DNA of 64,000 nucleotides from Chromatiales bacterium. Its GTDB lineage: Bacteria; Pseudomonadota; Gammaproteobacteria; Chromatiales; Chromatiaceae. The notes below the pieces were generated by a model. It saw nothing but the letters and a program-made list of their open reading frames with translations, did no database searches and had not been told where the DNA came from. Positions 1 through 64,000 of the stretch are shown one piece after another. Position 1 is the first letter of the stretch, and each line of letters starts with the position of its first letter. A program made the position numbers and the translations under genes. The stretch is taken from assembly GCA_050049775.1 (NCBI GenBank), contig JASFVP010000005.1, positions 32,896 through 96,895 on the forward strand. Reading direction: 5' to 3'.

Positions 1-785
1 AAGCACTGCGTGGCATCCGCCTGTGCCGTGAAGCCGGTATCAAGGTCGGTATGCGTTTTACCCTGACCCAGGATAATGCCCATGACCTGCCGGCGTTGTT
101 GCAATTGATGGACGACGAAGGTATCGACAAGTTCTATCTGTCGCACCTGAACTACGCCGGACGCGGCAACAAGCATCGCGGCGACGATGCGCATCACCGC
201 ATGACACGCCAGGCCATGGATCGGCTGTTCGATACCTGCTGGCAACGGATTCAGAGCGGCCAGCCAAAAGAATTTGTCACCGGCAACAACGATGCCGATG
301 GCGTTTACCTGCTGCAGTGGGCGCGCGACCATTTGCCGGGCAACGAGGACAGACTGCGCGCCATGCTGACACGCTGGGGCGGCAATTCCTCCGGCGTCAA
401 TATTGCCAACATCGACAACCTCGGCAATGTGCATCCTGACACCATGTGGTGGGATTACACCCTGGGCAGTGTCAAACAACGGCCGTTCTCGCAAATCTGG
501 CGAGACACCAGTGATCCGCTCATGGCTGGCCTCAAGCAAAAGCAGCGGCCGTTACTGGGACGTTGTGCGCAATGCCGCGAGCTGGCCATTTGCGGGGGCA
601 ACAGCCGTACGCGCGCCTGGCAATTAACCGGCAACCCCTGGTCTGAAGATCCGGGTTGTTATCTGACCGATGACGAAATCGGTGTTGTCGACCAGGCTGA
701 TCGAATTCCGCTCACGCCTTATGCAAGGCAGGGCAAAACCAGGCTGCAGGATATCCCGGTATGGTCCGATTCATCCACTTCCTGA
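1..785 (+). CDS. nirJ: Radical SAM/SPASM heme d1 biosynthesis protein, NirJ-like, 5' end cut by the window edge
   Basis: Reading frame is open from position 3, upstream of the ATG at 51. The C-terminal region has SPASM-like Cys motifs (CAQCRELAICGG). It lies immediately upstream of, and overlaps, a cytochrome cd1-family gene, as in nir clusters. Confidence 0.55.
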   Translation, partial: ALRGIRLCREAGIKVGMRFTLTQDNAHDLPALLQLMDDEGIDKFYLSHLNYAGRGNKHRGDDAHHRMTRQAMDRLFDTCWQRIQSGQPKEFVTGNNDADGVYLLQWARDHLPGNEDRLRAMLTRWGGNSSGVNIANIDNLGNVHPDTMWWDYTLGSVKQRPFSQIWRDTSDPLMAGLKQKQRPLLGRCAQCRELAICGGNSRTRAWQLTGNPWSEDPGCYLTDDEIGVVDQADRIPLTPYARQGKTRLQDIPVWSDSSTS

Positions 786-2317
786 GCCTTCTTCTTGCAG
801 CAACCGCCGGCGTTGAGGCGGCGACGCAGACAGCCACCGAGAGTCTGTACCTGCAATATTGCAGTGAATGCCATGCACCCACACGGCTGGGCGCCATGGG
901 GCCTGCATTGCTGCCGGAAAACCTGCAACGCCTCAAACCCAAGCAGGCCGGCAAGGTCATAGCACAGGGCAGGGCAGCAACACAGATGCCGCCTTTTGCA
1001 GACCGCCTGACAGCGGCGCAGATCCAGTCACTGGTGGACTACATCTACACACCGCTCGCGTCGGTCCCCGACTGGGACATGGCGCAAATAAGCAGTAGTC
1101 ACAAGATTTTGATCCCGCCGGAGCAGCTGCCGGACAAACCGGTGCATGATGCCGACCCGATGAACATGTTTGTCGTGGTGGAGCTGGGTGATCATCATGC
1201 CACCATCCTCGACGGTGACAGCTTCGAGCCCATCGTCCGCTTCAAGACACACTTTGCCTTGCATGGCGGACCCAAGTATTCACCGGACGGGCGTTTCGTT
1301 TATTTCGCCTCGCGCGACGGCTGGATCAGCAAGTTTGATATGTGGAGCCTGCAGATGGTGGCGGAAGTGCGCGCCGGTATAAATACGCGCAACCTGGCGG
1401 CATCCGGTGATGGCCGCTATCTGATGGTTGCCAACTACCTGCCACACAGCCTGGTGTTACTGGACGCTGTAGACCTTCACCCGATCAAGCTGATCCCGGT
1501 TGAAGACGGCAAGGGCAACAGCTCGCGTGTTAGCGCCGTGTATGACGCGACACCGCGGCACAGTTTTGTCGCGGCGCTTAAGGACATCCCCGAGGTGTGG
1601 GAAATTCACTACAGTGATAATCCATTGCCGGTCTACAACGGTCCGATGCACGATTACCGCATGGGCGAGGGTATAGCGCGCCAGAGCGGTGACTTCCCGG
1701 TGCGGCGCATTCAGCTCGACGATTACCTGGATGATTTTTTCTTTGATCAGTCCTACCGGCATCTGATTGGCGCCGCGCGCAATGGCAACAATGGCCAGGT
1801 AGTGAATCTCGATGTCGGGCGCAAGATTGCCGAACTGGAACTGGATGGCCTGCCGCACCTGGGCTCGGGTATCACCTGGGAATATCAGGGACGCCCGGTG
1901 ATGGCGACGCCAAACCTGAAGAAAGGCGAGGTCAGCGTCATCGACATGCAAAGCTGGAAAACCATCAAGCGCATCAAGACCGAAGGACCCGGGTTTTTCA
2001 TGCGCAGTCATGAGAACACGCCTTATGCCTGGGTGGATGTGTTCTTCGGGCCGAACAGGGACAAGGTGCACATCATCGACAAGCGCACATTGGAGATCGT
2101 CAAGACGCTGCAGCCGGAACCCGGCAAGACGGCCGCGCATGTCGAGTTCGACAAGGATGGCAAACATGCCTTGCTGAGCATCTGGGACATGGACGGGGCC
2201 GTGATTGTCTATGATGCCGCCAGCCTGGAAGAGATCAAACGTCTGCCCATGGTCAAGCCATCAGGCAAGTACAACGTACACAACAAGATCACCCGTTCGG
2301 CTGGCACCAGCCATTGA
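761..2317 (+). CDS. Cytochrome cd1-family protein (c-heme domain plus d1 beta-propeller), NirN/NirS-like
   Basis: Signal peptide; CSECH haem c motif near the N-terminus; about 450 aa beta-propeller region typical of cd1 nitrite reductase/NirN. The 518 aa length fits NirN better than NirS, and it sits next to nirJ. Confidence 0.7.
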   Translation: MVRFIHFLSLLLAATAGVEAATQTATESLYLQYCSECHAPTRLGAMGPALLPENLQRLKPKQAGKVIAQGRAATQMPPFADRLTAAQIQSLVDYIYTPLASVPDWDMAQISSSHKILIPPEQLPDKPVHDADPMNMFVVVELGDHHATILDGDSFEPIVRFKTHFALHGGPKYSPDGRFVYFASRDGWISKFDMWSLQMVAEVRAGINTRNLAASGDGRYLMVANYLPHSLVLLDAVDLHPIKLIPVEDGKGNSSRVSAVYDATPRHSFVAALKDIPEVWEIHYSDNPLPVYNGPMHDYRMGEGIARQSGDFPVRRIQLDDYLDDFFFDQSYRHLIGAARNGNNGQVVNLDVGRKIAELELDGLPHLGSGITWEYQGRPVMATPNLKKGEVSVIDMQSWKTIKRIKTEGPGFFMRSHENTPYAWVDVFFGPNRDKVHIIDKRTLEIVKTLQPEPGKTAAHVEFDKDGKHALLSIWDMDGAVIVYDAASLEEIKRLPMVKPSGKYNVHNKITRSAGTSH

Positions 2318-2504
2318 CTCCTGTACGGGGTTGGTTCTGAAGAGCCGACCTGCCTGAAAGGGAGCGTCCTCCATCATCGGTGTACATTCCCCAGCTATTT
2401 GATAGCGAAACGCGTGATTATCCGGCATGTCTGCGCGTTGAAAAATCAGTCAGTTTCTGCCAGCGCAGCCTTCTGCACACCAGATCTGAGGTTGCTGGCG
2501 ATTC

Positions 2505-2518
2505 TTGATAAAAGTCAA
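2505..2518 (+). promoter_or_regulatory. FNR/Dnr/NnrR-type box TTGAT-N4-GTCAA upstream of norC
   Basis: TTGATAAAAGTCAA matches the FNR-family consensus TTGAT-N4-ATCAA with one mismatch. Its centre is about 70 bp upstream of the norC ATG. NO-reductase operons are typically Dnr/NnrR-controlled (established knowledge). Confidence 0.35.
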
Positions 2519-2580
2519 CGATCGATGTTGGTTATTGTTGTCAGATGATGGCTTCATATCTCACACAAGGGTCCATCGCA

Positions 2581-3012
2581 ATGGCTGAAACATTCACCAA
2601 GGATATGGCGAGAAATATTTTTTACGGCGGAAGCCTGTTTTTTATTCTGCTGTTTCTCGCCCTTTCATACGACACCAACAGCGGCTTGCCGGAGCGCGAT
2701 AACAGTCAGAACATTACTGAAAATGTTGCGCATGGAAAGCTTCTGTGGGAGGAAAATAACTGCATTGGTTGTCATACCTTGCTTGGCGAGGGTGCTTACT
2801 TTGCTCCTGAGCTTGGCAATGTCTACAAACGTCTCGGCAGCAAGGAAGCCATTATGGCTTTCATTAAAAGTCGTCCGGTCGAAGGCATACCCGGTCGACG
2901 CAGCATGCCGCAGTTCAACTTTACAGACGAAGAGCTGGAGGCGATCGCCGATTTTCTGAAATACAGCTCGGAAATCAATACAGCCAACTGGCCACCCAAT
3001 ATTCAGGGTTAA
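2581..3012 (+). CDS. norC: Nitric oxide reductase subunit C (cytochrome c)
   Basis: MAETFTKDMARNIFYGG is the classic NorC N-terminus. Single TM helix and CIGCH haem motif. Start chosen at the internal Met of the 2545 ORF by homology. Confidence 0.85.
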   Translation: MAETFTKDMARNIFYGGSLFFILLFLALSYDTNSGLPERDNSQNITENVAHGKLLWEENNCIGCHTLLGEGAYFAPELGNVYKRLGSKEAIMAFIKSRPVEGIPGRRSMPQFNFTDEELEAIADFLKYSSEINTANWPPNIQG

Positions 3013-4428
<1,416 letters not shown>

Positions 4429-4481
4429 TCCGAAGCGTGGTTGAAAACGATCGGTGTATTTTTCGCCGGTCGTTCTTTTTT

Positions 4482-5045
4482 ATGACAAACAATCGTTACC
4501 CGCCAGGTGATCTGGCAATATGGATTTTCATCCTGGCCGAGTTACTGGTATTTGCGGTCTTTTTTGCTTCCTATGCATTTACCCGTGCCGCGCATGTCGA
4601 GATGTTTAATCTGTATCAGCAGTCACTGGACAGAAACGCTGCCCTGATCAATACGCTGGCATTGATTACAGCCAGCTATTTTGTGGTTCGCGCAGTTGCG
4701 GCGATCCGTGAAGGCAAGCAGGATGTTTGCGTGAAATGGCTGTGGGCCGCAATTGCCATGGGCCTGCTGTTTTTGGTGGTCAAGTCGGTCGAATATTCAC
4801 ATCATTATTCGGCAGGCATCAATCTCAGGACCAACCTGTTTTACATGTTTTATTTTTCACTGACATTTTTTCATTTTATGCACGTGATTCTGGGTATGGT
4901 GATCTTGACAGCAGTTGCAATCAAGGCGAAGCGGGGCGGCTACAGTCCCGCCGAACATACTGGCGTGGAAACCGGCGCCAGCTACTGGCACATGGTTGAC
5001 CTGGTGTGGGTGATCCTGTTTCCACTGGTCTATGTGATGAGGTGA
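4482..5045 (+). CDS. norE: NorE (cytochrome c oxidase subunit III-like NO reductase accessory protein)
   Basis: About 187 aa, 5-TM CoxIII-like protein immediately downstream of norB. A GTG at 4437 is an alternative start. Confidence 0.7.
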   Translation: MTNNRYPPGDLAIWIFILAELLVFAVFFASYAFTRAAHVEMFNLYQQSLDRNAALINTLALITASYFVVRAVAAIREGKQDVCVKWLWAAIAMGLLFLVVKSVEYSHHYSAGINLRTNLFYMFYFSLTFFHFMHVILGMVILTAVAIKAKRGGYSPAEHTGVETGASYWHMVDLVWVILFPLVYVMR

Positions 5046-5049
5046 AAGC

Positions 5050-5313
5050 ATGTCGCGGAGAACTCCGAAAATGCGCGCCTGTACCATTGTCTATCTTGTG
5101 CTTATGGTTTTAACGCTGGTGACATGGCTGGTCGCCAATACCGGTCTGGCCGGCTTGTCCATATCCCTGAGTGTGCTGGCGCTGTCCCTGTTCAAGGGAC
5201 AACTCATCGGTGATTATTTCATGGGGCTGAAAACAGTTTCGTCAGGCTGGCGCTGGGTTATCGCTGTCTGGTTATTGATACCCGGCGGCTTGATCGCGTA
5301 CGCCTATACTTGA
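5050..5313 (+). CDS. norF: Small membrane protein, NorF/CyoD-like
   Basis: 87 aa, two TM helices, positioned between norE and norQ as in norCBQDEF-type clusters. Confidence 0.5.
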   Translation: MSRRTPKMRACTIVYLVLMVLTLVTWLVANTGLAGLSISLSVLALSLFKGQLIGDYFMGLKTVSSGWRWVIAVWLLIPGGLIAYAYT

Positions 5314-5327
5314 GGAGAGTCTGGCTG

Positions 5328-6155
5328 ATGAACAATCCGATGCAACAGGAAATCACACAATCCGACGAAGGGCTGCCTTTTTACCTGCCGCAAGCCAATG
5401 AGGTGCAGCTGTTCGAGCATGCCTGGCGCAACCGCTTACCAGTCATGATCAAGGGGCCGACCGGCTGTGGCAAAACCCGTTTTATCGAGCACATGGCGGC
5501 CAGATTGGGACGGGGTTTATACACGGTTGCCTGCCATGATGATCTGACGGCTGCCGATCTTGTTGGCCGGCATCTGATTCATGATGGCGGTACCGTCTGG
5601 ACGGACGGACCATTAACCCGGTCGGTCAGGGAAGCCGCAATCTGCTACCTGGATGAAATTGTAGAGGCTCGCAAGGACACGACCGTGGTACTGCATCCAC
5701 TGACGGATGACCGGCGCATCCTGCCGATTGAGCGCACCGGCGAGATACTGAAGGCGCCCGATGAGTTCATGCTGGTGGTTTCTTACAATCCGGGCTACCA
5801 GAACCTGTTAAAGGGTATGAAGCCTTCGACACGTCAACGCTTTGTTGCGATCTCTTTTGACTATCATCGTCCCGAGTTGGAAACGGAAATACTGGTGAAT
5901 GAAACGGCGATCGGTTTTGATACGGCCTCGCAACTGGTCAGGCTGGCCAATTCCTTGCGCGCCTTGAAGGATTATGATCTCGAAGAAGCGGCATCAACCC
6001 GTTTGCTGGTCTATGCGGCGGCGTTGATTGTGGATGGCTTCCCGCTACTGGATGCCTGCCGTGCGGCGATTGTCGAGCCGCTAACGGATGACGATGAAAC
6101 AATTGCCGCATTGATGGAGATTGTTGATGCCCATTTCGGAACAGACGGAAGCTGA
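5328..6155 (+). CDS. norQ: NorQ/CbbQ/NirQ-family AAA+ ATPase
   Basis: Walker A motif GPTGCGKT; CbbQ/NorQ-like sequence throughout. Start at the ATG 9 nt after GAGGAG; the track's 5310 start is a TTG inside the norF stop. Confidence 0.85.
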   Translation: MNNPMQQEITQSDEGLPFYLPQANEVQLFEHAWRNRLPVMIKGPTGCGKTRFIEHMAARLGRGLYTVACHDDLTAADLVGRHLIHDGGTVWTDGPLTRSVREAAICYLDEIVEARKDTTVVLHPLTDDRRILPIERTGEILKAPDEFMLVVSYNPGYQNLLKGMKPSTRQRFVAISFDYHRPELETEILVNETAIGFDTASQLVRLANSLRALKDYDLEEAASTRLLVYAAALIVDGFPLLDACRAAIVEPLTDDDETIAALMEIVDAHFGTDGS

Positions 6156-6546
6156 CCAATCCCGGCAGAGCGCCACGGATTTCCTGGCAGTCGCGGCAGA
6201 GGTGCTGTATCTCGTGAATCTGCTGCTGTTGCCTGTCATCGCATTTATTATCCTGCTGTTAATGTTCTTCCTGCGCAAGGATACCGCCAGTGTACTGGCG
6301 CGATCACATATGAAGCAGGCGGTCATCACCAGTTTATGGGCGGCGGCATTGCTGGTGATCGTCAACGGCATTATCCTGCTGGTGGGCGGCTACCATGGGC
6401 CCTATGTCTGGATGACCGTGATTATTTATTTCACACTGGGACACTCCAGCTTTATCCTGCTCGGCGTAATCGGCCTGATCAAGGCCCTGGCGGGGCAGTA
6501 TTGGCAATACCCGCTGGTCGGTTGTCCACCTGCTGACAAACACTGA
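6127..6546 (+). CDS. Hypothetical polytopic membrane protein (inserted between norQ and norD)
   Basis: About 139 aa with four hydrophobic segments. Overlaps the norQ end and abuts the next ORF, suggesting translational coupling. No recognisable family. Confidence 0.4.
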   Translation: MPISEQTEADQSRQSATDFLAVAAEVLYLVNLLLLPVIAFIILLLMFFLRKDTASVLARSHMKQAVITSLWAAALLVIVNGIILLVGGYHGPYVWMTVIIYFTLGHSSFILLGVIGLIKALAGQYWQYPLVGCPPADKH

Positions 6547-6547
6547 A

Positions 6548-7486
6548 ATGCGTCTGCCGTTGCAAATAACACGTGCATGGACACAGACAGCATTCTTTCT
6601 GCTGTTCCTGCTCGCGCCAGTGCTGGACATCTTCAGGCTGGATCTGAATCTCGGGCACTTCATCCTGTTCGGTCACGCATGGACGCTGGATCTGGCGGAT
6701 TTCCAGCGCGGCAATATGAGCAGTCTGCAGGCAGTCGGCAACCTGTTTCTGTATGTTTTTGTACCGCTGCTGGTTCTGGTTGCCGGTTTCATTCTGGTCG
6801 CCCGACGCTGGGGAAGACTGTATTGCGGCTGGTTGTGTCCGCATTTTTCCGTGGTGGAAGTCGTGAACCGTCTGATGTTTCGTGCCAGTGGTAAACCCGA
6901 CTTATGGGAAGCCAAACCCCTGCCGGCTTTGCAGGCGGATGGTACGCAAGTCCATGCCGACAAACGTTACTGGCTTGTCACCATTCCGCTGATCGTTTTT
7001 TTTGCCTTCACCTGGGCAGTCGGGTTGCTCACCTATTTATTACCTCCGGCGGAAATTTATAGCAATCTTGTCAGCGCCAGTTTGACACGCAACCAGTTTA
7101 TTTTTATCGCTGTTGCGACAGGCCTGTTCAGCATTGAGTTTACCTTTGCCCGCCATCTGTTTTGCCGTTATGCCTGCGCAGTGGGCTTTTTCCAGAGTCT
7201 GGCCTGGATGTCCAATCGCAAGGCGATGGTCGTATCTTTTGATGCGCCGCGCGGCGGCCTGTGCCAGTCATGTAACAACGCCTGTGACAACCAGTGTCCG
7301 ATGCGCCTGCAGCCACGCATCATCAAGCGCAAGATGTTCAATTGCACCCAATGTGGTGAGTGCATTGCCGCTTGCCGGCAAAAGCAGGGTGACGATAACA
7401 CCTTGCTGAAATGGGTATCCGGCGATCTTGCCAGCAAGCTGTCGGATCCACCGGTGGAGATTACTGTGAAACGGGATGAACGTTAA
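6548..7486 (+). CDS. Membrane-bound 4Fe-4S polyferredoxin (CcoG/NapH/RdxA-like)
   Basis: TM helices followed by two Cys clusters, CQSCNNACDNQCP and CTQCGECIAAC (ferredoxin-type CxxCxxCxxxCP). Confidence 0.6.
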   Translation: MRLPLQITRAWTQTAFFLLFLLAPVLDIFRLDLNLGHFILFGHAWTLDLADFQRGNMSSLQAVGNLFLYVFVPLLVLVAGFILVARRWGRLYCGWLCPHFSVVEVVNRLMFRASGKPDLWEAKPLPALQADGTQVHADKRYWLVTIPLIVFFAFTWAVGLLTYLLPPAEIYSNLVSASLTRNQFIFIAVATGLFSIEFTFARHLFCRYACAVGFFQSLAWMSNRKAMVVSFDAPRGGLCQSCNNACDNQCPMRLQPRIIKRKMFNCTQCGECIAACRQKQGDDNTLLKWVSGDLASKLSDPPVEITVKRDER

Positions 7487-9339
7487 TGGAAGAACAGGTC
7501 GGACAATTCTGGCACCGTTTCATCACCCGGCTGGCTGATGCGACTCATGCCGATGCGCGTGTCCGCCTTGCGGATGTCAAGCACCGTCTGGCGATCTATT
7601 TCCGGGCGTTGGGCGGTGATGCGGGCTTGCAGATTGATATTGCCGACAACAGTCAGATCAAGGTCCGGCGCAGTTGGTTACAACGCATTGCCGGTAGCGG
7701 TAAAAAAGTCCAGCACTCCTGGCGTGATGACAGCGCTCTACGTATGCCGGCAGAGATCGCCTGGTTTGACGCAGCGCAGCTGAACCGTGACCTGTATTAC
7801 TGGCTGGCGGCACTTGCTGCTGTTGCCGGATCGTCCGGTGACATGAACTGGTTACTGCACAATCAGTTATCCACCATGGCCACATTGCAACAGTACCCGG
7901 GTCTAAAAAAACGTTATGTACGCCTGGTGGCGGCCCACATTGAACAAAGGCCGGATCCGGCAGGGCTGCCAGCTGAAGAGCAGGCCATTGAGTCCCAGAT
8001 TCGCCAGGCATTGCAACATCCCGGCAGCGTGCAGGATGTTAGCGTTCTAGAGTTGGAAACCAGCTACGATTTTCACCCTGTGCCTTTGTGGTTGCTGCAT
8101 AAGTCGGCCTCTGCTTCGAATTACTCGTGGAGCGATGATGATGCTGAGCAGGCGGCCGATCTTGCCAAGGTGAACAGCCGCGAACTGGAAGATGTTGGCA
8201 AACGCCAGGCGGAGCAGGCGGAGGAACCGGAAGACAATCGTGGCCTGATTACCATCCGCATGGAAAATATCCTGACCACCGGTGAATTTATCAATCTCGA
8301 CCGTGGCAATGAGGAAGAAGACGACCTGGATCAGGCCGAATCTGTCGCCAGGGATCTGGATAAAATAACGCTAAGCCGCAACAGAAAAAGCCTTGGTTCA
8401 AGGTTGAAGTTCGATCTCGACCTGCCTTCCGTGTCGGAAGACGATGTGGTGTTGCAGGAGGGGTTACTACTGCCCGAATGGGACTGGAAAAAACAGCAGA
8501 TGATTGCAGACTGTTGCCGGGTCGTCGAGCTGGTGTCACGCGGTGATGAAAGCGCGGAATTGCCACAGCATTTATCCCGGCCGGCCAAACGTCTACGTAA
8601 CCAGTTCCAGGCACTGGCGCCAGCCAGGGTCTGGCAGCCACGCCAGCAGGATGGGCCAGAGATCGACCTGGATGCCTATTTGCGTTATATGTCGGACCGA
8701 CGGGCGGGTCATGATGCAGGTGCGGATCGTCTCTATCGTGAATTGCGCCGGGGCGCACGTGATCTTTCCTGTTTGCTGCTGGCCGATCTTTCACTTTCCA
8801 CCGATAGCTGGATTGATGATCATCATCGTATCATCGATGTTATTCGCGACAGCCTGTACCTGTTTGCTGAAAGTCTGCATGCGACTGGCGACCGTTTTTC
8901 CATGTACGGTTTTTCATCACGCAAACGCGACCCGATCCGTCTGCACAGGCTGAAGGACTTTGCCGAAAACTACAATGGCGAAATACGCGGACGCATCGCG
9001 CAAATCGCACCTGGCTACTACACACGTCTTGGCGCCGGCATCCGCTTTGCTACGGAGAAATTGTTGCTGCAATCCGAAGGCAGGCGACTGTTGCTGATTC
9101 TGACAGACGGAAAACCCAATGACCTGGACAAATACGAAGGCCGGTTCGGTATTGAAGATACTCGCCAGGCCGTACTGGCCGCCAGGCGCGCCGGCCTGCA
9201 ACCTTTCTGTGTCACGATAGACAGGAAAGGCAACGAATATTTGCCACACCTGTTCGGATCAAATGGCTATGTGGTAATCAAGCGACCAACCGAGTTACCG
9301 AAAAAATTGCCACTGCTGTACGCGAAATTATCGGCTTGA
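7486..9339 (+). CDS. norD: NorD (von Willebrand factor A-domain protein required for NOR activation)
   Basis: 617 aa. The C-terminal VWA domain has the MIDAS-like DGKPND region and follows the norQ partner logic of NorQ/NorD pairs. Confidence 0.85.
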   Translation: MEEQVGQFWHRFITRLADATHADARVRLADVKHRLAIYFRALGGDAGLQIDIADNSQIKVRRSWLQRIAGSGKKVQHSWRDDSALRMPAEIAWFDAAQLNRDLYYWLAALAAVAGSSGDMNWLLHNQLSTMATLQQYPGLKKRYVRLVAAHIEQRPDPAGLPAEEQAIESQIRQALQHPGSVQDVSVLELETSYDFHPVPLWLLHKSASASNYSWSDDDAEQAADLAKVNSRELEDVGKRQAEQAEEPEDNRGLITIRMENILTTGEFINLDRGNEEEDDLDQAESVARDLDKITLSRNRKSLGSRLKFDLDLPSVSEDDVVLQEGLLLPEWDWKKQQMIADCCRVVELVSRGDESAELPQHLSRPAKRLRNQFQALAPARVWQPRQQDGPEIDLDAYLRYMSDRRAGHDAGADRLYRELRRGARDLSCLLLADLSLSTDSWIDDHHRIIDVIRDSLYLFAESLHATGDRFSMYGFSSRKRDPIRLHRLKDFAENYNGEIRGRIAQIAPGYYTRLGAGIRFATEKLLLQSEGRRLLLILTDGKPNDLDKYEGRFGIEDTRQAVLAARRAGLQPFCVTIDRKGNEYLPHLFGSNGYVVIKRPTELPKKLPLLYAKLSA

Positions 9340-9701
9340 TTACAATGGTATTCGTGGCTTGCTATCGAAATATCCTCACTGCAGGCTGTTGTGTTGGTAA
9401 TTAAAAATGGTCAGAAGTTGATTTTAAAAAGCGTACAGCAAGTCTTGGCATAACGAAAAATGGAAAGTCCCGTTTACTACCACTTACACAACCAGTGAAG
9501 AGAGGATGCGATTTTCACTTTTATTCTCTCAGGGGCAAGTCCAGATTAGGTAGGGGCTATATCAATTACTTTCTGTCAGTTTTTTTTACACGCTATTGTT
9601 TAGTGATTTTTAAACTTTTGATTAGTAACATAAAATTAGCATGGCATGATCTGTGCTTTGTGGCTTGTATTGTAAAGTTTATAGTTAAGGAAAAAGGAAA
9701 A

Positions 9702-10220
9702 ATGAAAAGGCTACTAATCTTATTTGTCATGCTTTTGGCTTCAAATCAATCATTCTCTGCGGTAATCAGTGACGCTGGTGTAGCACTACCAGCTAATGAA
9801 ATGGTCTATGTTGATTTTATGATGACAACAACATCGGATCTTTTGATTGAGGCATCAATTGATAATCCGACAGGTGATGCAAACGCTGATTATATTAATT
9901 ATTTATTATTTGAAGATAACTTAGGTTCTCTCGGAGATTTGGTAACTGGATTACAAGGGACGGCCTCTGATCTATTTGGAAGTCTCACTGACTCAATCAT
10001 TGATTTGGCTGCTGGGGCCTATACTATAGTTTTTGGCGCTAATTACTTGGAAGAGAGCGAAGCACGGAACGGGGTTGCATCTACACCGTCATTCAGTGGA
10101 GCTAGTATCGATTACTCACTATCATCTGATGGTATTTCAGGCGTACCTGTCCCAGCTCCTCTAGCACTGCTTGGCTTAGGCTTGGCTGCAATTGGTTGGA
10201 CAAGACGTAAAGTTGCTTAA
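9702..10220 (+). CDS. PEP-CTERM sorting-domain secreted protein
   Basis: Signal peptide MKRLLILFVMLLASNQSFSA. C-terminus VPVPAPLALLGLGLAAIGWTRRKVA is the PEP motif, TM helix and basic tail that exosortase recognises. Strong RBS AAGGAAAAAGGAAAA. AT-rich, low-GC gene. Confidence 0.6.
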   Translation: MKRLLILFVMLLASNQSFSAVISDAGVALPANEMVYVDFMMTTTSDLLIEASIDNPTGDANADYINYLLFEDNLGSLGDLVTGLQGTASDLFGSLTDSIIDLAAGAYTIVFGANYLEESEARNGVASTPSFSGASIDYSLSSDGISGVPVPAPLALLGLGLAAIGWTRRKVA

Positions 10221-10246
10221 TTAACTCACTGGATTGAGTTTCAAAG

Positions 10247-10272
10247 AGCCTCACTTTCGAGTGGGGCTTTTT
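10247..10272 (+). terminator. Rho-independent terminator after the PEP-CTERM gene
   Basis: AGCCTCAC-TTTCGA-GTGGGGCT hairpin (8-bp stem including one G-U) followed by TTTTT. Confidence 0.5.
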
Positions 10273-10958
10273 ATTGTCTGAAGATCTTTCGGGGATTAAT
10301 GGATGCACTGCATGACAGAGTAACATCCAATATTCCCAAAACGATTTGGCCACTAATCAGTGGCGCCCCATGTAACTGTACTTTTTGTGTTTTTTATACT
10401 TTCTCGCCCGATGACATCATGTCGATACCTTGATGATCATGACAGAAATCGACAATCAGCTGTTGTGAAGTCAGTCCGTGGTCAATCGCAATATTGATTG
10501 CTTCAATTATTTTTCGATCATTTTCAAGCTGTTGCTGAAACAGTTTAACTTTGACCGTATCTACATGACTATCCCTGGGTGAAACCTGTCTGCTAGTAGC
10601 ATCAGTGTCACCTCCATTTTTGTCCCGGCAATGGAATTGTTATTCTTGCAGTCTGCTAAAAGCATCAATAATTTCCCGCATCATTGACCCTAAGAGCAGC
10701 TCCAGCCAGTTCTGGATTGGTCCCCGGGCCGACACGGATTTTTTTCTGGTGTCGGGACGGCGGGTATCCTTGATGGCTGTTTTTGTCGACGAGTTGATCG
10801 GGATCATCCTGGTATCCGAATCCTTATGGTTATTAGTGGTTGCCAGAATTTCAGGTGGTCCTCATTTCGCGTTTTCCCGGACACGTCGCGATACATAATT
10901 TACGGGAACATTTTTACGAGAATGGCAGACAGAGTGAGAGTTGTTTCCGTCAAAATGC

Positions 10959-12152
10959 TTAATGAGAACTGTCCAGGACACTCTCGAGGTAGCTGGTTGA
11001 CAAGATTCCTTTACCCGATGAAGTTTGAAAAACAGTACAGTCCAAAATCATGTTTGTTTCGATCATCACAGGGCCGTTTTCAGTCACTGCAATATCATGC
11101 CCCAGTACAACAAAATCATTCAGGTTCCGGTGGAAATTCAAACCTGTTTCAATCATTTCCTGGAAAAATGGAAACTGCATCCCTGTGAAAACATTGCCAT
11201 TGACATCTGAATCAACCGATAAAGGCAATATTGGATTTTTGCCGCAATATACCTGGGACCCTTTCCCTAATTTTCCTGAGTTTAAGTCAATATCGATTAC
11301 CGTTCTGTTTTGTCCATGATTGTCGGAAATTTTTCCTGATTCATTGATCTTGAATGTTGCGGTTACAGGTAAAAAATCGTCTTTCAATTTTACAGTCCAC
11401 AGCCTTACGGTAAAAAGTGCATCAGATCCAAAACGCAATAGTGCAGAATGGTTCTTGATTACTTCCTGCAAGACGATTCGGTCACCCCATATTAAAGGGG
11501 TATTCTCCAGGTAATTTAAAACTTCTTGCCTTGCTAGTGATTTGTGGTTTGACTTATTGTCTTTAATATCCCATCGATCATTTCCTGCGCGCAATATTAT
11601 TGCCTGACCCTTGCCTAAATAGCCATCAATCGGTTTTAAAAAAATACTTTCTTTTTCATCCAGCAAGAGATTGATCTTTTTTAAATTTTCATCAAAAAAC
11701 AATTCATCCGGCTTGTACGTCAGATAGATTTTTGGTGTTGCTATGCCATTTGTATTACAGAAATCAGCAAACTTTGCTTTGTCTGAAACAATCTCTATAT
11801 TTTTCGGTAAAGGCACATTTTCCGATAAATAGGTATTCAGATTTACAACTTGCCTCCTCGATAAAAATTCATTCAGTTCCTTAACTCGAAGCGAGGTTCG
11901 GAAACAAAATCCCTGACTGTAATACGCGGTTGGCTCCATGCGCAAAAGAATGACAATCTTAAGCCTTTCCAGCACTTGCTGTGTGTAGGATTTACCATTG
12001 GTCTTTTTTATAGCAGAGAAAAAATCAGAGCGGATAAAAAAACACTCAACTATCGACCGAAGCGGGAATACAAATGATCCTATGGTTTTGTATATTCCCC
12101 TGCGCTCAACTTTTGCAAGCAGACTACGTGGCAAGGTTCTTCTTTCAAGCAT
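10959..12152 (-). CDS. ATP-grasp family enzyme (alpha-L-glutamate ligase / sugar-transfer-associated ATP-grasp-like)
   Basis: FLKPIDGYLGKGQAII glycine-rich loop and a downstream E-x-N (MIETN) motif typical of ATP-grasp ligases. Very AT-rich and convergent with the PEP-CTERM gene. Confidence 0.5.
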   Translation of the reverse strand: MLERRTLPRSLLAKVERRGIYKTIGSFVFPLRSIVECFFIRSDFFSAIKKTNGKSYTQQVLERLKIVILLRMEPTAYYSQGFCFRTSLRVKELNEFLSRRQVVNLNTYLSENVPLPKNIEIVSDKAKFADFCNTNGIATPKIYLTYKPDELFFDENLKKINLLLDEKESIFLKPIDGYLGKGQAIILRAGNDRWDIKDNKSNHKSLARQEVLNYLENTPLIWGDRIVLQEVIKNHSALLRFGSDALFTVRLWTVKLKDDFLPVTATFKINESGKISDNHGQNRTVIDIDLNSGKLGKGSQVYCGKNPILPLSVDSDVNGNVFTGMQFPFFQEMIETGLNFHRNLNDFVVLGHDIAVTENGPVMIETNMILDCTVFQTSSGKGILSTSYLESVLDSSH

Positions 12153-12278
12153 TGTATCGCCTCATTTGATATCGTATCCCGGTCCTTAAAGTACAGCTCG
12201 TGATGAAATGACTGACAGGTATTCCATGCTTATTATTGCAGTTATTTTGGTCGGCATCCCGAAACAGTCTGGTTATTA

Positions 12279-14813
12279 ATGCACAAAACGAATTTCAATC
12301 CTCATGTTCTTCCTGATCTGCCCATCAAGGCGTGTCTGGAAGATTTGTACTCGGCATTACGTCACGGCCATGTGACACTGAGTGCAACACCGGGCTCGGG
12401 CAAGACCACCGTTGTGCCCATTGCCTTACTGGATCAACCCTGGCTGGAAGGTAAGAAGATCATCGTGCTGGAGCCGCGTCGTCCGGCGGCGCGCATGGCG
12501 GCGCATCGCATGGCATTTCTGCTCGGTGAAAAAGTTGGGCAAACCATCGGTTACCAGGTGCGCTTTGACCGGCAGATTTCCCGGCAAACCCGTATCGAGG
12601 TATTGACGGAGGGGCTGTTGCTTAGGCGCTTGCAGTCCGATCCGGAACTGGCCGATGTCGGCCTAGTCATCTTTGACGAGTTCCACGAACGCAATCTGGT
12701 GGCCGACTTGTCGCTGGCCCTGTGCCTGGATATCTGCCGCGGGCTGCGTGATGACCTGCGTCTGCTGGTGATGTCGGCTTCGCTGGATGAGCAGGCGGTC
12801 AATCAATTACTGGGTGCGCAGCAGATCACTGCCGGTGGTCAGTTGCATCCGGTGACGATTCATTACGCGAAACAGGATGCGGCATTGAATCAGGTGGTCG
12901 ACGATTGCCTGCCCTTGATCGAACAGGCGCTGCAAACTGTCGCGGCGGATGTACTCGTTTTCCTGCCCGGGCGTGGCGAGATCACTCGCTTGCAGGCACT
13001 GGCCGAAGAACGCTGGGGCAATGACTGTGAAGTGCTGACGCTGTATGGCGAACTGAGTACGGAACAGCAGGACAGGGTGTTAAGGCCGGCATCGCGTGGC
13101 AAACGTCGCCTGATTTTGAGCACCGACATTGCCGAGACCAGTCTGACGATTGAAGGCATCGAAGCGGTAGTCGATGGAGGCCGGGCGCGCAAACCGGTGT
13201 TCCAGCCCAACAGCGGCCTGACCCGGCTGGAGACACGCTGGATATCCAAAGCCTCGGCATTGCAGCGTGCCGGTCGTGCCGGCCGTCTCGGCCCCGGTCA
13301 TTGTTTTCGTGCCTGGACCGCAGCACGCCAGCAGCGACTGGAAGACTGGATTCGACCGGAAATTCTCGATGCCGACCTGGCGCCACTGGCGCTGGAACTG
13401 GCCGCCTGGGGCGTGACCGAACCCGAAGAGATGCTGTGGCTGGATGCACCGCCCAAAGCACACTGGCAACAGGCGGTGGAGTTGCTGCAACAATTGCAGG
13501 CGGTCAATGAACAGGGGCATATCACAGCACTGGGCAAGCGTATGTCCAGCTTGCCGGTGCACCCGCGCCTGGCGCATATGCTGTCTGCGGCGACAGGGCA
13601 GGTGGATCAACAACTGGCGGCTGACATCGCCGCCTTGCTGTCGGATCGCGATCCGTTGTTACGACGATCAGGTGAAGCGCTGCCGGCTGATATTCGTTTG
13701 CGCCTGGATGCTCTGGCTGACTGGCGCCAGGGCCGCAGCGTAAGCGCCTGTGATAAAGGCCGGCTGAAACAGCTTGATCGTCTCTCCAGCCAGTTCATGA
13801 AAATGTTACCCAAGGCTGGTAAAAGCACTGACAGCCGTTTCAGCGTGGGCAGTTGCCTGGCCATTGCCTATCCGGATCGCATCGCCAAACGCCGCAGCAA
13901 CAGCGAGGCCTATTTGATGCGCAACGGACGAGGGGTGAGCCTGCCGCCGGCCGACAGCCTGTCCAACGCCGAGTTTCTTGCCATCGCCAATCTCGACGCC
14001 GGCCAGCGCGATGGCAAGGTCTGGCTGGCGGCCAGCATCAGCCTGGCGGATATCGAGGGGCTGTTTGCCGAACAGATTGTGCAGCAACGTCAGGTTCGCT
14101 GGGATAACCAGCGTCAGGCAGTTGTTGCCAGGGAGAGGCAGACCCTGGGAGAGATTGTCCTCATCGAACAACAGGCTGCCTTGCAAACCGATGACCCGGT
14201 TGCCGAGCTGTTGCTGGAGCAGATCAAGAAACAGAGCCTGTCCCTGTTTGGAGAACAGAAGAAATTTGATTTACTGCGTGCCCGTGTACAAGCCATGCAT
14301 CGGCTGGAGCCTGATGCTGACTGGCCGGACGTATCGGAAGTCGCTCTGCTGGACCAACTTGACCAGTGGCTGTCACCCTGGCTGGATAGGGTGGATTCAC
14401 TCAAGCAACTCAAACAGGTCGATTTGCTGGCTGCGCTTACTGCCTGGCTTGGCTGGGACAAGCAACAGAGGCTGGATAAGATGTTGCCAGAATCCTTTGC
14501 GACACCGGCCGGCACGCGTCGTCCGATCACTTATGATTTGAACGAAGCGCCAGTGCTGAAAGCACCGTTGCAGGAACTGCTGGGCCTGTCCGAATCACCA
14601 CGCGTGGCCAATGGTCGGTTGCCGCTGGTCATTCATTTGTTATCACCGGCCGGCCGGCCGCTGCAGGTGACACAGGACCTCGCCACTTTCTGGGCGGGGG
14701 CCTACCAGGAGGTGAAAAAGGAAATGCGCGGCCGCTACCCAAAACACTATTGGCCGGACGATCCGGCTTCAGCCAGTGCGACACGCTTTACCAAACGGCG
14801 TATGTCAGAATGA
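12279..14813 (+). CDS. hrpB: ATP-dependent RNA helicase HrpB (DEAH-box)
   Basis: 844 aa; GSGKTT Walker A, DEFH box, HA2 and C-terminal HrpB domains; high GC. Confidence 0.9.
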   Translation: MHKTNFNPHVLPDLPIKACLEDLYSALRHGHVTLSATPGSGKTTVVPIALLDQPWLEGKKIIVLEPRRPAARMAAHRMAFLLGEKVGQTIGYQVRFDRQISRQTRIEVLTEGLLLRRLQSDPELADVGLVIFDEFHERNLVADLSLALCLDICRGLRDDLRLLVMSASLDEQAVNQLLGAQQITAGGQLHPVTIHYAKQDAALNQVVDDCLPLIEQALQTVAADVLVFLPGRGEITRLQALAEERWGNDCEVLTLYGELSTEQQDRVLRPASRGKRRLILSTDIAETSLTIEGIEAVVDGGRARKPVFQPNSGLTRLETRWISKASALQRAGRAGRLGPGHCFRAWTAARQQRLEDWIRPEILDADLAPLALELAAWGVTEPEEMLWLDAPPKAHWQQAVELLQQLQAVNEQGHITALGKRMSSLPVHPRLAHMLSAATGQVDQQLAADIAALLSDRDPLLRRSGEALPADIRLRLDALADWRQGRSVSACDKGRLKQLDRLSSQFMKMLPKAGKSTDSRFSVGSCLAIAYPDRIAKRRSNSEAYLMRNGRGVSLPPADSLSNAEFLAIANLDAGQRDGKVWLAASISLADIEGLFAEQIVQQRQVRWDNQRQAVVARERQTLGEIVLIEQQAALQTDDPVAELLLEQIKKQSLSLFGEQKKFDLLRARVQAMHRLEPDADWPDVSEVALLDQLDQWLSPWLDRVDSLKQLKQVDLLAALTAWLGWDKQQRLDKMLPESFATPAGTRRPITYDLNEAPVLKAPLQELLGLSESPRVANGRLPLVIHLLSPAGRPLQVTQDLATFWAGAYQEVKKEMRGRYPKHYWPDDPASASATRFTKRRMSE

Positions 14814-14869
14814 CATAAGCACTTTGTTGTCGAAGACAATGTCAGCGCGGACTACAAAGCGCCAGGTGC

Positions 14870-15178
14870 TTAAGAGTCCTGTTGCCAGCCGTAAGTTGAT
14901 AATGACAGCTTGTTCCCAACAAACACCATGCCCTCAGCTTCGAGCAATCTGCGCTGTCTGTTGAATGCGTCGCTTCCTTGCGGAAATGAGATTTTTCCCT
15001 GCGCATTGATAACCCGGTGCCAGGGTAACTTGCTGCCTTTGGGCAATTGCTTGAGAACGCTTCCGACATAATGCGCATGATTGGGAAACCCAGCCAGCCT
15101 GGCGACCTGACCGTAGGTAGCGACTTTGCCTTTGGGTATGGAAGCAACAATCTGCCAGATGATTTCGTTTGGTTTCAC
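14870..15178 (-). CDS. MGMT-family alkyltransferase-like DNA-binding protein (Atl/YbaZ-like)
   Basis: 102 aa with the conserved HRV(I/V)N..G motif (PWHRVINAQG) but no acceptor Cys context; typical Atl size. Confidence 0.65.
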   Translation of the reverse strand: MKPNEIIWQIVASIPKGKVATYGQVARLAGFPNHAHYVGSVLKQLPKGSKLPWHRVINAQGKISFPQGSDAFNRQRRLLEAEGMVFVGNKLSLSTYGWQQDS

Positions 15179-15270
15179 GTTATTAAACTTTCAAACGCAG
15201 TAATTTATACCGCTGTCTTTGGATAATGTTCAGAAAATAAAAAGAACCATCGTTATTGATTATTATGGCT

Positions 15271-15729
15271 TTAGAAAAAATTGTTTTTATTTCCAGAAAA
15301 TGCTGGGACGCCGAAGTTTTCAAATTGCTGAGCTAATCTGATTTTGTCATCCGTTTTATACATGCCCCTGGAACAGAGATTCACTGGCCTTAATTTCCCT
15401 TTGTAATGGGTGCCTGGTTTGTAGGCAACAAAGTCGTAACGCCCCCATCTTTTTGGATACTCATATGATACCAATTCGGATAAAGGTTGTATTTTATGAT
15501 GGAAAATATACTCAATAATAATTTCCTTTTCTGTAAGAATTATTCTTCTTGGCTCGAGTAAAACACTAAGAAGTAAAGCAAATGGAACAGCCCATAAAAT
15601 AAAATGAAATGTTTTTGAGTGGATTGATATGTCTTCCCCCTGAATGAGTGAAGCTAATAATGTTAAACCTCCCAAAAGTAAACCGAGAATTATTATTCTT
15701 GGGTAGCTTCTGATAATGATGGTTTGCAT
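15271..15729 (-). CDS. Hypothetical membrane protein (AT-rich island)
   Basis: 152 aa with two or three N-terminal TM helices; low GC; no family recognised. Confidence 0.4.
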   Translation of the reverse strand: MQTIIIRSYPRIIILGLLLGGLTLLASLIQGEDISIHSKTFHFILWAVPFALLLSVLLEPRRIILTEKEIIIEYIFHHKIQPLSELVSYEYPKRWGRYDFVAYKPGTHYKGKLRPVNLCSRGMYKTDDKIRLAQQFENFGVPAFSGNKNNFF

Positions 15730-15755
15730 ATCTTCCTTCAGAAAATTCCTTTTGA

Positions 15756-16403
15756 CTAATCCAGGGTCGGATCATCGAGAGCATAGGGGATGCCTAAGGT
15801 TTCTGTGGAAAAAAGCCTGAATTGAACAGGCACGTCTTTTACAAATGGATACTTCTTCCTGAAGCCATCGATATAGCTTTCAAACTCCGAGCGACCATCT
15901 ATGTAGTAGCGCCACAGGAATGGCTCTGCCCCACAATCAAGGCCGAAATGGCCGACATAAACGATTTCACCCGGCTTGACTGTATATGTGCCTCCAACAG
16001 GCTTGCCTGCTTCAATCAGGTTCTCTTTCGTTCCTTTCATATGCATGATATCTGTTGTCGAGCGTGCAACTTTTACATCAAAGGCAGTTAATATGTATTC
16101 GCCCGGTTGCACAACATATGCGTAAGGAAGGAATTTGTTGTCAACAAACAACCTGGAAGGGGTTTCTAATTCCAGGGTAACTTGTTCTGGCTCATCGATT
16201 GGAGATTTTGTGAACGTGAGTGCTTGAAGCTGTGCATTTTCATACTGGCCACATTTCCATGTGCGCCCCCAGTTGATTTGAATGATGATGACGCCAAGCT
16301 CTTTTTTATAGGTATCTTCGTCGAGGTCAACAGGGTCAGCGGCAACGACGAGCGAAGGCAAAATAAAAACAAATACAACTAGAAACTGAACAATATTTTT
16401 CAT
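15756..16403 (-). CDS. Hypothetical secreted protein (AT-rich island)
   Basis: 215 aa with signal peptide MKNIVQFLVVFVFILPSLVVAA; no family recognised. Confidence 0.45.
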   Translation of the reverse strand: MKNIVQFLVVFVFILPSLVVAADPVDLDEDTYKKELGVIIIQINWGRTWKCGQYENAQLQALTFTKSPIDEPEQVTLELETPSRLFVDNKFLPYAYVVQPGEYILTAFDVKVARSTTDIMHMKGTKENLIEAGKPVGGTYTVKPGEIVYVGHFGLDCGAEPFLWRYYIDGRSEFESYIDGFRKKYPFVKDVPVQFRLFSTETLGIPYALDDPTLD

Positions 16404-16548
16404 TTATTATTCCTCCAGTGAGGGCTAATGACTGACAGGTGCTCTTGATGTGGTTGCCTGGCACGTCCACATGGCGATATAGGGTATATTTATGCAATTG
16501 TACAAAACTTACCCCCTCCGTCCCCTTTTTTAGTTGTCGAGCCACTGC

Positions 16549-16875
16549 TTAGATGCCCCCACCATTCTTGGCTACCGCAGATATGATTAGCAAAACCACT
16601 GTAAAAACAAGAAGTATTTGTAACTTTGCTTTGGGATGTTTGCCATCTGGAAATCTTGGGTGATGAGGTCCGGAAGATGTGGTGTGGCGGTGTCCCCGCC
16701 TGATAGATCTGTACGACAAGATGAACATAAAGATGACAAAGATGAAGCCACCGAAATACTGCTTGAATAATATTTCTACAGAGGTATTTCCGTAGCCTGC
16801 TCCATAGGCGAAATGAACAATAAACAAGATTGCCAAGCCGGTAATGAATGCGGTTTTCGATATATCAGTGGTCAT
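16549..16875 (-). CDS. Hypothetical small membrane protein
   Basis: 108 aa, three hydrophobic segments, low GC. Confidence 0.35.
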   Translation of the reverse strand: MTTDISKTAFITGLAILFIVHFAYGAGYGNTSVEILFKQYFGGFIFVIFMFILSYRSIRRGHRHTTSSGPHHPRFPDGKHPKAKLQILLVFTVVLLIISAVAKNGGGI

Positions 16876-16967
16876 TATTTTTGTCTTGTTTCTAACATCT
16901 AACTTTGCCGTGCTGGTGCGCTAGGAGTGCGTCCGAACTGAGGATAGTGAGCGACATGATTTTCTTG

Positions 16968-17480
16968 TTAGATAATTTTGAACCATTTGATTAAGAGATA
17001 AACAACCGAACATGCTGACACAACGTAAAATAACCCCATTAAGAAATTAAAATTGTCTAATTTGTGGATAATGGAAATTTTCTGCTTGTTACTTTTTCTC
17101 AGTTTTGAATCATGCTTCACAACGGAAAACCAGAAATCATCTGTTTCATCATAATGATGATCTTCTTTTTCATTTGAGAAATATTTACCATCCCATAGCT
17201 TTAATCTGGCTTGGAATTTTGGTGAAAGCTCCTGAAGAAATAAAACAAATTCCTGAGAAGGCATGTTAGTTATCAATTTACCATCAATATGAACTAGATA
17301 GTCCGCTCTATTTGGGCGCCAAATAGAAACATTTGGGATGTCCGGATGTGGATCAAAATATTTCGAGTCGGCAACGAACGCTTCCCATTCATTTTTTGTT
17401 ATTTCTTTCAAAGTGGAGTCATTTTCTCTGATGAGAAAAAAGGGAATCTCCATTTCGCTGAGTTCGGTCTTTATTTCCAT
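16968..17480 (-). CDS. Hypothetical protein with C-terminal TM anchor
   Basis: 170 aa with a charged N-terminal domain and a C-terminal hydrophobic helix; low GC. Confidence 0.4.
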   Translation of the reverse strand: MEIKTELSEMEIPFFLIRENDSTLKEITKNEWEAFVADSKYFDPHPDIPNVSIWRPNRADYLVHIDGKLITNMPSQEFVLFLQELSPKFQARLKLWDGKYFSNEKEDHHYDETDDFWFSVVKHDSKLRKSNKQKISIIHKLDNFNFLMGLFYVVSACSVVYLLIKWFKII

Positions 17481-17660
17481 ATTTAAATGCTTAACATTTT
17501 TGCTTTATCGCTTGAGTAGTGGAGACACCCTGTTTGAATACCATGGGGCTTTATTCGTCTTTCTGGTCCAGCCCATCGGATAAAATCAACTTTTCTACAG
17601 AAGAACTACTGTGACTACTATATTATATGTGCGTATTGATACATAAGGTATTTGCTCAAC

Positions 17661-18866
17661 ATGCAATTTGATATTCGCACGTTATTGGTGGCCGTCGCAC
17701 TGGCGAGCGTATTTTGTGCGGCTGCAAGATTCCTGCTTTGGCGGATACATCCCGCCGTCCCCGGACTTGGCCACTGGGCATTGGCCAGTGTGGCCGGTAC
17801 GCTGGCGCTCCTTATGATCTTCCTCTACGGAATCGAACACTGGCTGCCGGCATTGTCACTGGCACAGCTGTTTGTCGTTATCGGCCTGGTGCTGGCATGG
17901 GACGGCTTTCGGCGCTTTATTGGGCGACCCCCTGTCTCACGTCAGGCTTTGGCTCTACTGAGTGTCGTTGTGCTGATCTGGATCGCAGTGGCGACATTCC
18001 AACATTCACTGCTGCTCCGGGCGCTGGGTAATGCCATCCTGGTTGCCGGCTTGTCCGCGCTGATTGCACGCGAGCTGCTTACCTCGGCCAAACCCATCCC
18101 GCCGGCGATGCGCGTCACGGGATGGATGTATGCATTCAATGCGGCGATTTTTCTGATACGTGTCGTCGCTGCTGATCACAATGCCACTCCGGTGTCTCCC
18201 TTGAATCCGGATGGATTTGCGCCCGTTATGCTGCTCTGGTGGCTGTGTATGACAATCGCCGTTACCTTGGGGATGGTTCTGATGACGGCCGAACGCCTCC
18301 AGGTGGACCTTGATAAGCAGGCAAACCACGATCCGTTGACCGGCGCACTCAATCGCCGCTCCTTCCCAACTTTTGCCCAAAAGGCGATATCCCAATCCCG
18401 CCGCTGCGGCGGGCCGCTTTCACTATTGATGATGGATCTCGACAGGTTCAAACAAATTAATGACCAACTCGGCCATAACGGTGGTGATGAGTTGTTGTGC
18501 CGATTTGTGGATGTTGCTGGCCACGTACTGCGCAACGAAGATATTTTCTGCCGTTTTGGCGGTGAGGAATTCATCGCATTGTTACCCAATACCTCCGCAC
18601 AACTGGCCCAGGTGGCGGCCGAAAGACTGCGTACCGCGTTTGCAGCAGAAGCACCGGAAACTATGAGAGATGTCTTGCCCTTCGACATCACCGTCAGCAT
18701 CGGCATTGCCGAACTCGGGCAGGATGATGATATCGAAAGCCTCCTTCACCGCGCTGATACCGCTCTCTACAAGGCCAAGCGCAGGGGGCGTAACTGTTGC
18801 GAAGTCGCGGAAGGCACTCTGGAAATCACTAATGATAGGTATTTAGGATATGTGGATGCAGAGTGA
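17661..18866 (+). CDS. Diguanylate cyclase (membrane sensor domain plus GGDEF)
   Basis: Six or seven N-terminal TM helices followed by a GGDEF domain with active-site GGEEF and an RxxD I-site-like motif. Confidence 0.8.
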   Translation: MQFDIRTLLVAVALASVFCAAARFLLWRIHPAVPGLGHWALASVAGTLALLMIFLYGIEHWLPALSLAQLFVVIGLVLAWDGFRRFIGRPPVSRQALALLSVVVLIWIAVATFQHSLLLRALGNAILVAGLSALIARELLTSAKPIPPAMRVTGWMYAFNAAIFLIRVVAADHNATPVSPLNPDGFAPVMLLWWLCMTIAVTLGMVLMTAERLQVDLDKQANHDPLTGALNRRSFPTFAQKAISQSRRCGGPLSLLMMDLDRFKQINDQLGHNGGDELLCRFVDVAGHVLRNEDIFCRFGGEEFIALLPNTSAQLAQVAAERLRTAFAAEAPETMRDVLPFDITVSIGIAELGQDDDIESLLHRADTALYKAKRRGRNCCEVAEGTLEITNDRYLGYVDAE

Positions 18867-19017
18867 AAATATCTTGTATGAATATAATCTCTTTTTTTTA
18901 AACGACCTGGATTAAATCGTTTACCGCAACAACTTGCGCGACTATTCTTGGAGGTCAGAGTTAATTTTTCCCGATCCCGTTTGATTTGATTTGAGTACAA
19001 CGCTTGTTAGCGGCTTA

Positions 19018-19758
19018 TCAGCCAAGTCGAGCTGCTTCCGCAGCGATATGCCCCGCAAACGCGGTTACAAATGACTTGAGACCTGTCATAGCCGAAAGTT
19101 GAGAATATTTTCCAGAATCAACAGCGGTCCGTTCTGCAGCGATTACAGTGGCCGCAGTATATAGCTGTTCTTGCACAAGTCGCTGACATAGCAAATCGTA
19201 CCTATTGAGGTATGAAGCTCCCTTAAACTCTTCAAAAACTGGGAAGTGTGGCGATAAATCCCGCACAGGACTTCGTGATTTGGGTGCATCTTCGACCATT
19301 ATTAACCAACCCACAAATGGGCGAGGCTGTTTCCCGAAAGCTCCTTCACGATAAGCTGTCCATAGGTCATGCGCTGTTCCAATTGCTTCCTCGGTTCGGT
19401 TATTGAAGTTGTTTCCAAATGACGGGCCTACTTGGCTTTTTAATTCAATGGCAGCAACTAATTCTCCCTTGTACATAACCAATAGATCCCACAGTTTCGT
19501 CGGTCGGAAGTAGCCGGGTAGGGTTAACATTGCCCGATTCTGGTGTATCTCGGCCTGAGCAAGGCCATTAGCTTTGATGATGTCGAGCACTAGGGACAAG
19601 AAACCGTCCATGTTCTTACCGGCTGTCACGCCAGACCGTTCCCCTTGATCGGCCTTGCCGGACTCAATCTGCTTCTGCCTTGCTGCTTCGCGGTTACCCC
19701 AAAATGCCTTAACGGCTTCGCGAGCTTTCTGTTCGTAATTGACGAGATCTAGTGACAT
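19018..19758 (-). CDS. Putative type II restriction endonuclease (XhoI/PaeR7I-like)
   Basis: 246 aa, matching the size of R.PaeR7I. Immediately downstream of, contiguous with and co-oriented with an N6-adenine MTase. The family assignment is from memory of the XhoI/PaeR7I family, not a search. Confidence 0.55.
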
Positions 19759-21486
19759 TTATACTCCATTGCCGCCAAGCACAGATCGTTCTTCGTGGCT
19801 CAGGCCGTATAGCTCGAACACAGCTCGATTACATGCCTGCTTATCTCGCTTGATGGCAGCCTCAGCTAACTCGCAGCGCAGCGATTCAGGCACATCTGCC
19901 CAGTGTGGAATGCGAATGCGGCGCAGGTATTGCGCCTGGAAACGCAGGAATCCGCCCCGCATTCTTGTTGAATATGTCGCCACGAATAGACGGGCGACGG
20001 AGGACAGCAGCACAGCCTGCAGGGCGCGTAAATCCCAGCCATCTGACGTGACATAGTAGAGGTTATGATGGGGATACAGCTCGCCGCCTTCAAAGACGAT
20101 ATGAGCTTCACCCTTGATGTCCGGGATTAGGAGCTTTGGCTTGGTAGCTAGAGCCGGTGTGATGCGATCAATCGTGCGATACCAGTTAGCAGGCGTCTTC
20201 TTTGCACAGTGACGCCCGGCGATCACTTCTCGCCGATCCTCAAGGTAGTGTTGCAAGCACGGGTAGTTGTTAAGATCGATTAGGCCGCCCGACTCGGCAA
20301 AGGGATTGATGACACCCTGACCATGCCACTTAACTTCACCGGATACAATGTCCTTGGTTGTCACCAGCGGCAGCTTCCGGTCCGGCTCTACATCTAGTGC
20401 CTCGAAGTCTCCAATGAACGCCTTGTCCGCGCCGGTCGCGACGCCGATCCCAACCTTGCAGCCCACCTCTTCAAGGGTAGGGAAGCAGTTCTCCAGACGG
20501 CGAATAAGCGCCATCTGGTCAGATGACTCAAGTAGCCACGGTTCCGTGCCATTGGTGACCTGGGCGAGTTCGCGCACCGGGACTGTTTCTTTCGGCAGCG
20601 TTGGAGCACGCAGCAAGTTCGCCAGTGCTGCAAGCGACGTCCGGTCAATGCTGGGGCGGTGGGCAATACGCGTTGTCCCCGGCAATTCTCGAGAGATGAC
20701 GGTGATCGCGGGGTAAGCAATCACATCCGAGTGAAATGCCGGTGTATCCATCATATCGACATAGACTTTAAGATGGAATCGTTCGGCCACGAGGCTACGC
20801 AATGGTCCGCCATAACGGTTCTTCATCCAGCGATCCGCGCAGATAAAGCTCAACTTACCACCGTCTGACAAAACTTTCAGCGAGCGTTCGATGAAGGGGA
20901 TGTAGATGTCGGCTCGGTCATACATCGTCTGGTAGCGACTTCGATACTCGGCCAGTAGCGGGCCCGGTATCAGCTCCTGACGGACATAGGGCGGATTGCC
21001 CACTACGAAATCAAATTCGCCTTCCAGCGGTGTCAGCAGGAAATCTCCCTGCGACAACCAACGGTCAGTTAAGGTCATCGCCGTAACCTCTGCTACTCCG
21101 CTGCGTTTGAGAAATGCAACAACGGCTGCGTGGGTGTTGCAGAAGGTGTCGTGGTGCAGCTCGACCGCACAGATGGCATCGCCCAACTCGTCAAGTGTGG
21201 AACCGCTAGGACTTGCTGTTCGCCATGAGGTCAAAAGACGCTCGATGATCGGCAGCAGGAAGTCTCCGCCACCGAAAGACGGTTCCAAAAGCCGCTTTTC
21301 GTGGAGCGGTTGATCCGCCGTGTAGCCAGCCAGGTCAAGAATGAAATCAACTACCTCACGGCGCGTGAACACTGCCCCTCGAGAGTCTACCTCGGTACTC
21401 GATGACAGTTGCTCAATCGCAGCCTGTACCTCCGAAGATGTATAGGCTGGACTGTCCAGTCCCAGCGTCATTTGCGTTGATTGCAA
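19759..21486 (-). CDS. Type II N6-adenine DNA methyltransferase (gamma class, Eco57I/TaqI-like)
   Basis: 575 aa; motif [10 protein letters not shown]; N-terminal AdoMet-binding region; C-terminal target-recognition domain. The TTG start at 21486 has an AAGAGG RBS. Confidence 0.8.
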
Positions 21487-21634
21487 GAAATAGCCTCTTT
21501 GTGTAGATGTGGTTGAATTGCTAACGCCGGCCGTAACCGGTGCATTTGCAGTAAGAGCAGCGAACGAAAAATACGTCTGACGGCCTCGTATGTGTGTTTT
21601 CGTTTAACATATTTACGGCATCAGAATTTGCTTT

Positions 21635-22174
21635 TCATCTACGCAATCTCTCTATACGTCTCTTCGCAGATTCATATTCTTGCTTTGCGTCTCTTAACTT
21701 TTGCCTTGTCATCTTAATATTCTGTTCTGCTTCTATGAGAAACTCTCTTAAATCCACAGTACCCTCTTTTTCTCTTTCGGTGCGTCTATATTGCTTTCTT
21801 AGACTGTCAAACTCTCTATATCTCTCGTTAAACTCCGATTGAAGTGATTCTAGTTTTTTCTTCAATATGGAGAGCGTATTATCTTTGGCCTCATTTTTTA
21901 TCTGAGCCACAAGAGCTTCATCGAACAAATTACCTAATCGGTTTCTGTGTTGCTTGGTATAGAGCTTCGTTTCCTCTTTGGTCATTACATTTTTAGGTCT
22001 CTCTGGGGGCGGAGCATTTCGTGATGTCAAATGCCAACCATTTCCACCCTCGCAGGGGTAAACTGTGATAGCCACGCCATCATCTTTTCTTAGTTCAGCC
22101 ACCTTTTCGGCTTCTTCTTTCGTTTTATATTTTTTCTTTATATTTCCGTTGTGGTCGGAGCAACATTGCCTCAT
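21635..22174 (-). CDS. Hypothetical Cys-rich / coiled-coil protein (AT-rich segment next to the R-M system)
   Basis: 179 aa. N-terminal CCSDHNGN...YPCEGGNGWH putative zinc-ribbon followed by a long charged coiled-coil. Low GC. Confidence 0.4.
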   Translation of the reverse strand: MRQCCSDHNGNIKKKYKTKEEAEKVAELRKDDGVAITVYPCEGGNGWHLTSRNAPPPERPKNVMTKEETKLYTKQHRNRLGNLFDEALVAQIKNEAKDNTLSILKKKLESLQSEFNERYREFDSLRKQYRRTEREKEGTVDLREFLIEAEQNIKMTRQKLRDAKQEYESAKRRIERLRR

Positions 22175-22414
22175 GACTTATCTTGCCTGACTTCAATAAC
22201 CTATCCAAAGCACACAAAACCCAACAGTGAATGCTGAGAGTTTCGCCGATTCCCGTTCACACACAACATTAAATTACATAGACGATATCCTAACTGAGAT
22301 AGACAGCGTTTATCTACAGACAATATCTACGGTGATACGCAGTAAAATCCAATATGCTTTTGATTTTATTTGGTTATTTTCTCCAAAATCGTCGTCTGCA
22401 GGATAACCCAGCGA

Positions 22415-23317
22415 TCAATGGCTGTTAATAACCTTCAAACAAATCCCGGCCGCTGCCGTCCTGTTATCCACCTCAAGCTTACGAAAAATCACTTCCAGAT
22501 GTTTGTTTACGGTACGTGGGCTGATGTCGAGGATCTGGGCGATCTCCCGGTTGGTCTTGCCGTGTGACAGCCAGAGCAGTACTTCCGCTTCCCTCTGTGT
22601 AACCGGTAAATGTTCGGTGAGCACCTGGGTGTTTTTGCCGGGTTCGCGTTCCGCCAGCTGTACGAGGTGATGCTGGTCTTTCTGGGCGGACAGGTAGGTA
22701 AGTTGAATCGTGGTGTCGTCCTGTTTGAAGACCAGCGGGCTTCTTTCGTCTTTTTGTTCCAGCCAGTTTTGCAGGCGTTGCTGGAATGTATCCTGGTTTT
22801 CGGCTTCCAGCGTTTTGATGGTGTCGAGCAGTTTCTTGGCCTGCTGGGTTGCCCAGACGATGTCGCCTTGCTGGTTGAGTTCGAGAATGTGTTTGCCGGT
22901 GGTGTCCAGCGCGTCCTGGGTGCTGGCTTTTAATCTGGCATTGTTCACATGCACCTGGATGCGGGCGATGACTTCACTCGGTTTGATCGGCTTGGTGATG
23001 TAGTCAACGCCGCCGGCGGCAAAACCGGAGACGATGTTTTCTTCATCGCTGAGCCCGGTCATGAAGATGACCGGGATATCCGGATGTGTTTGTTTGATGA
23101 GTTTGCAGGTCTCGAAGCCGTCCATCTCGGGCATGACGGCATCCAGCAGGATGACGTCGGGTTCGACCTTGTCGAGGATCGATTGCGCCTGCAGACCGCT
23201 GAGCGCGACCAGTACGGTGTAACCGGCCTGGCCGAGGGCGATGTTCAGCATGCCGAGCGATTCGGGCGAATCGTCCACGACGAGTACGACGGTGCTGATT
23301 GAAGTGGTGTCATTCAT
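22415..23317 (-). CDS. Response regulator, REC plus LuxR/FixJ-type HTH with an uncharacterised middle domain
   Basis: N-terminal receiver (VVDDSPE...D...T...K). C-terminal HTH (LSHGKTNREIAQILDISPRTVNKHLEVIFRKL). Overlaps the stop of the upstream hybrid kinase. Confidence 0.8.
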   Translation of the reverse strand: MNDTTSISTVVLVVDDSPESLGMLNIALGQAGYTVLVALSGLQAQSILDKVEPDVILLDAVMPEMDGFETCKLIKQTHPDIPVIFMTGLSDEENIVSGFAAGGVDYITKPIKPSEVIARIQVHVNNARLKASTQDALDTTGKHILELNQQGDIVWATQQAKKLLDTIKTLEAENQDTFQQRLQNWLEQKDERSPLVFKQDDTTIQLTYLSAQKDQHHLVQLAEREPGKNTQVLTEHLPVTQREAEVLLWLSHGKTNREIAQILDISPRTVNKHLEVIFRKLEVDNRTAAAGICLKVINSH

Positions 23318-26300
23318 GGTTATTGATATCGTCTAACGATTTGATCAGGGCGGGGAAGTTACAGCTCGCCACCTGGGCATTGAGTTTTTTCAGCAACTCA
23401 GGCGGCATGGCTTTTTGCTGCTCAATGGTGGAGAGCTTTTCCTTTAGCGCACTGAGGAAGCCGATCTCGGCCAGGCTTTTCAGCTCCTTTAGTGTTTGCA
23501 CTGAGACTGCCAGCGGCTTATCACCGTTTGCGTCTGAACGTTCAGGCATTGCCTGATCGTTCGCGTACAGCCAGTCCAGCGACAGGTTGTCGCCGATCTG
23601 GTCGAGCAACTGGTTAAACTGCACCGGCTTGGACAAATACGCCTGATAGCAGGAGGTGTAGTTGTCGTGCTGAATGTTTCGGGTGTTGGCTGACAGCATG
23701 ATCACGGGTTTCCTGTTGTTGTCCTGCCGGAGTTTTTCGCACAGTTGCAGGCCGCTGAGTCCGGGCATGGAGACATCGAGTATGAACAGGTCGATGTCGC
23801 TGTCGCCCTGGACAAACTCGAGGCAGCTTTCCGCGCTGTCGAGTGAATGGATGTTGAAATCCAGTGCGCCAAGGAATTCCTTTAACAGCTGGCGGTGCTG
23901 GTATTCATCATCCACCACGACGATGTTTTTACGCTCGCCATGGTAGCCGATGATCTGCCGGTACTGCGACTGGCCCGTGGTGGTGTGTTTGTTGATCTGT
24001 GACAGGGCCAGCGTCAGGGTGAAGATCGAGCCTTGCCCCGGTGCGCTCGTTACTGTGATATCACCGCCCATGAGTTCGGCCAGCAAGCGGGCGATGGCCA
24101 GCCCCAGGCCGGTGCCGGTCACCAGGTTGGTTGCCGAGCGAATGCGTTCGAAAGGTTCAAAGATGCGCTGCTGGTCTTCCGTGGCAATGCCGTCACCGGT
24201 GTCGCTGATGATGAACTTGGCGATCTGGTGACGATACTGAACCGTGAAATTCACTTCGCCCCGGGTGGTGTATTTCACCGCATTGGAAAGCAGGTTGATG
24301 AGCAACTGGCGCAGCCGTTTCTGGTCGATGCTGATGAACTCGGGCAAATGCTCCGAACGCGTGTAGTTGAATTCCAGGCCTTTATTGTTGGCTTGCAGGC
24401 GAAACATATCGGCCAGCTGATCGAGCAGCACGGGCAGGCGCACTTCGTCTTTTTGAAGTTCCAGCCGGCCGGCCTCGATCTTGGAAATTTCCAACAGGCC
24501 TTCAATCAGGTCGGCGAGGTGTTCGCCATTTTGCCGGACCAGGTTGAGCGAGTCCTTGTGCTTGCCGGGAATGTCATCGCTGTTTTCCAGGATTTGCGCA
24601 TAACCGAGGATCACGTTTAACGGCGTGCGCAGTTCATGACTGATGCCGGCCAGGTAGCGGCTCTTGGCCTGGTTGGCGGTCTCGGCAGTTTCCTTGGCTT
24701 CCTGCAGGTAGCGGTAGGTGGTTTCATGCGCGGCGATTTCCTGCTCCAGCAGTTGGGTCTGCTGTTGCGATTCCTGCAGGGCGTGTTTGCGGCTTTCCTG
24801 GCTGAGTACATACAACCAGGTGAAGATGCCGAGCAGAATCAGCAGCAGGAAAAACACCTTGAACAGGATGTCCGCACTCAGTGCCTGTTCGACCAGGCTG
24901 TCATACGGTGTCTGCAGGTAAATCAGGGTCAGGATGCCCAGCAGCACAAAGGTGGCCAGCGACAGGCTGATCAAAAAACGCGTCAATGCCGGGTTCGGCC
25001 TACTGTGCTTGAGTTGCGGGAACAGCCACTGCAATATCGCAAAACCCTGTGCGGGCAGCGTGGCATGCTGGCGACAGCGGTCGGCGCACTGGCTTTCCAG
25101 CGAACAGCACAGCGAGCAGATCGAGGCGCCGGCAAACGCCGGGCAGGTGGTCATGTCTTCGCTATCGAACTGGTTCTGGCAGATGGTGCATTCGCCGGCC
25201 TGGTGCTCTGGCGTCTCGTGCGGGCGGGCCAGGTAAAAGCGGCTGCGGGTCAGCCAGGCGAATAACGGCGCCAGCAGGAACGGCAGGAACAGGGCGATGA
25301 AGGGTGACAGGGCCTGGGCCAGTTGGCCGAACACGCCAAAGTGCGAGGCAATGCCGGTGACCGACGCCAGCATCATCGAACCAAAGCCGACTGGGTTGAT
25401 GTCGTACAGATGCGAGCGGCGAAACTCGATGTGACGCGGGCTTAAGCCGAGTGGCTTGTTGATGACCAGGTCGGCCACCAGCGCGCCCATCCAGGCCAGC
25501 ACAAAAGCGGAGTAGGTTTGCAACACGCTCTCGAGCGCTTCGTAAATACCCAGCTCCATGAGGATCAGCGCGATGCTGACATTGAACACCACCCAGACGA
25601 CACGGCCGGGGTGATAGTGCGTCAGGCGCGAGAAGAAATTCGACCAGGCCAAGGAACCAGCGTAGGCGTTGGCGACGTTGATTTTCAGCTGGCACAGAAT
25701 CACAAACACACTGGCGATGACCAGGGCCACCCAGGGCGAGCCGGTGACAAAATTGAACGCGACCTGGTACATGTGGGTCGGGTCGGAGGCCAGGCTGGCG
25801 TCAACGCCTTGTGCGAACGCGATGTAGGCGAGTAACGAACCGGCCAGCAGTTTCAGGAAGCCGGGCAACACCCAGCCGGGGCCGGACGAGACCAGCGCCA
25901 TCCACCAGCCGCGCCGGTTGTCGGCGGACTTTTGTGGCAGGAAGCGCAGGAAATCGACCTGCTCGCCGATCTGCGCAATCAGCGGAAACAGGATGGCCGC
26001 GGCCGAGCCAAACAGCAGCAGATTGAAACCCTGTTGCTCGGGATGCTCGGCACCGCCGAAATTCACCCAGGCCTGCAGGTCGACCGCTTCATGCTGCACG
26101 ATGTAAACAAAGGGCAGCAGTTGCAGGATCACCCAGAACGGCTGGGTCCAGATCTGGAAGCGGCTGATCATGGTAATGCCGTGGGTGACCAGCGGAATGA
26201 TGACGATGGCGCTGATGATGTAGGCGATCGGCAGTGGAATACCTATTAGTAGATGAATCGCCATCGACATGATGGCGGCTTCCAGCGCGAAAAAGATGAA

Positions 26301-26678
26301 AGTGAATGACGCGTAAATCAGCGAGGAAATGGTCGAACCGATGTAGCCGAAGCCGGCGCCGCGCGTCAGCAGGTCGATATCCACACCGTACTTTGCTGCG
26401 TAGTAGGCGATAGGCAGGCCGGTCAGGAACAGAATCGCACAGACACTGAGGATGGCGTAAAACGAGTTGTCAAAACCGTAGGCCAGCGTGATGCCGCCGC
26501 CCAGCGCCTCCAGCACCAGGAATGACGCCGTACCCAGTGCGGTGTTGGCAATGCGGCCGACCGACCAGCGCCGTGCGCGCTTGGCGGTAAAGCGCAGGGC
26601 GAAATCTTCCAGCGTCTCGTTGGCGACCCATTTGTTATAGGTGCGGTGAGCGCTGTTGATTTGTGGTTCAGACGGCAT
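23310..26678 (-). CDS. Hybrid sensor histidine kinase with N-terminal NCS1 (purine-cytosine/hydantoin permease)-like 12-TM sensor domain, Cys-rich linker, HisKA, HATPase_c, REC and HPt-like tail
   Basis: 1122 aa. Residues about 1-480 resemble NCS1 transporters. A CxxC-rich segment follows, then coiled-coil, H-box (ISHELRTPLN), G boxes, a receiver (VVVDDE...DVSMPG) and a C-terminal helical HPt-like region. Confidence 0.85.
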   Translation of the reverse strand: MPSEPQINSAHRTYNKWVANETLEDFALRFTAKRARRWSVGRIANTALGTASFLVLEALGGGITLAYGFDNSFYAILSVCAILFLTGLPIAYYAAKYGVDIDLLTRGAGFGYIGSTISSLIYASFTFIFFALEAAIMSMAIHLLIGIPLPIAYIISAIVIIPLVTHGITMISRFQIWTQPFWVILQLLPFVYIVQHEAVDLQAWVNFGGAEHPEQQGFNLLLFGSAAAILFPLIAQIGEQVDFLRFLPQKSADNRRGWWMALVSSGPGWVLPGFLKLLAGSLLAYIAFAQGVDASLASDPTHMYQVAFNFVTGSPWVALVIASVFVILCQLKINVANAYAGSLAWSNFFSRLTHYHPGRVVWVVFNVSIALILMELGIYEALESVLQTYSAFVLAWMGALVADLVINKPLGLSPRHIEFRRSHLYDINPVGFGSMMLASVTGIASHFGVFGQLAQALSPFIALFLPFLLAPLFAWLTRSRFYLARPHETPEHQAGECTICQNQFDSEDMTTCPAFAGASICSLCCSLESQCADRCRQHATLPAQGFAILQWLFPQLKHSRPNPALTRFLISLSLATFVLLGILTLIYLQTPYDSLVEQALSADILFKVFFLLLILLGIFTWLYVLSQESRKHALQESQQQTQLLEQEIAAHETTYRYLQEAKETAETANQAKSRYLAGISHELRTPLNVILGYAQILENSDDIPGKHKDSLNLVRQNGEHLADLIEGLLEISKIEAGRLELQKDEVRLPVLLDQLADMFRLQANNKGLEFNYTRSEHLPEFISIDQKRLRQLLINLLSNAVKYTTRGEVNFTVQYRHQIAKFIISDTGDGIATEDQQRIFEPFERIRSATNLVTGTGLGLAIARLLAELMGGDITVTSAPGQGSIFTLTLALSQINKHTTTGQSQYRQIIGYHGERKNIVVVDDEYQHRQLLKEFLGALDFNIHSLDSAESCLEFVQGDSDIDLFILDVSMPGLSGLQLCEKLRQDNNRKPVIMLSANTRNIQHDNYTSCYQAYLSKPVQFNQLLDQIGDNLSLDWLYANDQAMPERSDANGDKPLAVSVQTLKELKSLAEIGFLSALKEKLSTIEQQKAMPPELLKKLNAQVASCNFPALIKSLDDINNHE

Positions 26679-26799
26679 CGTGGCCAGGCAATGACGGATT
26701 CATGGCGTAAATATTACCGCAATGCGTTGGGCGGGGATTCAGTTTGCGGCCATCTTATTCTGATAGATATAAATGATATGGATATCGAGACAGTTTTTA

Positions 26800-26815
26800 T
26801 ACGTCATATGACGTA
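26800..26815. promoter_or_regulatory. Perfect 16-bp palindrome TACGTCATATGACGTA in the divergent kinase/urtA intergenic region
   Basis: Perfect inverted repeat about 110 bp upstream of urtA and about 120 bp upstream of the kinase start; candidate dimeric regulator operator. Confidence 0.35.
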
Positions 26816-26923
26816 GTCCGCGGGGGCGATTGTCGAATTCTCAAATCAGCGTCAAACACAGAGTATCTGCTGCAGGGTCCGAAACCGGCCTGTCACTCAA
26901 ACCTGAAAATTTTAGGAGTACCC

Positions 26924-28213
26924 ATGAAAAGAACTCTGTTAAATGCCTCGCTGGGCGCCGCCTTGCTGGTGGGTTCGCTGTTCAGCGCCGCCGCGCTGGC
27001 CGCGGTTACGATCAAGGTCGGTGTGTTGCATTCGCTGTCCGGCACCATGGCGATTTCGGAAACCACACTTAAAGACACCATGCTGATGCTTATCGACGAG
27101 CAGAACAAAAAGGGTGGCTTGCTCGGCAAGAAGCTCGAAGCCGTCGTGGTGGACCCGGCCTCCAACTGGCCGTTGTTTGCGGAAAAAGCACGTGAGCTGA
27201 TCGAAAAGGAAAAGGTCGATGCGGTATTCGGTTGCTGGACATCGGTATCGCGCAAGTCAGTTCTTCCGGTCTTCGAAGAATTGAACAGCCTGCTGTTCTA
27301 CCCGGTGCAATATGAAGGTGAGGAATCCTCGAAAAACGTTTTCTACACCGGCGCCGCGCCTAACCAGCAGGCCATTCCGGCGGTGGATTACCTGATGAAC
27401 GAGGTGGGTGTGAAACGCTGGGTGCTGGCGGGTACCGATTATGTGTATCCACGCACCACCAACAAGATTCTTGAAGCCTACCTGAAAGCCAAGGGTGTGG
27501 CCGACAAGGATATCATGATCAACTACACGCCGTTCGGTCATTCCGACTGGCAGTCGATCGTTTCCGATATCAAGAAGTTCGGTTCCGCCGGCAAGAAGAC
27601 CGCCGTGGTTTCGACCATCAACGGCGACGCCAACGTACCGTTCTACAAGGAACTGGGTAACCAGGGCATTTCCGCGCAGGACATTCCGGTGGTGGCTTTC
27701 TCGGTCGGTGAGGAAGAGCTGTCCGGTATCGACACCAAACCGCTGGTGGGTCACCTGGCGGCCTGGAACTACTTCATGAGTGTGGATGCCGAGGTCAACG
27801 ATTCCTTCATCGAAGCCTGGCAGAAATTCATCAAGAGCGACAAGCGCGTCACCAACGACCCGATGGAAGCGCACTACATTGGTTTCAACATGTGGGTTGA
27901 GGCGGTCAAGAAAGCTGGCACCACCGATCCGGCAGCCGTACAGGAAGCCATTATCGGTGTCGCGGTACCTAACCTGACCGGCGGCCTGTCTGCGATGATG
28001 CCGAACCATCACGTCACCAAACCGGTGCTGATCGGCGAGATCCAGGATGACGGCCAGTTCGATGTGGTCTGGAAAACCTCCGGCCTGGTGGCGGGTGATG
28101 CCTGGTCCGACTTCCTGCCGGGTTCCAAAGACATCATCGCCGACTGGCGTGCGCCTTTGTCTTGCGGCAACTACAACGTCAAGACTGCCAAGTGTTCAGG
28201 TCAAAACTTCTGA
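26924..28213 (+). CDS. urtA: Urea ABC transporter substrate-binding protein UrtA
   Basis: 429 aa; signal peptide; LIVBP-type fold with UrtA-characteristic sequence; heads the urtABCDE operon. Confidence 0.9.
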   Translation: MKRTLLNASLGAALLVGSLFSAAALAAVTIKVGVLHSLSGTMAISETTLKDTMLMLIDEQNKKGGLLGKKLEAVVVDPASNWPLFAEKARELIEKEKVDAVFGCWTSVSRKSVLPVFEELNSLLFYPVQYEGEESSKNVFYTGAAPNQQAIPAVDYLMNEVGVKRWVLAGTDYVYPRTTNKILEAYLKAKGVADKDIMINYTPFGHSDWQSIVSDIKKFGSAGKKTAVVSTINGDANVPFYKELGNQGISAQDIPVVAFSVGEEELSGIDTKPLVGHLAAWNYFMSVDAEVNDSFIEAWQKFIKSDKRVTNDPMEAHYIGFNMWVEAVKKAGTTDPAAVQEAIIGVAVPNLTGGLSAMMPNHHVTKPVLIGEIQDDGQFDVVWKTSGLVAGDAWSDFLPGSKDIIADWRAPLSCGNYNVKTAKCSGQNF

Positions 28214-28395
28214 TCAGGGAGGTCTGATCGGCAACCGAACCCACCGGCCGTGTGTCGGCCGGTGGTTCAAACTGCTGCCACATGCGGCTGGCAAAAGAAC
28301 GTCGCCAGCTTTATGTGAGAGTGGTTTTACCAGAGAAGTTTTAAAGAAACCAAAAGGGATCAGTAAATCGCCCGGCTTTTGCCGGCATAAACTGG

Positions 28396-28494
28396 CTCCC
28401 TCTCCCTTCAGGGGAGAGGGTTGGGGTGAGGGGGATGTTCAGTGTTATTCAATCCTCACCCTGGCCCTCTCCCAAACTTGGGAGAGGGGATAGT
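28396..28494. repeat. GC-rich palindromic intergenic repeat, copy 1 (REP/MITE-like)
   Basis: CTCCCTCTCCCTTCAGGGGAGAGGGTTGGGGTGAGGG...CCCTCACCCTGGCCCTCTCCCAAACTTGGGAGAGGGGATAG. Two perfect hairpins with GGGAGAGGG arms. Family recurs at 32789, 33001 and 46199. Confidence 0.7.
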
Positions 28495-28542
28495 CGACCA
28501 ATCCGGCTTTTAGCCGATAGAGTGTTCACGGACGTTAATACA

Positions 28543-30159
28543 ATGAATCGGGTAGTACTTTATCTTTGCTTGTTATTCGGCCTGCTGTTGTCACCGGTAG
28601 TCATGGCCGCCGACATCGATACCGGCGATGCTGAACTCGACCGCATTTTCAATGTGTTGTATTCCGGCTCGTTCGATGACAAGGCGCAGGCTCTGCGCGA
28701 TTTCATGCAGACGCCGGTAGAAAACAAAAAGGCGTTCCTCAATGGCATTGTCGACAAGAGCCTGATGGTGCACAAAAAGACCGGCCGGGTGGTCTGGGTT
28801 GAGGAGCAGGATAATAAATACCAGATGACCGACGCCTTCAATGGCGAAGACCTTGGGCTGGAAAAAACACGCAAGCTGAAAAAGTTTTCTGTCAACAACC
28901 AGCTGCGCAGCCAGATAACGGCATTGATTTCGGTGATTGATCTTGATTCGCCGGACGCGGCAATTCGTCTGGCAGCCGTCAATGAGATGTTGTCGAATCC
29001 GGCACCGGAACATTCCGAACTACTGCAACAACGTTTGGCTACTGAACCAGATAAGGATGTGCAGCAGGCCATGCAGCTTGGCATATCGCTGGCCAACCTC
29101 GGTCATGCGGACAGTGCGGTGCGGCTTGAGGCAATTGCTGCGGTGTCGGAAAGCCTGGAGCCGGCCGTACGCAATGCGCTCAGTCGAATCGTTACTGGTG
29201 ATGAAGATGTAAAGGTCAGGGCGGCGGCTGAGAAAGTGGTGGAGCGCCAGCAGCAGCGCATCAAACAGTTTGGTTATATCGAGACCCTGTTCTTCGGCCT
29301 GAGTCTCGGCTCGGTACTGGTGCTGGCGGCCATCGGTCTGGCGATTACCTTTGGTGTCATGGGCGTGATTAACATGGCGCACGGCGAACTCATCATGCTG
29401 GGCGCCTACACCACTTATCTGTTGCAACAGGCCATGCCGGATTCAGCCGGGCTGGCTTTGCTGATTTCCATCCCGGCCGCGTTTATCGTCTCCGGGCTGG
29501 TCGGTATCGGCATCGAACGCAGCGTGATTCGTTTTCTGTATGGCCGGCCGCTGGAAACCCTGCTGGCGACCTTCGGTATCAGCCTGGTGTTACAGCAACT
29601 GGTGCGCACCGCAATCTCGCCGCAGAACGTGCCGGTTAGCAACCCGGACTGGATGAGCGGCTTCATCCAGGTCAACAGCGTGCTGAGCCTTACCTATAAC
29701 CGCCTGTACATACTGGGCTTCTGCCTGGTGGTGTTCGTGCTGTTGTCGTTTGTGTTGAAGAAAACACGCCTCGGCCTGGAAGTGCGTGCCGTTTCTCAAA
29801 ATCGTTCCATGGCGCGCGCCATGGGTATTCATTCCTCGCGCGTCGATGCGCTGACCTTTGGCCTCGGCTCAGGCATTGCCGGTGTCGCCGGTGTGGCCTT
29901 GTCGCAACTGACCAATGTGGGTCCCAACCTCGGTCAGGCATACATCGTCGACAGTTTCATGGTGGTGGTGTTCGGTGGTGTCGGTAACCTGTGGGGTACC
30001 CTGATCGGTGGTATGACGCTCGGCGTGGTGAATAAATTCATGGAGCCCTGGACCGGCGCGGTACTGGCCAAGATTCTGGTGCTGGTGTTCATCATTCTGT
30101 TCATTCAAAAACGTCCTCGCGGTCTGTTCCCGCAAAAAGGCCGGGCAGCTGAGGGCTAA
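28543..30159 (+). CDS. urtB: Urea ABC transporter permease UrtB (long form with N-terminal periplasmic extension)
   Basis: Start at MNRVVLY, with signal peptide. The GTG at 28426 lies inside the repeat element. N-terminal extension of about 240 aa, then a branched-chain-type permease core. Confidence 0.85.
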   Translation: MNRVVLYLCLLFGLLLSPVVMAADIDTGDAELDRIFNVLYSGSFDDKAQALRDFMQTPVENKKAFLNGIVDKSLMVHKKTGRVVWVEEQDNKYQMTDAFNGEDLGLEKTRKLKKFSVNNQLRSQITALISVIDLDSPDAAIRLAAVNEMLSNPAPEHSELLQQRLATEPDKDVQQAMQLGISLANLGHADSAVRLEAIAAVSESLEPAVRNALSRIVTGDEDVKVRAAAEKVVERQQQRIKQFGYIETLFFGLSLGSVLVLAAIGLAITFGVMGVINMAHGELIMLGAYTTYLLQQAMPDSAGLALLISIPAAFIVSGLVGIGIERSVIRFLYGRPLETLLATFGISLVLQQLVRTAISPQNVPVSNPDWMSGFIQVNSVLSLTYNRLYILGFCLVVFVLLSFVLKKTRLGLEVRAVSQNRSMARAMGIHSSRVDALTFGLGSGIAGVAGVALSQLTNVGPNLGQAYIVDSFMVVVFGGVGNLWGTLIGGMTLGVVNKFMEPWTGAVLAKILVLVFIILFIQKRPRGLFPQKGRAAEG

Positions 30160-30164
30160 GCGCG

Positions 30165-31250
30165 ATGATATTCAACATATTGAAAAAAGACCTGGGTGGG
30201 AAAATCTTTCTGCTGATCTTGCTGGCCGTACTGATTGCAGTGCCGCTGTTGAACCAGTTGCCGCCCGAAAGCCCCTGGCATGTATCGATTTATACCGTGA
30301 CCCTGCTGGGCAAGTACCTGACTTATGCCTTGCTGGCGGTGGCGGTCGATCTGGTGTGGGGTTACCTCGGTATTCTCAGTCTCGGTCACGCGGCCTTCTT
30401 TGCACTCGGTGGTTACGCCATGGGTATGTATTTGATGCGCCAGATCGGTGACCGTGGTGTTTACGGTAACGCGGAGCTGCCGGATTTCATGGTGTTTCTC
30501 AACTGGCACGAACTGCCATGGTTCTGGTATGGCTTTGACAGTTTCTGGTTCGCACTGTTGATGGTGATGGTGTTGCCGGGATTGCTGGCTTTTGTGTTCG
30601 GCTGGTTTGCGTTTCGTTCACGCGTTACCGGTGTGTATCTGTCGATCATCACCCAGGCGCTGACCTATGCCCTGATGCTGGCGTTCTTCCGCAACGAGAT
30701 GGGTTTTGGCGGTAATAACGGCTTGACTGACTTCAAGGACATTCTCGGCTTCAGTCTGCAGGATGACAGTACCCGCATCGGCTTGTTCGTGCTTTCCGGT
30801 ATCGCCCTGGCGCTGGGCTATCTGCTCTGTCGTGCGCTGGTCCGGTCGCGGCTCGGCAAGGTGGCGGTCGCGATTCGCGATGCCGAGGACCGCACGCGCT
30901 TCATCGGTTACCGGGTGGAATACGTCAAGCTTGCCATTTTCACCTTTTCCGCGATCCTGGCGGGCATTGCCGGTGCCTTGTATGTGCCGCAGGTCGGCAT
31001 CATCAATCCCGGTGAGTTTGCGCCGCTCAATTCGATTGAAGTGGTGGTCTGGGTTGCCATGGGTGGGCGGGCGACACTGTATGGTGCCGTGCTCGGTGCG
31101 GTCGGTGTCAACTACGCCAAGACCTGGTTTACCGGTGTGTTCCCCGAGATCTGGTTGTTTGCCCTGGGCGGGTTGTTTGTCGTGGTGACGCTGTTGATGC
31201 CGAAAGGTATTGCCGGTTTGCTGACGCGCAACAAGGCGGATGAGTCATGA
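30165..31250 (+). CDS. urtC: Urea ABC transporter permease UrtC
   Basis: 361 aa LivM-like permease, contiguous with urtB and urtD. Confidence 0.9.
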   Translation: MIFNILKKDLGGKIFLLILLAVLIAVPLLNQLPPESPWHVSIYTVTLLGKYLTYALLAVAVDLVWGYLGILSLGHAAFFALGGYAMGMYLMRQIGDRGVYGNAELPDFMVFLNWHELPWFWYGFDSFWFALLMVMVLPGLLAFVFGWFAFRSRVTGVYLSIITQALTYALMLAFFRNEMGFGGNNGLTDFKDILGFSLQDDSTRIGLFVLSGIALALGYLLCRALVRSRLGKVAVAIRDAEDRTRFIGYRVEYVKLAIFTFSAILAGIAGALYVPQVGIINPGEFAPLNSIEVVVWVAMGGRATLYGAVLGAVGVNYAKTWFTGVFPEIWLFALGGLFVVVTLLMPKGIAGLLTRNKADES

Positions 31251-32059
31251 ACGACGTGATGCAAAAAGACCGGGTATTTGATTTCCTAGTGCCCAAGGAA
31301 GTCGAGGGGCTGGACCTGTCACACGGCACGGTGCTGTACATGGAAGATGTCTCGGTTAGCTTTGATGGTTTCAAGGCGATCAATGATCTCAACTTTTATG
31401 TCAACAGCGGGGAACTGCGCTGCGTCATCGGTCCGAACGGTGCCGGTAAGACCACCATGATGGATATCATCACCGGCAAGACGCGCCCGGACACCGGCAC
31501 GCTCTGGTTTGGCCAACGCATGAACCTGTTGAGAATGTCCGAGGCCGAAATTGCCCAGGCCGGCATCGGTCGTAAATTCCAGAAGCCGACCGTGTTCGAG
31601 AAACACACGGTGGCGGAAAACCTCGAGCTGGCGATGTCCGGTCCCAAGGGTGTGTGGCAGACGTTTATCGCAACAATATCCAAGCAACAACAGGAACGCA
31701 TCGACCAGGTGGCCGAGACCATCGGCCTGACCGAATACATGCAACGTCGTGCCGGGCTGCTGTCGCATGGCCAGAAGCAATGGCTGGAGATCGGCATGTT
31801 GCTGATGCAAAACCCGCTGATGTTGCTGGTGGATGAGCCGGCGGCGGGCATGACGCATCAGGAAATGGATCGCACCGTCGAGTTGCTCAAGAGTCTGGCC
31901 GGCCAGCATTCCGTGGTGGTGGTTGAACACGACATGGACTTTGTGCGCGCACTGAATTCACGCGTCACGGTGTTGCATCAGGGCAGTGTATTGGCCGAAG
32001 GCAGCATGGATGCGGTACAGAATGATCCCCGTGTGATTGAGGTGTATCTCGGTGAATGA
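31247..32059 (+). CDS. urtD: Urea ABC transporter ATP-binding protein UrtD
   Basis: Walker A GPNGAGKTT, signature LSHGQKQWLEIG, Walker B LLLVDEP. Confidence 0.9.
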   Translation: MNDVMQKDRVFDFLVPKEVEGLDLSHGTVLYMEDVSVSFDGFKAINDLNFYVNSGELRCVIGPNGAGKTTMMDIITGKTRPDTGTLWFGQRMNLLRMSEAEIAQAGIGRKFQKPTVFEKHTVAENLELAMSGPKGVWQTFIATISKQQQERIDQVAETIGLTEYMQRRAGLLSHGQKQWLEIGMLLMQNPLMLLVDEPAAGMTHQEMDRTVELLKSLAGQHSVVVVEHDMDFVRALNSRVTVLHQGSVLAEGSMDAVQNDPRVIEVYLGE

Positions 32060-32069
32060 ACAGGCAGTC

Positions 32070-32765
32070 ATGCTGCAGATCGAGCAGCTCAATCAGTTTT
32101 ATGGCGAGTCCCACACCCTGTGGGATCTTGACCTGGTTGTGCCCAGCGGTGAATGCACCGTATTGATGGGGCGCAATGGCGTTGGCAAAACTACCTTGCT
32201 GCAATGCATCATGGGACTGCTGGCCGTCAAGTCGGGCAGCATCAAATACCAGGGCAAGGAAATCCAGAATGTGTCCGCCGAACAGCGGGCTTCCATGGGG
32301 ATCGGCTATGTGCCACAGGGACGGCAGATTTTTCCACTCATGACGGTGGAGGAGAATCTGCAGATCGGCCTGCCGGCGCGCCAGGACAAAAGCAGCAGCG
32401 TGCCCGAGTTTATTTATGAACTGTTTCCGGTGCTCAAGGAGATGCTCGGCCGACGTGGTGGTGACCTGTCCGGTGGTCAACAGCAGCAACTGGCAATTGG
32501 CCGGGCGCTGGTGACCGATCCACAATTGCTGATACTGGACGAGCCGACCGAAGGCATCCAGCCGAATATTGTCGCCGAGATCGGTGATATCATCGGACGA
32601 CTCAACAAGGAGATCGGCCTGACCGTCCTGCTGGTCGAGCAAAAATTGCCGTTTGCACGTCGCGTCGGTGATCACTTCTGTATCCTGGACCGCGGTCGTT
32701 CGGTTGCCGCCGGCAACATATCCGGCTTGAATGACACGCTGATACAGCAGTACCTTACTGTTTAA
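32070..32765 (+). CDS. urtE: Urea ABC transporter ATP-binding protein UrtE
   Basis: Walker A GRNGVGKTT, signature LSGGQQQQLAIGRAL. Start at MLQIEQL is typical for UrtE; the 32037 ORF start is the alternative. Confidence 0.85.
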   Translation: MLQIEQLNQFYGESHTLWDLDLVVPSGECTVLMGRNGVGKTTLLQCIMGLLAVKSGSIKYQGKEIQNVSAEQRASMGIGYVPQGRQIFPLMTVEENLQIGLPARQDKSSSVPEFIYELFPVLKEMLGRRGGDLSGGQQQQLAIGRALVTDPQLLILDEPTEGIQPNIVAEIGDIIGRLNKEIGLTVLLVEQKLPFARRVGDHFCILDRGRSVAAGNISGLNDTLIQQYLTV

Positions 32766-32788
32766 AGTTACAAACCGGCATAAGTGGC

Positions 32789-32937
32789 CCCCTCTCCCCT
32801 GAGGGGAGAGGGTTGGGGTGAGGGGGGTATGTTCAGCACTATCCAACCCTCACCCTGGCCCTCTCCCAGGCTTGGGAGAGGGGATAGTAGCAATACGGCT
32901 TTCAGCCGTAACCTGAAGCCACCGGCCTATGGTCGCT
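32789..32937. repeat. GC-rich palindromic repeat, copy 2, with hairpin tail
   Basis: Same core as copy 1, followed by an ACGGCTTTCAGCCGT hairpin and a GAAGCCACCGGCC...GGTCG tail. Confidence 0.7.
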
Positions 32938-33000
32938 GGTATGTTTACAGTTACACACGGGGATAAAAAAATCCCTCTGGTTTTAATTAGTCATAAATAG

Positions 33001-33151
33001 CTCCCTCTCCCCTGAGGGGAGAGGGTTGGGGTGAGGGGAAGCATGTCAGCATAATTCAACCCTCACCCTGACCCTCTCCCAAACTTGGGAGAGGGGATAG
33101 TAGCAATACGGCTTGCAGCCGTAACCTGAAGCCACCGGCCCATAGTCGGTG
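33001..33151. repeat. GC-rich palindromic repeat, copy 3 (tandem with copy 2, 60 bp apart)
   Basis: CTCCCTCTCCCCTGAGGGGAGAGGG...CCCTCTCCCAAACTTGGGAGAGGGGATAG plus tail. Preceded by a GGGGATAAAAAAATCCC-TGGTTTT terminator-like hairpin. Confidence 0.7.
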
Positions 33152-33183
33152 AAGTGTTCACCAGTCATATGGAGCGATTTGAA

Positions 33184-33351
33184 ATGAAGCTGATTTTCCT
33201 GCTCTTGATTCTTTTGTTGCCGGGCCTGGCGTTGGCGCACATCGGCCCGCACGATCCGGTGCAGCATGCCGGCGAGCATCTGTTGCTGGCAACTGTTGTG
33301 GTGCCTTTTGCCTGGTTGTTGTTGCGCTGGCTTGGCAAACGCAAATCCTGA
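33184..33351 (+). CDS. Small His-rich membrane peptide (HupE/UreJ N-terminus-like), hypothetical
   Basis: 55 aa: signal/TM MKLIFLLLILLLPGLALA, then HIGPHDPVQHAGEH, then a second TM helix. GGAG RBS 9 nt upstream. Directly precedes ureD. Confidence 0.3.
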   Translation: MKLIFLLLILLLPGLALAHIGPHDPVQHAGEHLLLATVVVPFAWLLLRWLGKRKS

Positions 33352-33368
33352 CGGGTTTGTGCTGACTC

Positions 33369-34211
33369 GTGTCACTCAACAGTAGCGCCTTGTCCGATGA
33401 GCCGCAGGGCTGGCAGGCCCGGCTCGAGCTGGGTTTTCGCCATACACCGTTGCGGACCCTGTTACACCGGCGCCGTCGTTTGGGGCCGTTGTCGGTGCAG
33501 CGCGCGTTTTATCCGGAAGGCGATGTTTGTCATGTTTACCTGTTGCATCCGCCGGGCGGGGTGGTCGGTGGCGACCGGCTCGACATCGATCTGCACCTGG
33601 AAGACGACACGCATGTGTTTGTCACCACACCGGGCGCGACCAAGTTTTATCGCAGCGCCGGACAGACCGCCGAGCAGCAACAGGTTTTTCATGTAGGTGA
33701 CAACGCTGTGCTGGAATGGCTGCCGCAGGAGAATATTTTCTTCCCGGGCGCACAGGTGAAAAACAACCTGCTGTTACATCTGCACGGCAATGCCAAAGCC
33801 GCGTTATGGGAAATTCAGTGCTTCGGTCGTCCGGTGAACAATGAAGTTTTCGATAGTGGTTCACTCGACAGTCACTGGCAGATTTTCCGCGATGGCAAAC
33901 CGTTGCTACTGGAGCGTTTGCGGGTTGATAAAGACCGGCTTAAGTTCAGTTCACAAATGAATCGTCATGCCGTCACCGGCACTTTTATTGTCAGTGGCGT
34001 TGCACAGTCGTTGCTGGACAGCCTGCGGCAGATGACTTTTTCAAGCCAGGCCGAAGCACTGGCGCTGACTTTGATCGATGATTTACTGGTGGTGCGTTAT
34101 CTTGGTGATTCGACCGAGAACGCCAGACGAGGTTTCAGCGCCATCTGGAACCGGCTGCGCGAACCCGTGTTGGGCCGGCAAGCGTTGGTGCCGCGCATCT
34201 GGAATACATAA
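33369..34211 (+). CDS. ureD: Urease accessory protein UreD/UreH
   Basis: 280 aa, GTG start, UreD-family sequence (HVYLLHPPGGVVGGDRLDIDL). Confidence 0.85.
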   Translation: MSLNSSALSDEPQGWQARLELGFRHTPLRTLLHRRRRLGPLSVQRAFYPEGDVCHVYLLHPPGGVVGGDRLDIDLHLEDDTHVFVTTPGATKFYRSAGQTAEQQQVFHVGDNAVLEWLPQENIFFPGAQVKNNLLLHLHGNAKAALWEIQCFGRPVNNEVFDSGSLDSHWQIFRDGKPLLLERLRVDKDRLKFSSQMNRHAVTGTFIVSGVAQSLLDSLRQMTFSSQAEALALTLIDDLLVVRYLGDSTENARRGFSAIWNRLREPVLGRQALVPRIWNT

Positions 34212-34231
34212 ACCTGTTCATGAGGTAGGCA

Positions 34232-34534
34232 ATGGAGCTTTCACCCAGAGAAAAAGACAAGTTACTGTTATTTACCGCCGGCCTGCTGGCGGAACGGCGC
34301 AAGGCCAAGGGCCTGAAGCTGAATTATCCCGAAGCCATGGCATTGATCAGTTGTGAAATACTGGAAGGTGCGCGTGAGGGCCGCACGGTGGCCGACCTCA
34401 TGGATCACGGCCGCACGTTGTTGACGCGCGACGATGTCATGGAAGGTGTCGCCGAGATGATTCCGGAAGTGCAGGTGGAAGCGACCTTTCCCGACGGCAC
34501 CAAACTCGTAACAGTTCACGATCCGATCGTTTAA
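34232..34534 (+). CDS. ureA: Urease gamma subunit
   Basis: 100 aa starting [23 protein letters not shown], the canonical UreA. Confidence 0.9.
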
Positions 34535-34545
34535 GGAAGGCTGAC

Positions 34546-34854
34546 ATGATTCCAGGTGAAATAATTGCCGCTGACGGCAACATCGAACTCAATGCCGGTC
34601 GTGAGACGATCAGCGTGCAGGTGGCCAATACCGGTGACCGGCCGATCCAGGTCGGTTCGCATTATCATTTTTACGAAACCAACAGCGCGCTTGAATTTGA
34701 TCGCGAGGCAAGCCGGGGCTTTCGCCTGAACATTGCCGCCGGTACGGCGGTGCGCTTCGAGCCGGGGCAGACGCGTGAAGTCGAGCTGGTCGCTTACGCC
34801 GGCGATCGCAAGGTGTTCGGTTTTAATGGCAAGGTCATGGGAGAACTCGACTGA
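34546..34854 (+). CDS. ureB: Urease beta subunit
   Basis: 102 aa starting MIPGEI...GR.....[12 protein letters not shown], the canonical UreB. Confidence 0.9.
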
Positions 34855-36557
34855 TGGCAACGATTGGCAGACAGGCTTATGCCGAAATGTACGGCCCGAC
34901 CACCGGCGACCGGGTGCGCCTGGCGGACACCGAGCTGTTCATCGAGGTCGAAGAAGATCGCACCGTGTATGGCGATGAAGTCAAGTTCGGCGGCGGCAAG
35001 GTGATTCGCGATGGCATGGGACAAAGCCAGCGTGTTGCGGCCGAAGTCATGGATGTGGTCATCACCAATGCGCTGATTTTGGATTGGTGGGGTATCGTCA
35101 AGGCGGACATCGGCATCAAGAACGGCCGCATCGCCGCCATCGGCAAGGCCGGTAACCCGGACGTGCAGCCCGGCGTGGACATCATTATCGGCCCGGGCAC
35201 CGAGGCGATTGCCGGTGAGGGTCAGATACTGACGGCTGGCGGTATCGATTCACACATTCATTTTATCTGCCCGCAACAGGTCGAAGAGGCATTGATGTCG
35301 GGCGTGACCACCATGCTGGGTGGCGGCACCGGACCGGCGACCGGCACCAATGCGACCACCTGTACGCCCGGTCCGTGGAACATCCACCGCATGTTGCAGG
35401 CGGCGGACGAGCTGCCGATGAATCTCGGTTTCCTCGGCAAGGGCAATGCCTCGCGGCCGGATCCCCTGTCCGAACAGATTCGTGCCGGTGCGATCGGCCT
35501 GAAGCTGCACGAGGACTGGGGCACCACGCCGGCGGCCATCGATAACTGCCTGACGGTGGCGGAAAACTTTGATGTGCAGGTCGCGATTCATACCGATACC
35601 CTGAACGAATCGGGTTTTGTTGAAGACACCCTGGCTGCGATGGATGGCCGCACTATTCACACCTACCACACGGAAGGCGCCGGTGGCGGGCATGCTCCGG
35701 ACATCATCAAGGCGGCCGGTTACGATAATGTGCTGCCGTCATCGACCAACCCTACGCGGCCTTACACGGTCAACACGGTCGATGAGCATCTCGACATGCT
35801 GATGGTCTGCCATCACCTGAGCCCGTCCATCGCCGAGGATGTCGCCTTCGCCGAATCGCGCATCCGCCGTGAAACCATCGCCGCGGAAGACATCCTGCAT
35901 GACTTGGGCGCGTTTTCCATGATTGCTTCGGATTCACAGGCCATGGGCCGCGTTGGCGAGGTGATCACACGCACCTGGCAGACGGCGCACAAGATGAAAG
36001 TCCAGCGGGGCGCATTGCAGGGCGACAGCAAGGATGCCGATAACCAGCGCGCCAAGCGTTATGTCGCCAAGTACACCATCAACCCGGCGCTCGCGCACGG
36101 CATGTCGCATGAAGTCGGCTCGGTAGAAGTCGGCAAGCTGGCCGACCTGGTGTTGTGGAAACCGGCTTTCTTTGGCGTCAAGCCAAGCCTCATCATCAAG
36201 GGCGGCATGATTGTCGCCGCGCCCATGGGCGATGCCAATGCTTCCATCCCGACACCGCAACCGGTGCATTATCGTCCCATGTTCGGCGCACTCGGCGGCG
36301 CGCGGCATGCCACCAGCGTCACCTTCATGTCACAGGCGGCCATTGCTGATGGCATACATCAGCAACTTGGTCTGCAATCGTTGATCCGTCCGGTGAAAGA
36401 GTGTCGCAGTGTGCGCAAGAAAGACATGCTGCTGAATAGCTATCAGCCCGTCATTGAAGTGGATGCGCAAACCTACCAGGTGCGCGCCGACGGTGAACTC
36501 TTGACCTGCGAGCCGGCGGAAGTGTTGCCCATGGCGCAACGTTACTTTTTGTTTTGA
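34854..36557 (+). CDS. ureC: Urease alpha subunit
   Basis: 567 aa; Ni-ligand histidines and carbamylated-Lys region ([10 protein letters not shown]); MVCHHL motif. Confidence 0.95.
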
Positions 36558-37042
36558 GTATGCTGAAGTTTACACGCAGAGTTAACAACGATGATCCGGC
36601 TGCATACAGCCTGACGTTGCCATTTGAACAGCGCATCAAGGGTCGTCTCAAAGTGGCGCTCGACAATGGCATGGAAGCCGGGCTGTTCCTGGATCGCGGT
36701 CCGATTCTGCGCGGTGGCGATCGTATCGCTACCGACGAGGGTCAGATAGCCGAGATCAAGGCCGCAGCGGAAACAGTCTCCACCGTGCGTAGTTCCGATG
36801 CCTTGTTGCTGGCCAGGGTCTGTTATCACCTCGGCAATCGGCATACGCCATTACAGATTGAAAACGGTATGGCGCGTTACCAGCATGATCATGTGCTGGA
36901 TGACATGGTGCGTGCATTGGGTCTCGAACCGGTTTGCGAGCAGGCGCCATTCGAACCGGAGCCGGGCGCTTACGGCGAGCATCACAGCGATCATGCCCAT
37001 GGCGGGCATGCGCATCATCACGGACATCAGCATGCACACTGA
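36554..37042 (+). CDS. ureE: Urease accessory protein UreE (His-rich C-terminus)
   Basis: 162 aa; C-terminal [20 protein letters not shown] Ni-binding tail. Confidence 0.85.
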
Positions 37043-37721
37043 AGGCCTGACCTCAGGACTGGCAGAGCTGCGCCTGATGCAACTGGTCAGTCCGGCCTTG
37101 CCGATTGGCGCTTTTACCTATTCGCAGGGACTGGAGTGGGCGGTGGAAAGCGGACAGTTACCGGATCAACAAGCTGTATACGACTGGCTGCACGGCCAGA
37201 TTGAAGACACGCTGACTTATCTCGACCTGCCAATATTGATACGCCTGTATCAGGCGGTGCAGGGCGATGATCCCGACGGCGTCAATTACTGGTCGGGTTA
37301 TCTACTGGCCAGCCGCGAGACCAGCGAACTGCGACAGGAAGAAATCAATCGCGGCCGTGCGTTGGGTCGGTTGTTGGTTGATCTCGACATCAAGCAGGCC
37401 ACGCGTTATCGCGAAGCGATGCAGCTCAGCCAGTCAGCCGGTTTTGCTTTGGCGGTTGTAGCCTGGCAGATCGGCCTGCAACAGACCTTGCTTGGTTATA
37501 GCTGGGGCTGGCTGGAAAACCAGGTGGCGGCTGCGATCAAGCTGGTGCCACTGGGCCAGACCGCCGGGCAGAAGCTGCAGCTGGAACTGGCGCAACTGAT
37601 ACCGCAGGCAGTCGAACTGGCCTTGCAGGTCAGCGATACTGAAATCGGTGCCTCGGCGCCGGCGCTGGCTATCGCCAGCAGCATGCATGAAACCCAGTAC
37701 ACCCGATTATTCCGTTCATAA
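37032..37721 (+). CDS. ureF: Urease accessory protein UreF
   Basis: Start chosen at MHTEGL (229 aa), overlapping the ureE stop by 11 nt. The long 36798 ORF start runs out of frame through ureE. UreF-like [25 protein letters not shown]. Confidence 0.75.
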
Positions 37722-37738
37722 AACAAGCAGGTTATTTC

Positions 37739-38353
37739 GTGTCAGACAATAAAACTCCACTTCGTATTGGCGTCGGCGGCCCGGTCGGTTCCGGCAAAAC
37801 CGCCTTGCTGGATGCTCTGTGCAAGAAAATGCGCGACGATTACGACATCGCCGTGGTCACCAATGATATCTATACCCAGGAAGATGCCCGTTTCCTGATC
37901 AACAGCATGGCATTGCCGGAAGCGCGCATTGTTGGTGTGGAAACCGGTGGTTGCCCGCACACTGCCATTCGTGAAGATGCCTCGATGAATCTGGCTGCTG
38001 TCGCTGACCTACAGGAAAGGTTTCCGGATCTTGATGCGGTATTCATCGAAAGCGGTGGTGACAACCTGTCAGCCACATTCAGTCCGGAGCTGGCCGACCT
38101 GACGATCTATGTCATCGATGTTTCCGAAGGTGAAAAAATTCCGCGCAAGGGCGGCCCAGGTATCACGCGTTCCGATCTGCTGGTGATCAACAAGATCGAC
38201 CTGGCCCCCTATGTTGGCGCCTCTCTCGAAGTGATGGAGTCTGATACCAAAAGAATGCGCGGTGACAAGCCGTTTATCTTTACCAATCTGAAAGAGGGCG
38301 TTGGCCTCGATCAAATTATTAGTTTTATCATCGACGAAGGTATGCTGGGTTAA
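37739..38353 (+). CDS. ureG: Urease accessory GTPase UreG
   Basis: 204 aa; P-loop GPVGSGKT; CPH metal motif (GGCPHTA); GTG start. Confidence 0.9.
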
Positions 38354-38506
38354 ACCGGTTTTTTTCCTCGAAACAATGTTCAACCATTGTGCTCCTCTGA
38401 AAATATAACCGATAAGGGTGCTTGCAAAGCTGCTGGCACAGCAGTACGGTTTTAGCCAGGAAGCTCCGGTGTTTCCGGATCATTATGCCTGGAGAGGAGA
38501 GTCGTC

Positions 38507-39157
38507 ATGAATAAATGGGTTCTCGTTTTTATCGCATCTGCCAGTGTTGCCATCAGTTCACTGTCGGGAGCCGCGCAGGCTGCCGATCCCCGTGATAAAT
38601 GGGATGACGGTCATCGCAACCAATATCAACCGAGGTATGAGCCAAAGTATCAACCCGGGTACCAGTCCAGGCATCAATATGGGCATCAATACCGGCATCA
38701 ATCAAAGTCGGTACCACCACCTTTTATTCATCGTGGTCATGACTACAAGATTCCAACGAATCGCATCAGGCGTCACCGTAACATTGTTATTGTGCGTCCT
38801 TTCGGTCATTTGTATAGCGGTTATGGTTTCTTCTCTCGGGATGACGACGCCTACAAGTGGCTGGCCTTTACCGCCATTGCGGTAAAGCTGCTGGACAACC
38901 TGAATGAGCAACAGCAGCGCGAACATGAAGCCGCTCAGATTCAGGCGACCACTGCACCGGTTGGTGAAACCATATACTGGCATGAGGGTAATGCTTCCGG
39001 TCAGGTCACGGCTACCCGTGAAGGCACCAGCAGTTCCGGACGCTATTGCCGCGAGTTTCAACACGAGATCACCGTCGGTGGCAAAAAGGAGCAGGGCTAT
39101 GGCACGGCGTGTCGCCAGCCGGACGGTAGCTGGGAAGTGATTTCGACCGGGCAGTAA
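38507..39157 (+). CDS. Secreted protein with Tyr/Gln/His-rich repeats and a C-terminal Cys-containing surface-antigen-like domain
   Basis: Signal peptide; QPRYEPKYQPGYQSRHQYGHQYRHQ low-complexity repeats; C-terminal GRYCREF...YGTACRQPDGSWE resembles 17-kDa surface-antigen-type domains (from memory). Confidence 0.45.
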   Translation: MNKWVLVFIASASVAISSLSGAAQAADPRDKWDDGHRNQYQPRYEPKYQPGYQSRHQYGHQYRHQSKSVPPPFIHRGHDYKIPTNRIRRHRNIVIVRPFGHLYSGYGFFSRDDDAYKWLAFTAIAVKLLDNLNEQQQREHEAAQIQATTAPVGETIYWHEGNASGQVTATREGTSSSGRYCREFQHEITVGGKKEQGYGTACRQPDGSWEVISTGQ

Positions 39158-39186
39158 CGGTAGATCGTCAGGAACAGGAAGGCATC

Positions 39187-39684
39187 ATGAATCTCATCCG
39201 GTATTCATCAGTAGTGCTGCTGGCTGTTTTTTCGCAGACATTGATGGCAGTGCAGTCGATCGACCCGCTTGCCGCCTGTGATTTTCTCAGTGAACAACGT
39301 TTTCGCGGCACCCTCGAATACAAGCAGGACAAAAAAACCAGTGTTTACAGTTGCACCAGTCTGCGCAAGCCGATAGACCGGGGCGAACCCACGGTCAGTG
39401 ACCTGCGATATCGGGTTTCGGGCACGGCTGACGAAGCCCGGAAAATCAGCCTGATGTTGAGCATGAATTCTGCCCGCATCTCCACTCCGGTGGTCAGGCA
39501 GTTCCACAACAACGCCGCCATCCTTTATGAAAAAATCTTTGCAGAAACCTTACCACAGGAAATCAGTGACGCCATATTGTCATCCATTCGCGGTGATTGG
39601 CCCAGGCACGGTTATGTCGTGAAACTCAAACGTGTGCATGACAAAGCCTTTGTCTATGAAATGGTTTTCAGTATCGAGAAATAG
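39187..39684 (+). CDS. Hypothetical secreted protein
   Basis: 165 aa with signal peptide; no family recognised. Confidence 0.4.
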   Translation: MNLIRYSSVVLLAVFSQTLMAVQSIDPLAACDFLSEQRFRGTLEYKQDKKTSVYSCTSLRKPIDRGEPTVSDLRYRVSGTADEARKISLMLSMNSARISTPVVRQFHNNAAILYEKIFAETLPQEISDAILSSIRGDWPRHGYVVKLKRVHDKAFVYEMVFSIEK

Positions 39685-39751
39685 CGCTTGTATACGCCGG
39701 GCTGATTGACTGCGGATTGATCGGCCTGTCAGAAACAGATTTAGCAACCGA

Positions 39752-40951
39752 ATGAACATCGAACTGGACATACTGCACAGCCTGATTATTGCGATTGTCG
39801 TGCTGTTTCTGGGCCAGCTGTTCGTGTCGCTGATCAAACCTCTGCGACAATACAATATCCCGGTGCCGGTGGTTGGCGGATTGCTGTTTGCGGCGCTAAT
39901 GGCGTTTCTGCAGACCGGCACCGATATTCGCATCCATTTTAATACCGAGCTGCGCAGCTTTTTGATGCTGGCTTTTTTCACCGGCGTCGGTCTCACCGCG
40001 GACTTGGGCCGGCTCAAACGCGGTGGCATCAGCCTGGTGATTTTTCTGCTGATCGTGGCGGTGTTCCTGACGCTGCAGGACACGGTTGGCGCATTGATGG
40101 CCTATCTGCTGGATATGCATCCGGCGATGGGTTTGCTGGCCGGATCGATCACATTGTCCGGTGGACATGGCACCGGCGCGGCCTGGGCGCAGCGTTTTGT
40201 TGAGACACAGAATCTTGGCGGCGCGCTGGAACTGGCGGTGGCGAGCGCCACCTTCGGCCTGGTGATTGGTGGTCTGCTGGGCGGGCCGGTCAGTCAGTTT
40301 TTGATCAGCCGTTATCGCTTGCAGCCGGACCCCGAGGCACAGCAACATGCCGGCTTTGCCGATGCAGCGGTCAATCCGGTCAACGCTCGTGCGATGCTGG
40401 CCACGCTGTTTCTGATTCTTGCCGGCGTGGTTGTCAGCGGCGCGTTGTACGATTTGTTCAAGGATGCTGCGGTCAAGTTGCCCGATTTTATCTGGGCCCT
40501 GTTTGTCGGTGTGGTGTTGCGCAACCTGCTGGGCATTCGCGCCCTTTATCAAATCAATGAGAAAAGCCTCGACCTGATCAGCACACTGACGCTGTGGCTG
40601 GCGCTGGCATTTACCTTCATGGGTTTGCGGCTGTGGGAATTGCTGGACCTTGCCGGGCCGCTGTTTCTGATCCTGCTGGTGCAGACCTTGTTGATGGCGG
40701 TGTTTGCCACTTTCGTGACGTTTCGTGCGCTCGGCGCCAACTATGATGCGGCCGTCATGGCGGCCGGGCATTGCGGTTTCTGTATGGGGGCGACACCGAC
40801 GGCGATTGCCAACATGCAGGCGGTGACCAGTCGCTACGGACCGTCACCGCAGGCATTCATCGTGGTGCCGATGATCGGCGCGTTTTTTATTGACCTGATC
40901 AACGCGCTGGTGATCCAGGGTTTTCTGAGTTTACCGATCCATGGTTTCTAG
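39752..40951 (+). CDS. gltS: Sodium/glutamate symporter GltS
   Basis: 399 aa, about 12 TM, GltS-family sequence with the SGGHGTGAAW signature. Confidence 0.85.
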   Translation: MNIELDILHSLIIAIVVLFLGQLFVSLIKPLRQYNIPVPVVGGLLFAALMAFLQTGTDIRIHFNTELRSFLMLAFFTGVGLTADLGRLKRGGISLVIFLLIVAVFLTLQDTVGALMAYLLDMHPAMGLLAGSITLSGGHGTGAAWAQRFVETQNLGGALELAVASATFGLVIGGLLGGPVSQFLISRYRLQPDPEAQQHAGFADAAVNPVNARAMLATLFLILAGVVVSGALYDLFKDAAVKLPDFIWALFVGVVLRNLLGIRALYQINEKSLDLISTLTLWLALAFTFMGLRLWELLDLAGPLFLILLVQTLLMAVFATFVTFRALGANYDAAVMAAGHCGFCMGATPTAIANMQAVTSRYGPSPQAFIVVPMIGAFFIDLINALVIQGFLSLPIHGF

Positions 40952-42428
40952 AACTCTGCTTGCCGCTTTTTTCATTGCTGTTATCGCGCTGTTGTCCAGC
41001 GGTTGTGAGCGCCAGCCGGATGAGCAAACCCTGCAAAACGAAATTGCTGAACTGATCGAGCAGGATCTCGGCAAAGACCTGTTTGAAATCGTTTCGTTGC
41101 GCCGGCTGGGTAGCGCGTCATTCACGGACAAGCTGACCGGCGATCAGCGCAAGACGGTGTATTTCAATATGCAGCTGCGTTTTCGACAGGCCATCGACCT
41201 GACCGCCTGGGACAGCCTGAATGGCGCGTCCATTGCGTTTTTGCTTGGTGCGACGGAAAAGGGTATTGACGGCATTGCCGCCGGTGGCAACAAGGTCGGG
41301 GATGTGCTGCGTATTCACGGCAGCCGCGTGTATGCCTTGCGTCAGGGGCAGTGGCGACCCTTGCCAACCACGCGTCAACCGACCGATGCGGACAAGGCCG
41401 CCGAGACGCAGCGCCTGATTGCACGCATCGAGGAACTGGCGGAACGTTCGGCGGCACGTCGTGGCGGTACGGAACAGGCGATTATCGACAAGGAGCTCAG
41501 GCAGTCTCTGAAACGCATCGAGCGCGCACTCGATCAACAGGCCAGGATCTTCAGCGCCGCCAGTGGTCCGCTGCGTGGCGCCTATAACCGTTATATCCAG
41601 GCGTTGGCGGATAACCCGAAAAGCCTCGGTTTCCAGGTGCGTAACTATGCCACTCAGGGCAGTGTCGAGAATTGCCTGCTGGTGCAATCCGGTGCTGTTG
41701 ATGTGGCGATTGCGCAAAGCAACTTCACGGCCCAGGCGTTGGCCGGCAGCGACCTGTTCCGACAACATGGAGCATTAAGCGACCTTCGTGCGGTGACTGC
41801 CCTGTTTCCGGAATATGTCCAGATTGTGGTGTCCAGCAAATCCGGCATCGACAGTATTGAAGCATTGAAAGGCAAACGGGTTGATCTCGGCTTGCCCGAA
41901 TCCGGCAGTCGTGTTGATGCCTTACGTTTACTGGAAGCGGCAAAACTGAAACTGCCGGACTTCGCCGAAATACGCGAGGCCGGGCTGGATGCTTCGGTCA
42001 GCGCCATGCGTACCGGCGAGCTGGATGCGTTTTTCACCACCTTGCAGGCGCCTGGATATGCGTTACAGAATCTGCTGGCGCGTGGTGAAGCCAGGCTGTT
42101 GTCCGTGCCGCTACAGTTGCAACAGGAGATGCAACAGAAATACGGTGTCTACCGGCCGGCCGAGCTGGCGGCAAACACCTATCCCGGCCAGCGTGAGGCG
42201 ATCGGCACACTGGCTGTTACCGCAACCCTGATTGTGCGTGCTGATTTGCCGGATGCGCGGGTCGAACAATTACTCAATGGCCTGTTCAAATCGGTCGCCA
42301 CACTCGCCAGGGATAACCTGCGCATCACCTTGCTGTCCGCCCGGACCGCACGGGAGGGCATCACCATTCCCTTGCATGCTGCGGCAGAGCATTATTTTTC
42401 AGGTCTGGAAAAAGATAGGCAGGAGTGA
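40941..42428 (+). CDS. Lipoprotein with N-terminal unknown domain fused to a TAXI-family TRAP-type solute-binding domain
   Basis: Lipobox LLSSGC. The C-terminal ~300 aa match the TAXI (TRAP-associated extracytoplasmic immunogenic) fold (NCLLVQSGAVDVAIAQSN...). Start overlaps the gltS stop by 11 nt. Confidence 0.7.
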   Translation: MVSRTLLAAFFIAVIALLSSGCERQPDEQTLQNEIAELIEQDLGKDLFEIVSLRRLGSASFTDKLTGDQRKTVYFNMQLRFRQAIDLTAWDSLNGASIAFLLGATEKGIDGIAAGGNKVGDVLRIHGSRVYALRQGQWRPLPTTRQPTDADKAAETQRLIARIEELAERSAARRGGTEQAIIDKELRQSLKRIERALDQQARIFSAASGPLRGAYNRYIQALADNPKSLGFQVRNYATQGSVENCLLVQSGAVDVAIAQSNFTAQALAGSDLFRQHGALSDLRAVTALFPEYVQIVVSSKSGIDSIEALKGKRVDLGLPESGSRVDALRLLEAAKLKLPDFAEIREAGLDASVSAMRTGELDAFFTTLQAPGYALQNLLARGEARLLSVPLQLQQEMQQKYGVYRPAELAANTYPGQREAIGTLAVTATLIVRADLPDARVEQLLNGLFKSVATLARDNLRITLLSARTAREGITIPLHAAAEHYFSGLEKDRQE

Positions 42429-42653
42429 GGGTGTGGATATTGCAATGCTGCAGATATTTGCGTGGTCTTCTCTCAGGACACAGTGTGTGCTCAGAGAAAA
42501 CCACGCCTTGCGCAGTACCTGCTTGTCCCGGCGGCGTTCGGCTTTTTTGGATTTGCCATGTACGCCACCTTTGCCAAGCAGTGGGTGGTTGTGTAACAGG
42601 TTTCTCTGTTTGGGTTGTTTTGTTTTCATCATCATTTCCTCGTTGTTGAAAAT

Positions 42654-42679
42654 AAGTGGGCCGGAGCCCCGGCCCACTT
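42654..42679 (-). terminator. Hairpin terminator at the 3' end of rtcB
   Basis: Perfect AAGTGGGCCGG-AGCC-CCGGCCCACTT stem-loop overlapping the rtcB stop, followed on the minus-strand transcript by AUUUUCAAC. Confidence 0.55.
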
Positions 42680-43877
42680 AACCTTTGATGCACACTACCT
42701 GTTTCAGGCTGTGTACGACTTCGACCAGATCGGTCTGGTTTGCCATTACCGTATCGATATCCTTATAGGCGCCCGGGATCTCATCGATGACCCCTTTGTC
42801 CTTACGGCATTCGACACCCTGTGTCTGGTTTTCCAGGTCGGACTGGTCAAACAGCTTCTTGGCTTTGGTCCTGGACATGACCCGTCCGGCACCATGCGAG
42901 CAGGAGCAGAATGAATCCGCGTTGCCCTTGCCACGCACAATGTAGGAGCGGGCGCCCATGGAGCCTGGGATAATGCCAAGTTCACCTTCACCCGCACGGA
43001 TGGCACCTTTACGTGTGACATAGACATCAGCGCCAAAGTGGTGTTCGCGTGCCACGTAGTTGTGGTGGCAGTTGATCGCTTCTTTGGTGATGCTGAATGT
43101 CGGCAGGTAACGTGCCAGCGCATCCAGGATCAGACGCATCATTTCACGCCGGTTGGTCATGGCGTAGTCCTGTGCCCAGCCGACGGCTTCGACATAGTCA
43201 TCGAAGTACTGTGCACCTTCAGTGAAGTACGCCAGGTCTTTATCAGGCAGGTAGCCGAGCTGGTCTCCCATGTCGTGCTTGGCCAGGTTGATAAAGTAAC
43301 GTCCGATGACATTGCCGATGCCACGTGAGCCCGAGTGCAGCATGACCCAGACGGCATCGTTTTCATCGAGACAGATTTCGATGAAATGGTTGCCGCCACC
43401 CAGCGATGCCAGTTGCCGTATCCAGGTTTCGTAAGAGCGCTGACGCTGCATCTTGCGAATACCCGGGTGCTTGTCGTAAATCACCTCCAGCGTTTTGGCC
43501 AGTGGGGTGATGGTGGAACGCTTGACCGGGTCCTGACGGTGCATGTCAAAGCCGACCGGAATGGCCTGCTCGATGCGACTACGCAGTTGCCTCAGGCTGT
43601 CCGGCAGTTGCGCGGCGGTCAGTGAAGTCCGAATGGCATTCATGCCACAGCCGATGTCGACACCGACGGCCGCCGGCACGATGGCACCCCGGGTCGGGAT
43701 TACCGAACCCACGGTGGCACCGATACCGGCATGCACGTCCGGCATGGCGGCAACGTGATGATGCACAAACGGCATCTGTGAAACATTTGCCAGTTGGTCC
43801 AGCGCCTTGGACTGGGTGTCTGTCGTCCAGATATGGACCGGCACCTTGCCCTTGTTGAGGGTTTGTAGAATAGGCAT
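42678..43877 (-). CDS. rtcB: RtcB-family RNA 3'-phosphate/5'-OH ligase
   Basis: 399 aa; metal-ligand His/Cys motifs of RtcB (HNYV, GSRG, HGAGR) and the HFIEI...LHSGSRGIG region. Confidence 0.85.
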   Translation of the reverse strand: MPILQTLNKGKVPVHIWTTDTQSKALDQLANVSQMPFVHHHVAAMPDVHAGIGATVGSVIPTRGAIVPAAVGVDIGCGMNAIRTSLTAAQLPDSLRQLRSRIEQAIPVGFDMHRQDPVKRSTITPLAKTLEVIYDKHPGIRKMQRQRSYETWIRQLASLGGGNHFIEICLDENDAVWVMLHSGSRGIGNVIGRYFINLAKHDMGDQLGYLPDKDLAYFTEGAQYFDDYVEAVGWAQDYAMTNRREMMRLILDALARYLPTFSITKEAINCHHNYVAREHHFGADVYVTRKGAIRAGEGELGIIPGSMGARSYIVRGKGNADSFCSCSHGAGRVMSRTKAKKLFDQSDLENQTQGVECRKDKGVIDEIPGAYKDIDTVMANQTDLVEVVHSLKQVVCIKG

Positions 43878-43887
43878 AGTGAATTCC

Positions 43888-44838
43888 TTATTGCAATGTT
43901 AGTTGATAAAAGTGTGGTGCAAGCTTTGCACGCCGCAGTCGTTTGTGTGTACGTTTGTTGTTGAGAAAACCGGGCATGCTGTCGGTCTCATCAAAACAAA
44001 ACTGCCGTGGCAGGCGAGTGTATAAAGATCTGGGCGGCCCATACTCACGGTTGATACGTTTCAGGCAGTTGCCGGTTTCCCAGCTGTGGTACCAGAGACG
44101 GTCGATGCCCAGTTCATGCCGCACAAAATCAATGACGGCCGACAGCATGGCCTGGCTCCAGTCTTTCAGCAGCGGTTCGACAAACTGCAGATAGGCTTTT
44201 GCCTGCTTTACCGTTGTGTCGTAGCGGCAGCTGAGAATGTTGGCGTCATTATCCTTGTAGTACGTTAGTCGACGCTGTAAGCGGGCGACATCCCTGACCC
44301 AGTCACTCTGGATTTCCTCGACCAATACCTCATCGTTGTCGAGATCGACATCCAGCCGTGCCCAGGCCAGGGTTTCACGGTAGTAGTGCCGCTCACCACG
44401 CCGTAACTGCGGATGACCGCCGTAATTAAACACACCATCGCGCTTTGGCTTGATGGATGTGCTCAGTATGTGATCATGCTGATGATTGAAGTTAAGGTGC
44501 AACACCAGGTTGTAACCGGGTCTTGATGTCTGGGTGTAACGGCCGGATTTACTTCCCCAGAGACCGGCGGTGACCAGGTAGGTAACGCCGGGTTCCAGCC
44601 AGTACTGGCTGAACAGATCCGGATCAATGCGGCCATTGCCGCAGTTGTGTATTAACTGCTTGATGCCCGGCCTGTCCAGCAGCTTGCCGAAGCCGGATGT
44701 TTTGATGTCGCGAATACTGCTATAGCGTTGCGTGGCCAGCTGCAGCAATTGCGCCGCATAACGATCACGGCAATAGCCGTAAAGACTGCGCTCTTTAGGC
44801 AGACAGTCGAGTAACTCCTGTGCATAGTGTAGTTCCAT
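43888..44838 (-). CDS. Hypothetical protein (316 aa), co-operonic with rtcB; contains a K-x-D-G motif
   Basis: 10-bp gap to rtcB. No family recognised by eye. SIKPKRDGVF resembles nucleotidyltransferase/ligase motif I (KxDG); this is speculative. Confidence 0.5.
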   Translation of the reverse strand: MELHYAQELLDCLPKERSLYGYCRDRYAAQLLQLATQRYSSIRDIKTSGFGKLLDRPGIKQLIHNCGNGRIDPDLFSQYWLEPGVTYLVTAGLWGSKSGRYTQTSRPGYNLVLHLNFNHQHDHILSTSIKPKRDGVFNYGGHPQLRRGERHYYRETLAWARLDVDLDNDEVLVEEIQSDWVRDVARLQRRLTYYKDNDANILSCRYDTTVKQAKAYLQFVEPLLKDWSQAMLSAVIDFVRHELGIDRLWYHSWETGNCLKRINREYGPPRSLYTRLPRQFCFDETDSMPGFLNNKRTHKRLRRAKLAPHFYQLTLQ

Positions 44839-44972
44839 GTTTTCTCTCCATTGAAATAGAGACGATGAATTGAATAAATAGTCTGTTGTTGTTTGTGTCA
44901 GGCATAAGCCCTCCTGTATGAATCTGAAATGCCCGGCCTTCAGGCCGGGCGGTTAGGTTGATGTTGCCCGAG

Positions 44973-46115
44973 TCAGGCATTGATCCTGATGGTGTCCTTA
45001 AGCACGCCATCGAGACCGCCGAAGACAGTCAGACGATCCACCTTGTCGGTTACCTTTTCGAGTGTTTCCAGCTCTTTCAGGCGTAGCAGGGTGGGGTTGT
45101 CGTCCATCAGTTTGGCGGTGTTCAGCAGCGAACGGGTCGCGGCGGTTTCTTCACGCCGCTTGATGACATTGGCCTGGGCAGCTTTTTCTGCCTGCACCAC
45201 CTGGTTGAGAATATCCTTCATCTCACCGGGCAGGATAATGTCCTTAAGACCGACACTGCTCAGCACAAAGCCATGCTCGGAGGCGTTGGCCGCAACCTGG
45301 TCAAACACCTCGCGGTCTACGTGCTGCTTGTCTTCCAGCAGCTTGTCCAGGTTACGGGTACCGACGGACTGCCGCAGCGCAAACTGCAGCTCGCGGTAAA
45401 TCCAGTCCAGCGGCTTCTGCAGTTGTGCACGTGCTTTCACCGGGTCCTGCACCTGGTACTGGGCCGCCAGATTCAGCCGCAGCGAGACCTTGTCACGGGT
45501 CAGGATTTCCTGGCCCTGGACTTCCATCGCCTGGATACGGGTATCCAGCTGCTCTACGCAGACGTGCCGTTTTACCGACCAGAAGGCGTGGAAGCCCGGT
45601 TTCAGGGTCTGCACCAGCTCACCATCCACCAGCAGCAGGCCAACGAAGTGATCCATGACTTCAGTGCTGTAGACATAAGGCGACAGCTCACGGGCCACAG
45701 CACCACCGTTGCCACGGAACACGGCATCCGACAGCGCTGCAGGTAGCTGCAGCTCATGCTGGATATCGATGCGATCCACACGCAGACGGTAAGGCACTTT
45801 CCAGTAAACCTTGTGCTGACCGGGCGCCAGCAGCTCAATGAAGCTCTCGTCACGGTAAACCAGGCCGATCTGGTTATCCGCCATGATGACGGTTTCCAGG
45901 TGTGCCTCAAGCAGTTTGCCGGCTGACTTCATCAGGACTTCGGCGTTACGGTTGCTGCAGACCGCCTGGCCCAGGTCGTGCAGCTCAGGCTGAATACGGC
46001 CCAGCGGGTCAAAATAACGGTAGACGCCGGGCTCCAGCACCCTGGTGAGCTGACGATCCCGAAACAGCAAACCGCGCTCGTGCTGGGCCACAACGATGCG
46101 CTTGTAACCAAACAT
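44973..46115 (-). CDS. SPFH/band-7 (stomatin/flotillin/HflKC-like) domain protein
   Basis: 380 aa; SPFH core and a C-terminal coiled-coil region (KAAQANVIKRREETAATRSLLNTAKLMD...) typical of band-7 proteins; no TM anchor seen. Confidence 0.75.
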   Translation of the reverse strand: MFGYKRIVVAQHERGLLFRDRQLTRVLEPGVYRYFDPLGRIQPELHDLGQAVCSNRNAEVLMKSAGKLLEAHLETVIMADNQIGLVYRDESFIELLAPGQHKVYWKVPYRLRVDRIDIQHELQLPAALSDAVFRGNGGAVARELSPYVYSTEVMDHFVGLLLVDGELVQTLKPGFHAFWSVKRHVCVEQLDTRIQAMEVQGQEILTRDKVSLRLNLAAQYQVQDPVKARAQLQKPLDWIYRELQFALRQSVGTRNLDKLLEDKQHVDREVFDQVAANASEHGFVLSSVGLKDIILPGEMKDILNQVVQAEKAAQANVIKRREETAATRSLLNTAKLMDDNPTLLRLKELETLEKVTDKVDRLTVFGGLDGVLKDTIRINA

Positions 46116-46198
46116 GTTTTTTCTCCTTTTGTTGTTAATTGATTCAAAGTCACAGATAGGGGATCAGAAAATCCCCTGGTTTTCGCTGGTATAAGCCA

Positions 46199-46351
46199 GC
46201 TCCCTCTCCCCTGAGGGAGAGGGTTGGGGTGAGGGTGTGTTCAGCGTTATTCAACCCTCACCCTGGCCCTCTCCCAAGCTTGGGAGAGGGGACAGTCAGC
46301 CGCATGTCGATCCATTCGGCTATTTGAAGCCACCGGCTCATAGCCGGTGGA
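46199..46351. repeat. GC-rich palindromic repeat, copy 4, with perfect tail hairpin
   Basis: Same core (GCTCCCTCTCCCCTGAGGGAGAGGG...CCCTCTCCCAAGCTTGGGAGAGGGGACAG) plus tail CCACCGGCTCATAGCCGGTGG. Preceded by a GGGGATCAGAAAATCCCC-TGGTTTT terminator-like hairpin. Confidence 0.7.
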
Positions 46352-46611
46352 ATGCGTACTGCCTTTGCGAAATACACTCTTGAGTGCACTTCGAAAAGGC
46401 GCAGCCTCACACGGAAAACGCGGACCTGGACGGTCTGTCGAAGCGGGCCGGACAGCGGTCACTGCACTCCGGTCTTCAGTCACATGGATAATCGGAGATG
46501 AGTGATGGCTGTTTGGCTGGCTGCGGCAGACAGCGCCGGGTGCGGGCATTAACTGTGCTGCAGGACGGCATGCGAAATTCCGTTTCCACAACCTGCAGAG
46601 GCTTTGCCAAG

Positions 46612-46730
46612 GGATATAACTGCGGATTCGAACCGCGGGCCGGTAGGCCTTAACCAAGTGAGGATAAGAGGATTTGAACCTCTGACAGATCGAACCAATG
46701 TCGATTGCTCTCCCAAACTGAGCTATATCC
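46612..46730 (-). pseudogene. Chimeric tRNA-like element, 119 nt, with two T-arms (pseudo-tRNA / att-site remnant?)
   Basis: Minus-strand read: GGATATA-TA-GCTCAGTTTGGGAGAGC-A-ATCGA-CATTGGT-TCGAT-CTGTC-AGAGGTTCAAATCCTCT-TATCCTCA, then a second T-arm GCGGTTCGAATCCGC-AG-TTATATCC. The 5' GGATATA pairs perfectly with the distal TATATCC, but only 5 of 7 with the proximal strand. Anticodon loop would read UUG with an atypical A33. Confidence 0.3.
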
Positions 46731-46915
46731 ATGGCGTCATCACAAATGATCAGGTGCGGTACACCAGATTGCAGGGCAACAGGGTGCCAGCGGGTTATAT
46801 CGAAACCCGGCCACGGTCACATGAACACTTATTGAAGACAAGACACACCCGCCAGGTATCGAACCCGGGCGGGTGAAATAAAGTTCACTACTGATGCTGA
46901 TACAGCAGCATAAAC

Positions 46916-47156
46916 TGGTGGGGACGGTGAGATTCGAACTCACAGGGAACTGGGTCCTGGGAACCCCTGATTAATTCTGGACGAAGCAGATTGAGCTCGA
47001 AAATATCCAGATTCAAGGCGTCAATCGCACGTAATAGCCCAGCTATTGCGAAGATTGATAACGCAGAAGCTGGGTATTTTAAGCACAAGATGCGAGTTCA
47101 TGAATTGGTCAGGGGTTCCCTAGGCCTGCCGCGTCTGCCAATTGCGCCACGTCCCC
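46916..47156 (-). ncRNA. Atypical ~240-nt tRNA-like RNA: tRNA-Leu-like acceptor/D-arm plus T-arm and encoded CCA, with the anticodon arm replaced by a 12-bp helix enclosing 139 nt
   Basis: 5' GGGGACG-UG-GCGCAAUUGGCAGACGCG matches a class-II tRNA-Leu 5' part. 3' GUGAGUUCGAAUCUCAC-CGUCCCC-A-CCA. The acceptor strands GGGGACG/CGUCCCC are perfectly complementary. Internal GGGAACCCCUGA...UCAGGGGUUCCC is a perfect 12-bp pairing. No tmRNA-type tag frame found. Confidence 0.4.
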
Positions 47157-47359
47157 GAAACAACTGGCTTCAATACAGCCTGATGCTGCGTGATCCGCTG
47201 GGCATGACAGATCGCCAGCAGAATTTTCGGATGTGCCCGGTTCATTGCGACTCCATGACGAAGGAACCAGCGCGCATTGGTGTGTGTGCCGCTGCGGCGT
47301 GCTACAGGCAGCTGCATATCCTGTATCGCGTTTTCAAACTTGATGCGTTCAGTCGTCAT
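47120..47359 (-). CDS. Hypothetical small protein (79 aa) with strong RBS
   Basis: ATG preceded by GAAGGAGGTAACC (AGGAGG, 5-nt spacer). Starts MTTERIKFENAIQDMQLPVARRSG. Its 3' end overlaps the tRNA-like RNA by 37 nt. The longer track ORF (TTG at 47515) would run through tRNA-Lys and is rejected. Confidence 0.3.
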   Translation of the reverse strand: MTTERIKFENAIQDMQLPVARRSGTHTNARWFLRHGVAMNRAHPKILLAICHAQRITQHQAVLKPVVSGTWRNWQTRQA

Positions 47360-47404
47360 GGTTACCTCCTTCTGGCAGTCGTAAAAAGTGACATGTTGAA
47401 AATG

Positions 47405-47480
47405 TGGCAGGTCACGCAGGATTCGAACCTGCACCTTTCGGCTTAAAAGGCCGATGTGCTTGCCATTACACCAGCGACCT
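47405..47480 (-). tRNA. tRNA-Lys (anticodon UUU), CCA encoded
   Basis: Cloverleaf fits the canonical model: acceptor AGGTCGC/GTGACCT (one G-U), D-arm GTGT/GCAC, anticodon stem TCGGC/GCCGA, loop CTTTTAA, T-arm GCAGGTTCGAATCCTGC identical to the E. coli tRNA-Lys T-arm, discriminator G, then CCA. Confidence 0.8.
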
Positions 47481-47488
47481 GAAAAGGG

Positions 47489-47590
47489 CTGACAGGGCCG
47501 GAATCGAACCGGCAAAAAACCGTGGCCGTCTCACAGAGTGATGCAGACTTGCAGTAATCCGGTTCCGCCAACCATGGCGTACCTGCCAAA
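47489..47590 (-). other. tRNA-like 3' element (T-arm GCCGGTTCGATTCCGGC, ~99-nt possible tRNA-Sec-like or degenerate tRNA), unresolved
   Basis: Canonical T-arm followed by CCTGTCA-G with no CCA. A possible 5' partner TGGCAGG lies 99 nt upstream and a 5-bp D-stem CGCCA-TGGT-TGGCG is present, but no convincing anticodon arm could be folded by eye. Confidence 0.3.
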
Positions 47591-48085
47591 TGATCCGGCC
47601 TGAACGACCGGAATCGGTGCGGCGGGAGTCCGGTAATCCATTCCCCCTGGCACTGCAACGCTGCGCTTACTCGTGATGTCAAACACTGGCTCGAACAGCG
47701 TTACTACCTCTTGTCCCTGGCGGTAACCGATCTGCTGGCAGCCATTTCCGGCCCGTAGCCGAAAACACGGGGATGAGGCTTGCCTGGTATTAGCCCCAGG
47801 CGGCCTGATGTTCATACCCTGCCGACTGCACTGACGGATCTCCGGCTCATCCTTCCCGCTGACCCGATAGGCGACTCAATCCGCAACCCTCGGGCACACA
47901 GGCGCGGCTGCGCAATAGCGCGCAGAGATATGTCATGCAAGACATGTCGCTCCGGCTAACGGCAGGTTATCCGGTTTGCAGGCACGACTTGCATGCTGGC
48001 CATAATCCACTTTTTGGATGCGGCCAAAGATTTGATTCCACATTGTTAAAGAGCATGCCGGAGCTTGCTCCGGCTGTCCGGGGCA

Positions 48086-48119
48086 ATAAAAAACCCCCGG
48101 GGTTTTCACCAACCGGGGG
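48086..48119 (-). terminator. Rho-independent terminator (minus strand) downstream of the 48183..48380 ORF
   Basis: CCCCCGG-GGTTTTCACCAA-CCGGGGG (7-bp stem) followed on the minus transcript by UUUUUUAUU. An adjacent GCCGGAGC-TT-GCTCCGGC hairpin lies at 48056-48073. Confidence 0.5.
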
Positions 48120-48182
48120 TTATGGCCTTCCGGAAAGTGTCAATTCTTAAAGACACCTTCCTGCAACAATGTGGAGAAGGCG

Positions 48183-48380
48183 TCAGTTCATATCAGGTTT
48201 TGTCTCATCGCAGAGGTTGCACAGGGTCATGCTGTGTTTGCCCGGCAGATGCTTGAAATACAGGCGCACGAGTACGTCCTGCCTCACTTGCAAGGCAGCA
48301 AACGTATCAATGTTGTAGTTCGCTATGGATGGCACTGTTGGCTCCTGTAAAAAATAAAAGAAAGGTTTCCCTCTCAACAT
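48183..48380 (-). CDS. Hypothetical small protein (65 aa), divergent from the XRE regulator
   Basis: ORF only; the cro/cI-like divergent arrangement with the downstream HTH regulator is the main support. Confidence 0.3.
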   Translation of the reverse strand: MLRGKPFFYFLQEPTVPSIANYNIDTFAALQVRQDVLVRLYFKHLPGKHSMTLCNLCDETKPDMN

Positions 48381-48410
48381 GGCGGGGAAGTATAATTAGC
48401 GAACCAGAAA

Positions 48411-49055
48411 ATGCAAGAAAGAATTTTGCAAATGACAAAAAAAAATTCAGGTGTATCGAGACAGAAAGATCCGGTGGCGGTCAAGATCGGCAAGCGCATT
48501 GCCCAGGCGCGCAAGATGTCCGGCTTCAAGACGGCACGCGAATTTCGTCGCAAGCTGCCGCGCTGGCCGGAGAACCGGCTGTCCTGGTATGAAGCCGGTT
48601 ACTCGATGCCGCACCCCAATGATGTTGAAACCATTGCCAGACTGACCGGGACTTCGGCCTGCTGGATCATGTTCGGACTTGGACCGATCCGTTCCGGTGA
48701 ACGAGACCTGCAAGCCGTACGCCATCAGAACCTGGTGTACCTGTTTCAACAGGCCAGCGACGATTCCGCACAAAGCGGCACGGATTTCTTGCTGGCATTA
48801 AAGCTTGAAGCCGGACAGCTGGCTGAATACATCGATAACCCTTTCAAGCACATTGGTGAACGCCTGGCGCGAAGTATTGAAAAGGCTGCCGGCCGTTCGC
48901 GTAAATGGCTGGATGAGCAGCATGTCGAGTCCGATGGACTCTGTGGTTCCTTTCCGGATGATTTGCGTGAACTTATGACCATTTACTCAGAGATGGATGA
49001 CAAGGGGCGGGACATGCTGGTGGCGATGGCTCGCACATTGGCGGAACGCATCTAG
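48411..49055 (+). CDS. XRE-family (cI-like) HTH transcriptional regulator
   Basis: N-terminal HTH_XRE-like VKIGKRIAQARKMSGFKTAREFRRKL plus a C-terminal domain; 214 aa. Confidence 0.65.
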   Translation: MQERILQMTKKNSGVSRQKDPVAVKIGKRIAQARKMSGFKTAREFRRKLPRWPENRLSWYEAGYSMPHPNDVETIARLTGTSACWIMFGLGPIRSGERDLQAVRHQNLVYLFQQASDDSAQSGTDFLLALKLEAGQLAEYIDNPFKHIGERLARSIEKAAGRSRKWLDEQHVESDGLCGSFPDDLRELMTIYSEMDDKGRDMLVAMARTLAERI

Positions 49056-49086
49056 CAATCTGTCTCAAGATGTTTCAGTCCCACGT

Positions 49087-50154
49087 TCAGAATGCTTCTG
49101 CGACTTTGGGAAAACAACTGACTGTCCCTGCTTGTAAACTTACCCGGATCTCATCCTCCACATCGAAACGTTGGAAATTCGGCCATAAGGCCAGAATGGT
49201 TTCATTTACCAGATCATCGGTTTTCATTTCCAGCGTATAAAGTAATTGTGCCCCCTTGAAAGCACGTTGTTTCACTTTGACTGGAATATTTCCCTCGCTG
49301 TCCAGGCGCACATGTTCGGCGCGAATTAACACATCTACTTTGGTGCCAGCTTCAAACTGGTCTGTCTCTGCGCAGGTCAACATGCCAAGCCTGGTGGTCA
49401 CGAGGCCGTTATCCCGCATGATGCCGGTCACCAGTTTGCCCTTGCCGAGAAATTCAGCGGTAAAGCGATGTCTGGGATGGTGATAAAGATCATAGGGGGA
49501 ATCGGACTGGACGATGCTGCCCTGATGCATCAGATTGACCTTGTCAGACAATGTAAGCGCTTCGTTCTGGTCATGCGTTACCAGCACGGCAGTGACGTTC
49601 TCCTGTTTGAGAATCTGGCGAACCTCACTGGCAAGACTTCCACGCAACGCCGAATCCAGATTGGAAAAAGGTTCATCGAGCAATAGCAGATCCGGGCGCG
49701 GCGCCATTGCCCTGGCCAACGCAACACGCTGTTGCTGGCCACCGGAAAGTTCATGCGGGTATCGGTGTAACAGTGGTTGCAGTTTGACCAGGTTGGCGAG
49801 ATGTTGCAGGCGCTGTTGTTGTCTGAACAGCGGCCAGCGCCGGATGCCGAATACAATATTGCTTTTGACATCCAGGTGCGGAAACAGCGCATATTCCTGA
49901 AACACCATGCCGGTGGAACGTTTTTCGGTGGCGATGTCTTTGGCGGGACTGGCGACCAGTTGGTCGCGAATCCGGATACTGCCTTTGCGCACCGGAACAA
50001 AGCCGGCAATCGTGCGCAGCAAGGTGCTTTTACCGCAGCCACTGGGTCCAAGCAGGCTGATGATTTCGCCCGTATGCGCTTGCAGTGACAGGTTGCGGAT
50101 GATGCTCACATCGTCGTAACCGGCCTCAATGTCGTCAACGTAGAGGATTGCCAT
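49087..50154 (-). CDS. ABC transporter ATP-binding protein (PotA/FbpC-like, with C-terminal TOBE/MOP domain); no cognate permease in the window
   Basis: Walker A GPSGCGKST, signature LSGGQQQRVALARA, Walker B LLLDEP, C-terminal TOBE-like beta domain. Downstream of tonB in the same orientation. Confidence 0.8.
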   Translation of the reverse strand: MAILYVDDIEAGYDDVSIIRNLSLQAHTGEIISLLGPSGCGKSTLLRTIAGFVPVRKGSIRIRDQLVASPAKDIATEKRSTGMVFQEYALFPHLDVKSNIVFGIRRWPLFRQQQRLQHLANLVKLQPLLHRYPHELSGGQQQRVALARAMAPRPDLLLLDEPFSNLDSALRGSLASEVRQILKQENVTAVLVTHDQNEALTLSDKVNLMHQGSIVQSDSPYDLYHHPRHRFTAEFLGKGKLVTGIMRDNGLVTTRLGMLTCAETDQFEAGTKVDVLIRAEHVRLDSEGNIPVKVKQRAFKGAQLLYTLEMKTDDLVNETILALWPNFQRFDVEDEIRVSLQAGTVSCFPKVAEAF

Positions 50155-50166
50155 TTGTCTTCAGCT

Positions 50167-51057
50167 TTAGCGGGTATAGATGTTGAATGCGACCGGTACG
50201 GTGAATTCCATGGTCTGCATCGACAGGCTGTCGGGTATGGCGGGTAATGGCGATGCGCGCCGCAACATGGCCTGGACTTCCCGGTCGAGCATGGCATGGC
50301 CGGTGCCCTGGCGCAGCTCGTGTGCAATGACCTGGCCGTTGCTGTCGAGTTTGATATAAAGCAAGGCTTCACCTTGCATGCGCCTGCGTATCGCCCGTTC
50401 GGGATAACGTTTGTGTTGCTCCAGCCAGGCGCGCAGGGTTGCGTGATAACTTTGTTGCACGGATGGATCAGCCGTACCTGTGCCGCTTCCCGGACGTGAT
50501 GTGCCGCCGTTGCCTGGGCCGGGCAGACCGGGTGCTGCATTGGTCAGTGTGGTCGCCTCTGTGGCAGGCTGGCTCGTTGCAGTGACGCTGGTGTTGGCTG
50601 TAGCCTTGTTGTTAGCCTGTGGTGCCGGCGTGGTCGGCCGGGCCTCGACCTTGGCAGCTTTTTGGGGCTTTGGCTTTGGTTTGGGTCGGGCCTTTGGCTC
50701 GGGTTCCGGTTTGACAGTAACGGGCGTTGCTGTTTGTGCGACAAGTTCTTCTACAACGGGCTCCGGCGTCTCCACGGTCGGTTCGCTCTCTACTGGCACG
50801 GCCGGTTCTTCTGCTTCGACTGCCAGCGGCTCGGGCTGCTCTGTGACCATCGTGTTTGCAGCAGTTTTGTCTTCGGCCGGCCCCATGATTTCGGCGCTTG
50901 CAAAAGCCACGCGTAATGAGCCGCCACCACCGCCACCGCCACTACTTCCAGCCGCGGTCTCCGATGAGCGCGCCGACAACAACAGAAGCAGGGCGATGCT
51001 GTGAATCACCAGGGCGAGCAGGGTGCTGGTCAACCAGTTGATGCGTTTTGCCGTCAT
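50167..51057 (-). CDS. tonB: TonB energy transducer
   Basis: N-terminal TM anchor, Pro/Glu/Lys-rich spacer (PEPEPKARPKPKPKP), C-terminal TonB domain (YPERAIRRRMQGEALLYIKLDSNGQV). Confidence 0.75.
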   Translation of the reverse strand: MTAKRINWLTSTLLALVIHSIALLLLLSARSSETAAGSSGGGGGGGSLRVAFASAEIMGPAEDKTAANTMVTEQPEPLAVEAEEPAVPVESEPTVETPEPVVEELVAQTATPVTVKPEPEPKARPKPKPKPQKAAKVEARPTTPAPQANNKATANTSVTATSQPATEATTLTNAAPGLPGPGNGGTSRPGSGTGTADPSVQQSYHATLRAWLEQHKRYPERAIRRRMQGEALLYIKLDSNGQVIAHELRQGTGHAMLDREVQAMLRRASPLPAIPDSLSMQTMEFTVPVAFNIYTR

Positions 51058-51458
51058 GACTTGCTTTGTGCGAGCAGTTCCACTTGCCTGATGTCAGACT
51101 GGCGGAATTTTTGTAACAGCTTGACCAGCTCCAGTGCAGGCGCATTGGCATCGGCCTTGATGATAAGGTTGCGGTCTTCGCTGTGAGCATCACTCGACAG
51201 CAGTTTGTTGACCAGACTGTCTATGTCATACGACTCACCCTGATAGACAAGCCTGCCCTGTGCATCCAGATAGATCAGGTCGTCCTGCACCTTGTCCTGG
51301 TCTGCGGCAATGACAGAGACAGGTGGCTGGATGTCGACCGGGTCATTTGGCGTCAGTTTTACCGTGATCATGAAAAAGATCAGCAACAGGAAAATGATGT
51401 TGATCAGCGGAATGATGTTTTCGCTGTTTTCCCGGCGTTTGGGTGTCTGCAGTTTCAT
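51054..51458 (-). CDS. exbD: Biopolymer transport protein ExbD/TolR
   Basis: 134 aa; single TM and ExbD periplasmic domain. Confidence 0.8.
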   Translation of the reverse strand: MKLQTPKRRENSENIIPLINIIFLLLIFFMITVKLTPNDPVDIQPPVSVIAADQDKVQDDLIYLDAQGRLVYQGESYDIDSLVNKLLSSDAHSEDRNLIIKADANAPALELVKLLQKFRQSDIRQVELLAQSKS

Positions 51459-51841
51459 TGGATCAGGGTAACCGCGGCCGCGCCGGCTGCTTCCAGCTTG
51501 TCCATGACTTCCACCAGTCGTTGCAATGCCACCTGCCGGTCCGGCTTGAGCAGGATCTGCATGTCCGGATGATCGAGCATCTGCTGTTGCAATTCCTGCT
51601 GCAAGCCAGGCGTGTCCAGCTCACGACCGTTGTAGTGAATCGTTTGCGGGCTGATCGTCAGCAATACGGTCTTGTGCTCGACAGACCTGCTTTTACCTTC
51701 GTTTACACTGTGCAAAGACAGGTGGCGCCATTCCATGAAATTCGATGAGATCATGAAAAATACCAACAGGATGAACACCACATCGATGAGTGGCGTCAGG
51801 CTGATCAGGCGCCTTGGCTTGCGAGTCTGGCCGAGCTGCAT
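51455..51841 (-). CDS. exbD: Biopolymer transport protein ExbD/TolR (second copy)
   Basis: 128 aa paralogue immediately upstream; LISLTPLIDVVFILLVFFM motif. Confidence 0.8.
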   Translation of the reverse strand: MQLGQTRKPRRLISLTPLIDVVFILLVFFMISSNFMEWRHLSLHSVNEGKSRSVEHKTVLLTISPQTIHYNGRELDTPGLQQELQQQMLDHPDMQILLKPDRQVALQRLVEVMDKLEAAGAAAVTLIQ

Positions 51842-52524
51842 GTCATCTCCTCAGTCTGCTCAGTGTTGGCATAGAGCGGGTAGGTGAACATCAGGGTGAC
51901 GACATCTTCGGTCTGACGGCCGAAACGCTCGACACGCGCTTCCAGCCAGTTGATTGCCATCACTGCCGGAATGCCGACCGCCAGGCCGGCCGCTGTGGTG
52001 AGCAGCGCCACCCAGATACCGCCCGACAGCTGGCCGACATCCACGTTGTTACCGGCCAGTTCGAGCTGGTGAAAGGCGTCGATGATACCGAGCACGGTGC
52101 CAAACAGACCGAGCAGGGGACTGAGCGAGGCAATTACCTCAATGATGCGCAAATGGCTTTGCAAACCGGCAATGACACGGCTGGCCAGACGCTGTACTTC
52201 CTCACGCAGCATTTCCTGTGGCTGCTTGTTCTGCTGGCCGCGCATGATGGTGGCGATGATGTTACCTGCCGGGTTGCGGGTTTTTGTCAGATGCATTTGC
52301 GCAGCCTGCCACTGGCGTTCGCGCCATGCGTCGATGGCCTGTTCGATTGCAGTGAAAGAATGCAGGCCGGCAAAGTAGAACTGAAACAGTTTCATCAAAA
52401 ATACTGTCATGCCGGTAATGGACATGGCCAGCAGGATGAACATCACAGGACCGCCGGATTCCATGGTTTTCATGAACAACATATAAAGGCTGTTGTGTTG
52501 ATCGAATGTCATGCTGTCAGGCAT
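51805..52524 (-). CDS. exbB: MotA/TolQ/ExbB proton-channel protein ExbB
   Basis: 239 aa with three TM helices, ExbB-like; GGGAGA RBS upstream of the start. Confidence 0.8.
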   Translation of the reverse strand: MPDSMTFDQHNSLYMLFMKTMESGGPVMFILLAMSITGMTVFLMKLFQFYFAGLHSFTAIEQAIDAWRERQWQAAQMHLTKTRNPAGNIIATIMRGQQNKQPQEMLREEVQRLASRVIAGLQSHLRIIEVIASLSPLLGLFGTVLGIIDAFHQLELAGNNVDVGQLSGGIWVALLTTAAGLAVGIPAVMAINWLEARVERFGRQTEDVVTLMFTYPLYANTEQTEEMTCSSARLASQGA

Positions 52525-52671
52525 CGATGATCTCCCGTGTGAGTGTTGTGCGACACATCATTATATGTACGCAAAAATTAATACAAATGATAATAATTAT
52601 CGTTTGCATATTATACGTCGCTTATGTATATTGCAAGCCCCCTGTGGTTGGACTTGAAGTGAGGTTTAAGA

Positions 52672-54627
52672 ATGCAAACAAAAGCAACGCCATCCTGGCG
52701 ACTGTTCAGGAAGACCAGTCCGCTGTTAACCGCCAGTGTGCTGCTGGCCCTGAATCCGGCCCATGGGGCTGAACAACGACTGAACCCGATCCAGGTGTCG
52801 GTAACCAAAGTGCAGATGGCGCCGGAAGATGTCGCGGCATCCATCAGCATCGTTACCGCCGAGGAGATCCGCGAGTCCGGTGCCGGGGATGTGTTCGAGG
52901 CCATCCGTCGTACCACCGGCGTGACGGTCGGCGCCAATGGCAGTTCAATTGCCGGGCGCAAGTCAATCCAGATTCGCGGCATGAACAGCGAACACGTCCT
53001 GATGCTGGTCGATGGCAAACGCCTGACCAATACCGATTCGCAGATCAGTCATTCCAATTTCCAGCTCAATGCCATTCCCATCGACAGTATCGACCACATT
53101 GAAATCGTACGCGGTCCGATGTCGAGCCTGTACGGCTCGGCCGGCATGGCCGGTGTGATCAATGTTGTCACCAAACAGGCTGGTAAAAGCTGGCGTTCGG
53201 CAATAGATGTTTATTACGGCGAAATCGATAAGGGTGACGGCGGCGAAGAGACAAAAGTCTCTTTTACCACCAGTGGTCCACTGGCGGAGCACGTTGGCCT
53301 GCGTCTTGCCGTCGAGGCTTCGGATACCGAAGTGACACCGGACAAGGACGGTGATCCGGCCGAAGTCGAAGTGGAAGGCCAGGAGATTGAAGCCATCAGT
53401 GTCGGGCTCAATTTTGAAATCAGTCCGCAGCACCGACTTAGTGTGGATGTTGACGAAAGCCGTGAAGACCGGCTGTTGCTGAATCCGTATTACGACATTG
53501 CCCGGCATCTCTACGCGCTCGGTTACAAGGGTGAAGTGGCCGGCATGAGTGTGGATGCCAAATTGTATGAAAGTTATACCGACAGTTATTACGTCGCCAG
53601 CAGTTCACCCTACTATCATTATCTCACCGATACGGTATTTTCCGTTGATGTGGTCAAGCAGCTTAACGACATGAACCGTGTGGTTGTCGGTGGTGAAGTG
53701 CGCAATGAAAAATACGATAAGGACTATGATTCACCGTCAAAAACTGACTTCAAGGATGAGATTGATTATTTCTCATTGTTTGCTCAGGACGATATCTCGT
53801 TGCTGGACGACCGCCTGGGTGTGACCGCCGGATTACGTTATGACGACCATGACCGCTTTGGCGATGAGCTGAGTCCGAAACTGTATCTCGACTACCAACT
53901 CAATGACCTGCACAGCATTGCCGCCGGTTACGGGCATGGCTTCAAGGCGCCGACGGTAACCCAGGCATCAGATACCTATTCGGTATCACACGGCCCGACG
54001 ACCAGATACATCGGCAACTCGTCATTGCAGCCGGAAACCTCTGACAGCTATGAAGTATCCTGGACCTACGACAGCGGCCGTACGCGCACACGTACCACAC
54101 TGTTCTACAACGATATCGAAAACCTCATCGACAGCACCAAAATCGGCGGTACCGGCACGGTCATCGACCCGAATATTTTCCAGTACAGCAATGTGCATAC
54201 CGCCAGTACACGTGGCCTTGAGTTTGAAGTCAGTCATCCGTTGAGCAGAAACCTGGATTTCAGCGCCAACTATACCTTTATGCGCACCGAAGACGGCGAG
54301 AACAACAACAAGGAGTTGCGTAACCGCCCCAGGCATTTCGGCAACGTGCAACTGCGCCACCATTACGGCCCCTGGGATCTGGACACCATTTTCAACTGGG
54401 AATACATCGGCACCCAGTACATGGGTACGGGCGAAACCGATCCGGTGCCGGCCTATTCATTGCTTGACCTGACGTTTGTCAAGGCGGTCACCAAGTCACT
54501 CGAGGTGAGGACCGGCATCACCAACATCACCGATGTGCGTCTTGATGATGAGAGTCCCAACTTTGACGAGGAAGAGGAACGCGGACGTTTTTATTTCGTC
54601 GGTCTGCGTAAAACCTTCGGCGACTAA
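52672..54627 (+). CDS. TonB-dependent outer-membrane receptor (BtuB-sized, 651 aa)
   Basis: Signal peptide, N-terminal plug with TonB-box region, 22-strand barrel, C-terminal RFYFVGLRKTF ending in aromatic residue. Divergent from the tonB-exbBD operon. Confidence 0.85.
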   Translation: MQTKATPSWRLFRKTSPLLTASVLLALNPAHGAEQRLNPIQVSVTKVQMAPEDVAASISIVTAEEIRESGAGDVFEAIRRTTGVTVGANGSSIAGRKSIQIRGMNSEHVLMLVDGKRLTNTDSQISHSNFQLNAIPIDSIDHIEIVRGPMSSLYGSAGMAGVINVVTKQAGKSWRSAIDVYYGEIDKGDGGEETKVSFTTSGPLAEHVGLRLAVEASDTEVTPDKDGDPAEVEVEGQEIEAISVGLNFEISPQHRLSVDVDESREDRLLLNPYYDIARHLYALGYKGEVAGMSVDAKLYESYTDSYYVASSSPYYHYLTDTVFSVDVVKQLNDMNRVVVGGEVRNEKYDKDYDSPSKTDFKDEIDYFSLFAQDDISLLDDRLGVTAGLRYDDHDRFGDELSPKLYLDYQLNDLHSIAAGYGHGFKAPTVTQASDTYSVSHGPTTRYIGNSSLQPETSDSYEVSWTYDSGRTRTRTTLFYNDIENLIDSTKIGGTGTVIDPNIFQYSNVHTASTRGLEFEVSHPLSRNLDFSANYTFMRTEDGENNNKELRNRPRHFGNVQLRHHYGPWDLDTIFNWEYIGTQYMGTGETDPVPAYSLLDLTFVKAVTKSLEVRTGITNITDVRLDDESPNFDEEEERGRFYFVGLRKTFGD

Positions 54628-54727
54628 TGTCTGGCCTGGCGCGGCCTGCCTGAGCAGGCTGCGCGCTACTTGCCAGTGAAGGCACGCCGGGTATCGCAGG
54701 CGTGCGGTTAAAAACCAGGAGAAAACC

Positions 54728-55339
54728 ATGTCTCTCGACAGTTATCTTTACGAACTTTCCAATCTGTTTTTGTTGCCGGTGCAAATCGGTGTGGTGCTGC
54801 TGTTTGTATTTTCGCTGTATTCGCTCGGTGCATTCACTACGCTTTACGCCCAGCGCAACTGGACACAGAAGCGCCTGCAATCGCTGGCGTCACTTGACGA
54901 TATGGCCAGACTGAAAGGTTATTCCATGCTCAACCTGCTGGCGGCACGTCCCGATGCCAGTCGCGAAGACATGGAACTGGCGGCGCTCAAGGAACTCGAC
55001 TACCTGCGCATCACCACGCGCATCGCTCCGATGCTCGGTCTGGTTGCCACCATGATTCCCATGGGGCCGGCGCTCAAGTCACTGGCCAACGGCAATGTGC
55101 AGGGCATCAGCGAAAATCTCATCATCGCGTTTACTGCCGTGATTTTTGCGCTGTTGGCGGCCAGCATCACCTTCTGGATTGCCAGCGTGCGCAAGCAGTG
55201 GCTGGCGCACGACATTCGCTTTGCCGAGGACTGGCGCGACAACAACGCCCGGCATTTCGAGGCGGTGCAGCTGGACTACCGTTTGCAGCCGGGCGATACC
55301 GGCCACACAGAAGAAGAGGTGGCCAGCCGTGTTGCTTGA
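54728..55339 (+). CDS. MotA/TolQ/ExbB-family proton channel protein (short form)
   Basis: 203 aa with three TM helices, MotA_ExbB-like C-terminal half; immediately downstream of the TBDR. Confidence 0.65.
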   Translation: MSLDSYLYELSNLFLLPVQIGVVLLFVFSLYSLGAFTTLYAQRNWTQKRLQSLASLDDMARLKGYSMLNLLAARPDASREDMELAALKELDYLRITTRIAPMLGLVATMIPMGPALKSLANGNVQGISENLIIAFTAVIFALLAASITFWIASVRKQWLAHDIRFAEDWRDNNARHFEAVQLDYRLQPGDTGHTEEEVASRVA

Positions 55340-55664
55340 AGAAGACGAATCCTTTAACCCGATGCTGTCGGTGGTCAACCTGGTTGACCTGTTCCTCGTC
55401 ATCATCGCGGCATTACTGATTTTTATTGCCCAGAATCCGCTCAACCCGTTGCAGGATGAAGACGTCGTGGTGATCAAAAATCCCGGCAAGGCCGACATGC
55501 AGATGATCATCAAAAAGGGTGAAAAAATCGAAAAATACGAATCCAGCGGCAACATCGGCCAGGGCAATGGCATCAAGGCCGGTGTTGCGTACCGCATGGA
55601 GGACGGCTCCATGGTGTATGTACCGGAAGGCGAGGCAGATACCGTGCAGGAGGTGTCACAATGA
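55329..55664 (+). CDS. DUF2149-like small membrane protein (candidate ExbD analogue)
   Basis: About 111 aa with a single N-terminal TM (NPMLSVVNLVDLFLVIIAALLIF). GTG start overlaps the previous stop; an ATG at 55362 is the alternative. The MotA/ExbB + DUF2149 + CobN context is recalled from other genomes. Confidence 0.5.
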   Translation: MLLEEDESFNPMLSVVNLVDLFLVIIAALLIFIAQNPLNPLQDEDVVVIKNPGKADMQMIIKKGEKIEKYESSGNIGQGNGIKAGVAYRMEDGSMVYVPEGEADTVQEVSQ

Positions 55665-58600
55665 ACAAGCGCATGCTTCAACTGCTCACGATGCTGGCAG
55701 CCGCCGTGCTGGCCGGGGCGTCGCTGGCCGCAGGCCAGAATTATTATTATGCGACACCCGGCTGGGGGGCACCGGCATTCTCGCCGGCATACCAGCCGAT
55801 GTATCCGCCGACACCGCCGGGTTACCAGTCGTTCAACCGGAGCGAGGTGCCGTCGGCGGTGGTCGCGCCGACCGGCAATGCCGGCAAGCCGGTGCCTACC
55901 CAAACTATCGCCGAGCCGTTACCAGAAATCGGCCAGGGCGCGGGAAAAATCATGATGCTGACCATGGGTCACGGCAATCCCGCCAGAACACACTTGCTGA
56001 CCACGCTGGCGGCGGAGCAGGGACTGCAGTTGCAGCATGTCGACATGAAAAGCCACGACAAGCAGACCACGCTTGCGGATATTGTCGATGGCTACCAGTT
56101 GTTGTTACTGGATTCGGTCAGCGCCAAACAGACCGAGAAAAACTTCGCTGACCTGGTGCCACAGATCTGGCAGTTGCAACTGCCGGTGAAAATCATGGCG
56201 CTGCGCTGGCCCGAAGGCGAGGCGATGCGCAAGCACATTGACCTGGCTCAGGCACAGGAAATACAACGCTACTATGTCAACGGTGGACGTGAAAACTTCA
56301 ATCGCATGTTGAGCTATATGCGTGCCGAATTGATGCAGGACAGGAGTGTCACCGAGGTTGCACCGCCAATCATTTATCCCGCCCAGGGGGTTTACCATCC
56401 GGATTACCCGGACAGCATCGCCAACACACCGGATGAATACCTGCAATGGTACAGCGCGCAGAAACTCGGTGGCGAACAGCACCCAGTCGTCGGTATCGTG
56501 ATTCACCGCGACAACCTGGTCAGTGAGAACACCGCGGTCACCGATGACATGATCCACCGCGTCGAGGCCAATGGCGCCATACCGCTGGCGTTTTATTATC
56601 ATTCCGGCCGTGATGCCGGCAAGCTGGCCGACTGGCTGGTCAGCGATGGTAAACCGGTTATCCAGACACTCATCAACACACGTGTGATTCACTGGGCCGA
56701 AGAACAGCGCAAGCTGTTCGAGCAGCTCGGCGTAACCGTGATCAACGCCATCAATTACAGTGGGCCTGAGGAAAAATGGCGTAACGACAATGGCGGCGTG
56801 CCGGCGATGTCGATTCCGTTTTACCTGACCCTGCCGGAGATCGCCGGTGTCGCCGATCCCAAGGTGGTGGCGGCGCGCAATGAAGCCGACGGCCGTTTTT
56901 ACAGCATCGACGAGCAGATCGACCTGGTGGTGCGCAAGGCGGTGCGCCTGGCAAACCTGGCAAGCAAGCCGAACCGCGACAAGAAGGTCGCCATTCTGTA
57001 TTACAACTATCCGCCCGGCGAGCGTAATGCCGGCGCGTCATTCCTCAACGTGCCGCGCAGCGTGGAACACATCACGCAACGCATGAAACAGGCCGGTTAT
57101 CACAACGAAGTGCTGGCAGAGCAGACCATGATCGATGCGGTGGCCACTCTGCAGCGGCCTTATTACCGTGAGGAGGCGCCGGCCACGGTGGTTGACAAGG
57201 GACTGGCGGGCACCTTGCCGCTGAGCGAATACCGCCAATGGTATAGCGGTTTGCCCGAGACAGTGCGACGTGATATTGAACAGGAATGGGGCCAGCCCGA
57301 AGACCATTACCTGGTGGCCGACATCAACGGTGAACAGCAGTTCGTCATACCACTGATGCGCAGTGGCAACCTGCTGGTGCTGCCGCAGCCGCCGCGTGGC
57401 GACAAGAACCAGTACGAGAAAAAGATCTACCACAGCAAAAGTCTGCCGATCAATCATTACTACCTGGCCGCCTATCTGTACCTGCGCAAGCATTTCAAGG
57501 CCGATGCACTGGTGCATCTCGGCACGCACGGCAGCCACGAATGGATGCCGGGCAAGGAGCGCGGTCCCTGGGCGTATGATCCCAGCAGCCTGACCGCCGA
57601 TGATGTGCCGGTCGTGTATCCCTATATTGTCGACGATGTCGGCGAGGCCATGCAGGCCAAGCGTCGCGGGCATGCCGTCATGATCAGCCACATGACACCA
57701 CCGTTCGCACCCAGCGGGCTGTATCGTGAGATCAGCGAAATCCACGAACTCACGCACAACTACCTGTCGGTCGATCCGGGCCTGGTGCGCGAACGCACGC
57801 GCAAACAGCTCATCGAGAAAGTCGCAAGCATGAATATTCCGGCCGATATAGGCTGGCAGGTGGTCGATGTGGAAGCGCGTTTTGATGACTTCCTGAGGGA
57901 ACTGCACGATTACCTGCACGAACTGATGCTCGAAAACCAGCCCCTGGGCATGCATACCTGGGGCAAGCCGGCCGAAGACCGTTTGCTGACCAGCACTGTC
58001 ATGCAGATACTCGGCACCGACTACGCCGATGCCATGATCACCTATGTGAATCAGCAAAGCGGCAGGTCTGCCGAAGATGGCGAGGAACAGGAACACGGTC
58101 AACCGGGTCTGGAAGATTTGGTCGAGGACTACGTCAAGCTCGAAGCCTTGCCAGGCTATCGGCTGTTGTACGCCAGCATTATCGAAAACAAGCCTGCGCC
58201 GGACGATGCCTCCGACAATTTGCGCCAGTTGCTGGTGCGCGGCAAGGACCTGCTGCAACTCATGCGCGGCACGCTGGAAATGGACAGCTTCCTGGCGGCG
58301 CTGGATGGCCGCTATATCGAACCATCGACCGGCGGCGACCCGATCCGTAATGACGAAAGCCTGCCGAGCGGACGTAACCTGTACGGCTTCGATCCGTCGC
58401 GCCTGCCGACCAAGGCAGCCTGGGAAACCGGCAAACAGCTGACCGCTGACCTGATCAACGACTACAGCGCCAAGCACGGCCGCTATCCGGAAAAGATGGC
58501 GTTTTCCTTGTGGTCGATCGAAGCCATGCGTCACCACGGTGTGCTCGAATCGCAGGCTTTGTACGCCATGGGCCTGCGGCCGGTATGGGAGGAAAGTGGC

Positions 58601-59884
58601 AGGGTCAGCGGTGTCGAGGTCATTCCTTACTCGGAGCTCAAGCGCCCGCGCGTCGATGTCGTGCTGTCGGCCACCGGCCTGTACCGCGATGCCTTTCCCG
58701 GTGTCATGAAACTGCTGGCCGACGGCGTTGACCGCATTGCCCGGCTCAAGGAGGAAAGCAACTTTGTCTATCGCAACAGTCAACGGCTGCAACAGCAACT
58801 GGCCGAGGCCGGCGTGAGTCCTGAAGACGCGGACTACCTGTCGACCGTGCGCATTTTCTCAAGTGAGACCGGCAATTATGGTACCGGTCTTGAGGCCGGC
58901 GTCATGGCATCGGATACCTGGGAGAAGGACGACAAGCTCGCCAACCTGTATTTGAGTCGCATGGGCTATGCCTTCGGTGTCGATGAGGACCGCTGGAGCG
59001 AGCATCACGACAACCTCAACCTGTATGCAAAAAACCTGTCCGGTACCGATGTGGCGGCCTTTTCACGTTCATCCAACCTTTATGGCCTGCTGACGTCGGA
59101 CGACCCGTTCCAGAACCTCGGTGGCATTTCGCTGGCGGTGCGCAATATCGATGGCAAGAGTCCGGAGATGTTCATCAGCAATCTGCGCAATCCGCAACAG
59201 CAGAAAATGGAAACGCTCAATACTTTCATGTCGAAAGAATTGCGCACGCGACAGTTTCATCCACGCTGGATTGGTGAAATGCAGGCCGAGGGCTATTCCG
59301 GCACGCTCGAAATCCTGGATTCGGTCAACAACTTCTGGGGCTGGCAGGTGGTCGATCCGCAAAACATCCGCGCCGACCAGTGGCAGGAATTCTTTGAAGT
59401 GTATGTGAATGACAAGTACGACATGGCCATGCGTGAGTGGTTCGAGCAAAACAACCCCGAGGCACTGGCGCAGATTTCCGAACGTATGCTCGAAGCCATT
59501 CGCAAGGGTTACTGGCAGGCCGATGCCGCAATAGTCGAGAAGCTGGTGGAAACCTACCAGGAAATCGCTGTGCGGCATGATGTGCAAAGCATTAACCAGA
59601 AGTTCAACGACTATGTGGCCGATCAGGCACAAGGCTTTGGCCTGCAGCAGGTGGCGGTGACACCGATGGAATTACCACCGGTGAATATTCCACAGCCACC
59701 CAGTCAGCCACAGCAGCAGGTGCAGGGACAAAAGCTGGAAAAAGTCGAAGCCGAAGCACAGCCAATCGACAACGACACCTTAACCCTGTTGCTGTTGTTG
59801 ATCGCATTGACGATTCTCAGTGGCGCCATCTGGCAGCAGTGGCGCGATGAAGTCATGGCGCGTGTAAGACCGGTTTTCGGATAA
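55661..59884 (+). CDS. CobN/Mg-chelatase large-subunit-family protein (cobaltochelatase CobN-like), periplasmic/secreted
   Basis: 1407 aa; N-terminal signal peptide; CobN/ChlH hallmark HLGTHGSHEWMPGKE and a long conserved core; C-terminal hydrophobic anchor. Overlaps the DUF2149 stop by 4 nt. Confidence 0.8.
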   Translation: MNKRMLQLLTMLAAAVLAGASLAAGQNYYYATPGWGAPAFSPAYQPMYPPTPPGYQSFNRSEVPSAVVAPTGNAGKPVPTQTIAEPLPEIGQGAGKIMMLTMGHGNPARTHLLTTLAAEQGLQLQHVDMKSHDKQTTLADIVDGYQLLLLDSVSAKQTEKNFADLVPQIWQLQLPVKIMALRWPEGEAMRKHIDLAQAQEIQRYYVNGGRENFNRMLSYMRAELMQDRSVTEVAPPIIYPAQGVYHPDYPDSIANTPDEYLQWYSAQKLGGEQHPVVGIVIHRDNLVSENTAVTDDMIHRVEANGAIPLAFYYHSGRDAGKLADWLVSDGKPVIQTLINTRVIHWAEEQRKLFEQLGVTVINAINYSGPEEKWRNDNGGVPAMSIPFYLTLPEIAGVADPKVVAARNEADGRFYSIDEQIDLVVRKAVRLANLASKPNRDKKVAILYYNYPPGERNAGASFLNVPRSVEHITQRMKQAGYHNEVLAEQTMIDAVATLQRPYYREEAPATVVDKGLAGTLPLSEYRQWYSGLPETVRRDIEQEWGQPEDHYLVADINGEQQFVIPLMRSGNLLVLPQPPRGDKNQYEKKIYHSKSLPINHYYLAAYLYLRKHFKADALVHLGTHGSHEWMPGKERGPWAYDPSSLTADDVPVVYPYIVDDVGEAMQAKRRGHAVMISHMTPPFAPSGLYREISEIHELTHNYLSVDPGLVRERTRKQLIEKVASMNIPADIGWQVVDVEARFDDFLRELHDYLHELMLENQPLGMHTWGKPAEDRLLTSTVMQILGTDYADAMITYVNQQSGRSAEDGEEQEHGQPGLEDLVEDYVKLEALPGYRLLYASIIENKPAPDDASDNLRQLLVRGKDLLQLMRGTLEMDSFLAALDGRYIEPSTGGDPIRNDESLPSGRNLYGFDPSRLPTKAAWETGKQLTADLINDYSAKHGRYPEKMAFSLWSIEAMRHHGVLESQALYAMGLRPVWEESGRVSGVEVIPYSELKRPRVDVVLSATGLYRDAFPGVMKLLADGVDRIARLKEESNFVYRNSQRLQQQLAEAGVSPEDADYLSTVRIFSSETGNYGTGLEAGVMASDTWEKDDKLANLYLSRMGYAFGVDEDRWSEHHDNLNLYAKNLSGTDVAAFSRSSNLYGLLTSDDPFQNLGGISLAVRNIDGKSPEMFISNLRNPQQQKMETLNTFMSKELRTRQFHPRWIGEMQAEGYSGTLEILDSVNNFWGWQVVDPQNIRADQWQEFFEVYVNDKYDMAMREWFEQNNPEALAQISERMLEAIRKGYWQADAAIVEKLVETYQEIAVRHDVQSINQKFNDYVADQAQGFGLQQVAVTPMELPPVNIPQPPSQPQQQVQGQKLEKVEAEAQPIDNDTLTLLLLLIALTILSGAIWQQWRDEVMARVRPVFG

Positions 59885-60161
59885 GTCATCATGCACCCGG
59901 CAAGATGCTGAAACACAGGCTTTGCCTCCATCAGCCTGGAGTGCCACTGCTGGTTGAAATGCAGGTCTGGTATGTCAAGGGAAGTTAAGTAGTCTCATCG
60001 GGTATTTGCCTTTCCCATGACATATCGCAATGCATGTTCCGATACCGGGGAGCAGTATGCAAAAAACAATGATGTGATTCATCGGGTGTGATGCAGTCCC
60101 TTGCCGGATGCATTGAATCCGGGGCATGGTAAGTAGTAAGCAGTAACGAAGCAGGATTAAC

Positions 60162-60476
60162 ATGCAGGAAAAACCGATTTGTTCGTATGGTGAGAAGTGT
60201 CTCCTGTCACAAATAGAGGCGGATCATGACTGTCAAGTCTGCCAGCTGTGCCGACAGGGGAAACCGGACGAGTATGCTGTGCACGCTGTGTATGAAGACG
60301 GTGTCAGCCATTTTTACCGCCTTGCCGATTTATCCAGGCCGGCGCCGGGCACTGTACTCAAGCATGTTGGCGTCTATCGGCTGGCGGGACAGCCGTATTA
60401 TGCCGTTGAAGTGGACGCCTTCCAGCCGGCCGGTCTCAGGATAACACCGCACTTGCCGGATCAAATGATTCATTAG
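60162..60476 (+). CDS. Hypothetical small Cys-rich protein
   Basis: 104 aa; CSYGEKC...CQVCQLC motifs; no family recognised. Confidence 0.3.
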   Translation: MQEKPICSYGEKCLLSQIEADHDCQVCQLCRQGKPDEYAVHAVYEDGVSHFYRLADLSRPAPGTVLKHVGVYRLAGQPYYAVEVDAFQPAGLRITPHLPDQMIH

Positions 60477-60539
60477 CGCCGCATCGCGCAACTGTTACTA
60501 TTGGTGCATGGAAGCACGGCATAACGGATTCACGGCAGC

Positions 60540-61943
60540 ATGAGCGTCAGTATTCTCTGGCTGCGTAATGATTTGCGGCTGCACGACAATCCGGCGTTGC
60601 AACATGCGCGTCAGGCCGAGCGGTTGCTGCCGGTATTCATTCACGATCCGACCCTGCATGGCGACTGGTCGCCAGGCGCTGCCTCCAACTGGTGGCTGCA
60701 TCACAGCCTCAAGGCGCTGGATGCCGCATTGCGCCAACGTGGTTCGGCGTTAATCGTGCGCACTGGTTCGACCAAACAGGTACTGCAAAAACTGATCCGG
60801 CAGAGCAACGCCGAACGTGTCTGCTGGAACCGCCGTTACGAGCTGCAGCTGATCCAGGCCGACCGTGACATCAAGTCGAGCTTGCAAGCCGACGGCATTG
60901 AAGTACGCAGTTTCAACGCCGGTCTGCTGTTCGAACCCTGGGATATCAGCAAACAGGCCAGCACTGAGCCGGCTGCCTACAAGGTATTCACCGCCTACTG
61001 GAAAGCCTGTTTGCGTGAAGGCCTGCCGACAACTCAAAGCCCGACACCACGGCGTCTGCCTCCATTACCTAAAGGCATTGCGACCGGCCATATCGATGAG
61101 CTGGGCCTGTTGCCGGACATGCACTGGTACGCCGAGCTGGCGTCCAGCTGGCAGCCCGGAGAAGCTGGCGCACTGGGCAAACTCAAACAGTTTGTCGCCA
61201 AGGATCTGTCCGATTACGAAGCCAATCGCGACCTGCCGGCGCGCAGCACCTCAACACTGTCACCACACCTGCATTTCGGTGAAATCAGCCCGCGCCGCAT
61301 TGCTGAAGTTCTTTCCCAACAGGATGACACCGCTGCGGCTGATACTTATCTGCGCCAACTAGTCTGGCGCGAGTTTGCACATCATTTGCTCTATCACTTT
61401 CCGCATACCGACAAACAACCGCTCAACCCGCGCTTTGCTGCTTTCCCGTGGCGAGACGATTACGCGCGGGACCTGCAGGCCTGGCAACGCGGCCAGACGG
61501 GCATACCGCTGGTGGATGCCGGCATGCGCCAGTTGTGGCAGACCGGCTGGATGCACAACCGGGTGCGTATGGTGGTGGCGTCGTTCCTGACAAAGAACCT
61601 GTTGATCCCCTGGCAGGAGGGTGCGGCCTGGTTCTGGGATACATTAGTCGATGCCGATCTGGCCAACAACACCATGGGCTGGCAGTGGGTCGCCGGTAGC
61701 GGCGCCGATGCCGCGCCGTACTTTCGTATCTTCAATCCGGTGTTGCAGGGTGAAAAATTCGACCCCGAAGGTGAGTATGTGAAACGCTGGCTGCCGGAAT
61801 TGAAGGCCTTGCCGAAACGCTATATCCACCAGCCGTGGACGGCGCCGTCTGATCTGAAAACGGCTATTGCTGACTATCCCGCAACCATCGTGGACCTGAA
61901 ACAAACACGCGAACGTGCACTGGTGGCTTATCGACAGCTCTAG
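60540..61943 (+). CDS. phrB: Deoxyribodipyrimidine photolyase
   Basis: 467 aa. N-terminal photolyase alpha/beta domain (ILWLRNDLRLHDNPAL) and FAD-binding domain with the WxxLxWREF motif. Confidence 0.85.
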   Translation: MSVSILWLRNDLRLHDNPALQHARQAERLLPVFIHDPTLHGDWSPGAASNWWLHHSLKALDAALRQRGSALIVRTGSTKQVLQKLIRQSNAERVCWNRRYELQLIQADRDIKSSLQADGIEVRSFNAGLLFEPWDISKQASTEPAAYKVFTAYWKACLREGLPTTQSPTPRRLPPLPKGIATGHIDELGLLPDMHWYAELASSWQPGEAGALGKLKQFVAKDLSDYEANRDLPARSTSTLSPHLHFGEISPRRIAEVLSQQDDTAAADTYLRQLVWREFAHHLLYHFPHTDKQPLNPRFAAFPWRDDYARDLQAWQRGQTGIPLVDAGMRQLWQTGWMHNRVRMVVASFLTKNLLIPWQEGAAWFWDTLVDADLANNTMGWQWVAGSGADAAPYFRIFNPVLQGEKFDPEGEYVKRWLPELKALPKRYIHQPWTAPSDLKTAIADYPATIVDLKQTRERALVAYRQL

Positions 61944-62575
61944 CCGGCCAGTGCCGGGAACAGTTCGCGCAGGCCGTTGGCCATGATTTCCACGGCAATC
62001 GCTGTCAGGATCAGGCCGAACAATCGATTGAGGATGTTCAGCCCGATTGGTCCGAGAAAACGGCCGATGGGCGTGGCCAGGCGCAGCACGGCCCACAGCA
62101 ATAACACCAGCAGCAGGATCACGCCGATCACCCAGACCACATGGTATTCGGCGCCGGGCCGATGCATCTCGATGATCACCGTACTGATCGCACCCGGACC
62201 GGCCAGTAGCGGAATGGCGATCGGCACCACGGCGATGTTCTCGCGGCTGCCGGCGGCGACTTTTTCGGCCGGGGTGGTGCGCATGGCATCGGTCTGCGCG
62301 CGCAGCATGGTCAACGCCATCAACAGCAATACGATGCCGCCACCAACACGAAACGACGGTAGACTGGCACCCAGTACCGTCAGCATGGTTTCTCCAAACA
62401 ACGCGCTCAGCGCCAGCACCATAATAACGGTGATGGCTGCCAGGCTTGCCGCCTTGCCACGCTCGGCAGCCGTGTAACCCTGCGTCAGACTGAGAAAAAT
62501 AGGAATCGCGGCAAACGGGTCGAGGATGACCAGCAGCGCTGTGAAAAAGCGGGTGTACTCAGACCAATATTCCAT
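61940..62575 (-). CDS. MarC/UPF0056-family inner membrane protein
   Basis: Start at MEYWSEYTRFF (211 aa), six TM helices, MarC-like conserved DP motif (LVILDPFAAIPIFL). Convergent with, and overlapping, the photolyase stop. Confidence 0.7.
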   Translation of the reverse strand: MEYWSEYTRFFTALLVILDPFAAIPIFLSLTQGYTAAERGKAASLAAITVIMVLALSALFGETMLTVLGASLPSFRVGGGIVLLLMALTMLRAQTDAMRTTPAEKVAAGSRENIAVVPIAIPLLAGPGAISTVIIEMHRPGAEYHVVWVIGVILLLVLLLWAVLRLATPIGRFLGPIGLNILNRLFGLILTAIAVEIMANGLRELFPALAG

Positions 62576-62907
62576 AATGCCGTCAGGCTCATCAGGGTGA
62601 AAGGTATGACTGCAATCATACCCGATTGCCAGCCTATCTGTTCGGCTACCTGATACGGTATGTGTTGGTGACAACGTACTGCGTTACAGCGGCAAGTTGG
62701 ACAGTCATGGCACAGTTGTTGCTCTTGCATGTATGGATAAAGCTCAACAATGCAGGCATGACCTCAAATGACGCAGATGATGTCCAGAATGATCACTCAC
62801 GTACTGTATTGGTGCAGCCGTCCCACGCCGGTCAAGAGTTTACCGCGACAGTCGATAAAACCGGGTAACGCTTTTAACAACAATTATTTCAACCCCAACA
62901 AGCCTGC

Positions 62908-64000
62908 ATGAATGACGCCCTGAGTCTGGATGTTTTGTGGATACTGATCTGCGCCGTGCTGGTGCTGCTCATGCAGGCCGGTTTCCTGTGTCTGGAATCC
63001 GGCGCCACACGTAGCAAGAATGCCATCAATGTGGCGATGAAAAATGCAGCAGACCTGGTGGTGGCTGTGTTTGTCTTCTGGTTACTCGGTTTTGCGTTGA
63101 TGTTTGGCCACAGTTACGATGGCCTGGTTGGCGTGTCACATTTTCTGTTGCCGATCGGCCAGGGCGAACACTGGTTGGCGGCATTTTTCCTGTTTCAGGC
63201 GATGTTTTGCGCGACAGCTGCAACCATTGTTTCCGGCGCTGTCGCCGAGCGGGTGGCGTTCAATGCCTACATCATTATTACAATTTTGATCGTCAGCCTG
63301 ATTTATCCGGTGGCCGGTCACTGGTCGTGGGGCGGGGCGTTTACCAACGAAGCGGGCTGGCTGGCACAGCGCGGCTTTGTCGACTTTGCCGGCTCCACCG
63401 TCGTGCACAGCGTCGGTGGCTGGGTGGCGCTGGCGGCGCTATTTGTCATCGGTCCGCGCAAGGGACGTTTTGTCAGCGGCGAAGCGCAATCAATTCCGGC
63501 CAGCAACCTGCCCTTGGCGATGCTGGGGGTGATTCTGTTCCAGGTCGGCTGGATCGGCTTTAACGGCGGCAGCACGCTGGCGCTGGATAACAGTGTGCCG
63601 GGCATTATCACGAATACCTTGCTTGCGGCCGTTGCCGGCGGCATGACCACCTATGTCATTTGTCGACGCTTTCCGCGATTTTGTGTCGATGCCACCATGC
63701 TGCCGATGAACGGCATGCTTGCCGGCATGGTGTCGATCACGGCCAATTGCCATGCAGTGACATCGGCTGAAGCGGTCTTGATTGGTGCGGTGGGCGGCGT
63801 AGTTATGGTGCTGGCGGACCGTTATCTGCTGAGCAGGCAGATCGACGATGCCATTGGTGCGGTGCCGGTGCATCTGGCGGCCGGTATTTGGGGCACACTG
63901 GCGGTTGGCTTGTTCGGTGATCCGGTCGTGCTGGATACCGGCCTCAATTGGCAGGACCAGATCATGGTGCAGATCACTGGCATTGTGGTGTATGGCCTGT
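62908..64000 (+). CDS. amt: Ammonium transporter Amt (3' end cut by the window edge; absent from the ORF track because no stop is reached)
   Basis: Open frame from the ATG at 62908 to the window end, about 364 codons. MNDALSLDVLWILICAVLVLLMQAGFLCLESGATRSKNAINVAMKN plus GWLAQRGFVDFAGSTVVHSVGGW are Amt/MEP signatures. Confidence 0.8.
   Translation, partial: MNDALSLDVLWILICAVLVLLMQAGFLCLESGATRSKNAINVAMKNAADLVVAVFVFWLLGFALMFGHSYDGLVGVSHFLLPIGQGEHWLAAFFLFQAMFCATAATIVSGAVAERVAFNAYIIITILIVSLIYPVAGHWSWGGAFTNEAGWLAQRGFVDFAGSTVVHSVGGWVALAALFVIGPRKGRFVSGEAQSIPASNLPLAMLGVILFQVGWIGFNGGSTLALDNSVPGIITNTLLAAVAGGMTTYVICRRFPRFCVDATMLPMNGMLAGMVSITANCHAVTSAEAVLIGAVGGVVMVLADRYLLSRQIDDAIGAVPVHLAAGIWGTLAVGLFGDPVVLDTGLNWQDQIMVQITGIVVYGL

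What the first reader, a model, noticed from the sequence alone, without database searches (positions are those of the whole stretch)
23310..26815. Hybrid histidine kinase with an NCS1-permease-like sensor domain plus LuxR-type regulator, divergent from the urea-uptake/urease genes
The first ~480 residues of the 1122-aa kinase look like a complete 12-TM nucleobase:cation symporter-1 (cytosine/hydantoin/allantoin permease) domain. A Cys-rich linker follows (CTICQNQFDSEDMTTCPAFAGASICSLCCSLESQCADRCRQ), then HisKA-HATPase-REC-HPt. Transporter-domain kinases such as the SLC5-type CbrA are known, but an NCS1-HK next to urtABCDE-ureDABCEFG suggests a transceptor sensing urea, amides or nucleobase-type N sources and controlling urea catabolism through the adjacent LuxR-type RR. 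A perfect palindrome TACGTCATATGACGTA sits in the shared promoter region.
Basis: partly seen in the sequence, partly recalled or inferred. Interest (0 to 1): 0.65.

Follow-up and report, generated by a model that had tools for sequence, protein, structure and literature searches.

The report
Permease-like urea/amide sensor kinase system
A widespread but unstudied bacterial sensor kinase, whose membrane part is a remodelled cytosine-permease-type transporter, sits beside the urea-uptake genes and very probably controls them through its partner regulator and a conserved 16-bp palindrome.

Summary
The 1122-aa hybrid kinase, the Cys-rich linker, the overlapping REC-LuxR regulator, the divergent urtABCDE-ure genes and the perfect palindrome are all present. 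Two points fail. No Pfam NCS1 model scores on the N-terminal domain, and there is no HPt domain.

At least 599 species genomes carry the family. In 80 loci the regulator is adjacent in 76, and a divergent urea/amide-type ABC operon in 69. These are true urt-ure in about 12 loci and a paralogous transporter in about 55; the two such operons read in full also encode formamidase, one also an aliphatic amidase. Kinase-less homologues sit in amidase operons.

The palindrome (TACG-N8-CGTA) is 240-fold enriched in these promoter regions and recurs upstream of formamidase genes. It covaries with a recognition-helix residue of the regulator.

Best reading: a CodB-like transceptor-type two-component system for urea and short-chain amides. 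It is a new variant of transporter-fused kinases such as CbrA, and I found no paper describing it.

The parts
23310..26678 (-). Hybrid sensor histidine kinase, 1122 aa (public record MGD2117205.1, Chromatiales MAG)
   Evidence: ORF and translation; Pfam domains; exact public match
25224..26678 (-). Residues 1-485: 12-TM LeuT-fold, CodB/NCS1-like permease domain, the putative ligand sensor
25071..25199 (-). Residues 494-536: cytoplasmic Cys-rich module, C-x2-C-x11-C-x8-C-x2-C-C-x5-C-x3-C (probable Zn2Cys8; inferred)
   Evidence: Eight invariant Cys. Retained in kinase-less homologues P0183, P0199 and P0267. No Pfam hit. Only non-significant RING-like PDB hits.
24801..24992 (-). Residues 563-626: two extra transmembrane helices (TM13-14) leading into the coiled coil and DHp
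   Evidence: AF2 helices 563-589 and 595-639; hydrophobic stretches in the sequence
24000..24668 (-). HisKA (671-737, phospho-His H681) and HATPase_c (785-893)
   Evidence: Pfam; H681, N-box and G-boxes invariant
23595..23924 (-). Receiver domain 919-1028 of the kinase (D968)
   Evidence: Pfam; D923, D924, D968 and K1017 nearly invariant
23313..23573 (-). Residues 1036-1122: family-specific C-terminal helical tail, not an HPt domain
   Evidence: Homologous tails recovered by tblastn in about a dozen loci at E<1e-3 and alignable in most of the 80 loci; kinase lengths are mostly 1115-1140 aa. Candidate position is Y/H/F. 0 of 28 tails hit Pfam Hpt. No PDB match.
22415..23317 (-). Response regulator, 300 aa: REC (D59), PAS-like middle domain, LuxR/GerE HTH
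   Evidence: Pfam. AF2 pLDDT 82.6 with a b-b-a-a-b-b-b middle domain at 143-224. Foldseek top hits LiaR, FixJ and StyR. Adjacent to the kinase in 76 of 80 loci.
26800..26815 (.). Operator: perfect 7-2-7 palindrome TACGTCA-TA-TGACGTA. Its centre is 116 bp from the urtA ATG and 129 bp from the kinase ATG.
   Evidence: Conserved in 59 of 67 homologous intergenic regions, with 240-fold enrichment. Covaries with regulator residue 271.
26924..32765 (+). urtABCDE urea ABC transporter operon, the proposed target
   Evidence: TIGR03407, TIGR03409 and TIGR03408 above cut-off; Pfam for UrtD and UrtE
33369..38353 (+). ureD-A-B-C-E-F-G urease genes, downstream. Control by this system is not shown.
   Evidence: NCBIfam for ureA, B, C, E and G. 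ureD and ureF assigned by position, and ureD also by tblastn synteny. No operator here.

Best explanation
This is a substrate-responsive two-component system for small amide nitrogen sources.

The kinase's membrane part is a 12-TM CodB-like (NCS1-related) permease module with a cytoplasmic Cys-rich domain. Homologues of this module without a kinase also exist, in amidase operons. I propose that the module binds, and possibly transports, urea or short-chain amides (inferred).

The resulting conformational change would pass through TM13-14 and a coiled coil to the DHp/CA core. The core autophosphorylates on H681 and transfers phosphate to D59 of the co-transcribed regulator (inferred). There is no HPt, so the kinase's own receiver (D968) probably acts as a competing or regulatory acceptor, unless a separate HPt protein is used.

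The phosphorylated REC-PAS-like-LuxR regulator would bind as a dimer to the 7-2-7 palindrome TACGTCATATGACGTA between the divergent genes, and activate urtABCDE. In most relatives the same pair controls a paralogous amide/urea ABC transporter and a formamidase instead.

Shown here: the gene and domain anatomy, the fold relationship, the conserved synteny, and the conservation and covariation of the operator. Inferred: the ligand, the sign of regulation, and the phosphotransfer route.
For: Anatomy.

Fold of the sensor:
- Foldseek's top five hits are Mhp1 and CodB, at E 4e-9 to 2e-7. Other families score 1e-5 or worse.
- The 32%-identical relative P0267 hits PF02133 across nearly the whole profile, at E 0.0014.
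- The sensor half is more conserved than the kinase half (50-65% against 38-53% identity). 112 positions are invariant.

Family and synteny:
- At least 599 species genomes carry a relative.
- The regulator is adjacent in 76 of 80 loci, and a divergent UrtA-type binding-protein operon in 69 of 80.
- The two paralogous-class operons read in full end in FmdA_AmdA formamidase and an FmdB zinc ribbon, one with a CN_hydrolase amidase. Formamidase genes follow the transporter in five further loci.
- Kinase-less homologues P0183 and P0190 sit in Amidase operons.

Operator:
- 52 strict sites in 27.9 kb of kinase/binding-protein intergenic DNA, against 12 in the other 1.55 Mb.
- The spacing to the binding-protein ATG is more constant than to the kinase ATG.
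- Second copies lie directly upstream of the formamidase gene in five loci.
- Orphan kinase-regulator pairs lack the site.
- Regulator residue 271 is Asn where the half-site is TACGT (32 of 35 loci). It is Asp where at least one half-site is TACGC (20 of 20).
- The window has one site, where 0.08 are expected.

Catalytic residues are intact: H681 and D968 in the kinase, and D15, D16, D59 and K109 in the regulator.
Against: - There is no experimental evidence, and I found no paper on any member.
- Pfam, NCBIfam and PDB sequence searches do not recognise the sensor. hhalign against CodB is weak.
- Residue-level statements rest on a MAFFT alignment at about 19% identity.
- Pocket residues are identical in urt-linked and formamidase-linked sensors. 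The ligand therefore cannot be narrowed to urea rather than amides, and a shared non-substrate signal is not excluded.
- A hybrid kinase without HPt leaves the route to the regulator open.
- No promoter consensus was found near the operator, so activation rather than repression is inferred from position only.
- There is no operator near ureD.
- Many covariation cases are Bradyrhizobium and are not independent.
Confidence: 0.6

Rival explanations
1. Co-sensing. The permease-like domain does not bind the nutrient itself. Instead it reads the activity or occupancy of the neighbouring ABC transporter or its binding protein, as other kinases depend on partner transporters (for example DcuS-DctA or BceS-BceAB, from general knowledge).
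For: The pair is almost always next to a binding-protein-dependent ABC transporter. The same invariant pocket accompanies two different binding-protein classes.
Against: Kinase-less homologues occur in amidase operons without such an ABC transporter, which suggests they are permeases in their own right. Orphan pairs with no adjacent transporter exist. Conservation is concentrated in the core helices TM1, 3, 6 and 8 that form the substrate site in NCS1.
Confidence: 0.15
2. The system reports general nitrogen status or the common product (ammonium). It would then act as a repressor or feedback device rather than a substrate inducer.
For: Both the urease and amidase pathways release ammonia. The sensor pocket is identical in both operon classes. 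Sigma-54-like -24/-12 elements lie upstream of the kinase gene in some alphaproteobacterial loci.
Against: Kinase-less homologues are placed as the permease of amidase operons. The operator sits well upstream of the binding-protein start, with a median of 175 bp. That position is typical of activator sites. Ammonium sensing is normally handled by the Amt/GlnK/NtrBC pathway (general knowledge).
Confidence: 0.1
3. The Cys-rich module is the true sensor, responding to a metal such as Ni or Zn, to an Fe-S cluster, or to redox state. The permease-like domain would be only a membrane anchor.
For: Eight invariant Cys are present. Urease needs nickel (general knowledge).
Against: The module is equally conserved in formamidase-linked kinases and in kinase-less permeases, so it is not urease- or Ni-specific. 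A mere anchor would not keep this many invariant residues in its core helices: 112 of the 640 residues compared are invariant.
Confidence: 0.07
4. The domain is a classical NCS1 sensor for nucleobases, allantoin or hydantoins.
For: The closest solved folds are the cytosine and hydantoin transporters. IMG names the protein 'purine-cytosine permease-like'.
Against: No nucleobase or allantoin genes were seen in the neighbourhoods examined. The aromatic pair that stacks on the ring is conserved throughout NCS1 (PMC9379551). Here only one member remains: F129 is kept, but CodB F204 aligns with L233. PF02133 does not score.
Confidence: 0.03

Closest known systems
SLC5/STAC sensor kinases: CbrA, CrbS, RpuS
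   Same: A complete LeuT-fold secondary-transporter domain is fused N-terminally to a histidine kinase that controls nutrient-use genes through an adjacent regulator. CrbS is also a hybrid kinase. CbrA is described as a rare 'transceptor' (PMC13488458, PMC9100948, PMC5715377).
NCS1 transporters CodB and Mhp1 (TC 2.A.39, Pfam PF02133)
   Same: The 12-TM fold is shared, with 389 of 400 CodB residues superposable. The D-F-x-R-F motif after TM6b, the N-x(4)-Y-A-x(2)-L motif in TM8 and the TM3 aromatic (F129 aligning with W108) are retained.
   Different: The domain scores below every Pfam threshold. The Na2-site residues T278/T279 align with the invariant K332 and with I333. The second stacking aromatic, F204, aligns with L233. 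New invariant polar residues appear: E57, E133, Q236, E239 and Q240. The domain is fused to a Cys-rich module and a kinase.
Amide/urea systems: FmdABCDEF of Methylophilus methylotrophus and AmiC-AmiR of Pseudomonas aeruginosa (from general knowledge)
   Same: The same class of gene sets occurs here: a Peripla_BP_5 amide/urea binding protein, a Liv-type ABC transporter, formamidase, an FmdB zinc ribbon, and in some loci a porin.
   Different: The known regulators are a cytoplasmic binding protein with an antiterminator (AmiC/AmiR) or are undefined (Fmd). Here a membrane kinase with a permease-like sensor and a DNA-binding LuxR regulator are present.
NarL/FixJ-family response regulators binding 7-2-7 inverted heptamers (from general knowledge)
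   Same: The regulator has REC and GerE HTH domains. Its closest folds are LiaR, FixJ and StyR. The operator is a 7-2-7 palindrome starting with TAC.
   Different: An extra PAS-like domain of about 100 aa lies between REC and HTH. The heptamer is TACGTCA rather than the NarL consensus TACYYMT.

Membership tests
NCS1 transporters (Pfam PF02133, TC 2.A.39) | 12-TM LeuT fold whose best structural matches are NCS1 members | tested here: met
NCS1 transporters (Pfam PF02133, TC 2.A.39) | Scores at or above the Pfam gathering threshold for Transp_cyt_pur | tested here: not met
   No hit even at E<=10. Only the distant homologue P0267 reaches 17.9 bits, against a gathering score of 23.5.
NCS1 transporters (Pfam PF02133, TC 2.A.39) | Na2 sodium site with two hydroxyl side chains on TM8 (CodB T278/T279; PMC9379551) | tested here: not met
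   These positions align with the invariant K332 and with I333. The alignment is at about 19% identity but is anchored by N334, Y339, A340, L343 and N347.
NCS1 transporters (Pfam PF02133, TC 2.A.39) | Two aromatic residues sandwiching the substrate (CodB W108 and F204), conserved throughout the family | tested here: inconclusive
   W108 aligns with the invariant F129, so that aromatic is kept. F204 aligns with L233, so that one is lost. The register at TM6 is uncertain by about one residue.
NCS1 transporters (Pfam PF02133, TC 2.A.39) | Cation-coupled transport of a nucleobase-type substrate | not testable with these tools
   Needs uptake assays.
SLC5/STAC sensor kinases (CbrA/CrbS) | SLC5 (SSS) transporter domain followed by a STAC domain | tested here: not met
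Hybrid kinases with a built-in phosphorelay (ArcB/BarA/TorS type) | HisKA, HATPase and receiver domains with catalytic residues intact | tested here: met
   Pfam; H681 and D968 conserved
Hybrid kinases with a built-in phosphorelay (ArcB/BarA/TorS type) | C-terminal HPt domain with a phospho-accepting His | tested here: not met
   No Hpt hit for the protein or for 28 homologous tails at E<=10. The candidate position is Phe in the window, and Y 37, H 17, F 7 of 80 across the family.
NarL/FixJ (LuxR-type) response regulators | Receiver domain with the phospho-Asp pocket, plus a C-terminal GerE HTH | tested here: met
   Pfam scores of 99 and 67 bits. D15, D16, D59, T87 and K109 are invariant. Fold matches to LiaR, FixJ and StyR.
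UrtABCDE urea ABC transporter | Passes the TIGRFAM models for UrtA (exception-type), UrtB and UrtC (equivalogs) | tested here: met
   TIGR03407 scores 578 bits, TIGR03409 434 and TIGR03408 449, all above cut-off.

The most novel reading that the evidence does not exclude
The N-terminal module is a true urea/short-chain-amide transceptor. It would be a previously unrecognised branch of the NCS1/CodB lineage in which an invariant lysine (K332) replaces the sodium ion at the Na2 site. The branch exists both as stand-alone amide permeases and as the sensor of a large kinase family. Ligand-driven alternating-access movements would be read out directly by the kinase. This would give proteobacteria a substrate-specific switch for urea and formamide use, alongside the nitrogen-status control through NtrBC expected from general knowledge.
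Probability: 0.35. Interest if true: 0.75.

Novelty: new variant of a known kind. Interest (0 to 1): 0.62.

Why it matters
Transporter-fused sensor kinases are regarded as rare. The only ones I know to have been studied are the SLC5/STAC group (CbrA, CrbS, RpuS).

This system uses a different transporter lineage and a different coupling module. It is nonetheless very common. At least 599 species genomes carry it, and the sensor domain falls into about 1,600 clusters at 50% identity.

It comes with a defined operator and a predictable regulon of urea or formamide/acetamide uptake and hydrolysis genes. That makes it an unusually tractable model for how alternating-access conformations are converted into kinase signalling.

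It would also fill a gap in how marine and soil proteobacteria decide to use urea and small amides, which are major dissolved organic nitrogen sources. The operator-regulator pair could serve as a urea- or amide-inducible expression switch.

Tried and rejected
- Pfam (E<=10), NCBIfam and PDB phmmer or profile searches with the sensor found nothing.
- hhalign against E. coli CodB gave only a weak co-linear match over TM1-TM6, at E 0.007-0.009. Against AllW it gave nothing useful. Global hhalign failed.
- The HPt hypothesis was rejected.
- No sigma-70 consensus promoter lies near the operator.
- A sigma-54 promoter toward the binding-protein gene was found in only one of 63 regions (L056). Sigma-54-like elements toward the kinase gene occur in seven loci.
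- No riboswitch or other Rfam element lies in the urtA leader.
- No second operator near ureD, even allowing three mismatches.
- A search for residues that distinguish urt-linked from formamidase-linked sensors found only four positions, none in the pocket helices. Separate ligand specificities for the two classes were therefore not supported.
- The 179-aa ORF downstream of the regulator was considered as a separate HPt protein. It has no family hit and is not conserved elsewhere.
- Orphan kinase-regulator loci (L049, L070, L075, L083) have unrelated neighbours.
- The context of kinase-less homologue P0199 was uninformative because the contigs are short.
- Nine literature searches found no functional study. 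Two genome papers only list the gene arrangement (PMC2907700, PMC13296017).
Full report
**What is there**

The minus-strand ORF 23310..26678 encodes a 1122-aa protein. Pfam finds HisKA at 671-737, HATPase_c at 785-893 and a receiver domain at 919-1028.

A 300-aa REC+GerE regulator (22415..23317) overlaps the kinase stop codon by 8 nt. On the other strand, urtA, B and C pass their NCBIfam models, followed by urtD and urtE. ureA, B, C, E and G also pass, with ureD and ureF assigned by position.

TACGTCATATGACGTA lies at 26800-26815 in the 245-bp divergent intergenic region. The identical kinase and regulator are public proteins of a Chromatiales MAG. NCBI calls the kinase 'ATP-binding protein'. 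IMG's name for it includes 'purine-cytosine permease-like'.

**The sensor domain**

Sequence models do not recognise residues 1-493:
- no Pfam hit even at E<=10;
- nothing in NCBIfam;
- nothing in PDB by phmmer or by a family profile;
- only a weak, co-linear hhalign match to E. coli CodB.

A 32%-identical homologue, P0267, hits PF02133 across positions 34-418 of the 440-position profile, at a sub-threshold E of 0.0014. The domain is thus a divergent relative of the CodB branch of NCS1, not a scoring member.

**How the pocket differs from NCS1**

I aligned the sensors, their kinase-less homologues and CodB. I read the result against the CodB structure paper (PMC9379551).
- The TM3 stacking residue W108 corresponds to the invariant F129.
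- The TM6 stacking residue F204 corresponds to L233.
- The Na2-site residues T278 and T279 correspond to the invariant K332 and to I333.
- The motifs D-F-x-R-F (after TM6b) and N-x4-Y-A-x2-L (TM8) are kept.

New invariant polar residues appear in the core helices: E57, E133, Q236, E239, Q240, N334 and N337. In all, 112 of 640 positions are invariant across 81 alpha-, beta- and gammaproteobacterial sequences. The sensor half is more conserved than the kinase half, at 50-65% against 38-53% identity.

From general knowledge, a lysine at the Na2 position recalls Na+-independent LeuT-fold carriers such as ApcT. Losing one of the two aromatic residues fits a small, non-aromatic ligand. These residue-level statements rest on a low-identity alignment.

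**Connector and C-terminus**

After TM12 comes a module with eight invariant cysteines (C497, 500, 512, 521, 524, 525, 531, 535). Two further TM helices and a long helix into the DHp follow. The Cys module has no Pfam match. It is retained in kinase-less homologues, so it belongs to the permease unit. Because NCS1 termini are cytoplasmic, I infer that it is a cytoplasmic structural Zn site.

The C-terminal 85 residues are not an HPt domain:
- there is no Hpt hit for the protein or for 28 homologous tails;
- there is no PDB match;
- the only candidate position is Phe here, and Tyr 37, His 17, Phe 7 among 80 homologues.

The tail is nevertheless conserved in most full-length family members. Its role is unknown.

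**The family and its neighbourhoods**

It finds 1,598 clusters at 50% identity. At least 599 species genomes carry a relative.

In the 80 best loci, the regulator follows the kinase in 76. A UrtA-type binding-protein ABC operon is present in 69, and is upstream and divergent in 66.

Two classes appear:
- About 12 loci, including the window, have true urtA (76-87% identical). Where the flank reaches far enough, ure genes follow.
- About 55 loci have a paralogous transporter whose binding protein is 37-42% identical to UrtA. These include Bradyrhizobium, Alcanivorax, Marinobacter, Cellvibrio, Achromobacter and Pseudomonas.

I read two operons of the second class in full. Both continue into an FmdA_AmdA formamidase and an FmdB zinc-ribbon gene. 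One also carries a CN_hydrolase amidase with an AAA partner. Formamidase genes also follow the transporter in five further loci.

Five sensors form a separate cluster (L049, L060, L070, L075, L083). Four of these are orphan pairs with unrelated neighbours. L060 has urt/ure genes a few kb downstream.

Kinase-less homologues (558 aa, 45-46% identical, Cys module retained) sit in operons with amidase-signature enzymes. P0183 is also near a formamidase and a CN_hydrolase. In P0190 the amidase gene overlaps the permease stop.

The module is therefore tied to amide and urea metabolism across very different genomic settings. I saw no nucleobase genes in any neighbourhood examined.

Only four positions distinguish urt-linked from formamidase-linked sensors, and none lies in TM1, 3, 6 or 8. 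The two classes probably respond to the same signal.

**The palindrome**

In 67 kinase/binding-protein intergenic regions:
- the strict pattern TACG-N8-CGTA occurs in 44;
- a relaxed version occurs in 59;
- there are 52 strict sites in 27.9 kb, against 12 in the remaining 1.55 Mb of the loci, a 240-fold enrichment.

The consensus is aTACGTCAwwTGACGTAt, with a Bradyrhizobium variant TACGCAAGATCGCGTA. Several loci carry two sites 22 bp apart.

The distance to the binding-protein ATG is fairly constant (median 175 bp; 116 bp in the window). The distance to the kinase ATG ranges from 34 to 404 bp.

Five of the 'outside' sites lie immediately upstream of the formamidase gene. Where a porin gene precedes urtA, the site precedes the porin. 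Orphan pairs lack the site.

The regulator's recognition-helix residue 271 is Asn wherever both half-sites read TACGT (32 of 35 loci). It is Asp wherever at least one half-site reads TACGC (20 of 20, with 15 having both). Many Asp cases are Bradyrhizobium and so are not independent. However, a Burkholderiales MAG (L058) and Enhydrobacter (L069) also follow the rule.

In the window the site is unique, with 0.08 expected, and the regulator has Asn. This is strong comparative evidence that the palindrome is the regulator's operator. From general knowledge, its 7-2-7 geometry matches NarL/FixJ-type dimers.

**The regulator**

The AlphaFold2 model (pLDDT 82.6) shows three parts: a receiver domain, a PAS-like b-b-a-a-b-b-b domain at 143-224, and a four-helix HTH. 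The closest solved folds are LiaR, FixJ and StyR, all of which lack the middle domain. The phospho-acceptor residues are invariant. The middle domain could provide a second input.

**Mechanism**

My best reading is given in the Best explanation section. In short, the CodB-like module binds, and perhaps transports, urea or a small amide. The kinase then phosphorylates the regulator, which activates urtABCDE from the palindrome.

What is shown: the anatomy, the fold, the synteny, and the operator's conservation and covariation. What is inferred: the ligand, the sign of regulation, the phosphotransfer route in the absence of HPt, and any effect on the urease genes. No operator lies near ureD, and a 600-bp gap separates urtE from ureD.

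**Comparison with known systems, and novelty**

The nearest known concept is the SLC5/STAC kinases CbrA, CrbS and RpuS. A 2026 structural paper still calls CbrA a 'rare transceptor' (PMC13488458; also PMC9100948).

The present family uses another transporter lineage, another connector and another regulator type. I found no paper describing it in nine full-text searches. Two genome papers merely list the arrangement:
- Dechloromonas aromatica: a 1131-aa kinase and a 308-aa receiver protein next to UrtA (PMC2907700).
- Ectopseudomonas guguanensis: urtABCDE with a hybrid kinase and a LuxR regulator (PMC13296017).

The domain composition is already visible in IMG's automatic names, so the bare observation is not new. 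The family-level picture does appear to be new: the CodB-like remodelled pocket, the urea/amide regulon, the operator and the covariation. I rate it a new variant of a known kind, with interest 0.62.

Noticed in passing
window 35004-35289 (-): Rfam 5_ureB_sRNA (RF02514) matches at 130 bits, antisense inside ureC. This may only reflect conservation of the urease coding sequence, or it may be a real cis-antisense RNA like the one in Helicobacter.
   Followed up: no
window 19018-21486 (-), with low-GC stretches at 10-12 kb and 16-18 kb: An XhoI-family restriction endonuclease and an Eco57I/TaqI-type N6 methylase lie just downstream of the two-component genes. GC content drops to 0.42-0.43 nearby, against about 0.55 elsewhere, which suggests an inserted island.
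   Followed up: no
window 28426-29280 (+): UrtB carries an N-terminal extension of about 285 aa with a HEAT-repeat-like hit. The extension is shared by the true-urt loci but absent from the paralogous amide transporters, where UrtB coverage is only 49%.
   Followed up: partly
window 23313-23573 (-); tails of kinases in L005-L084: A conserved C-terminal helical tail of about 85 aa follows the kinase's receiver domain. It has the motif L-x-x-L-(A/G)-x-I-G-(Y/H/F) and matches no known family. It is not HPt, and its role is unknown.
   Followed up: partly
L020:2705, L023:1807, L032:3031, L033:3334, L084:4606: Second copies of the operator sit directly upstream of FmdA_AmdA formamidase genes. This extends the predicted regulon beyond the transporter.
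   Followed up: yes
regulator residue 271 (window 22415-23317) against operator position 5 in 55 loci: Asn271 goes with TACGT half-sites and Asp271 with TACGC half-sites. This is a protein-DNA covariation that could be tested by swapping the residue.
   Followed up: yes
L014:8770-9726 (-); similar ORFs in L006 and L057: A porin gene (BBP2/Porin_4) is inserted between urtA and the kinase gene, with the operator upstream of it. This recalls the FmdC amide/urea porin of Methylophilus.
   Followed up: partly
L039, L045, L047, L051, L052, L054, L076 (intergenic, toward the kinase gene): Sigma-54-like -24/-12 elements (TGGYAC-N5-TTGC) lie upstream of the kinase gene in some loci, several of them alphaproteobacterial. 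They hint that NtrC may control expression of the two-component genes. The window has none.
   Followed up: no
L089-L091 (P0183), L094-L095 (P0190): Kinase-less homologues of the sensor (558 aa, Cys-rich tail retained) are encoded in amidase operons with LysR or GntR regulators. They are probably an uncharacterised family of amide permeases.
   Followed up: partly
L049, L070, L075, L083: A distinct sensor subcluster consists of orphan kinase-regulator pairs with unrelated neighbours and no operator upstream. Their targets are unknown.
   Followed up: partly
window 21635-22174 (-) and 26691-26699: A 179-aa ORF downstream of the regulator has no family hit and is not conserved in other loci. Separately, an isolated operator-like half-site (ATGACGGAT) lies 13 bp upstream of the kinase start codon.
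   Followed up: no

Follow-up and report, generated by a model that had tools for sequence, protein, structure and literature searches.

Introduction

RtcB enzymes join RNA ends that carry a 2',3'-cyclic phosphate and a 5'-OH, an established chemistry. In Salmonella, the ligase belongs to the rsr-yrlBA-rtcBA operon, which encodes Ro60, Y RNAs, RtcB and RtcA and is activated by RtcR and sigma-54. Another type of RtcB locus, the Band-7/b7a-tRNA/RtcB systems, was predicted by comparative genomics by Burroughs and Aravind (Nucleic Acids Res 2016), who also coined the name b7a-tRNA, as recounted in a 2018 preprint in which this RNA is still known as a prediction only (bioRxiv 10.1101/312249). An SPFH gene is likewise found inside the rtc locus of P. 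aeruginosa (PMC13086221). A jointly derepressed set of Anabaena genes that responds to translation stress comprises rtcB, a slipin operon, a gene for an HNH endonuclease, GNAT genes and an array of 26 tRNAs (PMC8421152, PMC10272220).

Here we describe a cassette in a 64,000-nt stretch of a Chromatiales genome (contig JASFVP010000005.1; hereafter the window), which sequence comparison indicates to be real, widely conserved and of the predicted RNA-repair type. With the systems of Burroughs and Aravind, as the preprint outlines them, it shares RtcB next to a Band-7 gene that is preceded by a non-coding, tRNA-like RNA; beyond that outline, it holds an XRE-type regulator, a leader with boxA, additional structured RNAs and two more proteins, one of 316 aa with a GNAT fold and one small and basic. 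The first-pass annotation had taken the combination of SPFH protein, tRNA mimics and RtcB to be undescribed; that set was predicted in 2016, but no description of the acetyltransferase-like 316-aa protein or of the small basic protein was found in the literature.

The cassette has in common with the Salmonella operon an RtcB operon, a tRNA-mimicking RNA and a putative ring-forming, RNA-binding scaffold protein, and by analogy a logic of scaffold, mimic and ligase is likely common to both. Unlike that operon, it contains no Ro60/TROVE gene, no match to the Rfam Y RNAs, no RtcR and, within the window, no RtcA; its scaffold would be an SPFH protein and its regulator an XRE-type HTH protein. Related loci share with the cyanobacterial L-arrays the combination of tRNA arrays with HNH and rtcB neighbours (PMC8421152). 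However, arrays, HNH, SPFH and RtcB are physically linked in these loci, whereas the Anabaena genes are scattered; moreover, the window holds one intact ordinary tRNA, and an XRE-type regulator in place of the RHH protein TrcR (PMC8421152, PMC10272220). The E. coli RtcB2-PrfH ribosome-repair module also combines RtcB with a translation-related helper (PMC9223846, PMC13166195), a parallel to related loci in which RtcB is accompanied by the small basic protein and an RbfA-like, 30S-binding protein. In contrast to that module, no PrfH is present here, and the RtcB of the window scores 141 bits on the model of PrfH-associated RtcB, below the cut-off of 271.8.

Results

Layout and conservation of the cassette

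A co-oriented minus-strand module of tRNA-like elements, a repeat, an SPFH protein, a 316-aa protein and RtcB had been proposed at 42654-47640. All of these features were found at or near those positions, and the module extends further, spanning about 42399-49055 (~6.6 kb). Its elements, in the order of transcription from the regulator onwards, are:

48411-49055, plus strand: divergent XRE-type HTH regulator, 214 aa (Pfam HTH_31 E=5.4e-5, below the Pfam cut-off)
48132-48161, minus strand: inverted repeat GGAAGGTGTC-N10-GACACTTTCC, read from the sequence by eye
48088-48120, minus strand: nearly invariant hairpin ACCCCCGG...CCGGGGGT followed by six T's
48043-48074, minus strand: BoxB-like hairpin (48074-48057), then an exact rrn-type boxA GCTCTTTAACAA (48054-48043)
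47638-47822, minus strand: "block B" structured leader RNA, ~160 nt, with ~70-78% identity in a dozen related loci
47489-47589, minus strand: possible degenerate tRNA-like remnant with intact T-arm (T-loop motif 47509-47501)
47405-47480, minus strand: tRNA-Lys(UUU) of canonical appearance, CCA encoded (ARAGORN; Rfam tRNA 66.9 bits)
46915-47155, minus strand: Leu(UAG)-like tRNA gene, split (5' half 47155-47119, 3' part 46943-46915)
46740-46885, minus strand: conserved structured segment 5' of b7a-tRNA with a T-arm/acceptor-like minihelix (alignment A2, 10 loci)
46658-46732, minus strand: b7a-tRNA (band-7-associated tRNA-like RNA), called "tRNA-Gln(UUG)" by ARAGORN (Rfam tRNA 46.1 bits)
46116-46640, minus strand: T-arm-like hairpin (46640-46615) and conserved structured leader to the SPFH start codon
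44973-46115, minus strand: SPFH/Band-7 (stomatin-like) protein, 380 aa (Pfam Band_7 E=4e-28)
43888-44838, minus strand: 316-aa protein of an unnamed family, with a helical N-terminal region and then a predicted GNAT-like core
42678-43877, minus strand: RtcB RNA ligase, 399 aa (Pfam RtcB E=1.4e-130, full-length match)
42648-42677, minus strand: GC-rich hairpin and T-rich tail directly 3' of the RtcB stop codon (direct reading)
42399-42635, minus strand: small basic protein, 78 aa from ATGATGATG (ORF clustering across loci)

Relatives of the 316-aa protein are encoded in 458 species genomes. Neighbourhoods were counted in the best 80 species-level loci with such a relative, 55 of which have at least 1.5 kb on both flanks. 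In this check the co-oriented module tied to RtcB proved to be kept across species: RtcB lies in the same locus in 53 of the 80 and within 0.5 kb in 50, the corresponding figures for the 55 fully flanked loci being 41 and 38, with 14 of these 55 lacking RtcB within 6 kb. RtcB and the 316-aa gene occur in both orders, and in four loci RtcB is just 26-29% identical to that of the window. An SPFH gene is found in 20 of the 80 loci, 19 of which have a co-oriented tRNA-like gene at 300-540 nt on its 5' side; the majority of loci combining RtcB with the 316-aa gene are without any tRNA. On the module strand of 14 related loci an RbfA-like protein is encoded (Pfam RBFA 41.8 bits; cut-off 34.7). Locus L087 carries on one strand RtcA, then the RbfA-like protein, RtcB, a 319-aa Pfam-less gene presumed, from position and length alone, to be of the 316-aa family, and the small basic protein. 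The cassette is found in varied genomic contexts, and the genes flanking it in the window are not the same as in the closest relative (L001), which argues that it is mobile as a unit.

RtcB and its protein neighbours

The RtcB gene is intact: it matches the PHROG tRNA-splicing ligase (E=4.6e-148) and solved RtcB structures (E=2e-33 to 2e-27), and the catalytic motifs DIGCG, GGGNHF, HSGSRG and SHGAGR were all read by eye in its translation. The terminator placed at its stop codon in the first-pass annotation was confirmed as the hairpin GTGGGCCGG-GGCT-CCGGCCCAC (42677-42656) followed by TTATTTTC; it is not among the sites listed by the scanning tool.

The 316-aa protein had been called unrecognisable, and indeed it has no match in Pfam, NCBIfam, PADLOC or PHROG. 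It had also been said to carry a KxDG-like motif, with a nucleotidyltransferase/ligase or nuclease fold named as something to check. The sequence KRDG is present at residues 132-135 but is not conserved in the family alignment, and is therefore without meaning; as no ligase or nucleotidyltransferase signature was detected either, a KxDG ligase was ruled out. The best fold matches were GNAT (Gcn5-related N-acetyltransferase) acyltransferases, a superfamily that thus counts among its closest known relatives by likeness of fold. Because the Q/RxxGxG/A CoA-binding motif is absent (QSDWVR stands in its place) and Foldseek matches to solved structures are non-significant (best E=0.068), the protein is modelled as GNAT-like at the level of fold only. 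The neighbourhood counts mark it as a conserved partner of RtcB. Nevertheless, its function may be independent of RtcB, given the 14 of 55 loci mentioned above and a Ketobacter locus where a 312-aa Pfam-less gene, presumably of the same family, and the small protein gene occur with no RtcB nearby.

The small basic protein starts behind a GAGGAA ribosome-binding site and has the conserved motif RN..h..PLLgKGGVH.KS...R in its family alignment. The "PLLRKGGVH" motif was found in 49 of the 80 loci, invariably on the module strand, and all 1831 homologues are annotated as hypothetical. The 3' half of the gene contains a hairpin (42506-42460; -44.6 kcal/mol, z=-3.8).

Residues 189-365 of the SPFH protein match stomatin structures (E=2e-17). 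No transmembrane helix was predicted, the peak Kyte-Doolittle hydropathy over 19 residues being 1.15, and the protein is predicted to be soluble. Its leader has many invariant columns (alignment A4, 8 loci) and in this genome is broken by a ~215-nt insertion (46345-46130) carrying a dispersed REP-like palindrome (46198-46297). This repeat, originally listed as part of the module, is real but incidental to it, since the window has three further copies at other places and related loci have none.

The b7a-tRNA and other tRNA-like elements

The reported cluster of tRNA and tRNA-like elements is present on the minus strand, although several of its members are degraded in this genome. ARAGORN and Rfam detected two tRNA-type genes in it, tRNA-Lys(UUU) and a weak tRNA-Gln(UUG). 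Where 4.1 matches to the T-loop motif GTTCRAWWC would be expected in the window, 13 were counted; six of these sites, all on the minus strand, lie within 46625-47509, one of them (46864-46856) in the structured segment 5' of the b7a-tRNA. The tRNA-Lys gene, the only intact ordinary tRNA gene of the cassette in the window, is 87% identical to the tRNA-Lys that immediately precedes the 316-aa gene in L017 and ~81% identical to array tRNA-Lys genes of L058, L037 and L060. The Leu-like gene is split by a MITE-like insertion of ~160 nt (47120-46959) with perfect 12-bp terminal inverted repeats GGGAACCCCTGA, and comparison of its halves with intact 75-79-nt Leu(UAG/CAG)-like genes in L001, L008, L014 and L016 gives 89-97% identity, marking it as a pseudogene in this genome. 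The possible remnant at 47489-47589 reaches 24.3 bits with Rfam tRNA-Sec, under the gathering score of 47 (E=0.19).

The weak "tRNA-Gln" (46732-46658) is identified here with the b7a-tRNA of Burroughs and Aravind. Its acceptor end is mismatched, with a helix of just 5-6 pairs, positions 1 and 72 do not pair in 15 of 20 sequences, and CCA is not encoded. It scores 80.7 bits on covariance model R1, in whose building set its own sequence was included. Across 20 loci, 98.7% of cells in the cloverleaf are paired and compensatory changes affect 13 of 19 pairs, values reached by none of 500 shuffles. It had been asked whether the tRNA-like elements might be inert integration scars; the covariation with its compensatory pairs, together with synteny, contradicts this for the b7a-tRNA, which we regard as a selected, folded RNA.

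The anticodon loop tells a different story from the rest of the molecule. Here it reads CAUUGGU, with A at position 33, and within the close clade its identity is 0.67, while the D and T arms and the stems reach 0.93-1.00. Six of 10 members have lost U33, the anticodon varies in nearly every clade genome (UUG, CAU, UUA, UUU, UUC, CAG), and the loop of L018 has 6 nt. Because this loop evolves fast and has often lost U33, the b7a-tRNA is predicted not to be an ordinary decoding tRNA.

Upstream leader and candidate control elements

The XRE-type protein also matches PHROG transcriptional-repressor families, and homologues with 44-80% identity are divergent and upstream in 19 of the 80 loci; it is presumably the repressor of the cassette. 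Both arms of the inverted repeat are kept in 10 related loci and the exact pattern in 8, making it a candidate operator. The hairpin at 48088-48120, upstream of boxA, shows near-100% conservation in 10 loci, loop included, and looks like an intrinsic terminator or a small-RNA end. The sequence GCTCTTTAACAA, which we take to be boxA from knowledge of the E. coli rrn leader, is the sole window match at up to one mismatch (0.16 expected). In related loci, such matches number 14 on the module strand versus 3 on the opposite one, and all 14 stand upstream of the tRNA or tRNA-like region or, where there is none, upstream of the operon leader, reaching distant array loci (L045, L058, L070, L075). For block B, RNAalifold gives 49 pairs, 9 with compensatory changes, and nothing in Rfam matched it at E values up to 10. 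Conservation extends over the entire leader, as far as the start codon of SPFH.

A search upstream of the module for an RtcR/sigma-54 promoter had been suggested. No RtcR gene was found next to the module, and the sigma-54 signal does not exceed chance, the nearest match being 2 mismatches off consensus and inside a conserved hairpin. The promoter scan yielded no sigma-70-like sites.

Discussion

Of the initial reading as an RNA-repair or stress module, the conserved link to RtcB stood and the novelty of the SPFH/tRNA-mimic/RtcB set did not; the ligase-type fold and the RtcR/sigma-54 promoter, both raised as points to check, found no support. We think the cassette is probably a portable ~6.6-kb "Band-7/SPFH + b7a-tRNA + RtcB" unit for RNA repair and translation stress. 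The divergent repressor would hold the operon off, and induction would lead to transcription of the long structured leader, whose rrn-type boxA may carry RNA polymerase on to the protein genes across ~2 kb of untranslated structured RNA comprising block B, the b7a-tRNA and the tRNAs. RtcB would then reseal RNAs cut by ribotoxins, such as tRNA anticodon loops or 16S rRNA. By analogy with the Ro60-Y RNA complex, the soluble SPFH protein may form an oligomeric ring or cage holding the b7a-tRNA, the two acting as a scaffold and mimic that gathers substrates or RtcB, an idea already proposed by Burroughs and Aravind according to the preprint (bioRxiv 10.1101/312249). From gene linkage, the fold and the presence of RbfA-like and RtcA genes nearby in related loci, we suggest that the 316-aa protein works with RtcB, as a cofactor or as a modifier of the repaired RNA or a ribosomal component, and that the small basic protein attaches to the ribosome or the RNA. 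The ordinary-looking tRNAs (arrays in relatives, tRNA-Lys here) might replenish or buffer the tRNA pool, on the analogy of the Anabaena trn operon.

It is unlikely that the cassette is mainly the remnant of a horizontally spread L-array supplying tRNAs under translation stress, with decaying tRNA genes as its tRNA-like elements and RtcB and its neighbours as co-regulated passengers. Co-oriented arrays of 4-20 tRNAs do lie just upstream in L026, L037, L045, L058 and L060, an HNH endonuclease sits between array and b7a-tRNA in 5 loci, a set of neighbours also reported for cyanobacterial L-arrays (PMC8421152), the tRNA-Lys of the window is 80-87% identical to those of related loci, array copies included, and its Leu-like gene is a pseudogene. 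However, the fixed distance of the b7a-tRNA from SPFH in 19 of 20 loci, its near-invariant body, short acceptor helix and non-canonical loop are unlike neutral decay, and most loci that join RtcB to the 316-aa gene carry no tRNA; the two explanations are partly compatible. Decay in its extreme form, with the tRNA-like elements as inert scars of integration at tRNA genes and the gene arrangement accidental, is scarcely credible: several elements are fragmented or interrupted in this genome, but the b7a-tRNA and its flanks keep position, orientation and sequence across many genera, with compensatory pairs, and no integrase was noticed in passing among the immediate neighbours of the cassette.

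A conflict system against anticodon nucleases of phages or competitors, with the b7a-tRNA as decoy and RtcB resealing bait or targets, seems quite improbable. Its anticodon loop, varying almost genome by genome on a tRNA body 93-100% identical, would follow nuclease specificities, the cassette occupies differing contexts, and a "sponge" role has been suggested for array tRNAs (PMC8421152). Nonetheless, none of the proteins matches PADLOC defence families, searches for the 316-aa gene in phages and plasmids found no copy, and the loop variability, U33 loss and 6-nt loop fit relaxed constraint equally well or better. We find it highly improbable that the 316-aa and small basic proteins are a self-contained pair, toxin-antitoxin-like or peptide-modifying, with a secondary link to RtcB. 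GNAT-fold toxins that acetylate aminoacyl-tRNA, TacT and AtaT, provide a precedent, the small gene is directly 3' of the 316-aa gene in 31 of the 80 loci, and the presumed Ketobacter pair lacks RtcB. On the other hand, GNAT toxins are half the size of the 316-aa protein, which has neither the CoA motif nor a toxin-family match, the small protein is basic, unlike RHH or DUF1778 antitoxins, its gene lies downstream of the 316-aa gene or, in SPFH-type loci, elsewhere, and RtcB adjacency is kept in both gene orders, even with the four divergent RtcBs.

For the RNA-repair reading that we favour, what seems to be new is an acetyltransferase-like 316-aa protein and a small basic protein, tightly linked to a cassette of the Band-7/b7a-tRNA/RtcB type.

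Gene content of the cassette

The first-pass annotation had read a minus-strand gene set consisting of RtcB, a 316-aa ORF without a recognisable family, and an SPFH gene with tRNA-type genes upstream, and this set was borne out. The main features are listed in the direction of transcription of the module.

Features of the cassette, in window coordinates
48411-49055, divergent to the module: XRE-type HTH regulator, conserved in 19 of the best 80 loci
48161-48132, minus: inverted repeat GGAAGGTGTC...GACACYTTCC, nearly invariant, upstream of boxA
48120-48088, minus: terminator-like hairpin followed by six T's, invariant, upstream of boxA
48054-48043, minus: rrn-type boxA GCUCUUUAACAA = GCTCTTTAACAA, 12 nt, exact match, behind a hairpin at 48074-48057
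47822-47638, minus: "block B", structured RNA, about 160 nt, highly conserved
47480-47405, minus: tRNA-Lys(UUU), canonical in appearance, 66.9 bits (ARAGORN, Rfam)
46732-46658, minus: Band-7-associated tRNA-like RNA (b7a-tRNA), weak "tRNA-Gln(UUG)", 46.1 bits, two terminal acceptor pairs mismatched (ARAGORN, Rfam)
44973-46115, minus: SPFH/Band_7 protein (Pfam Band_7, E=4e-28; stomatin structures, E=2e-17)
43888-44838, minus: 316-aa ORF without significant family
42678-43877, minus: RtcB (Pfam RtcB, E=1.4e-130, match over full length; solved RtcB structures also match)
42635-42399, minus: small basic protein with its own ribosome-binding site, just past the RtcB terminator hairpin

The catalytic motifs of RtcB are intact in the translation, and its start lies 10 nt from the stop of the 316-aa gene. 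A GC-rich hairpin stands directly 3' of the RtcB stop, with TTATTTTC behind it, in agreement with the terminator that had been placed there. The SPFH and RtcB genes share a strand with a single gene between them, and no transmembrane helix was predicted in the SPFH protein, a point in which typical stomatins differ from it. The gap between the SPFH and 316-aa genes (134 nt) holds a GC-rich hairpin, GCCCGGCCTGAAGGCCGGGC, at 44931-44950 (minus), with no T-run behind it.

Conservation across genomes and mobility

Scanning one genome per species, we found relatives of the 316-aa protein in 458 genomes, mostly of marine or sediment Gammaproteobacteria (e.g. Thiodiazotropha, Beggiatoa-like bacteria and Woeseiaceae) and in a minority of cases of Hyphomicrobiales and Desulfobacteraceae; searches of E. 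coli genomes, plasmids and phages found no copy of the gene. Among the best 80 loci, where window proteins were placed by tblastn and tRNAs by ARAGORN, RtcB was encoded in 53 and lay within 0.5 kb of the 316-aa gene in 50, the two genes occurring in both orders. For the 55 loci flanked on each side by at least 1.5 kb the corresponding figures were 41 and 38, and among the 14 RtcB-less loci of this fully flanked set no common neighbour substituting for RtcB was found. At four loci (L067, L073, L074, L081) the RtcB beside the 316-aa relative is just 26-29% identical to that of the window. SPFH was present in 20 of the 80 loci. The first-pass annotation had made its module depend on co-occurrence of the SPFH, 316-aa and RtcB genes in related genomes, and this test came out for a real module.

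Two further genes join the neighbourhood elsewhere. In 14 loci, including L042 (4225-4668), RtcB and the 316-aa gene are directly preceded by an RbfA-like gene (Pfam RBFA, 41.8 bits), and at locus L087 (1082-5222) the order is RtcA, RbfA-like, RtcB (called as two genes), a Pfam-less gene of 319 aa and the small protein; from its position and length the 319-aa gene is presumed to belong to the 316-aa family. Co-oriented tRNA arrays of 4 to 20 genes stand upstream of the module in L026, L037, L045, L058 and L060, with 18-20 in L045 and L058, and in five loci an HNH endonuclease gene lies between array and b7a-tRNA. In L001, the closest relative of the window, the cassette is flanked by other genes than in the window, and G+C content is unremarkable. 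The whole unit of about 6.6 kb, with the HTH gene at one end and the small-protein gene at the other, therefore behaves like a portable cassette.

A selected tRNA-like RNA beside the SPFH gene

A co-oriented tRNA-like gene was found 300-540 nt upstream of SPFH in 19 of the 20 SPFH loci, with an ARAGORN "anticodon" that differs nearly each time (Met, Lys, Ile, Leu, Glu, ochre suppressor, undetermined). A covariance model was built from 20 of these b7a-tRNAs and scored on those and on other loci. On this model, built from 20 of their own number, b7a-tRNAs scored at least 73 bits and ordinary array tRNAs at most 62 bits; it recovered the copy in L036 that ARAGORN had missed, and detected none in loci with RtcB and the 316-aa gene but without SPFH. 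In the cloverleaf alignment 98.7% of cells are standard pairs, with compensatory changes at 13 of 19 pairs; the observed values were reached by 0 of 500 shuffles, and slid controls paired at 36-48% only. This covariation shows the b7a-tRNA to be a folded RNA under selection.

In its sequence the b7a-tRNA departs from a working tRNA in acceptor pairing, CCA, anticodon loop and U33. Of 20 sequences, 15 leave pair 1-72 open and 7 leave pair 2-71 open, and CCA is not encoded. Members of the close clade share 93-100% identity in the stems and in the D and T arms but only 67% in the anticodon loop, and U33, otherwise universal in tRNAs, is absent from 6 of 10 members, the window copy (CAUUGGU) among them. 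Conserved T-arm-like minihelices flank the RNA on both sides.

Systems combining Band-7, b7a-tRNA and RtcB were predicted by Burroughs & Aravind (2016), as quoted in the Discussion of a 2018 preprint (bioRxiv 10.1101/312249), according to which the existence of b7a-tRNA had not been validated; an SPFH gene is also embedded in the rtc locus of P. aeruginosa (PMC13086221). The window operon encodes an RtcB, a Band-7 domain protein near it and a tRNA-like RNA at 46732-46658, and is, on the definition available from that quotation, a member of the kind predicted in 2016, the kind itself still being a prediction.

Other tRNA-like elements and repeats

The tRNA-Lys of the window is 80-87% identical to tRNA-Lys genes of related loci, array copies included. 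T-loop-like motifs number 13 in the window (4.1 expected) and are strongly clustered, six of them in 46625-47509 and all of these on the minus strand, and a tRNA-like remnant at 47589-47489 falls below the Rfam threshold. Related loci (L003, L005, L008, L011, L014, L016, L019, L023, L037, L058, L069, L070) carry another conserved family of tRNAs, Leu(UAG/CAG)-like, of just 75-79 nt, with a 7-bp acceptor stem, encoded ACCA and a short variable arm, and so differing from a normal class II tRNA-Leu. The window copy is interrupted in its anticodon region by a MITE-like element (47120-46959) whose 12-bp terminal inverted repeats (GGGAACCCCTGA) are perfect, so that the gene lies in two parts, 47155-47119 and 46943-46915; the gene also has an anticodon-stem substitution and is therefore a pseudogene here. 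L033 and L044 each have a copy of the MITE-like element, about 70% identical and on the other strand, in the gap separating RtcB from the 316-aa gene. A candidate ORF, ORF79 (47359-47120, minus), has a good AGGAGG ribosome-binding site and at its 3' end just reads across the 5' half of the tRNA-Leu-like gene; weak partial matches to its residues 7-43 occur in L045, within the tRNA array (E=3e-7), and in L029, upstream of the 316-aa gene.

The repeat element that the first-pass annotation had counted as part of the module is present at 46198-46297, and it proved to be one of four copies of a REP-like palindromic repeat of about 100 nt (the others at 28395-28495, 32790-32884 and 32999-33097), rich in GGGAGAGGG and CCCTCTCCC and 88-91% identical to one another. 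This copy lies within a leader insertion of about 215 nt that is specific to the window, and the repeat is absent from related loci; it is therefore incidental, a dispersed repeat specific to this genome and not a module component. The repeat also yields spurious weak microRNA matches in Rfam.

Leader RNA and transcription control

Comparison of related loci revealed nearly invariant, non-coding blocks in the leader. The inverted repeat at 48161-48132 could be an operator, and together with the adjoining hairpin (48088-48161) it could represent an operator plus a small RNA or attenuator. In block B, RNAalifold placed 49 pairs, 9 of them with compensatory changes, and no Rfam family matched.

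As in rrn leaders, the boxA lies downstream of a hairpin in the leader of an operon with non-coding RNAs. Sequences with at most one mismatch to boxA occur on the module strand in 14 loci, compared with only three one-mismatch matches on the other strand. They always lie upstream of the tRNA or tRNA-like region, or upstream of the operon leader in loci that lack such a region; distant tRNA-array loci also have such a site upstream. The boxA is identified by its sequence, and antitermination through NusB/NusE is putative. The operon behind this exact boxA codes for proteins as well as tRNA-like RNAs.

No sigma-70-like promoter sites were found by promoter search in 42400-48500. An RtcR/sigma-54 promoter, which it had been proposed to look for upstream, was rejected: sigma-54 consensus matches occur at chance level (53 vs 51 expected), the near-module match (46609-46594) has 2 mismatches and lies inside a conserved hairpin, and the adjacent regulator is the XRE-type HTH protein. 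A perfect sigma-54 consensus, TGGCACAGTTGTTGCT, is present at 62708-62723 (plus), far from the cassette. Elsewhere in the window, an antisense match to the Helicobacter "5' ureB sRNA" (Rfam, 130 bits) in the urease cluster at 35004-35289 (minus) probably reflects conservation of the ureB coding sequence, not an sRNA.

The 316-aa protein has a predicted GNAT fold

Searches of Pfam, NCBIfam, PADLOC and PHROGs returned no family for the 316-aa protein, and its 247 homologues in the database search are every one named "hypothetical", with zero Pfam domains among them; the database protein with 100% identity is from a Chromatiales metagenome-assembled genome. A profile search of 1.84 billion representative proteins gave 883 clusters, nearly all of about 315 aa, and the alignment revealed the invariant polar residues R161, D163, E174, E175, D179, H251 and K260. 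The protein matches the GNAT alpha/beta fold. The GNAT CoA-binding motif, Q/RxxGxG/A, follows strand beta-4; after the presumed beta-4 of the 316-aa protein, placed from the DSSP string only, this acyl-CoA pyrophosphate-binding motif was not found and there stands instead an invariant, glycine-free EEIQSDWVR. No curated GNAT model matched in Pfam or NCBIfam at E<=0.01, and the family profile found zero PDB sequences at E<=10. As the motif is lacking, we call it a GNAT-fold protein, by prediction; the label acetyltransferase is not warranted.

A KxDG-like motif had been noted in this protein and a nucleotidyltransferase or ligase fold suggested for checking. The KRDG is not conserved across the family and the fold matches are to GNAT, not to nucleotidyltransferases, so this candidate was discarded. 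Some relatives (P0218, P0219, P0191) are extended at the N terminus by about 85 residues, first basic and then acidic (MPxRxSEGGMGGRLGRS...), with a loose likeness to the small protein; a fused small protein was not supported, with hhalign probabilities of 0.2-1.7%.

The small basic protein

The small protein carries the motif RNP.a..PLLRKGGVH.KS...R, with PLLxKGGVH as core, and its 1831 homologues are all unnamed. Of 80 loci, 49 have the motif, in each case on the module strand, and in 31 it stands immediately 3' of the 316-aa gene. At SPFH-type loci a strong hairpin lies in the 3' part of the gene (in the window at 42506-42460, -44.6 kcal/mol, z=-3.8). A small basic protein with a strong hairpin in the 3' part of its gene is a layout shared with arfA; the small protein had no match to the ArfA family in Pfam or NCBIfam, and against E. 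coli ArfA hhalign gave a probability of 0.4%, leaving homology unsupported.

Discussion

The cassette differs from the Ro60-Y RNA-RtcBA operon of Salmonella in several respects. That operon has a Ro60/TROVE protein and Y RNA, whereas no cassette protein matched TROVE and no Y RNA family of Rfam was found up to E=10 across 42400-48500; it has RtcR with a sigma-54 promoter where the cassette has an XRE-type HTH regulator beside it, and RtcA, which the cassette lacks although the related locus L087 has it. The L-array operon has a long co-oriented tRNA run, in contrast to the tRNA-Lys, b7a-tRNA and one disrupted tRNA of the window. Nor does the RtcB belong to the RtcB2-PrfH module, as it scores 141.1 bits against the NCBIfam release_rtcB cut-off of 271.8; no PrfH-like gene was seen in the cassette. 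Anabaena lends independent support to the proposed working of the cassette: TrcR there represses a tRNA array together with rtcB, a slipin operon, GNAT genes and a gene for an HNH endonuclease, and translation stress induces both the array and rtcB (PMC8421152, PMC10272220).

In the working we propose, an XRE-type repressor would control a long leader-plus-operon transcript, and boxA-type antitermination would take RNA polymerase across about 2 kb of untranslated structured RNA. RtcB, whose established chemistry is the joining of 2',3'-cyclic phosphate and 5'-OH ends, would reseal RNAs cut to such ends. A soluble SPFH oligomer may hold the b7a-tRNA as scaffold or mimic, by analogy with Ro60 and Y RNA, a hypothesis already published according to the citing preprint. 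Because RbfA-like and RtcA genes are neighbours in related loci, the GNAT-fold protein and the small basic protein may act with RtcB on tRNA or the small ribosomal subunit, and the accompanying tRNAs might buffer the tRNA pool.

Other readings account for parts of these observations. If the locus were a decaying tRNA-array island with passenger genes, which is partly compatible with our explanation, the specific and conserved pairing of b7a-tRNA with SPFH would be left unexplained. The tRNA-like elements could alternatively be inert integration scars, an outcome that the first-pass annotation had itself named as fatal to its module, and this is contradicted by their covariation and synteny. 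A b7a-tRNA serving as decoy against anticodon nucleases fits the variable anticodon loop, but relaxed constraint fits the loop as well, and PADLOC gave no defence-family match. Finally, the GNAT-fold and small proteins may form a self-contained pair, for which Ketobacter speaks, its small gene lying behind a 312-aa Pfam-less gene with no RtcB nearby; against this stands the adjacency of RtcB in both gene orders and, at four loci, of an RtcB just 26-29% identical to that of the window.

The candidate RNA-repair or stress module of the first-pass annotation is thus supported by RtcB, SPFH, a folded and selected tRNA-like RNA and a conserved neighbourhood. Its novelty held in part: the combination of SPFH, tRNA mimic and RtcB had been thought undescribed, wrongly in view of the 2016 prediction as quoted in bioRxiv 10.1101/312249 and of PMC13086221. 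The elements that appear to be new are a GNAT-fold protein as partner of RtcB, the small basic protein, a structured leader containing boxA, and the association of the cassette with tRNA arrays and with genes for RbfA-like protein and RtcA; no link between RtcB and a GNAT-fold partner was found in the literature consulted, in which Burroughs & Aravind (2016) is represented by the citing preprint. We put forward tentatively, as a possibility that we regard as rather doubtful, that the GNAT-fold protein and the small "PLLRKGGVH" protein form the core of an unrecognised ribosome/tRNA repair pathway with RtcB, the former as a new RtcB cofactor or an RNA/ribosome-modifying enzyme, joined by RbfA-like protein and RtcA in some lineages and by an SPFH cage with a tRNA mimic in lineages like that of the window, and transcribed under rRNA-style antitermination.

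The substrates and helpers of bacterial RtcB are still largely open, and this locus with its relatives provides a parts list: a structured tRNA mimic, a soluble SPFH protein, a GNAT-fold protein, a small basic protein that is very widespread, and an rRNA-type antitermination leader. An unnamed GNAT-fold protein family present in hundreds of species travels with RtcB, and would be a new component of RNA repair if it is an RtcB cofactor or an RNA/ribosome-modifying enzyme. If SPFH cages the tRNA-like RNA, the assembly would constitute a bacterial parallel to Ro60-Y RNA and vault-vault RNA particles.

Follow-up and report, generated by a model that had tools for sequence, protein, structure and literature searches.

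A palindromic MITE in the anticodon of a probable accessory tRNA-Leu(UAG) gene upstream of an rtcB operon in a Chromatiales bacterium

Introduction

Full-length palindromic MITEs of bacteria, among them the Correia/NEMIS elements of Neisseria, the enterobacterial ERIC/IRU elements, RUP and the QMITEs of Coxiella, have been reviewed (PMC10969869). The family described here resembles these elements in its size of 100-200 bp, its terminal inverted repeats, its short target duplication and its lack of a transposase, and also in being present in many copies, in giving a long hairpin if transcribed and in including deletion derivatives. It differs from them in being a sequence family of its own, with GGAACCTCTGAT termini, and in belonging to Gammaproteobacteria of marine sediment. 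Correia elements duplicate TA, whereas this family duplicates the 4-bp target YTAR.

Group I introns occupy the anticodon loops of some bacterial tRNA genes, for example that of cyanobacterial tRNA-Leu(UAA). The locus reported here is similar to these in that the anticodon loop of a tRNA-Leu gene carries an insertion with the arms left intact. Its insert, however, is too small at 160 nt (an earlier note on this DNA had judged 139 nt too small), gives no match to the Intron_gpI model at E<=10, is bounded by terminal inverted repeats and flanked by target duplications, and has relatives at many sites that are not tRNA genes.

Two further systems link tRNA-like RNAs to the RNA ligase gene rtcB. 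In bacteria, Y RNAs of the YrlA type belong to rsr-rtcB operons (PMC4201824; bioRxiv 10.1101/312249), and here too tRNA-like modules are encoded beside rtcB. The topology is different, though, no Ro60 gene was found among the ten neighbouring ORFs scanned, the composite is not conserved, and the tRNA part comes from a genuine family of tRNA genes, the members of which in relatives have a Leu anticodon. In cyanobacteria, arrays of tRNA genes (L-arrays) are co-located or co-regulated with rtcB (PMC8421152). These share with the present module the clustering of accessory tRNA genes near rtcB, but the hosts here are Gammaproteobacteria and the cluster at this locus is short. The partner genes described below (for the SPFH protein, the 316-aa GNAT-like protein and the ~57-aa protein) were not found in PMC8421152, the text of which contains none of the terms 'SPFH', 'Band 7' and 'DUF'.

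The locus lies in a 64,000-nucleotide stretch of DNA from a Chromatiales bacterium, referred to below as the window. The earlier note, made from the sequence alone, had drawn attention to a tRNA-like element of ~240 nt in which a 12-bp helix encloses an internal domain, had likened it to tmRNA or Y-RNA-like mimics, and had named as the other possibility a tRNA-Leu gene into which a MITE, with terminal inverted repeats of ~12 bp, had inserted. It is very probable that the element is an accessory tRNA-Leu(UAG) gene interrupted at its anticodon by a 160-bp MITE. What is seen directly is the insertion, the lack of it at the orthologous sites, the mobile family of repeats to which the insert belongs, and the target duplication of that family.

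Structure of the element

The element does lie at 46916-47156, where it had been reported, but on the minus strand, with the 5' end of the RNA at 47156 and the 3' end at 46916 (241 nt). Read in the RNA sense it starts GGGGACG-TG-GCG-CAATTGGCAGA-CGC-G-GCAGG-CCTAG, at which point the insert begins, and ends CAGG-ACCCAGT-TCCCT-GTGAG-TTCGAAT-CTCAC-CGTCCCC-ACCA (Table 1). The acceptor strands GGGGACG and CGTCCCC pair at 7/7 positions and ACCA follows directly. Several claims of the earlier note are therefore borne out: the perfect acceptor stem, the canonical T-arm and encoded CCA, and the tRNA-Leu-type 5' half, the orthologs of which are called tRNA-Leu by ARAGORN.

Table 1. Positions of features of the interrupted gene and its surroundings. 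Positions without a prefix are those of the window; a prefix names the related locus.
Feature	Position	Strand	Remarks
RtcB gene	42678-43877	minus	downstream of the element
316-aa GNAT-like protein gene	43888-44838	minus	downstream of the element; no family assignment
SPFH/Band-7 protein gene	44973-46115	minus	downstream of the element
SPFH-adjacent tRNA	46658-46732	minus	
SPFH-adjacent tRNA, related loci	L001:6331-6404, L003:7143-7215, L004:6284-6356, L007:6332-6404, L010:1601-1675, L012:3842-3914, L015:5688-5759		
tRNA-Leu 3' part	46916..46955	minus	loop AC, anticodon-stem 3' strand CCAGT, 5-nt variable loop, T-arm, acceptor, ACCA
ACCA	46919-46916	minus	
Acceptor 3' strand	46926-46920	minus	
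T-arm GTGAG-TTCGAAT-CTCAC	46943-46927	minus	
Right target-site duplication	46956..46959	minus	degenerate, CAGG (CTAG or TTAG expected); from alignment and family flanks
MITE	46960..47119	minus	160 bp, end-to-end imperfect palindrome; six orthologous sites lack it
Right terminal inverted repeat ATCAGGGGTTCC	46960..46971	minus	family consensus ATCAGAGGTTCC
Left terminal inverted repeat GGAACCCCTGAC	47108..47119	minus	family consensus GGAACCTCTGAT
Arm 2 of 12-nt inverted repeat, TCAGGGGTTCCC	46970-46959	minus	RNA nt 187-198
Arm 1 of 12-nt inverted repeat, GGGAACCCCTGA	47120-47109	minus	RNA nt 37-48
Left target-site duplication	47120..47123	minus	CTAG, the anticodon UAG and the preceding loop base; from alignment with orthologs and family flanks
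tRNA-Leu(UAG) 5' part	47120..47156	minus	RNA nt 1-37; acceptor 5' strand, Leu-type D-arm, GCAGG, loop C-CTAG
79-aa ORF	47120..47359	minus	strong AGGAGG ribosome-binding site
Helix-turn-helix regulator gene	48411-49055		divergently transcribed
~57-aa family members	L022:1979-2167, L040:5143-5376, L054:3826-4053, L056:4654-4857		also in L019, L025 and L061
Example MITE copies	L083:3669-3828, L096:719-877, L133:2464-2622, window 46960-47119		from the 30-copy covariation alignment
Synthetic empty-site sequence			element removed; …GGCAGGCCTAGACCCAGTTCC…

The 12-nt arms GGGAACCCCTGA and TCAGGGGTTCCC, which had been described as a helix around a 139-nt interior, are indeed perfectly complementary, with a spacer of 138 nt. 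The inverted repeat is prolonged imperfectly into 44-nt arms of 70% complementarity, and the predicted fold of the 241-nt RNA has an energy of -97.1 kcal/mol (z = -5.87 vs shuffles). By our own arithmetic ~0.8 perfect 12-nt inverted repeats with arms <=200 nt apart are expected per 64 kb, and such a repeat alone is not rare; it is because of the extended palindrome and the membership in a repeat family that this one is not put down to chance. The perfect helix and the low folding energy are explained by the terminal inverted repeats, together with one base of the duplication, and by the hairpin of the family. Both repeats of the window copy carry a matched T:A to C:G change, as does the copy in L133.

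The interrupted gene is not called by ARAGORN in its default mode, which reports two tRNAs in the whole window, both on the minus strand: tRNA-Gln(UUG), which is the SPFH-adjacent gene of Table 1, and tRNA-Lys(UUU) at 47405-47480. The 7-nt anticodon loop and the cloverleaf known to tRNA models, by which a functional canonical tRNA would be recognised, are absent from the interrupted gene. Searches against Rfam, of the kind that the earlier note had recommended, at gathering thresholds and, over 46500-47600, at E<=10, gave no match of the element to tRNA (RF00005), tmRNA, group I intron or Y RNA. No tmRNA was found by ARAGORN and a tag frame is absent, in agreement with that note. When run with its intron options ARAGORN forced two calls, a tRNA-Pro(AGG) split by an intron of 145 nt and, inside the insert, a tRNA-Trp; both were rejected as artefacts, the orthologs placing the junctions elsewhere.

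Intact counterparts in related genomes

An alignment of the 316-aa protein family was used to retrieve 80 related genomic loci, and the element was compared with these by BLASTN. Uninterrupted counterparts were found in six close relatives (L001, L004, L007, L010, L012 and L015), ~2.2 kb upstream of the orthologous 316-aa gene, which is the same place as in the window. Nucleotides 1-37 of the element are 89-92% identical to the same stretch of the intact tRNA-Leu in these six, and its 3' part (nt 201/213-241) is 87-97% identical to the orthologs, in which it adjoins the 5' part. The ortholog genes are 75-77 nt long and are called tRNA-Leu(UAG) or tRNA-Leu(CAG) by ARAGORN.

In the multiple alignment the junctions are exact, the orthologs reading GGCTTAG/ACCCTG where the window reads GGCCTAG/160 nt/CAGG/ACCCAG, and the orthologs have TTAG or TCAG at the site of the left duplication. 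The net insertion is 164 nt (the 160-nt element and 4 nt), located exactly at the anticodon. In-silico deletion of the MITE and the right 4 nt yields a 77-nt cloverleaf that ARAGORN calls tRNA-Leu(UAG). In this restored cloverleaf position 33 is C in place of U, and the anticodon stem, the 3' strand of which is CCAGT, contains one A-A mismatch. Two G-U pairs of the ortholog tRNAs are G-C in the window. The earlier note had named a repeated MITE together with an intact tRNA-Leu paralogue as the mark of a simple disrupted pseudogene. Essentially this is what was found, the MITE recurring elsewhere and the intact counterparts being orthologs in sister genomes.

The insertion is unlikely to be an artefact of assembly, since an independent JGI contig keeps the same spacing of 2296 nt between the helix-turn-helix and SPFH genes as the window. 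A second assembly (a Logan contig) stops short of the tRNA region.

Bacterial tRNA-Leu is normally of class II, with a long variable arm. The intact orthologs (L004:5777-5853, and those of L001, L007, L010, L012 and L015) have a Leu anticodon and a Leu-type D-arm, yet their variable loop is only 5 nt long, which is atypical against the class II expectation.

A family of palindromic MITEs

The 160-bp insert contains no transposase ORF and is 68% identical to its own reverse complement over 165 nt. Homologs of ~70% identity are present in L029 and L039, in the opposite orientation and between rtcB and the 316-aa gene, with a partial homolog in L038. When public metagenome contigs were scanned with the conserved 20-nt terminus CCAGAATTAATCAGRGGTTC, it was found in at least 120 of them, mostly from marine sediment. 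Among the matches listed, many lie ~100 nt from a contig end, as is expected because repeats break assemblies. The viral contigs scanned for the terminus gave 0 matches. The ends of the 93 copies bounded by both termini are GGAACCTCTGAT…ATCAGAGGTTCC; their lengths have a mode of 150-169 nt (63/93) with a variant of 220-229 nt (9 copies), and short deletion derivatives among them retain both ends.

The outer 4-nt flanks have the form YTAR (TTAA, TTAG, CTAA, CTAG) on the left in 73/93 copies and on the right in 68/93, and left and right are identical in 53/93. A duplication of TA only, of the IS630/mariner-like kind, was considered and rejected: the last flank base is equal on the two sides in 87/93 copies and the first in 75/93, against complementary bases in 52/93, and outer bases that are identical and not complementary point to a 4-bp duplication. 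Several clusters of 4-7 copies with at least 96% identity lie in unrelated flanks, each copy with a YTAR duplication of its own, and this is direct evidence that the family has transposed.

The copy in the window, the only one within the 64 kb, is 57-87% identical to 58 other full-length copies, its closest relatives being those at 87%. Terminal inverted repeats, small size, copies at unrelated loci and empty sites are all those of a MITE, as is the target-site duplication at the level of the family, the window copy itself having the degenerate pair CTAG and CAGG. The alternative reading offered in the earlier note is thus the one that stands, on the strength of the empty orthologous sites, the repeat family and the target duplications. 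Recurrent targeting of tRNA genes by the family was also considered and is rejected: after in-silico excision of 90 copies a tRNA spanned the junction in 1/90, namely at the window copy.

The family folds as one long hairpin of 54 pairs, 28 of which show compensatory changes in an alignment of 30 diverse copies. Such changes would imply selection on the structure of the MITE, at the DNA or the RNA level, beyond the termini alone. An invariant U-G pair was observed within this hairpin.

The termini of IS5 begin GGAAGGTG, whereas those of the MITE family begin GGAAC, and the MITE has no transposase gene between its repeats. The two are alike in duplicating a 4-bp target, for which the IS5 consensus is YTAR (PMC5009759). 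The YTAR duplication of the family matches this signature, and judged from the target signature alone the family would be classed as IS5-like. An autonomous parent bearing a transposase and the same termini was not found in the 1.8 Mb of retrieved loci or in plasmid and phage records. The sole candidate, L177, with 1040 nt between paired termini, proved to be a parA-like gene beside a MITE. The family had no match in Rfam or in plasmid or phage records: blastn of the MITE consensus against plasmids gave nothing informative, just a 47-nt stretch in Cupriavidus and Ralstonia plasmids, and megablast against phages and blastn against E. coli genomes gave no informative match.

Proposed origin of the element

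The starting point would have been an accessory 77-nt tRNA-Leu(UAG) gene in a small tRNA cluster upstream of the operon for the SPFH, GNAT-like 316-aa and RtcB proteins. A 160-bp non-autonomous DNA transposon would then have inserted into it, choosing and duplicating a YTAR target. The anticodon loop C-TTAG-AC contains the preferred target, which would account for the MITE having landed on the anticodon itself. Because the MITE is palindromic from end to end, the anticodon stem of a transcript would lengthen into a long hairpin, and it is this prolonged hairpin that produced the picture of acceptor stem, D-arm, long helix, internal domain, T-arm and CCA drawn in the earlier note.

The acceptor, D and T arms have stayed intact, but drift is seen in the right duplication (CAGG) and on the 3' side of the anticodon stem. 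We infer that a decoding tRNA is no longer made from this gene, because its 7-nt anticodon loop is gone, and it is most likely an inactivated accessory tRNA gene. The transcript, if there is any, would be a dead-end tRNA-like precursor in which an imperfect hairpin of ~70 bp replaces the anticodon loop. Such a precursor might be trimmed by RNase P or 3' processing, and the hairpin might be cut by double-strand-specific RNases. Some residual processing or use of the RNA is possible, since neither the acceptor stem nor the D-arm or T-arm has lost its perfect form.

Alternative explanations

That the element is a functional tRNA with an intron, from which an endonuclease excises the 164-nt insert before RtcB, encoded downstream, rejoins the halves, is highly improbable. 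It would amount to a protein-spliced tRNA intron in a bacterium, and the setting does lend itself to the idea: RtcB is a tRNA-splicing-type ligase encoded in the same cluster and on the same strand, 3 kb downstream, the insert sits in the anticodon loop, the usual place of tRNA introns, and the acceptor, D and T arms are intact with ACCA encoded. The insert nevertheless bears the hallmarks of a DNA transposon (terminal inverted repeats and target duplications) and is absent from the six orthologs, and the other 89 copies excised in silico give no tRNA at their insertion sites. After its precise removal C33 stands in place of U33 and the anticodon stem retains the A-A mismatch. The insert matches no group I intron model, and a splicing endonuclease gene was not seen among the neighbours. 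RNase III leaves 5'-P/3'-OH ends, which are not substrates of RtcB, and a cut of the long hairpin by this enzyme would therefore give ends unfit for the ligase. Of all the readings the least probable, and one that is largely refuted, is a mimic of the sort favoured in the earlier note, here taken as a dedicated non-coding RNA akin to tmRNA, Y RNA or YrlA, with the long helix and the internal domain as functional modules. What had been taken for a domain is a mobile repeat, the composite occurs in one genome only, its relatives carrying a plain tRNA, and there is no tmRNA call, tag frame or Rfam match, the models for tmRNA and Y RNA being silent even at E<=10. The strength of the predicted fold (z = -5.87) would favour such an RNA, as would the nearby RNA-repair ligase, for which Salmonella YrlA offers a parallel (PMC4201824). 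Ten neighbouring ORFs scanned against Pfam contain no Ro60/TROVE domain. In YrlA the free ends lie in the Ro-binding stem and the acceptor-like stem is closed; the topology is the opposite of that in the window, where the ends of the RNA form a tRNA acceptor stem and not a Ro-binding stem.

Another reading accepts the MITE insertion and proposes that the resulting tRNA-scaffolded hairpin RNA has since been exapted, for example as a decoy, sponge or regulator within the RtcB-linked cluster. This is very unlikely, if the least so among the alternatives. The tRNA body is perfectly paired, with G-C in the window for two G-U pairs of the orthologs, atypical tRNA-like genes are already present in the cluster, and the hairpin of the MITE appears structurally constrained, with compensatory changes in 28/54 pairs. 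That covariation, however, belongs to the family everywhere and not to the locus in the window; the composite is a single occurrence with no conservation behind it, and neutral decay is what the degraded duplication and the mismatched stem resemble. There is only a very slim chance that the composite is alive, either in that its transcript is cut at the base of the hairpin and the tRNA halves are re-ligated by RtcB, or in that the tRNA-scaffolded hairpin has been retained as a decoy RNA for a tRNA-damage response centred on RtcB. If re-ligation did occur, the MITE would in effect be an intron of a bacterial tRNA that is spliced by proteins.

The rtcB-linked tRNA neighbourhood

A 'Chromatiales bacterium' MAG encodes a protein 100% identical to the 316-aa protein. 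Homologs of the latter number in the hundreds, and the nearest come from Candidatus Thiodiazotropha and further sulfur oxidisers among the Gammaproteobacteria. Searches of PADLOC, NCBIfam and PHROGs returned nothing for the 316-aa protein or for the small proteins of the cluster, and a PDB sequence search was likewise empty. The 316-aa gene lies directly beside rtcB on the same strand in 56/80 loci, together with the SPFH gene in 21 and with a divergent helix-turn-helix gene in 19. In many loci same-strand tRNA genes lie upstream, up to 18 in L040 and 20 in L054. Arrays of this kind stand directly upstream of the SPFH, 316-aa and rtcB genes, on the same strand, in distant Gammaproteobacteria (L040:4008-6037 and L054:2452-6412), and they are also present in L022, L056, L057, L063, L064 and L069. 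They recall the cyanobacterial L-arrays (PMC8421152).

Across genomes, the tRNA that directly precedes the SPFH gene is a single homologous gene. Its body is near-invariant. Its anticodon varies, being UUG (Gln) in the window and, in other genomes, CAU, UUA (ochre), UUU or UUC. There are mismatches at the first two acceptor pairs, and CCA is not encoded. This gene may specify a tRNA-like RNA that is linked to the RtcB operon and has a hypervariable anticodon.

The 79-aa ORF runs into the 5' half of the tRNA-Leu gene, and its stop codon is the TAG shared by the anticodon and the left target duplication. The first ~57 aa of its product represent a conserved small-protein family, with the motif F..LI..M.VP..R….N..W….NR..PK, members of which are lodged between the tRNA genes of the arrays; the window version is extended C-terminally into the tRNA.

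Between the divergent helix-turn-helix regulator and the tRNAs there is a conserved RNA candidate of ~135-150 nt (47806-47657, minus strand), for which RNAalifold predicted 40 pairs from 11 sequences, 12 of them with compensatory changes. It has no match in Rfam, and a covariance model built from it found only the window and 11 Thiodiazotropha/Sedimenticolaceae-like loci. Upstream of this candidate, a 65-aa ORF (48183-48380, minus) is followed by a GC-rich hairpin with a U-run, terminator-like in form (48085-48120, minus), and both are kept in related loci.

Pieces resembling tRNA fragments were also observed on the minus strand at 46840-46877, 46785-46812, 46622-46645 and 47489-47589. Among them are CACCCG-CCCGGGTTCGATACCTGG-CGGGTG, which resembles an acceptor/T-arm minihelix, hairpins that look like isolated T-arms, and a match of tRNA-Sec type that is weak, at 24 bits, and falls below threshold. 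Together they suggest that the tRNA cluster is decaying or atypical. Immediately before the SPFH gene, on its upstream side (46200-46290, minus), lie the REP-like palindromes CCCTCTCCC…GGGAGAGGG and GGTGAGGG…CCCTCACC. Elsewhere in the window, the Rfam model for the 5' ureB sRNA matches at 130 bits at 35004-35289 (minus), inside a 567-aa plus-strand ORF (34854-36557); the match is most likely due to the conservation of a putative urease coding sequence that lies antisense to the sRNA model, and not to an sRNA gene.

Conclusions

Taken alone, the insertion is of little weight: an accessory tRNA gene knocked out by a transposon is a common kind of genomic accident, and the composite of tRNA and MITE is no new class of RNA. 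As a case, though, it illustrates that a structured tRNA mimic which seems novel can turn out to be an anticodon loop with a palindromic MITE in it. The MITE family, with its YTAR targeting and strongly covarying hairpin, is abundant in Gammaproteobacteria of marine sediment and is apparently undescribed. Of greater interest than the insertion is its context. The conserved parts of the rtcB-linked module are the accessory tRNAs, the tRNA-like gene of varying anticodon, an unannotated GNAT-like partner of RtcB, the SPFH protein, the ~57-aa protein and the covarying upstream RNA, and the module is a candidate tRNA-damage or tRNA-repair system.
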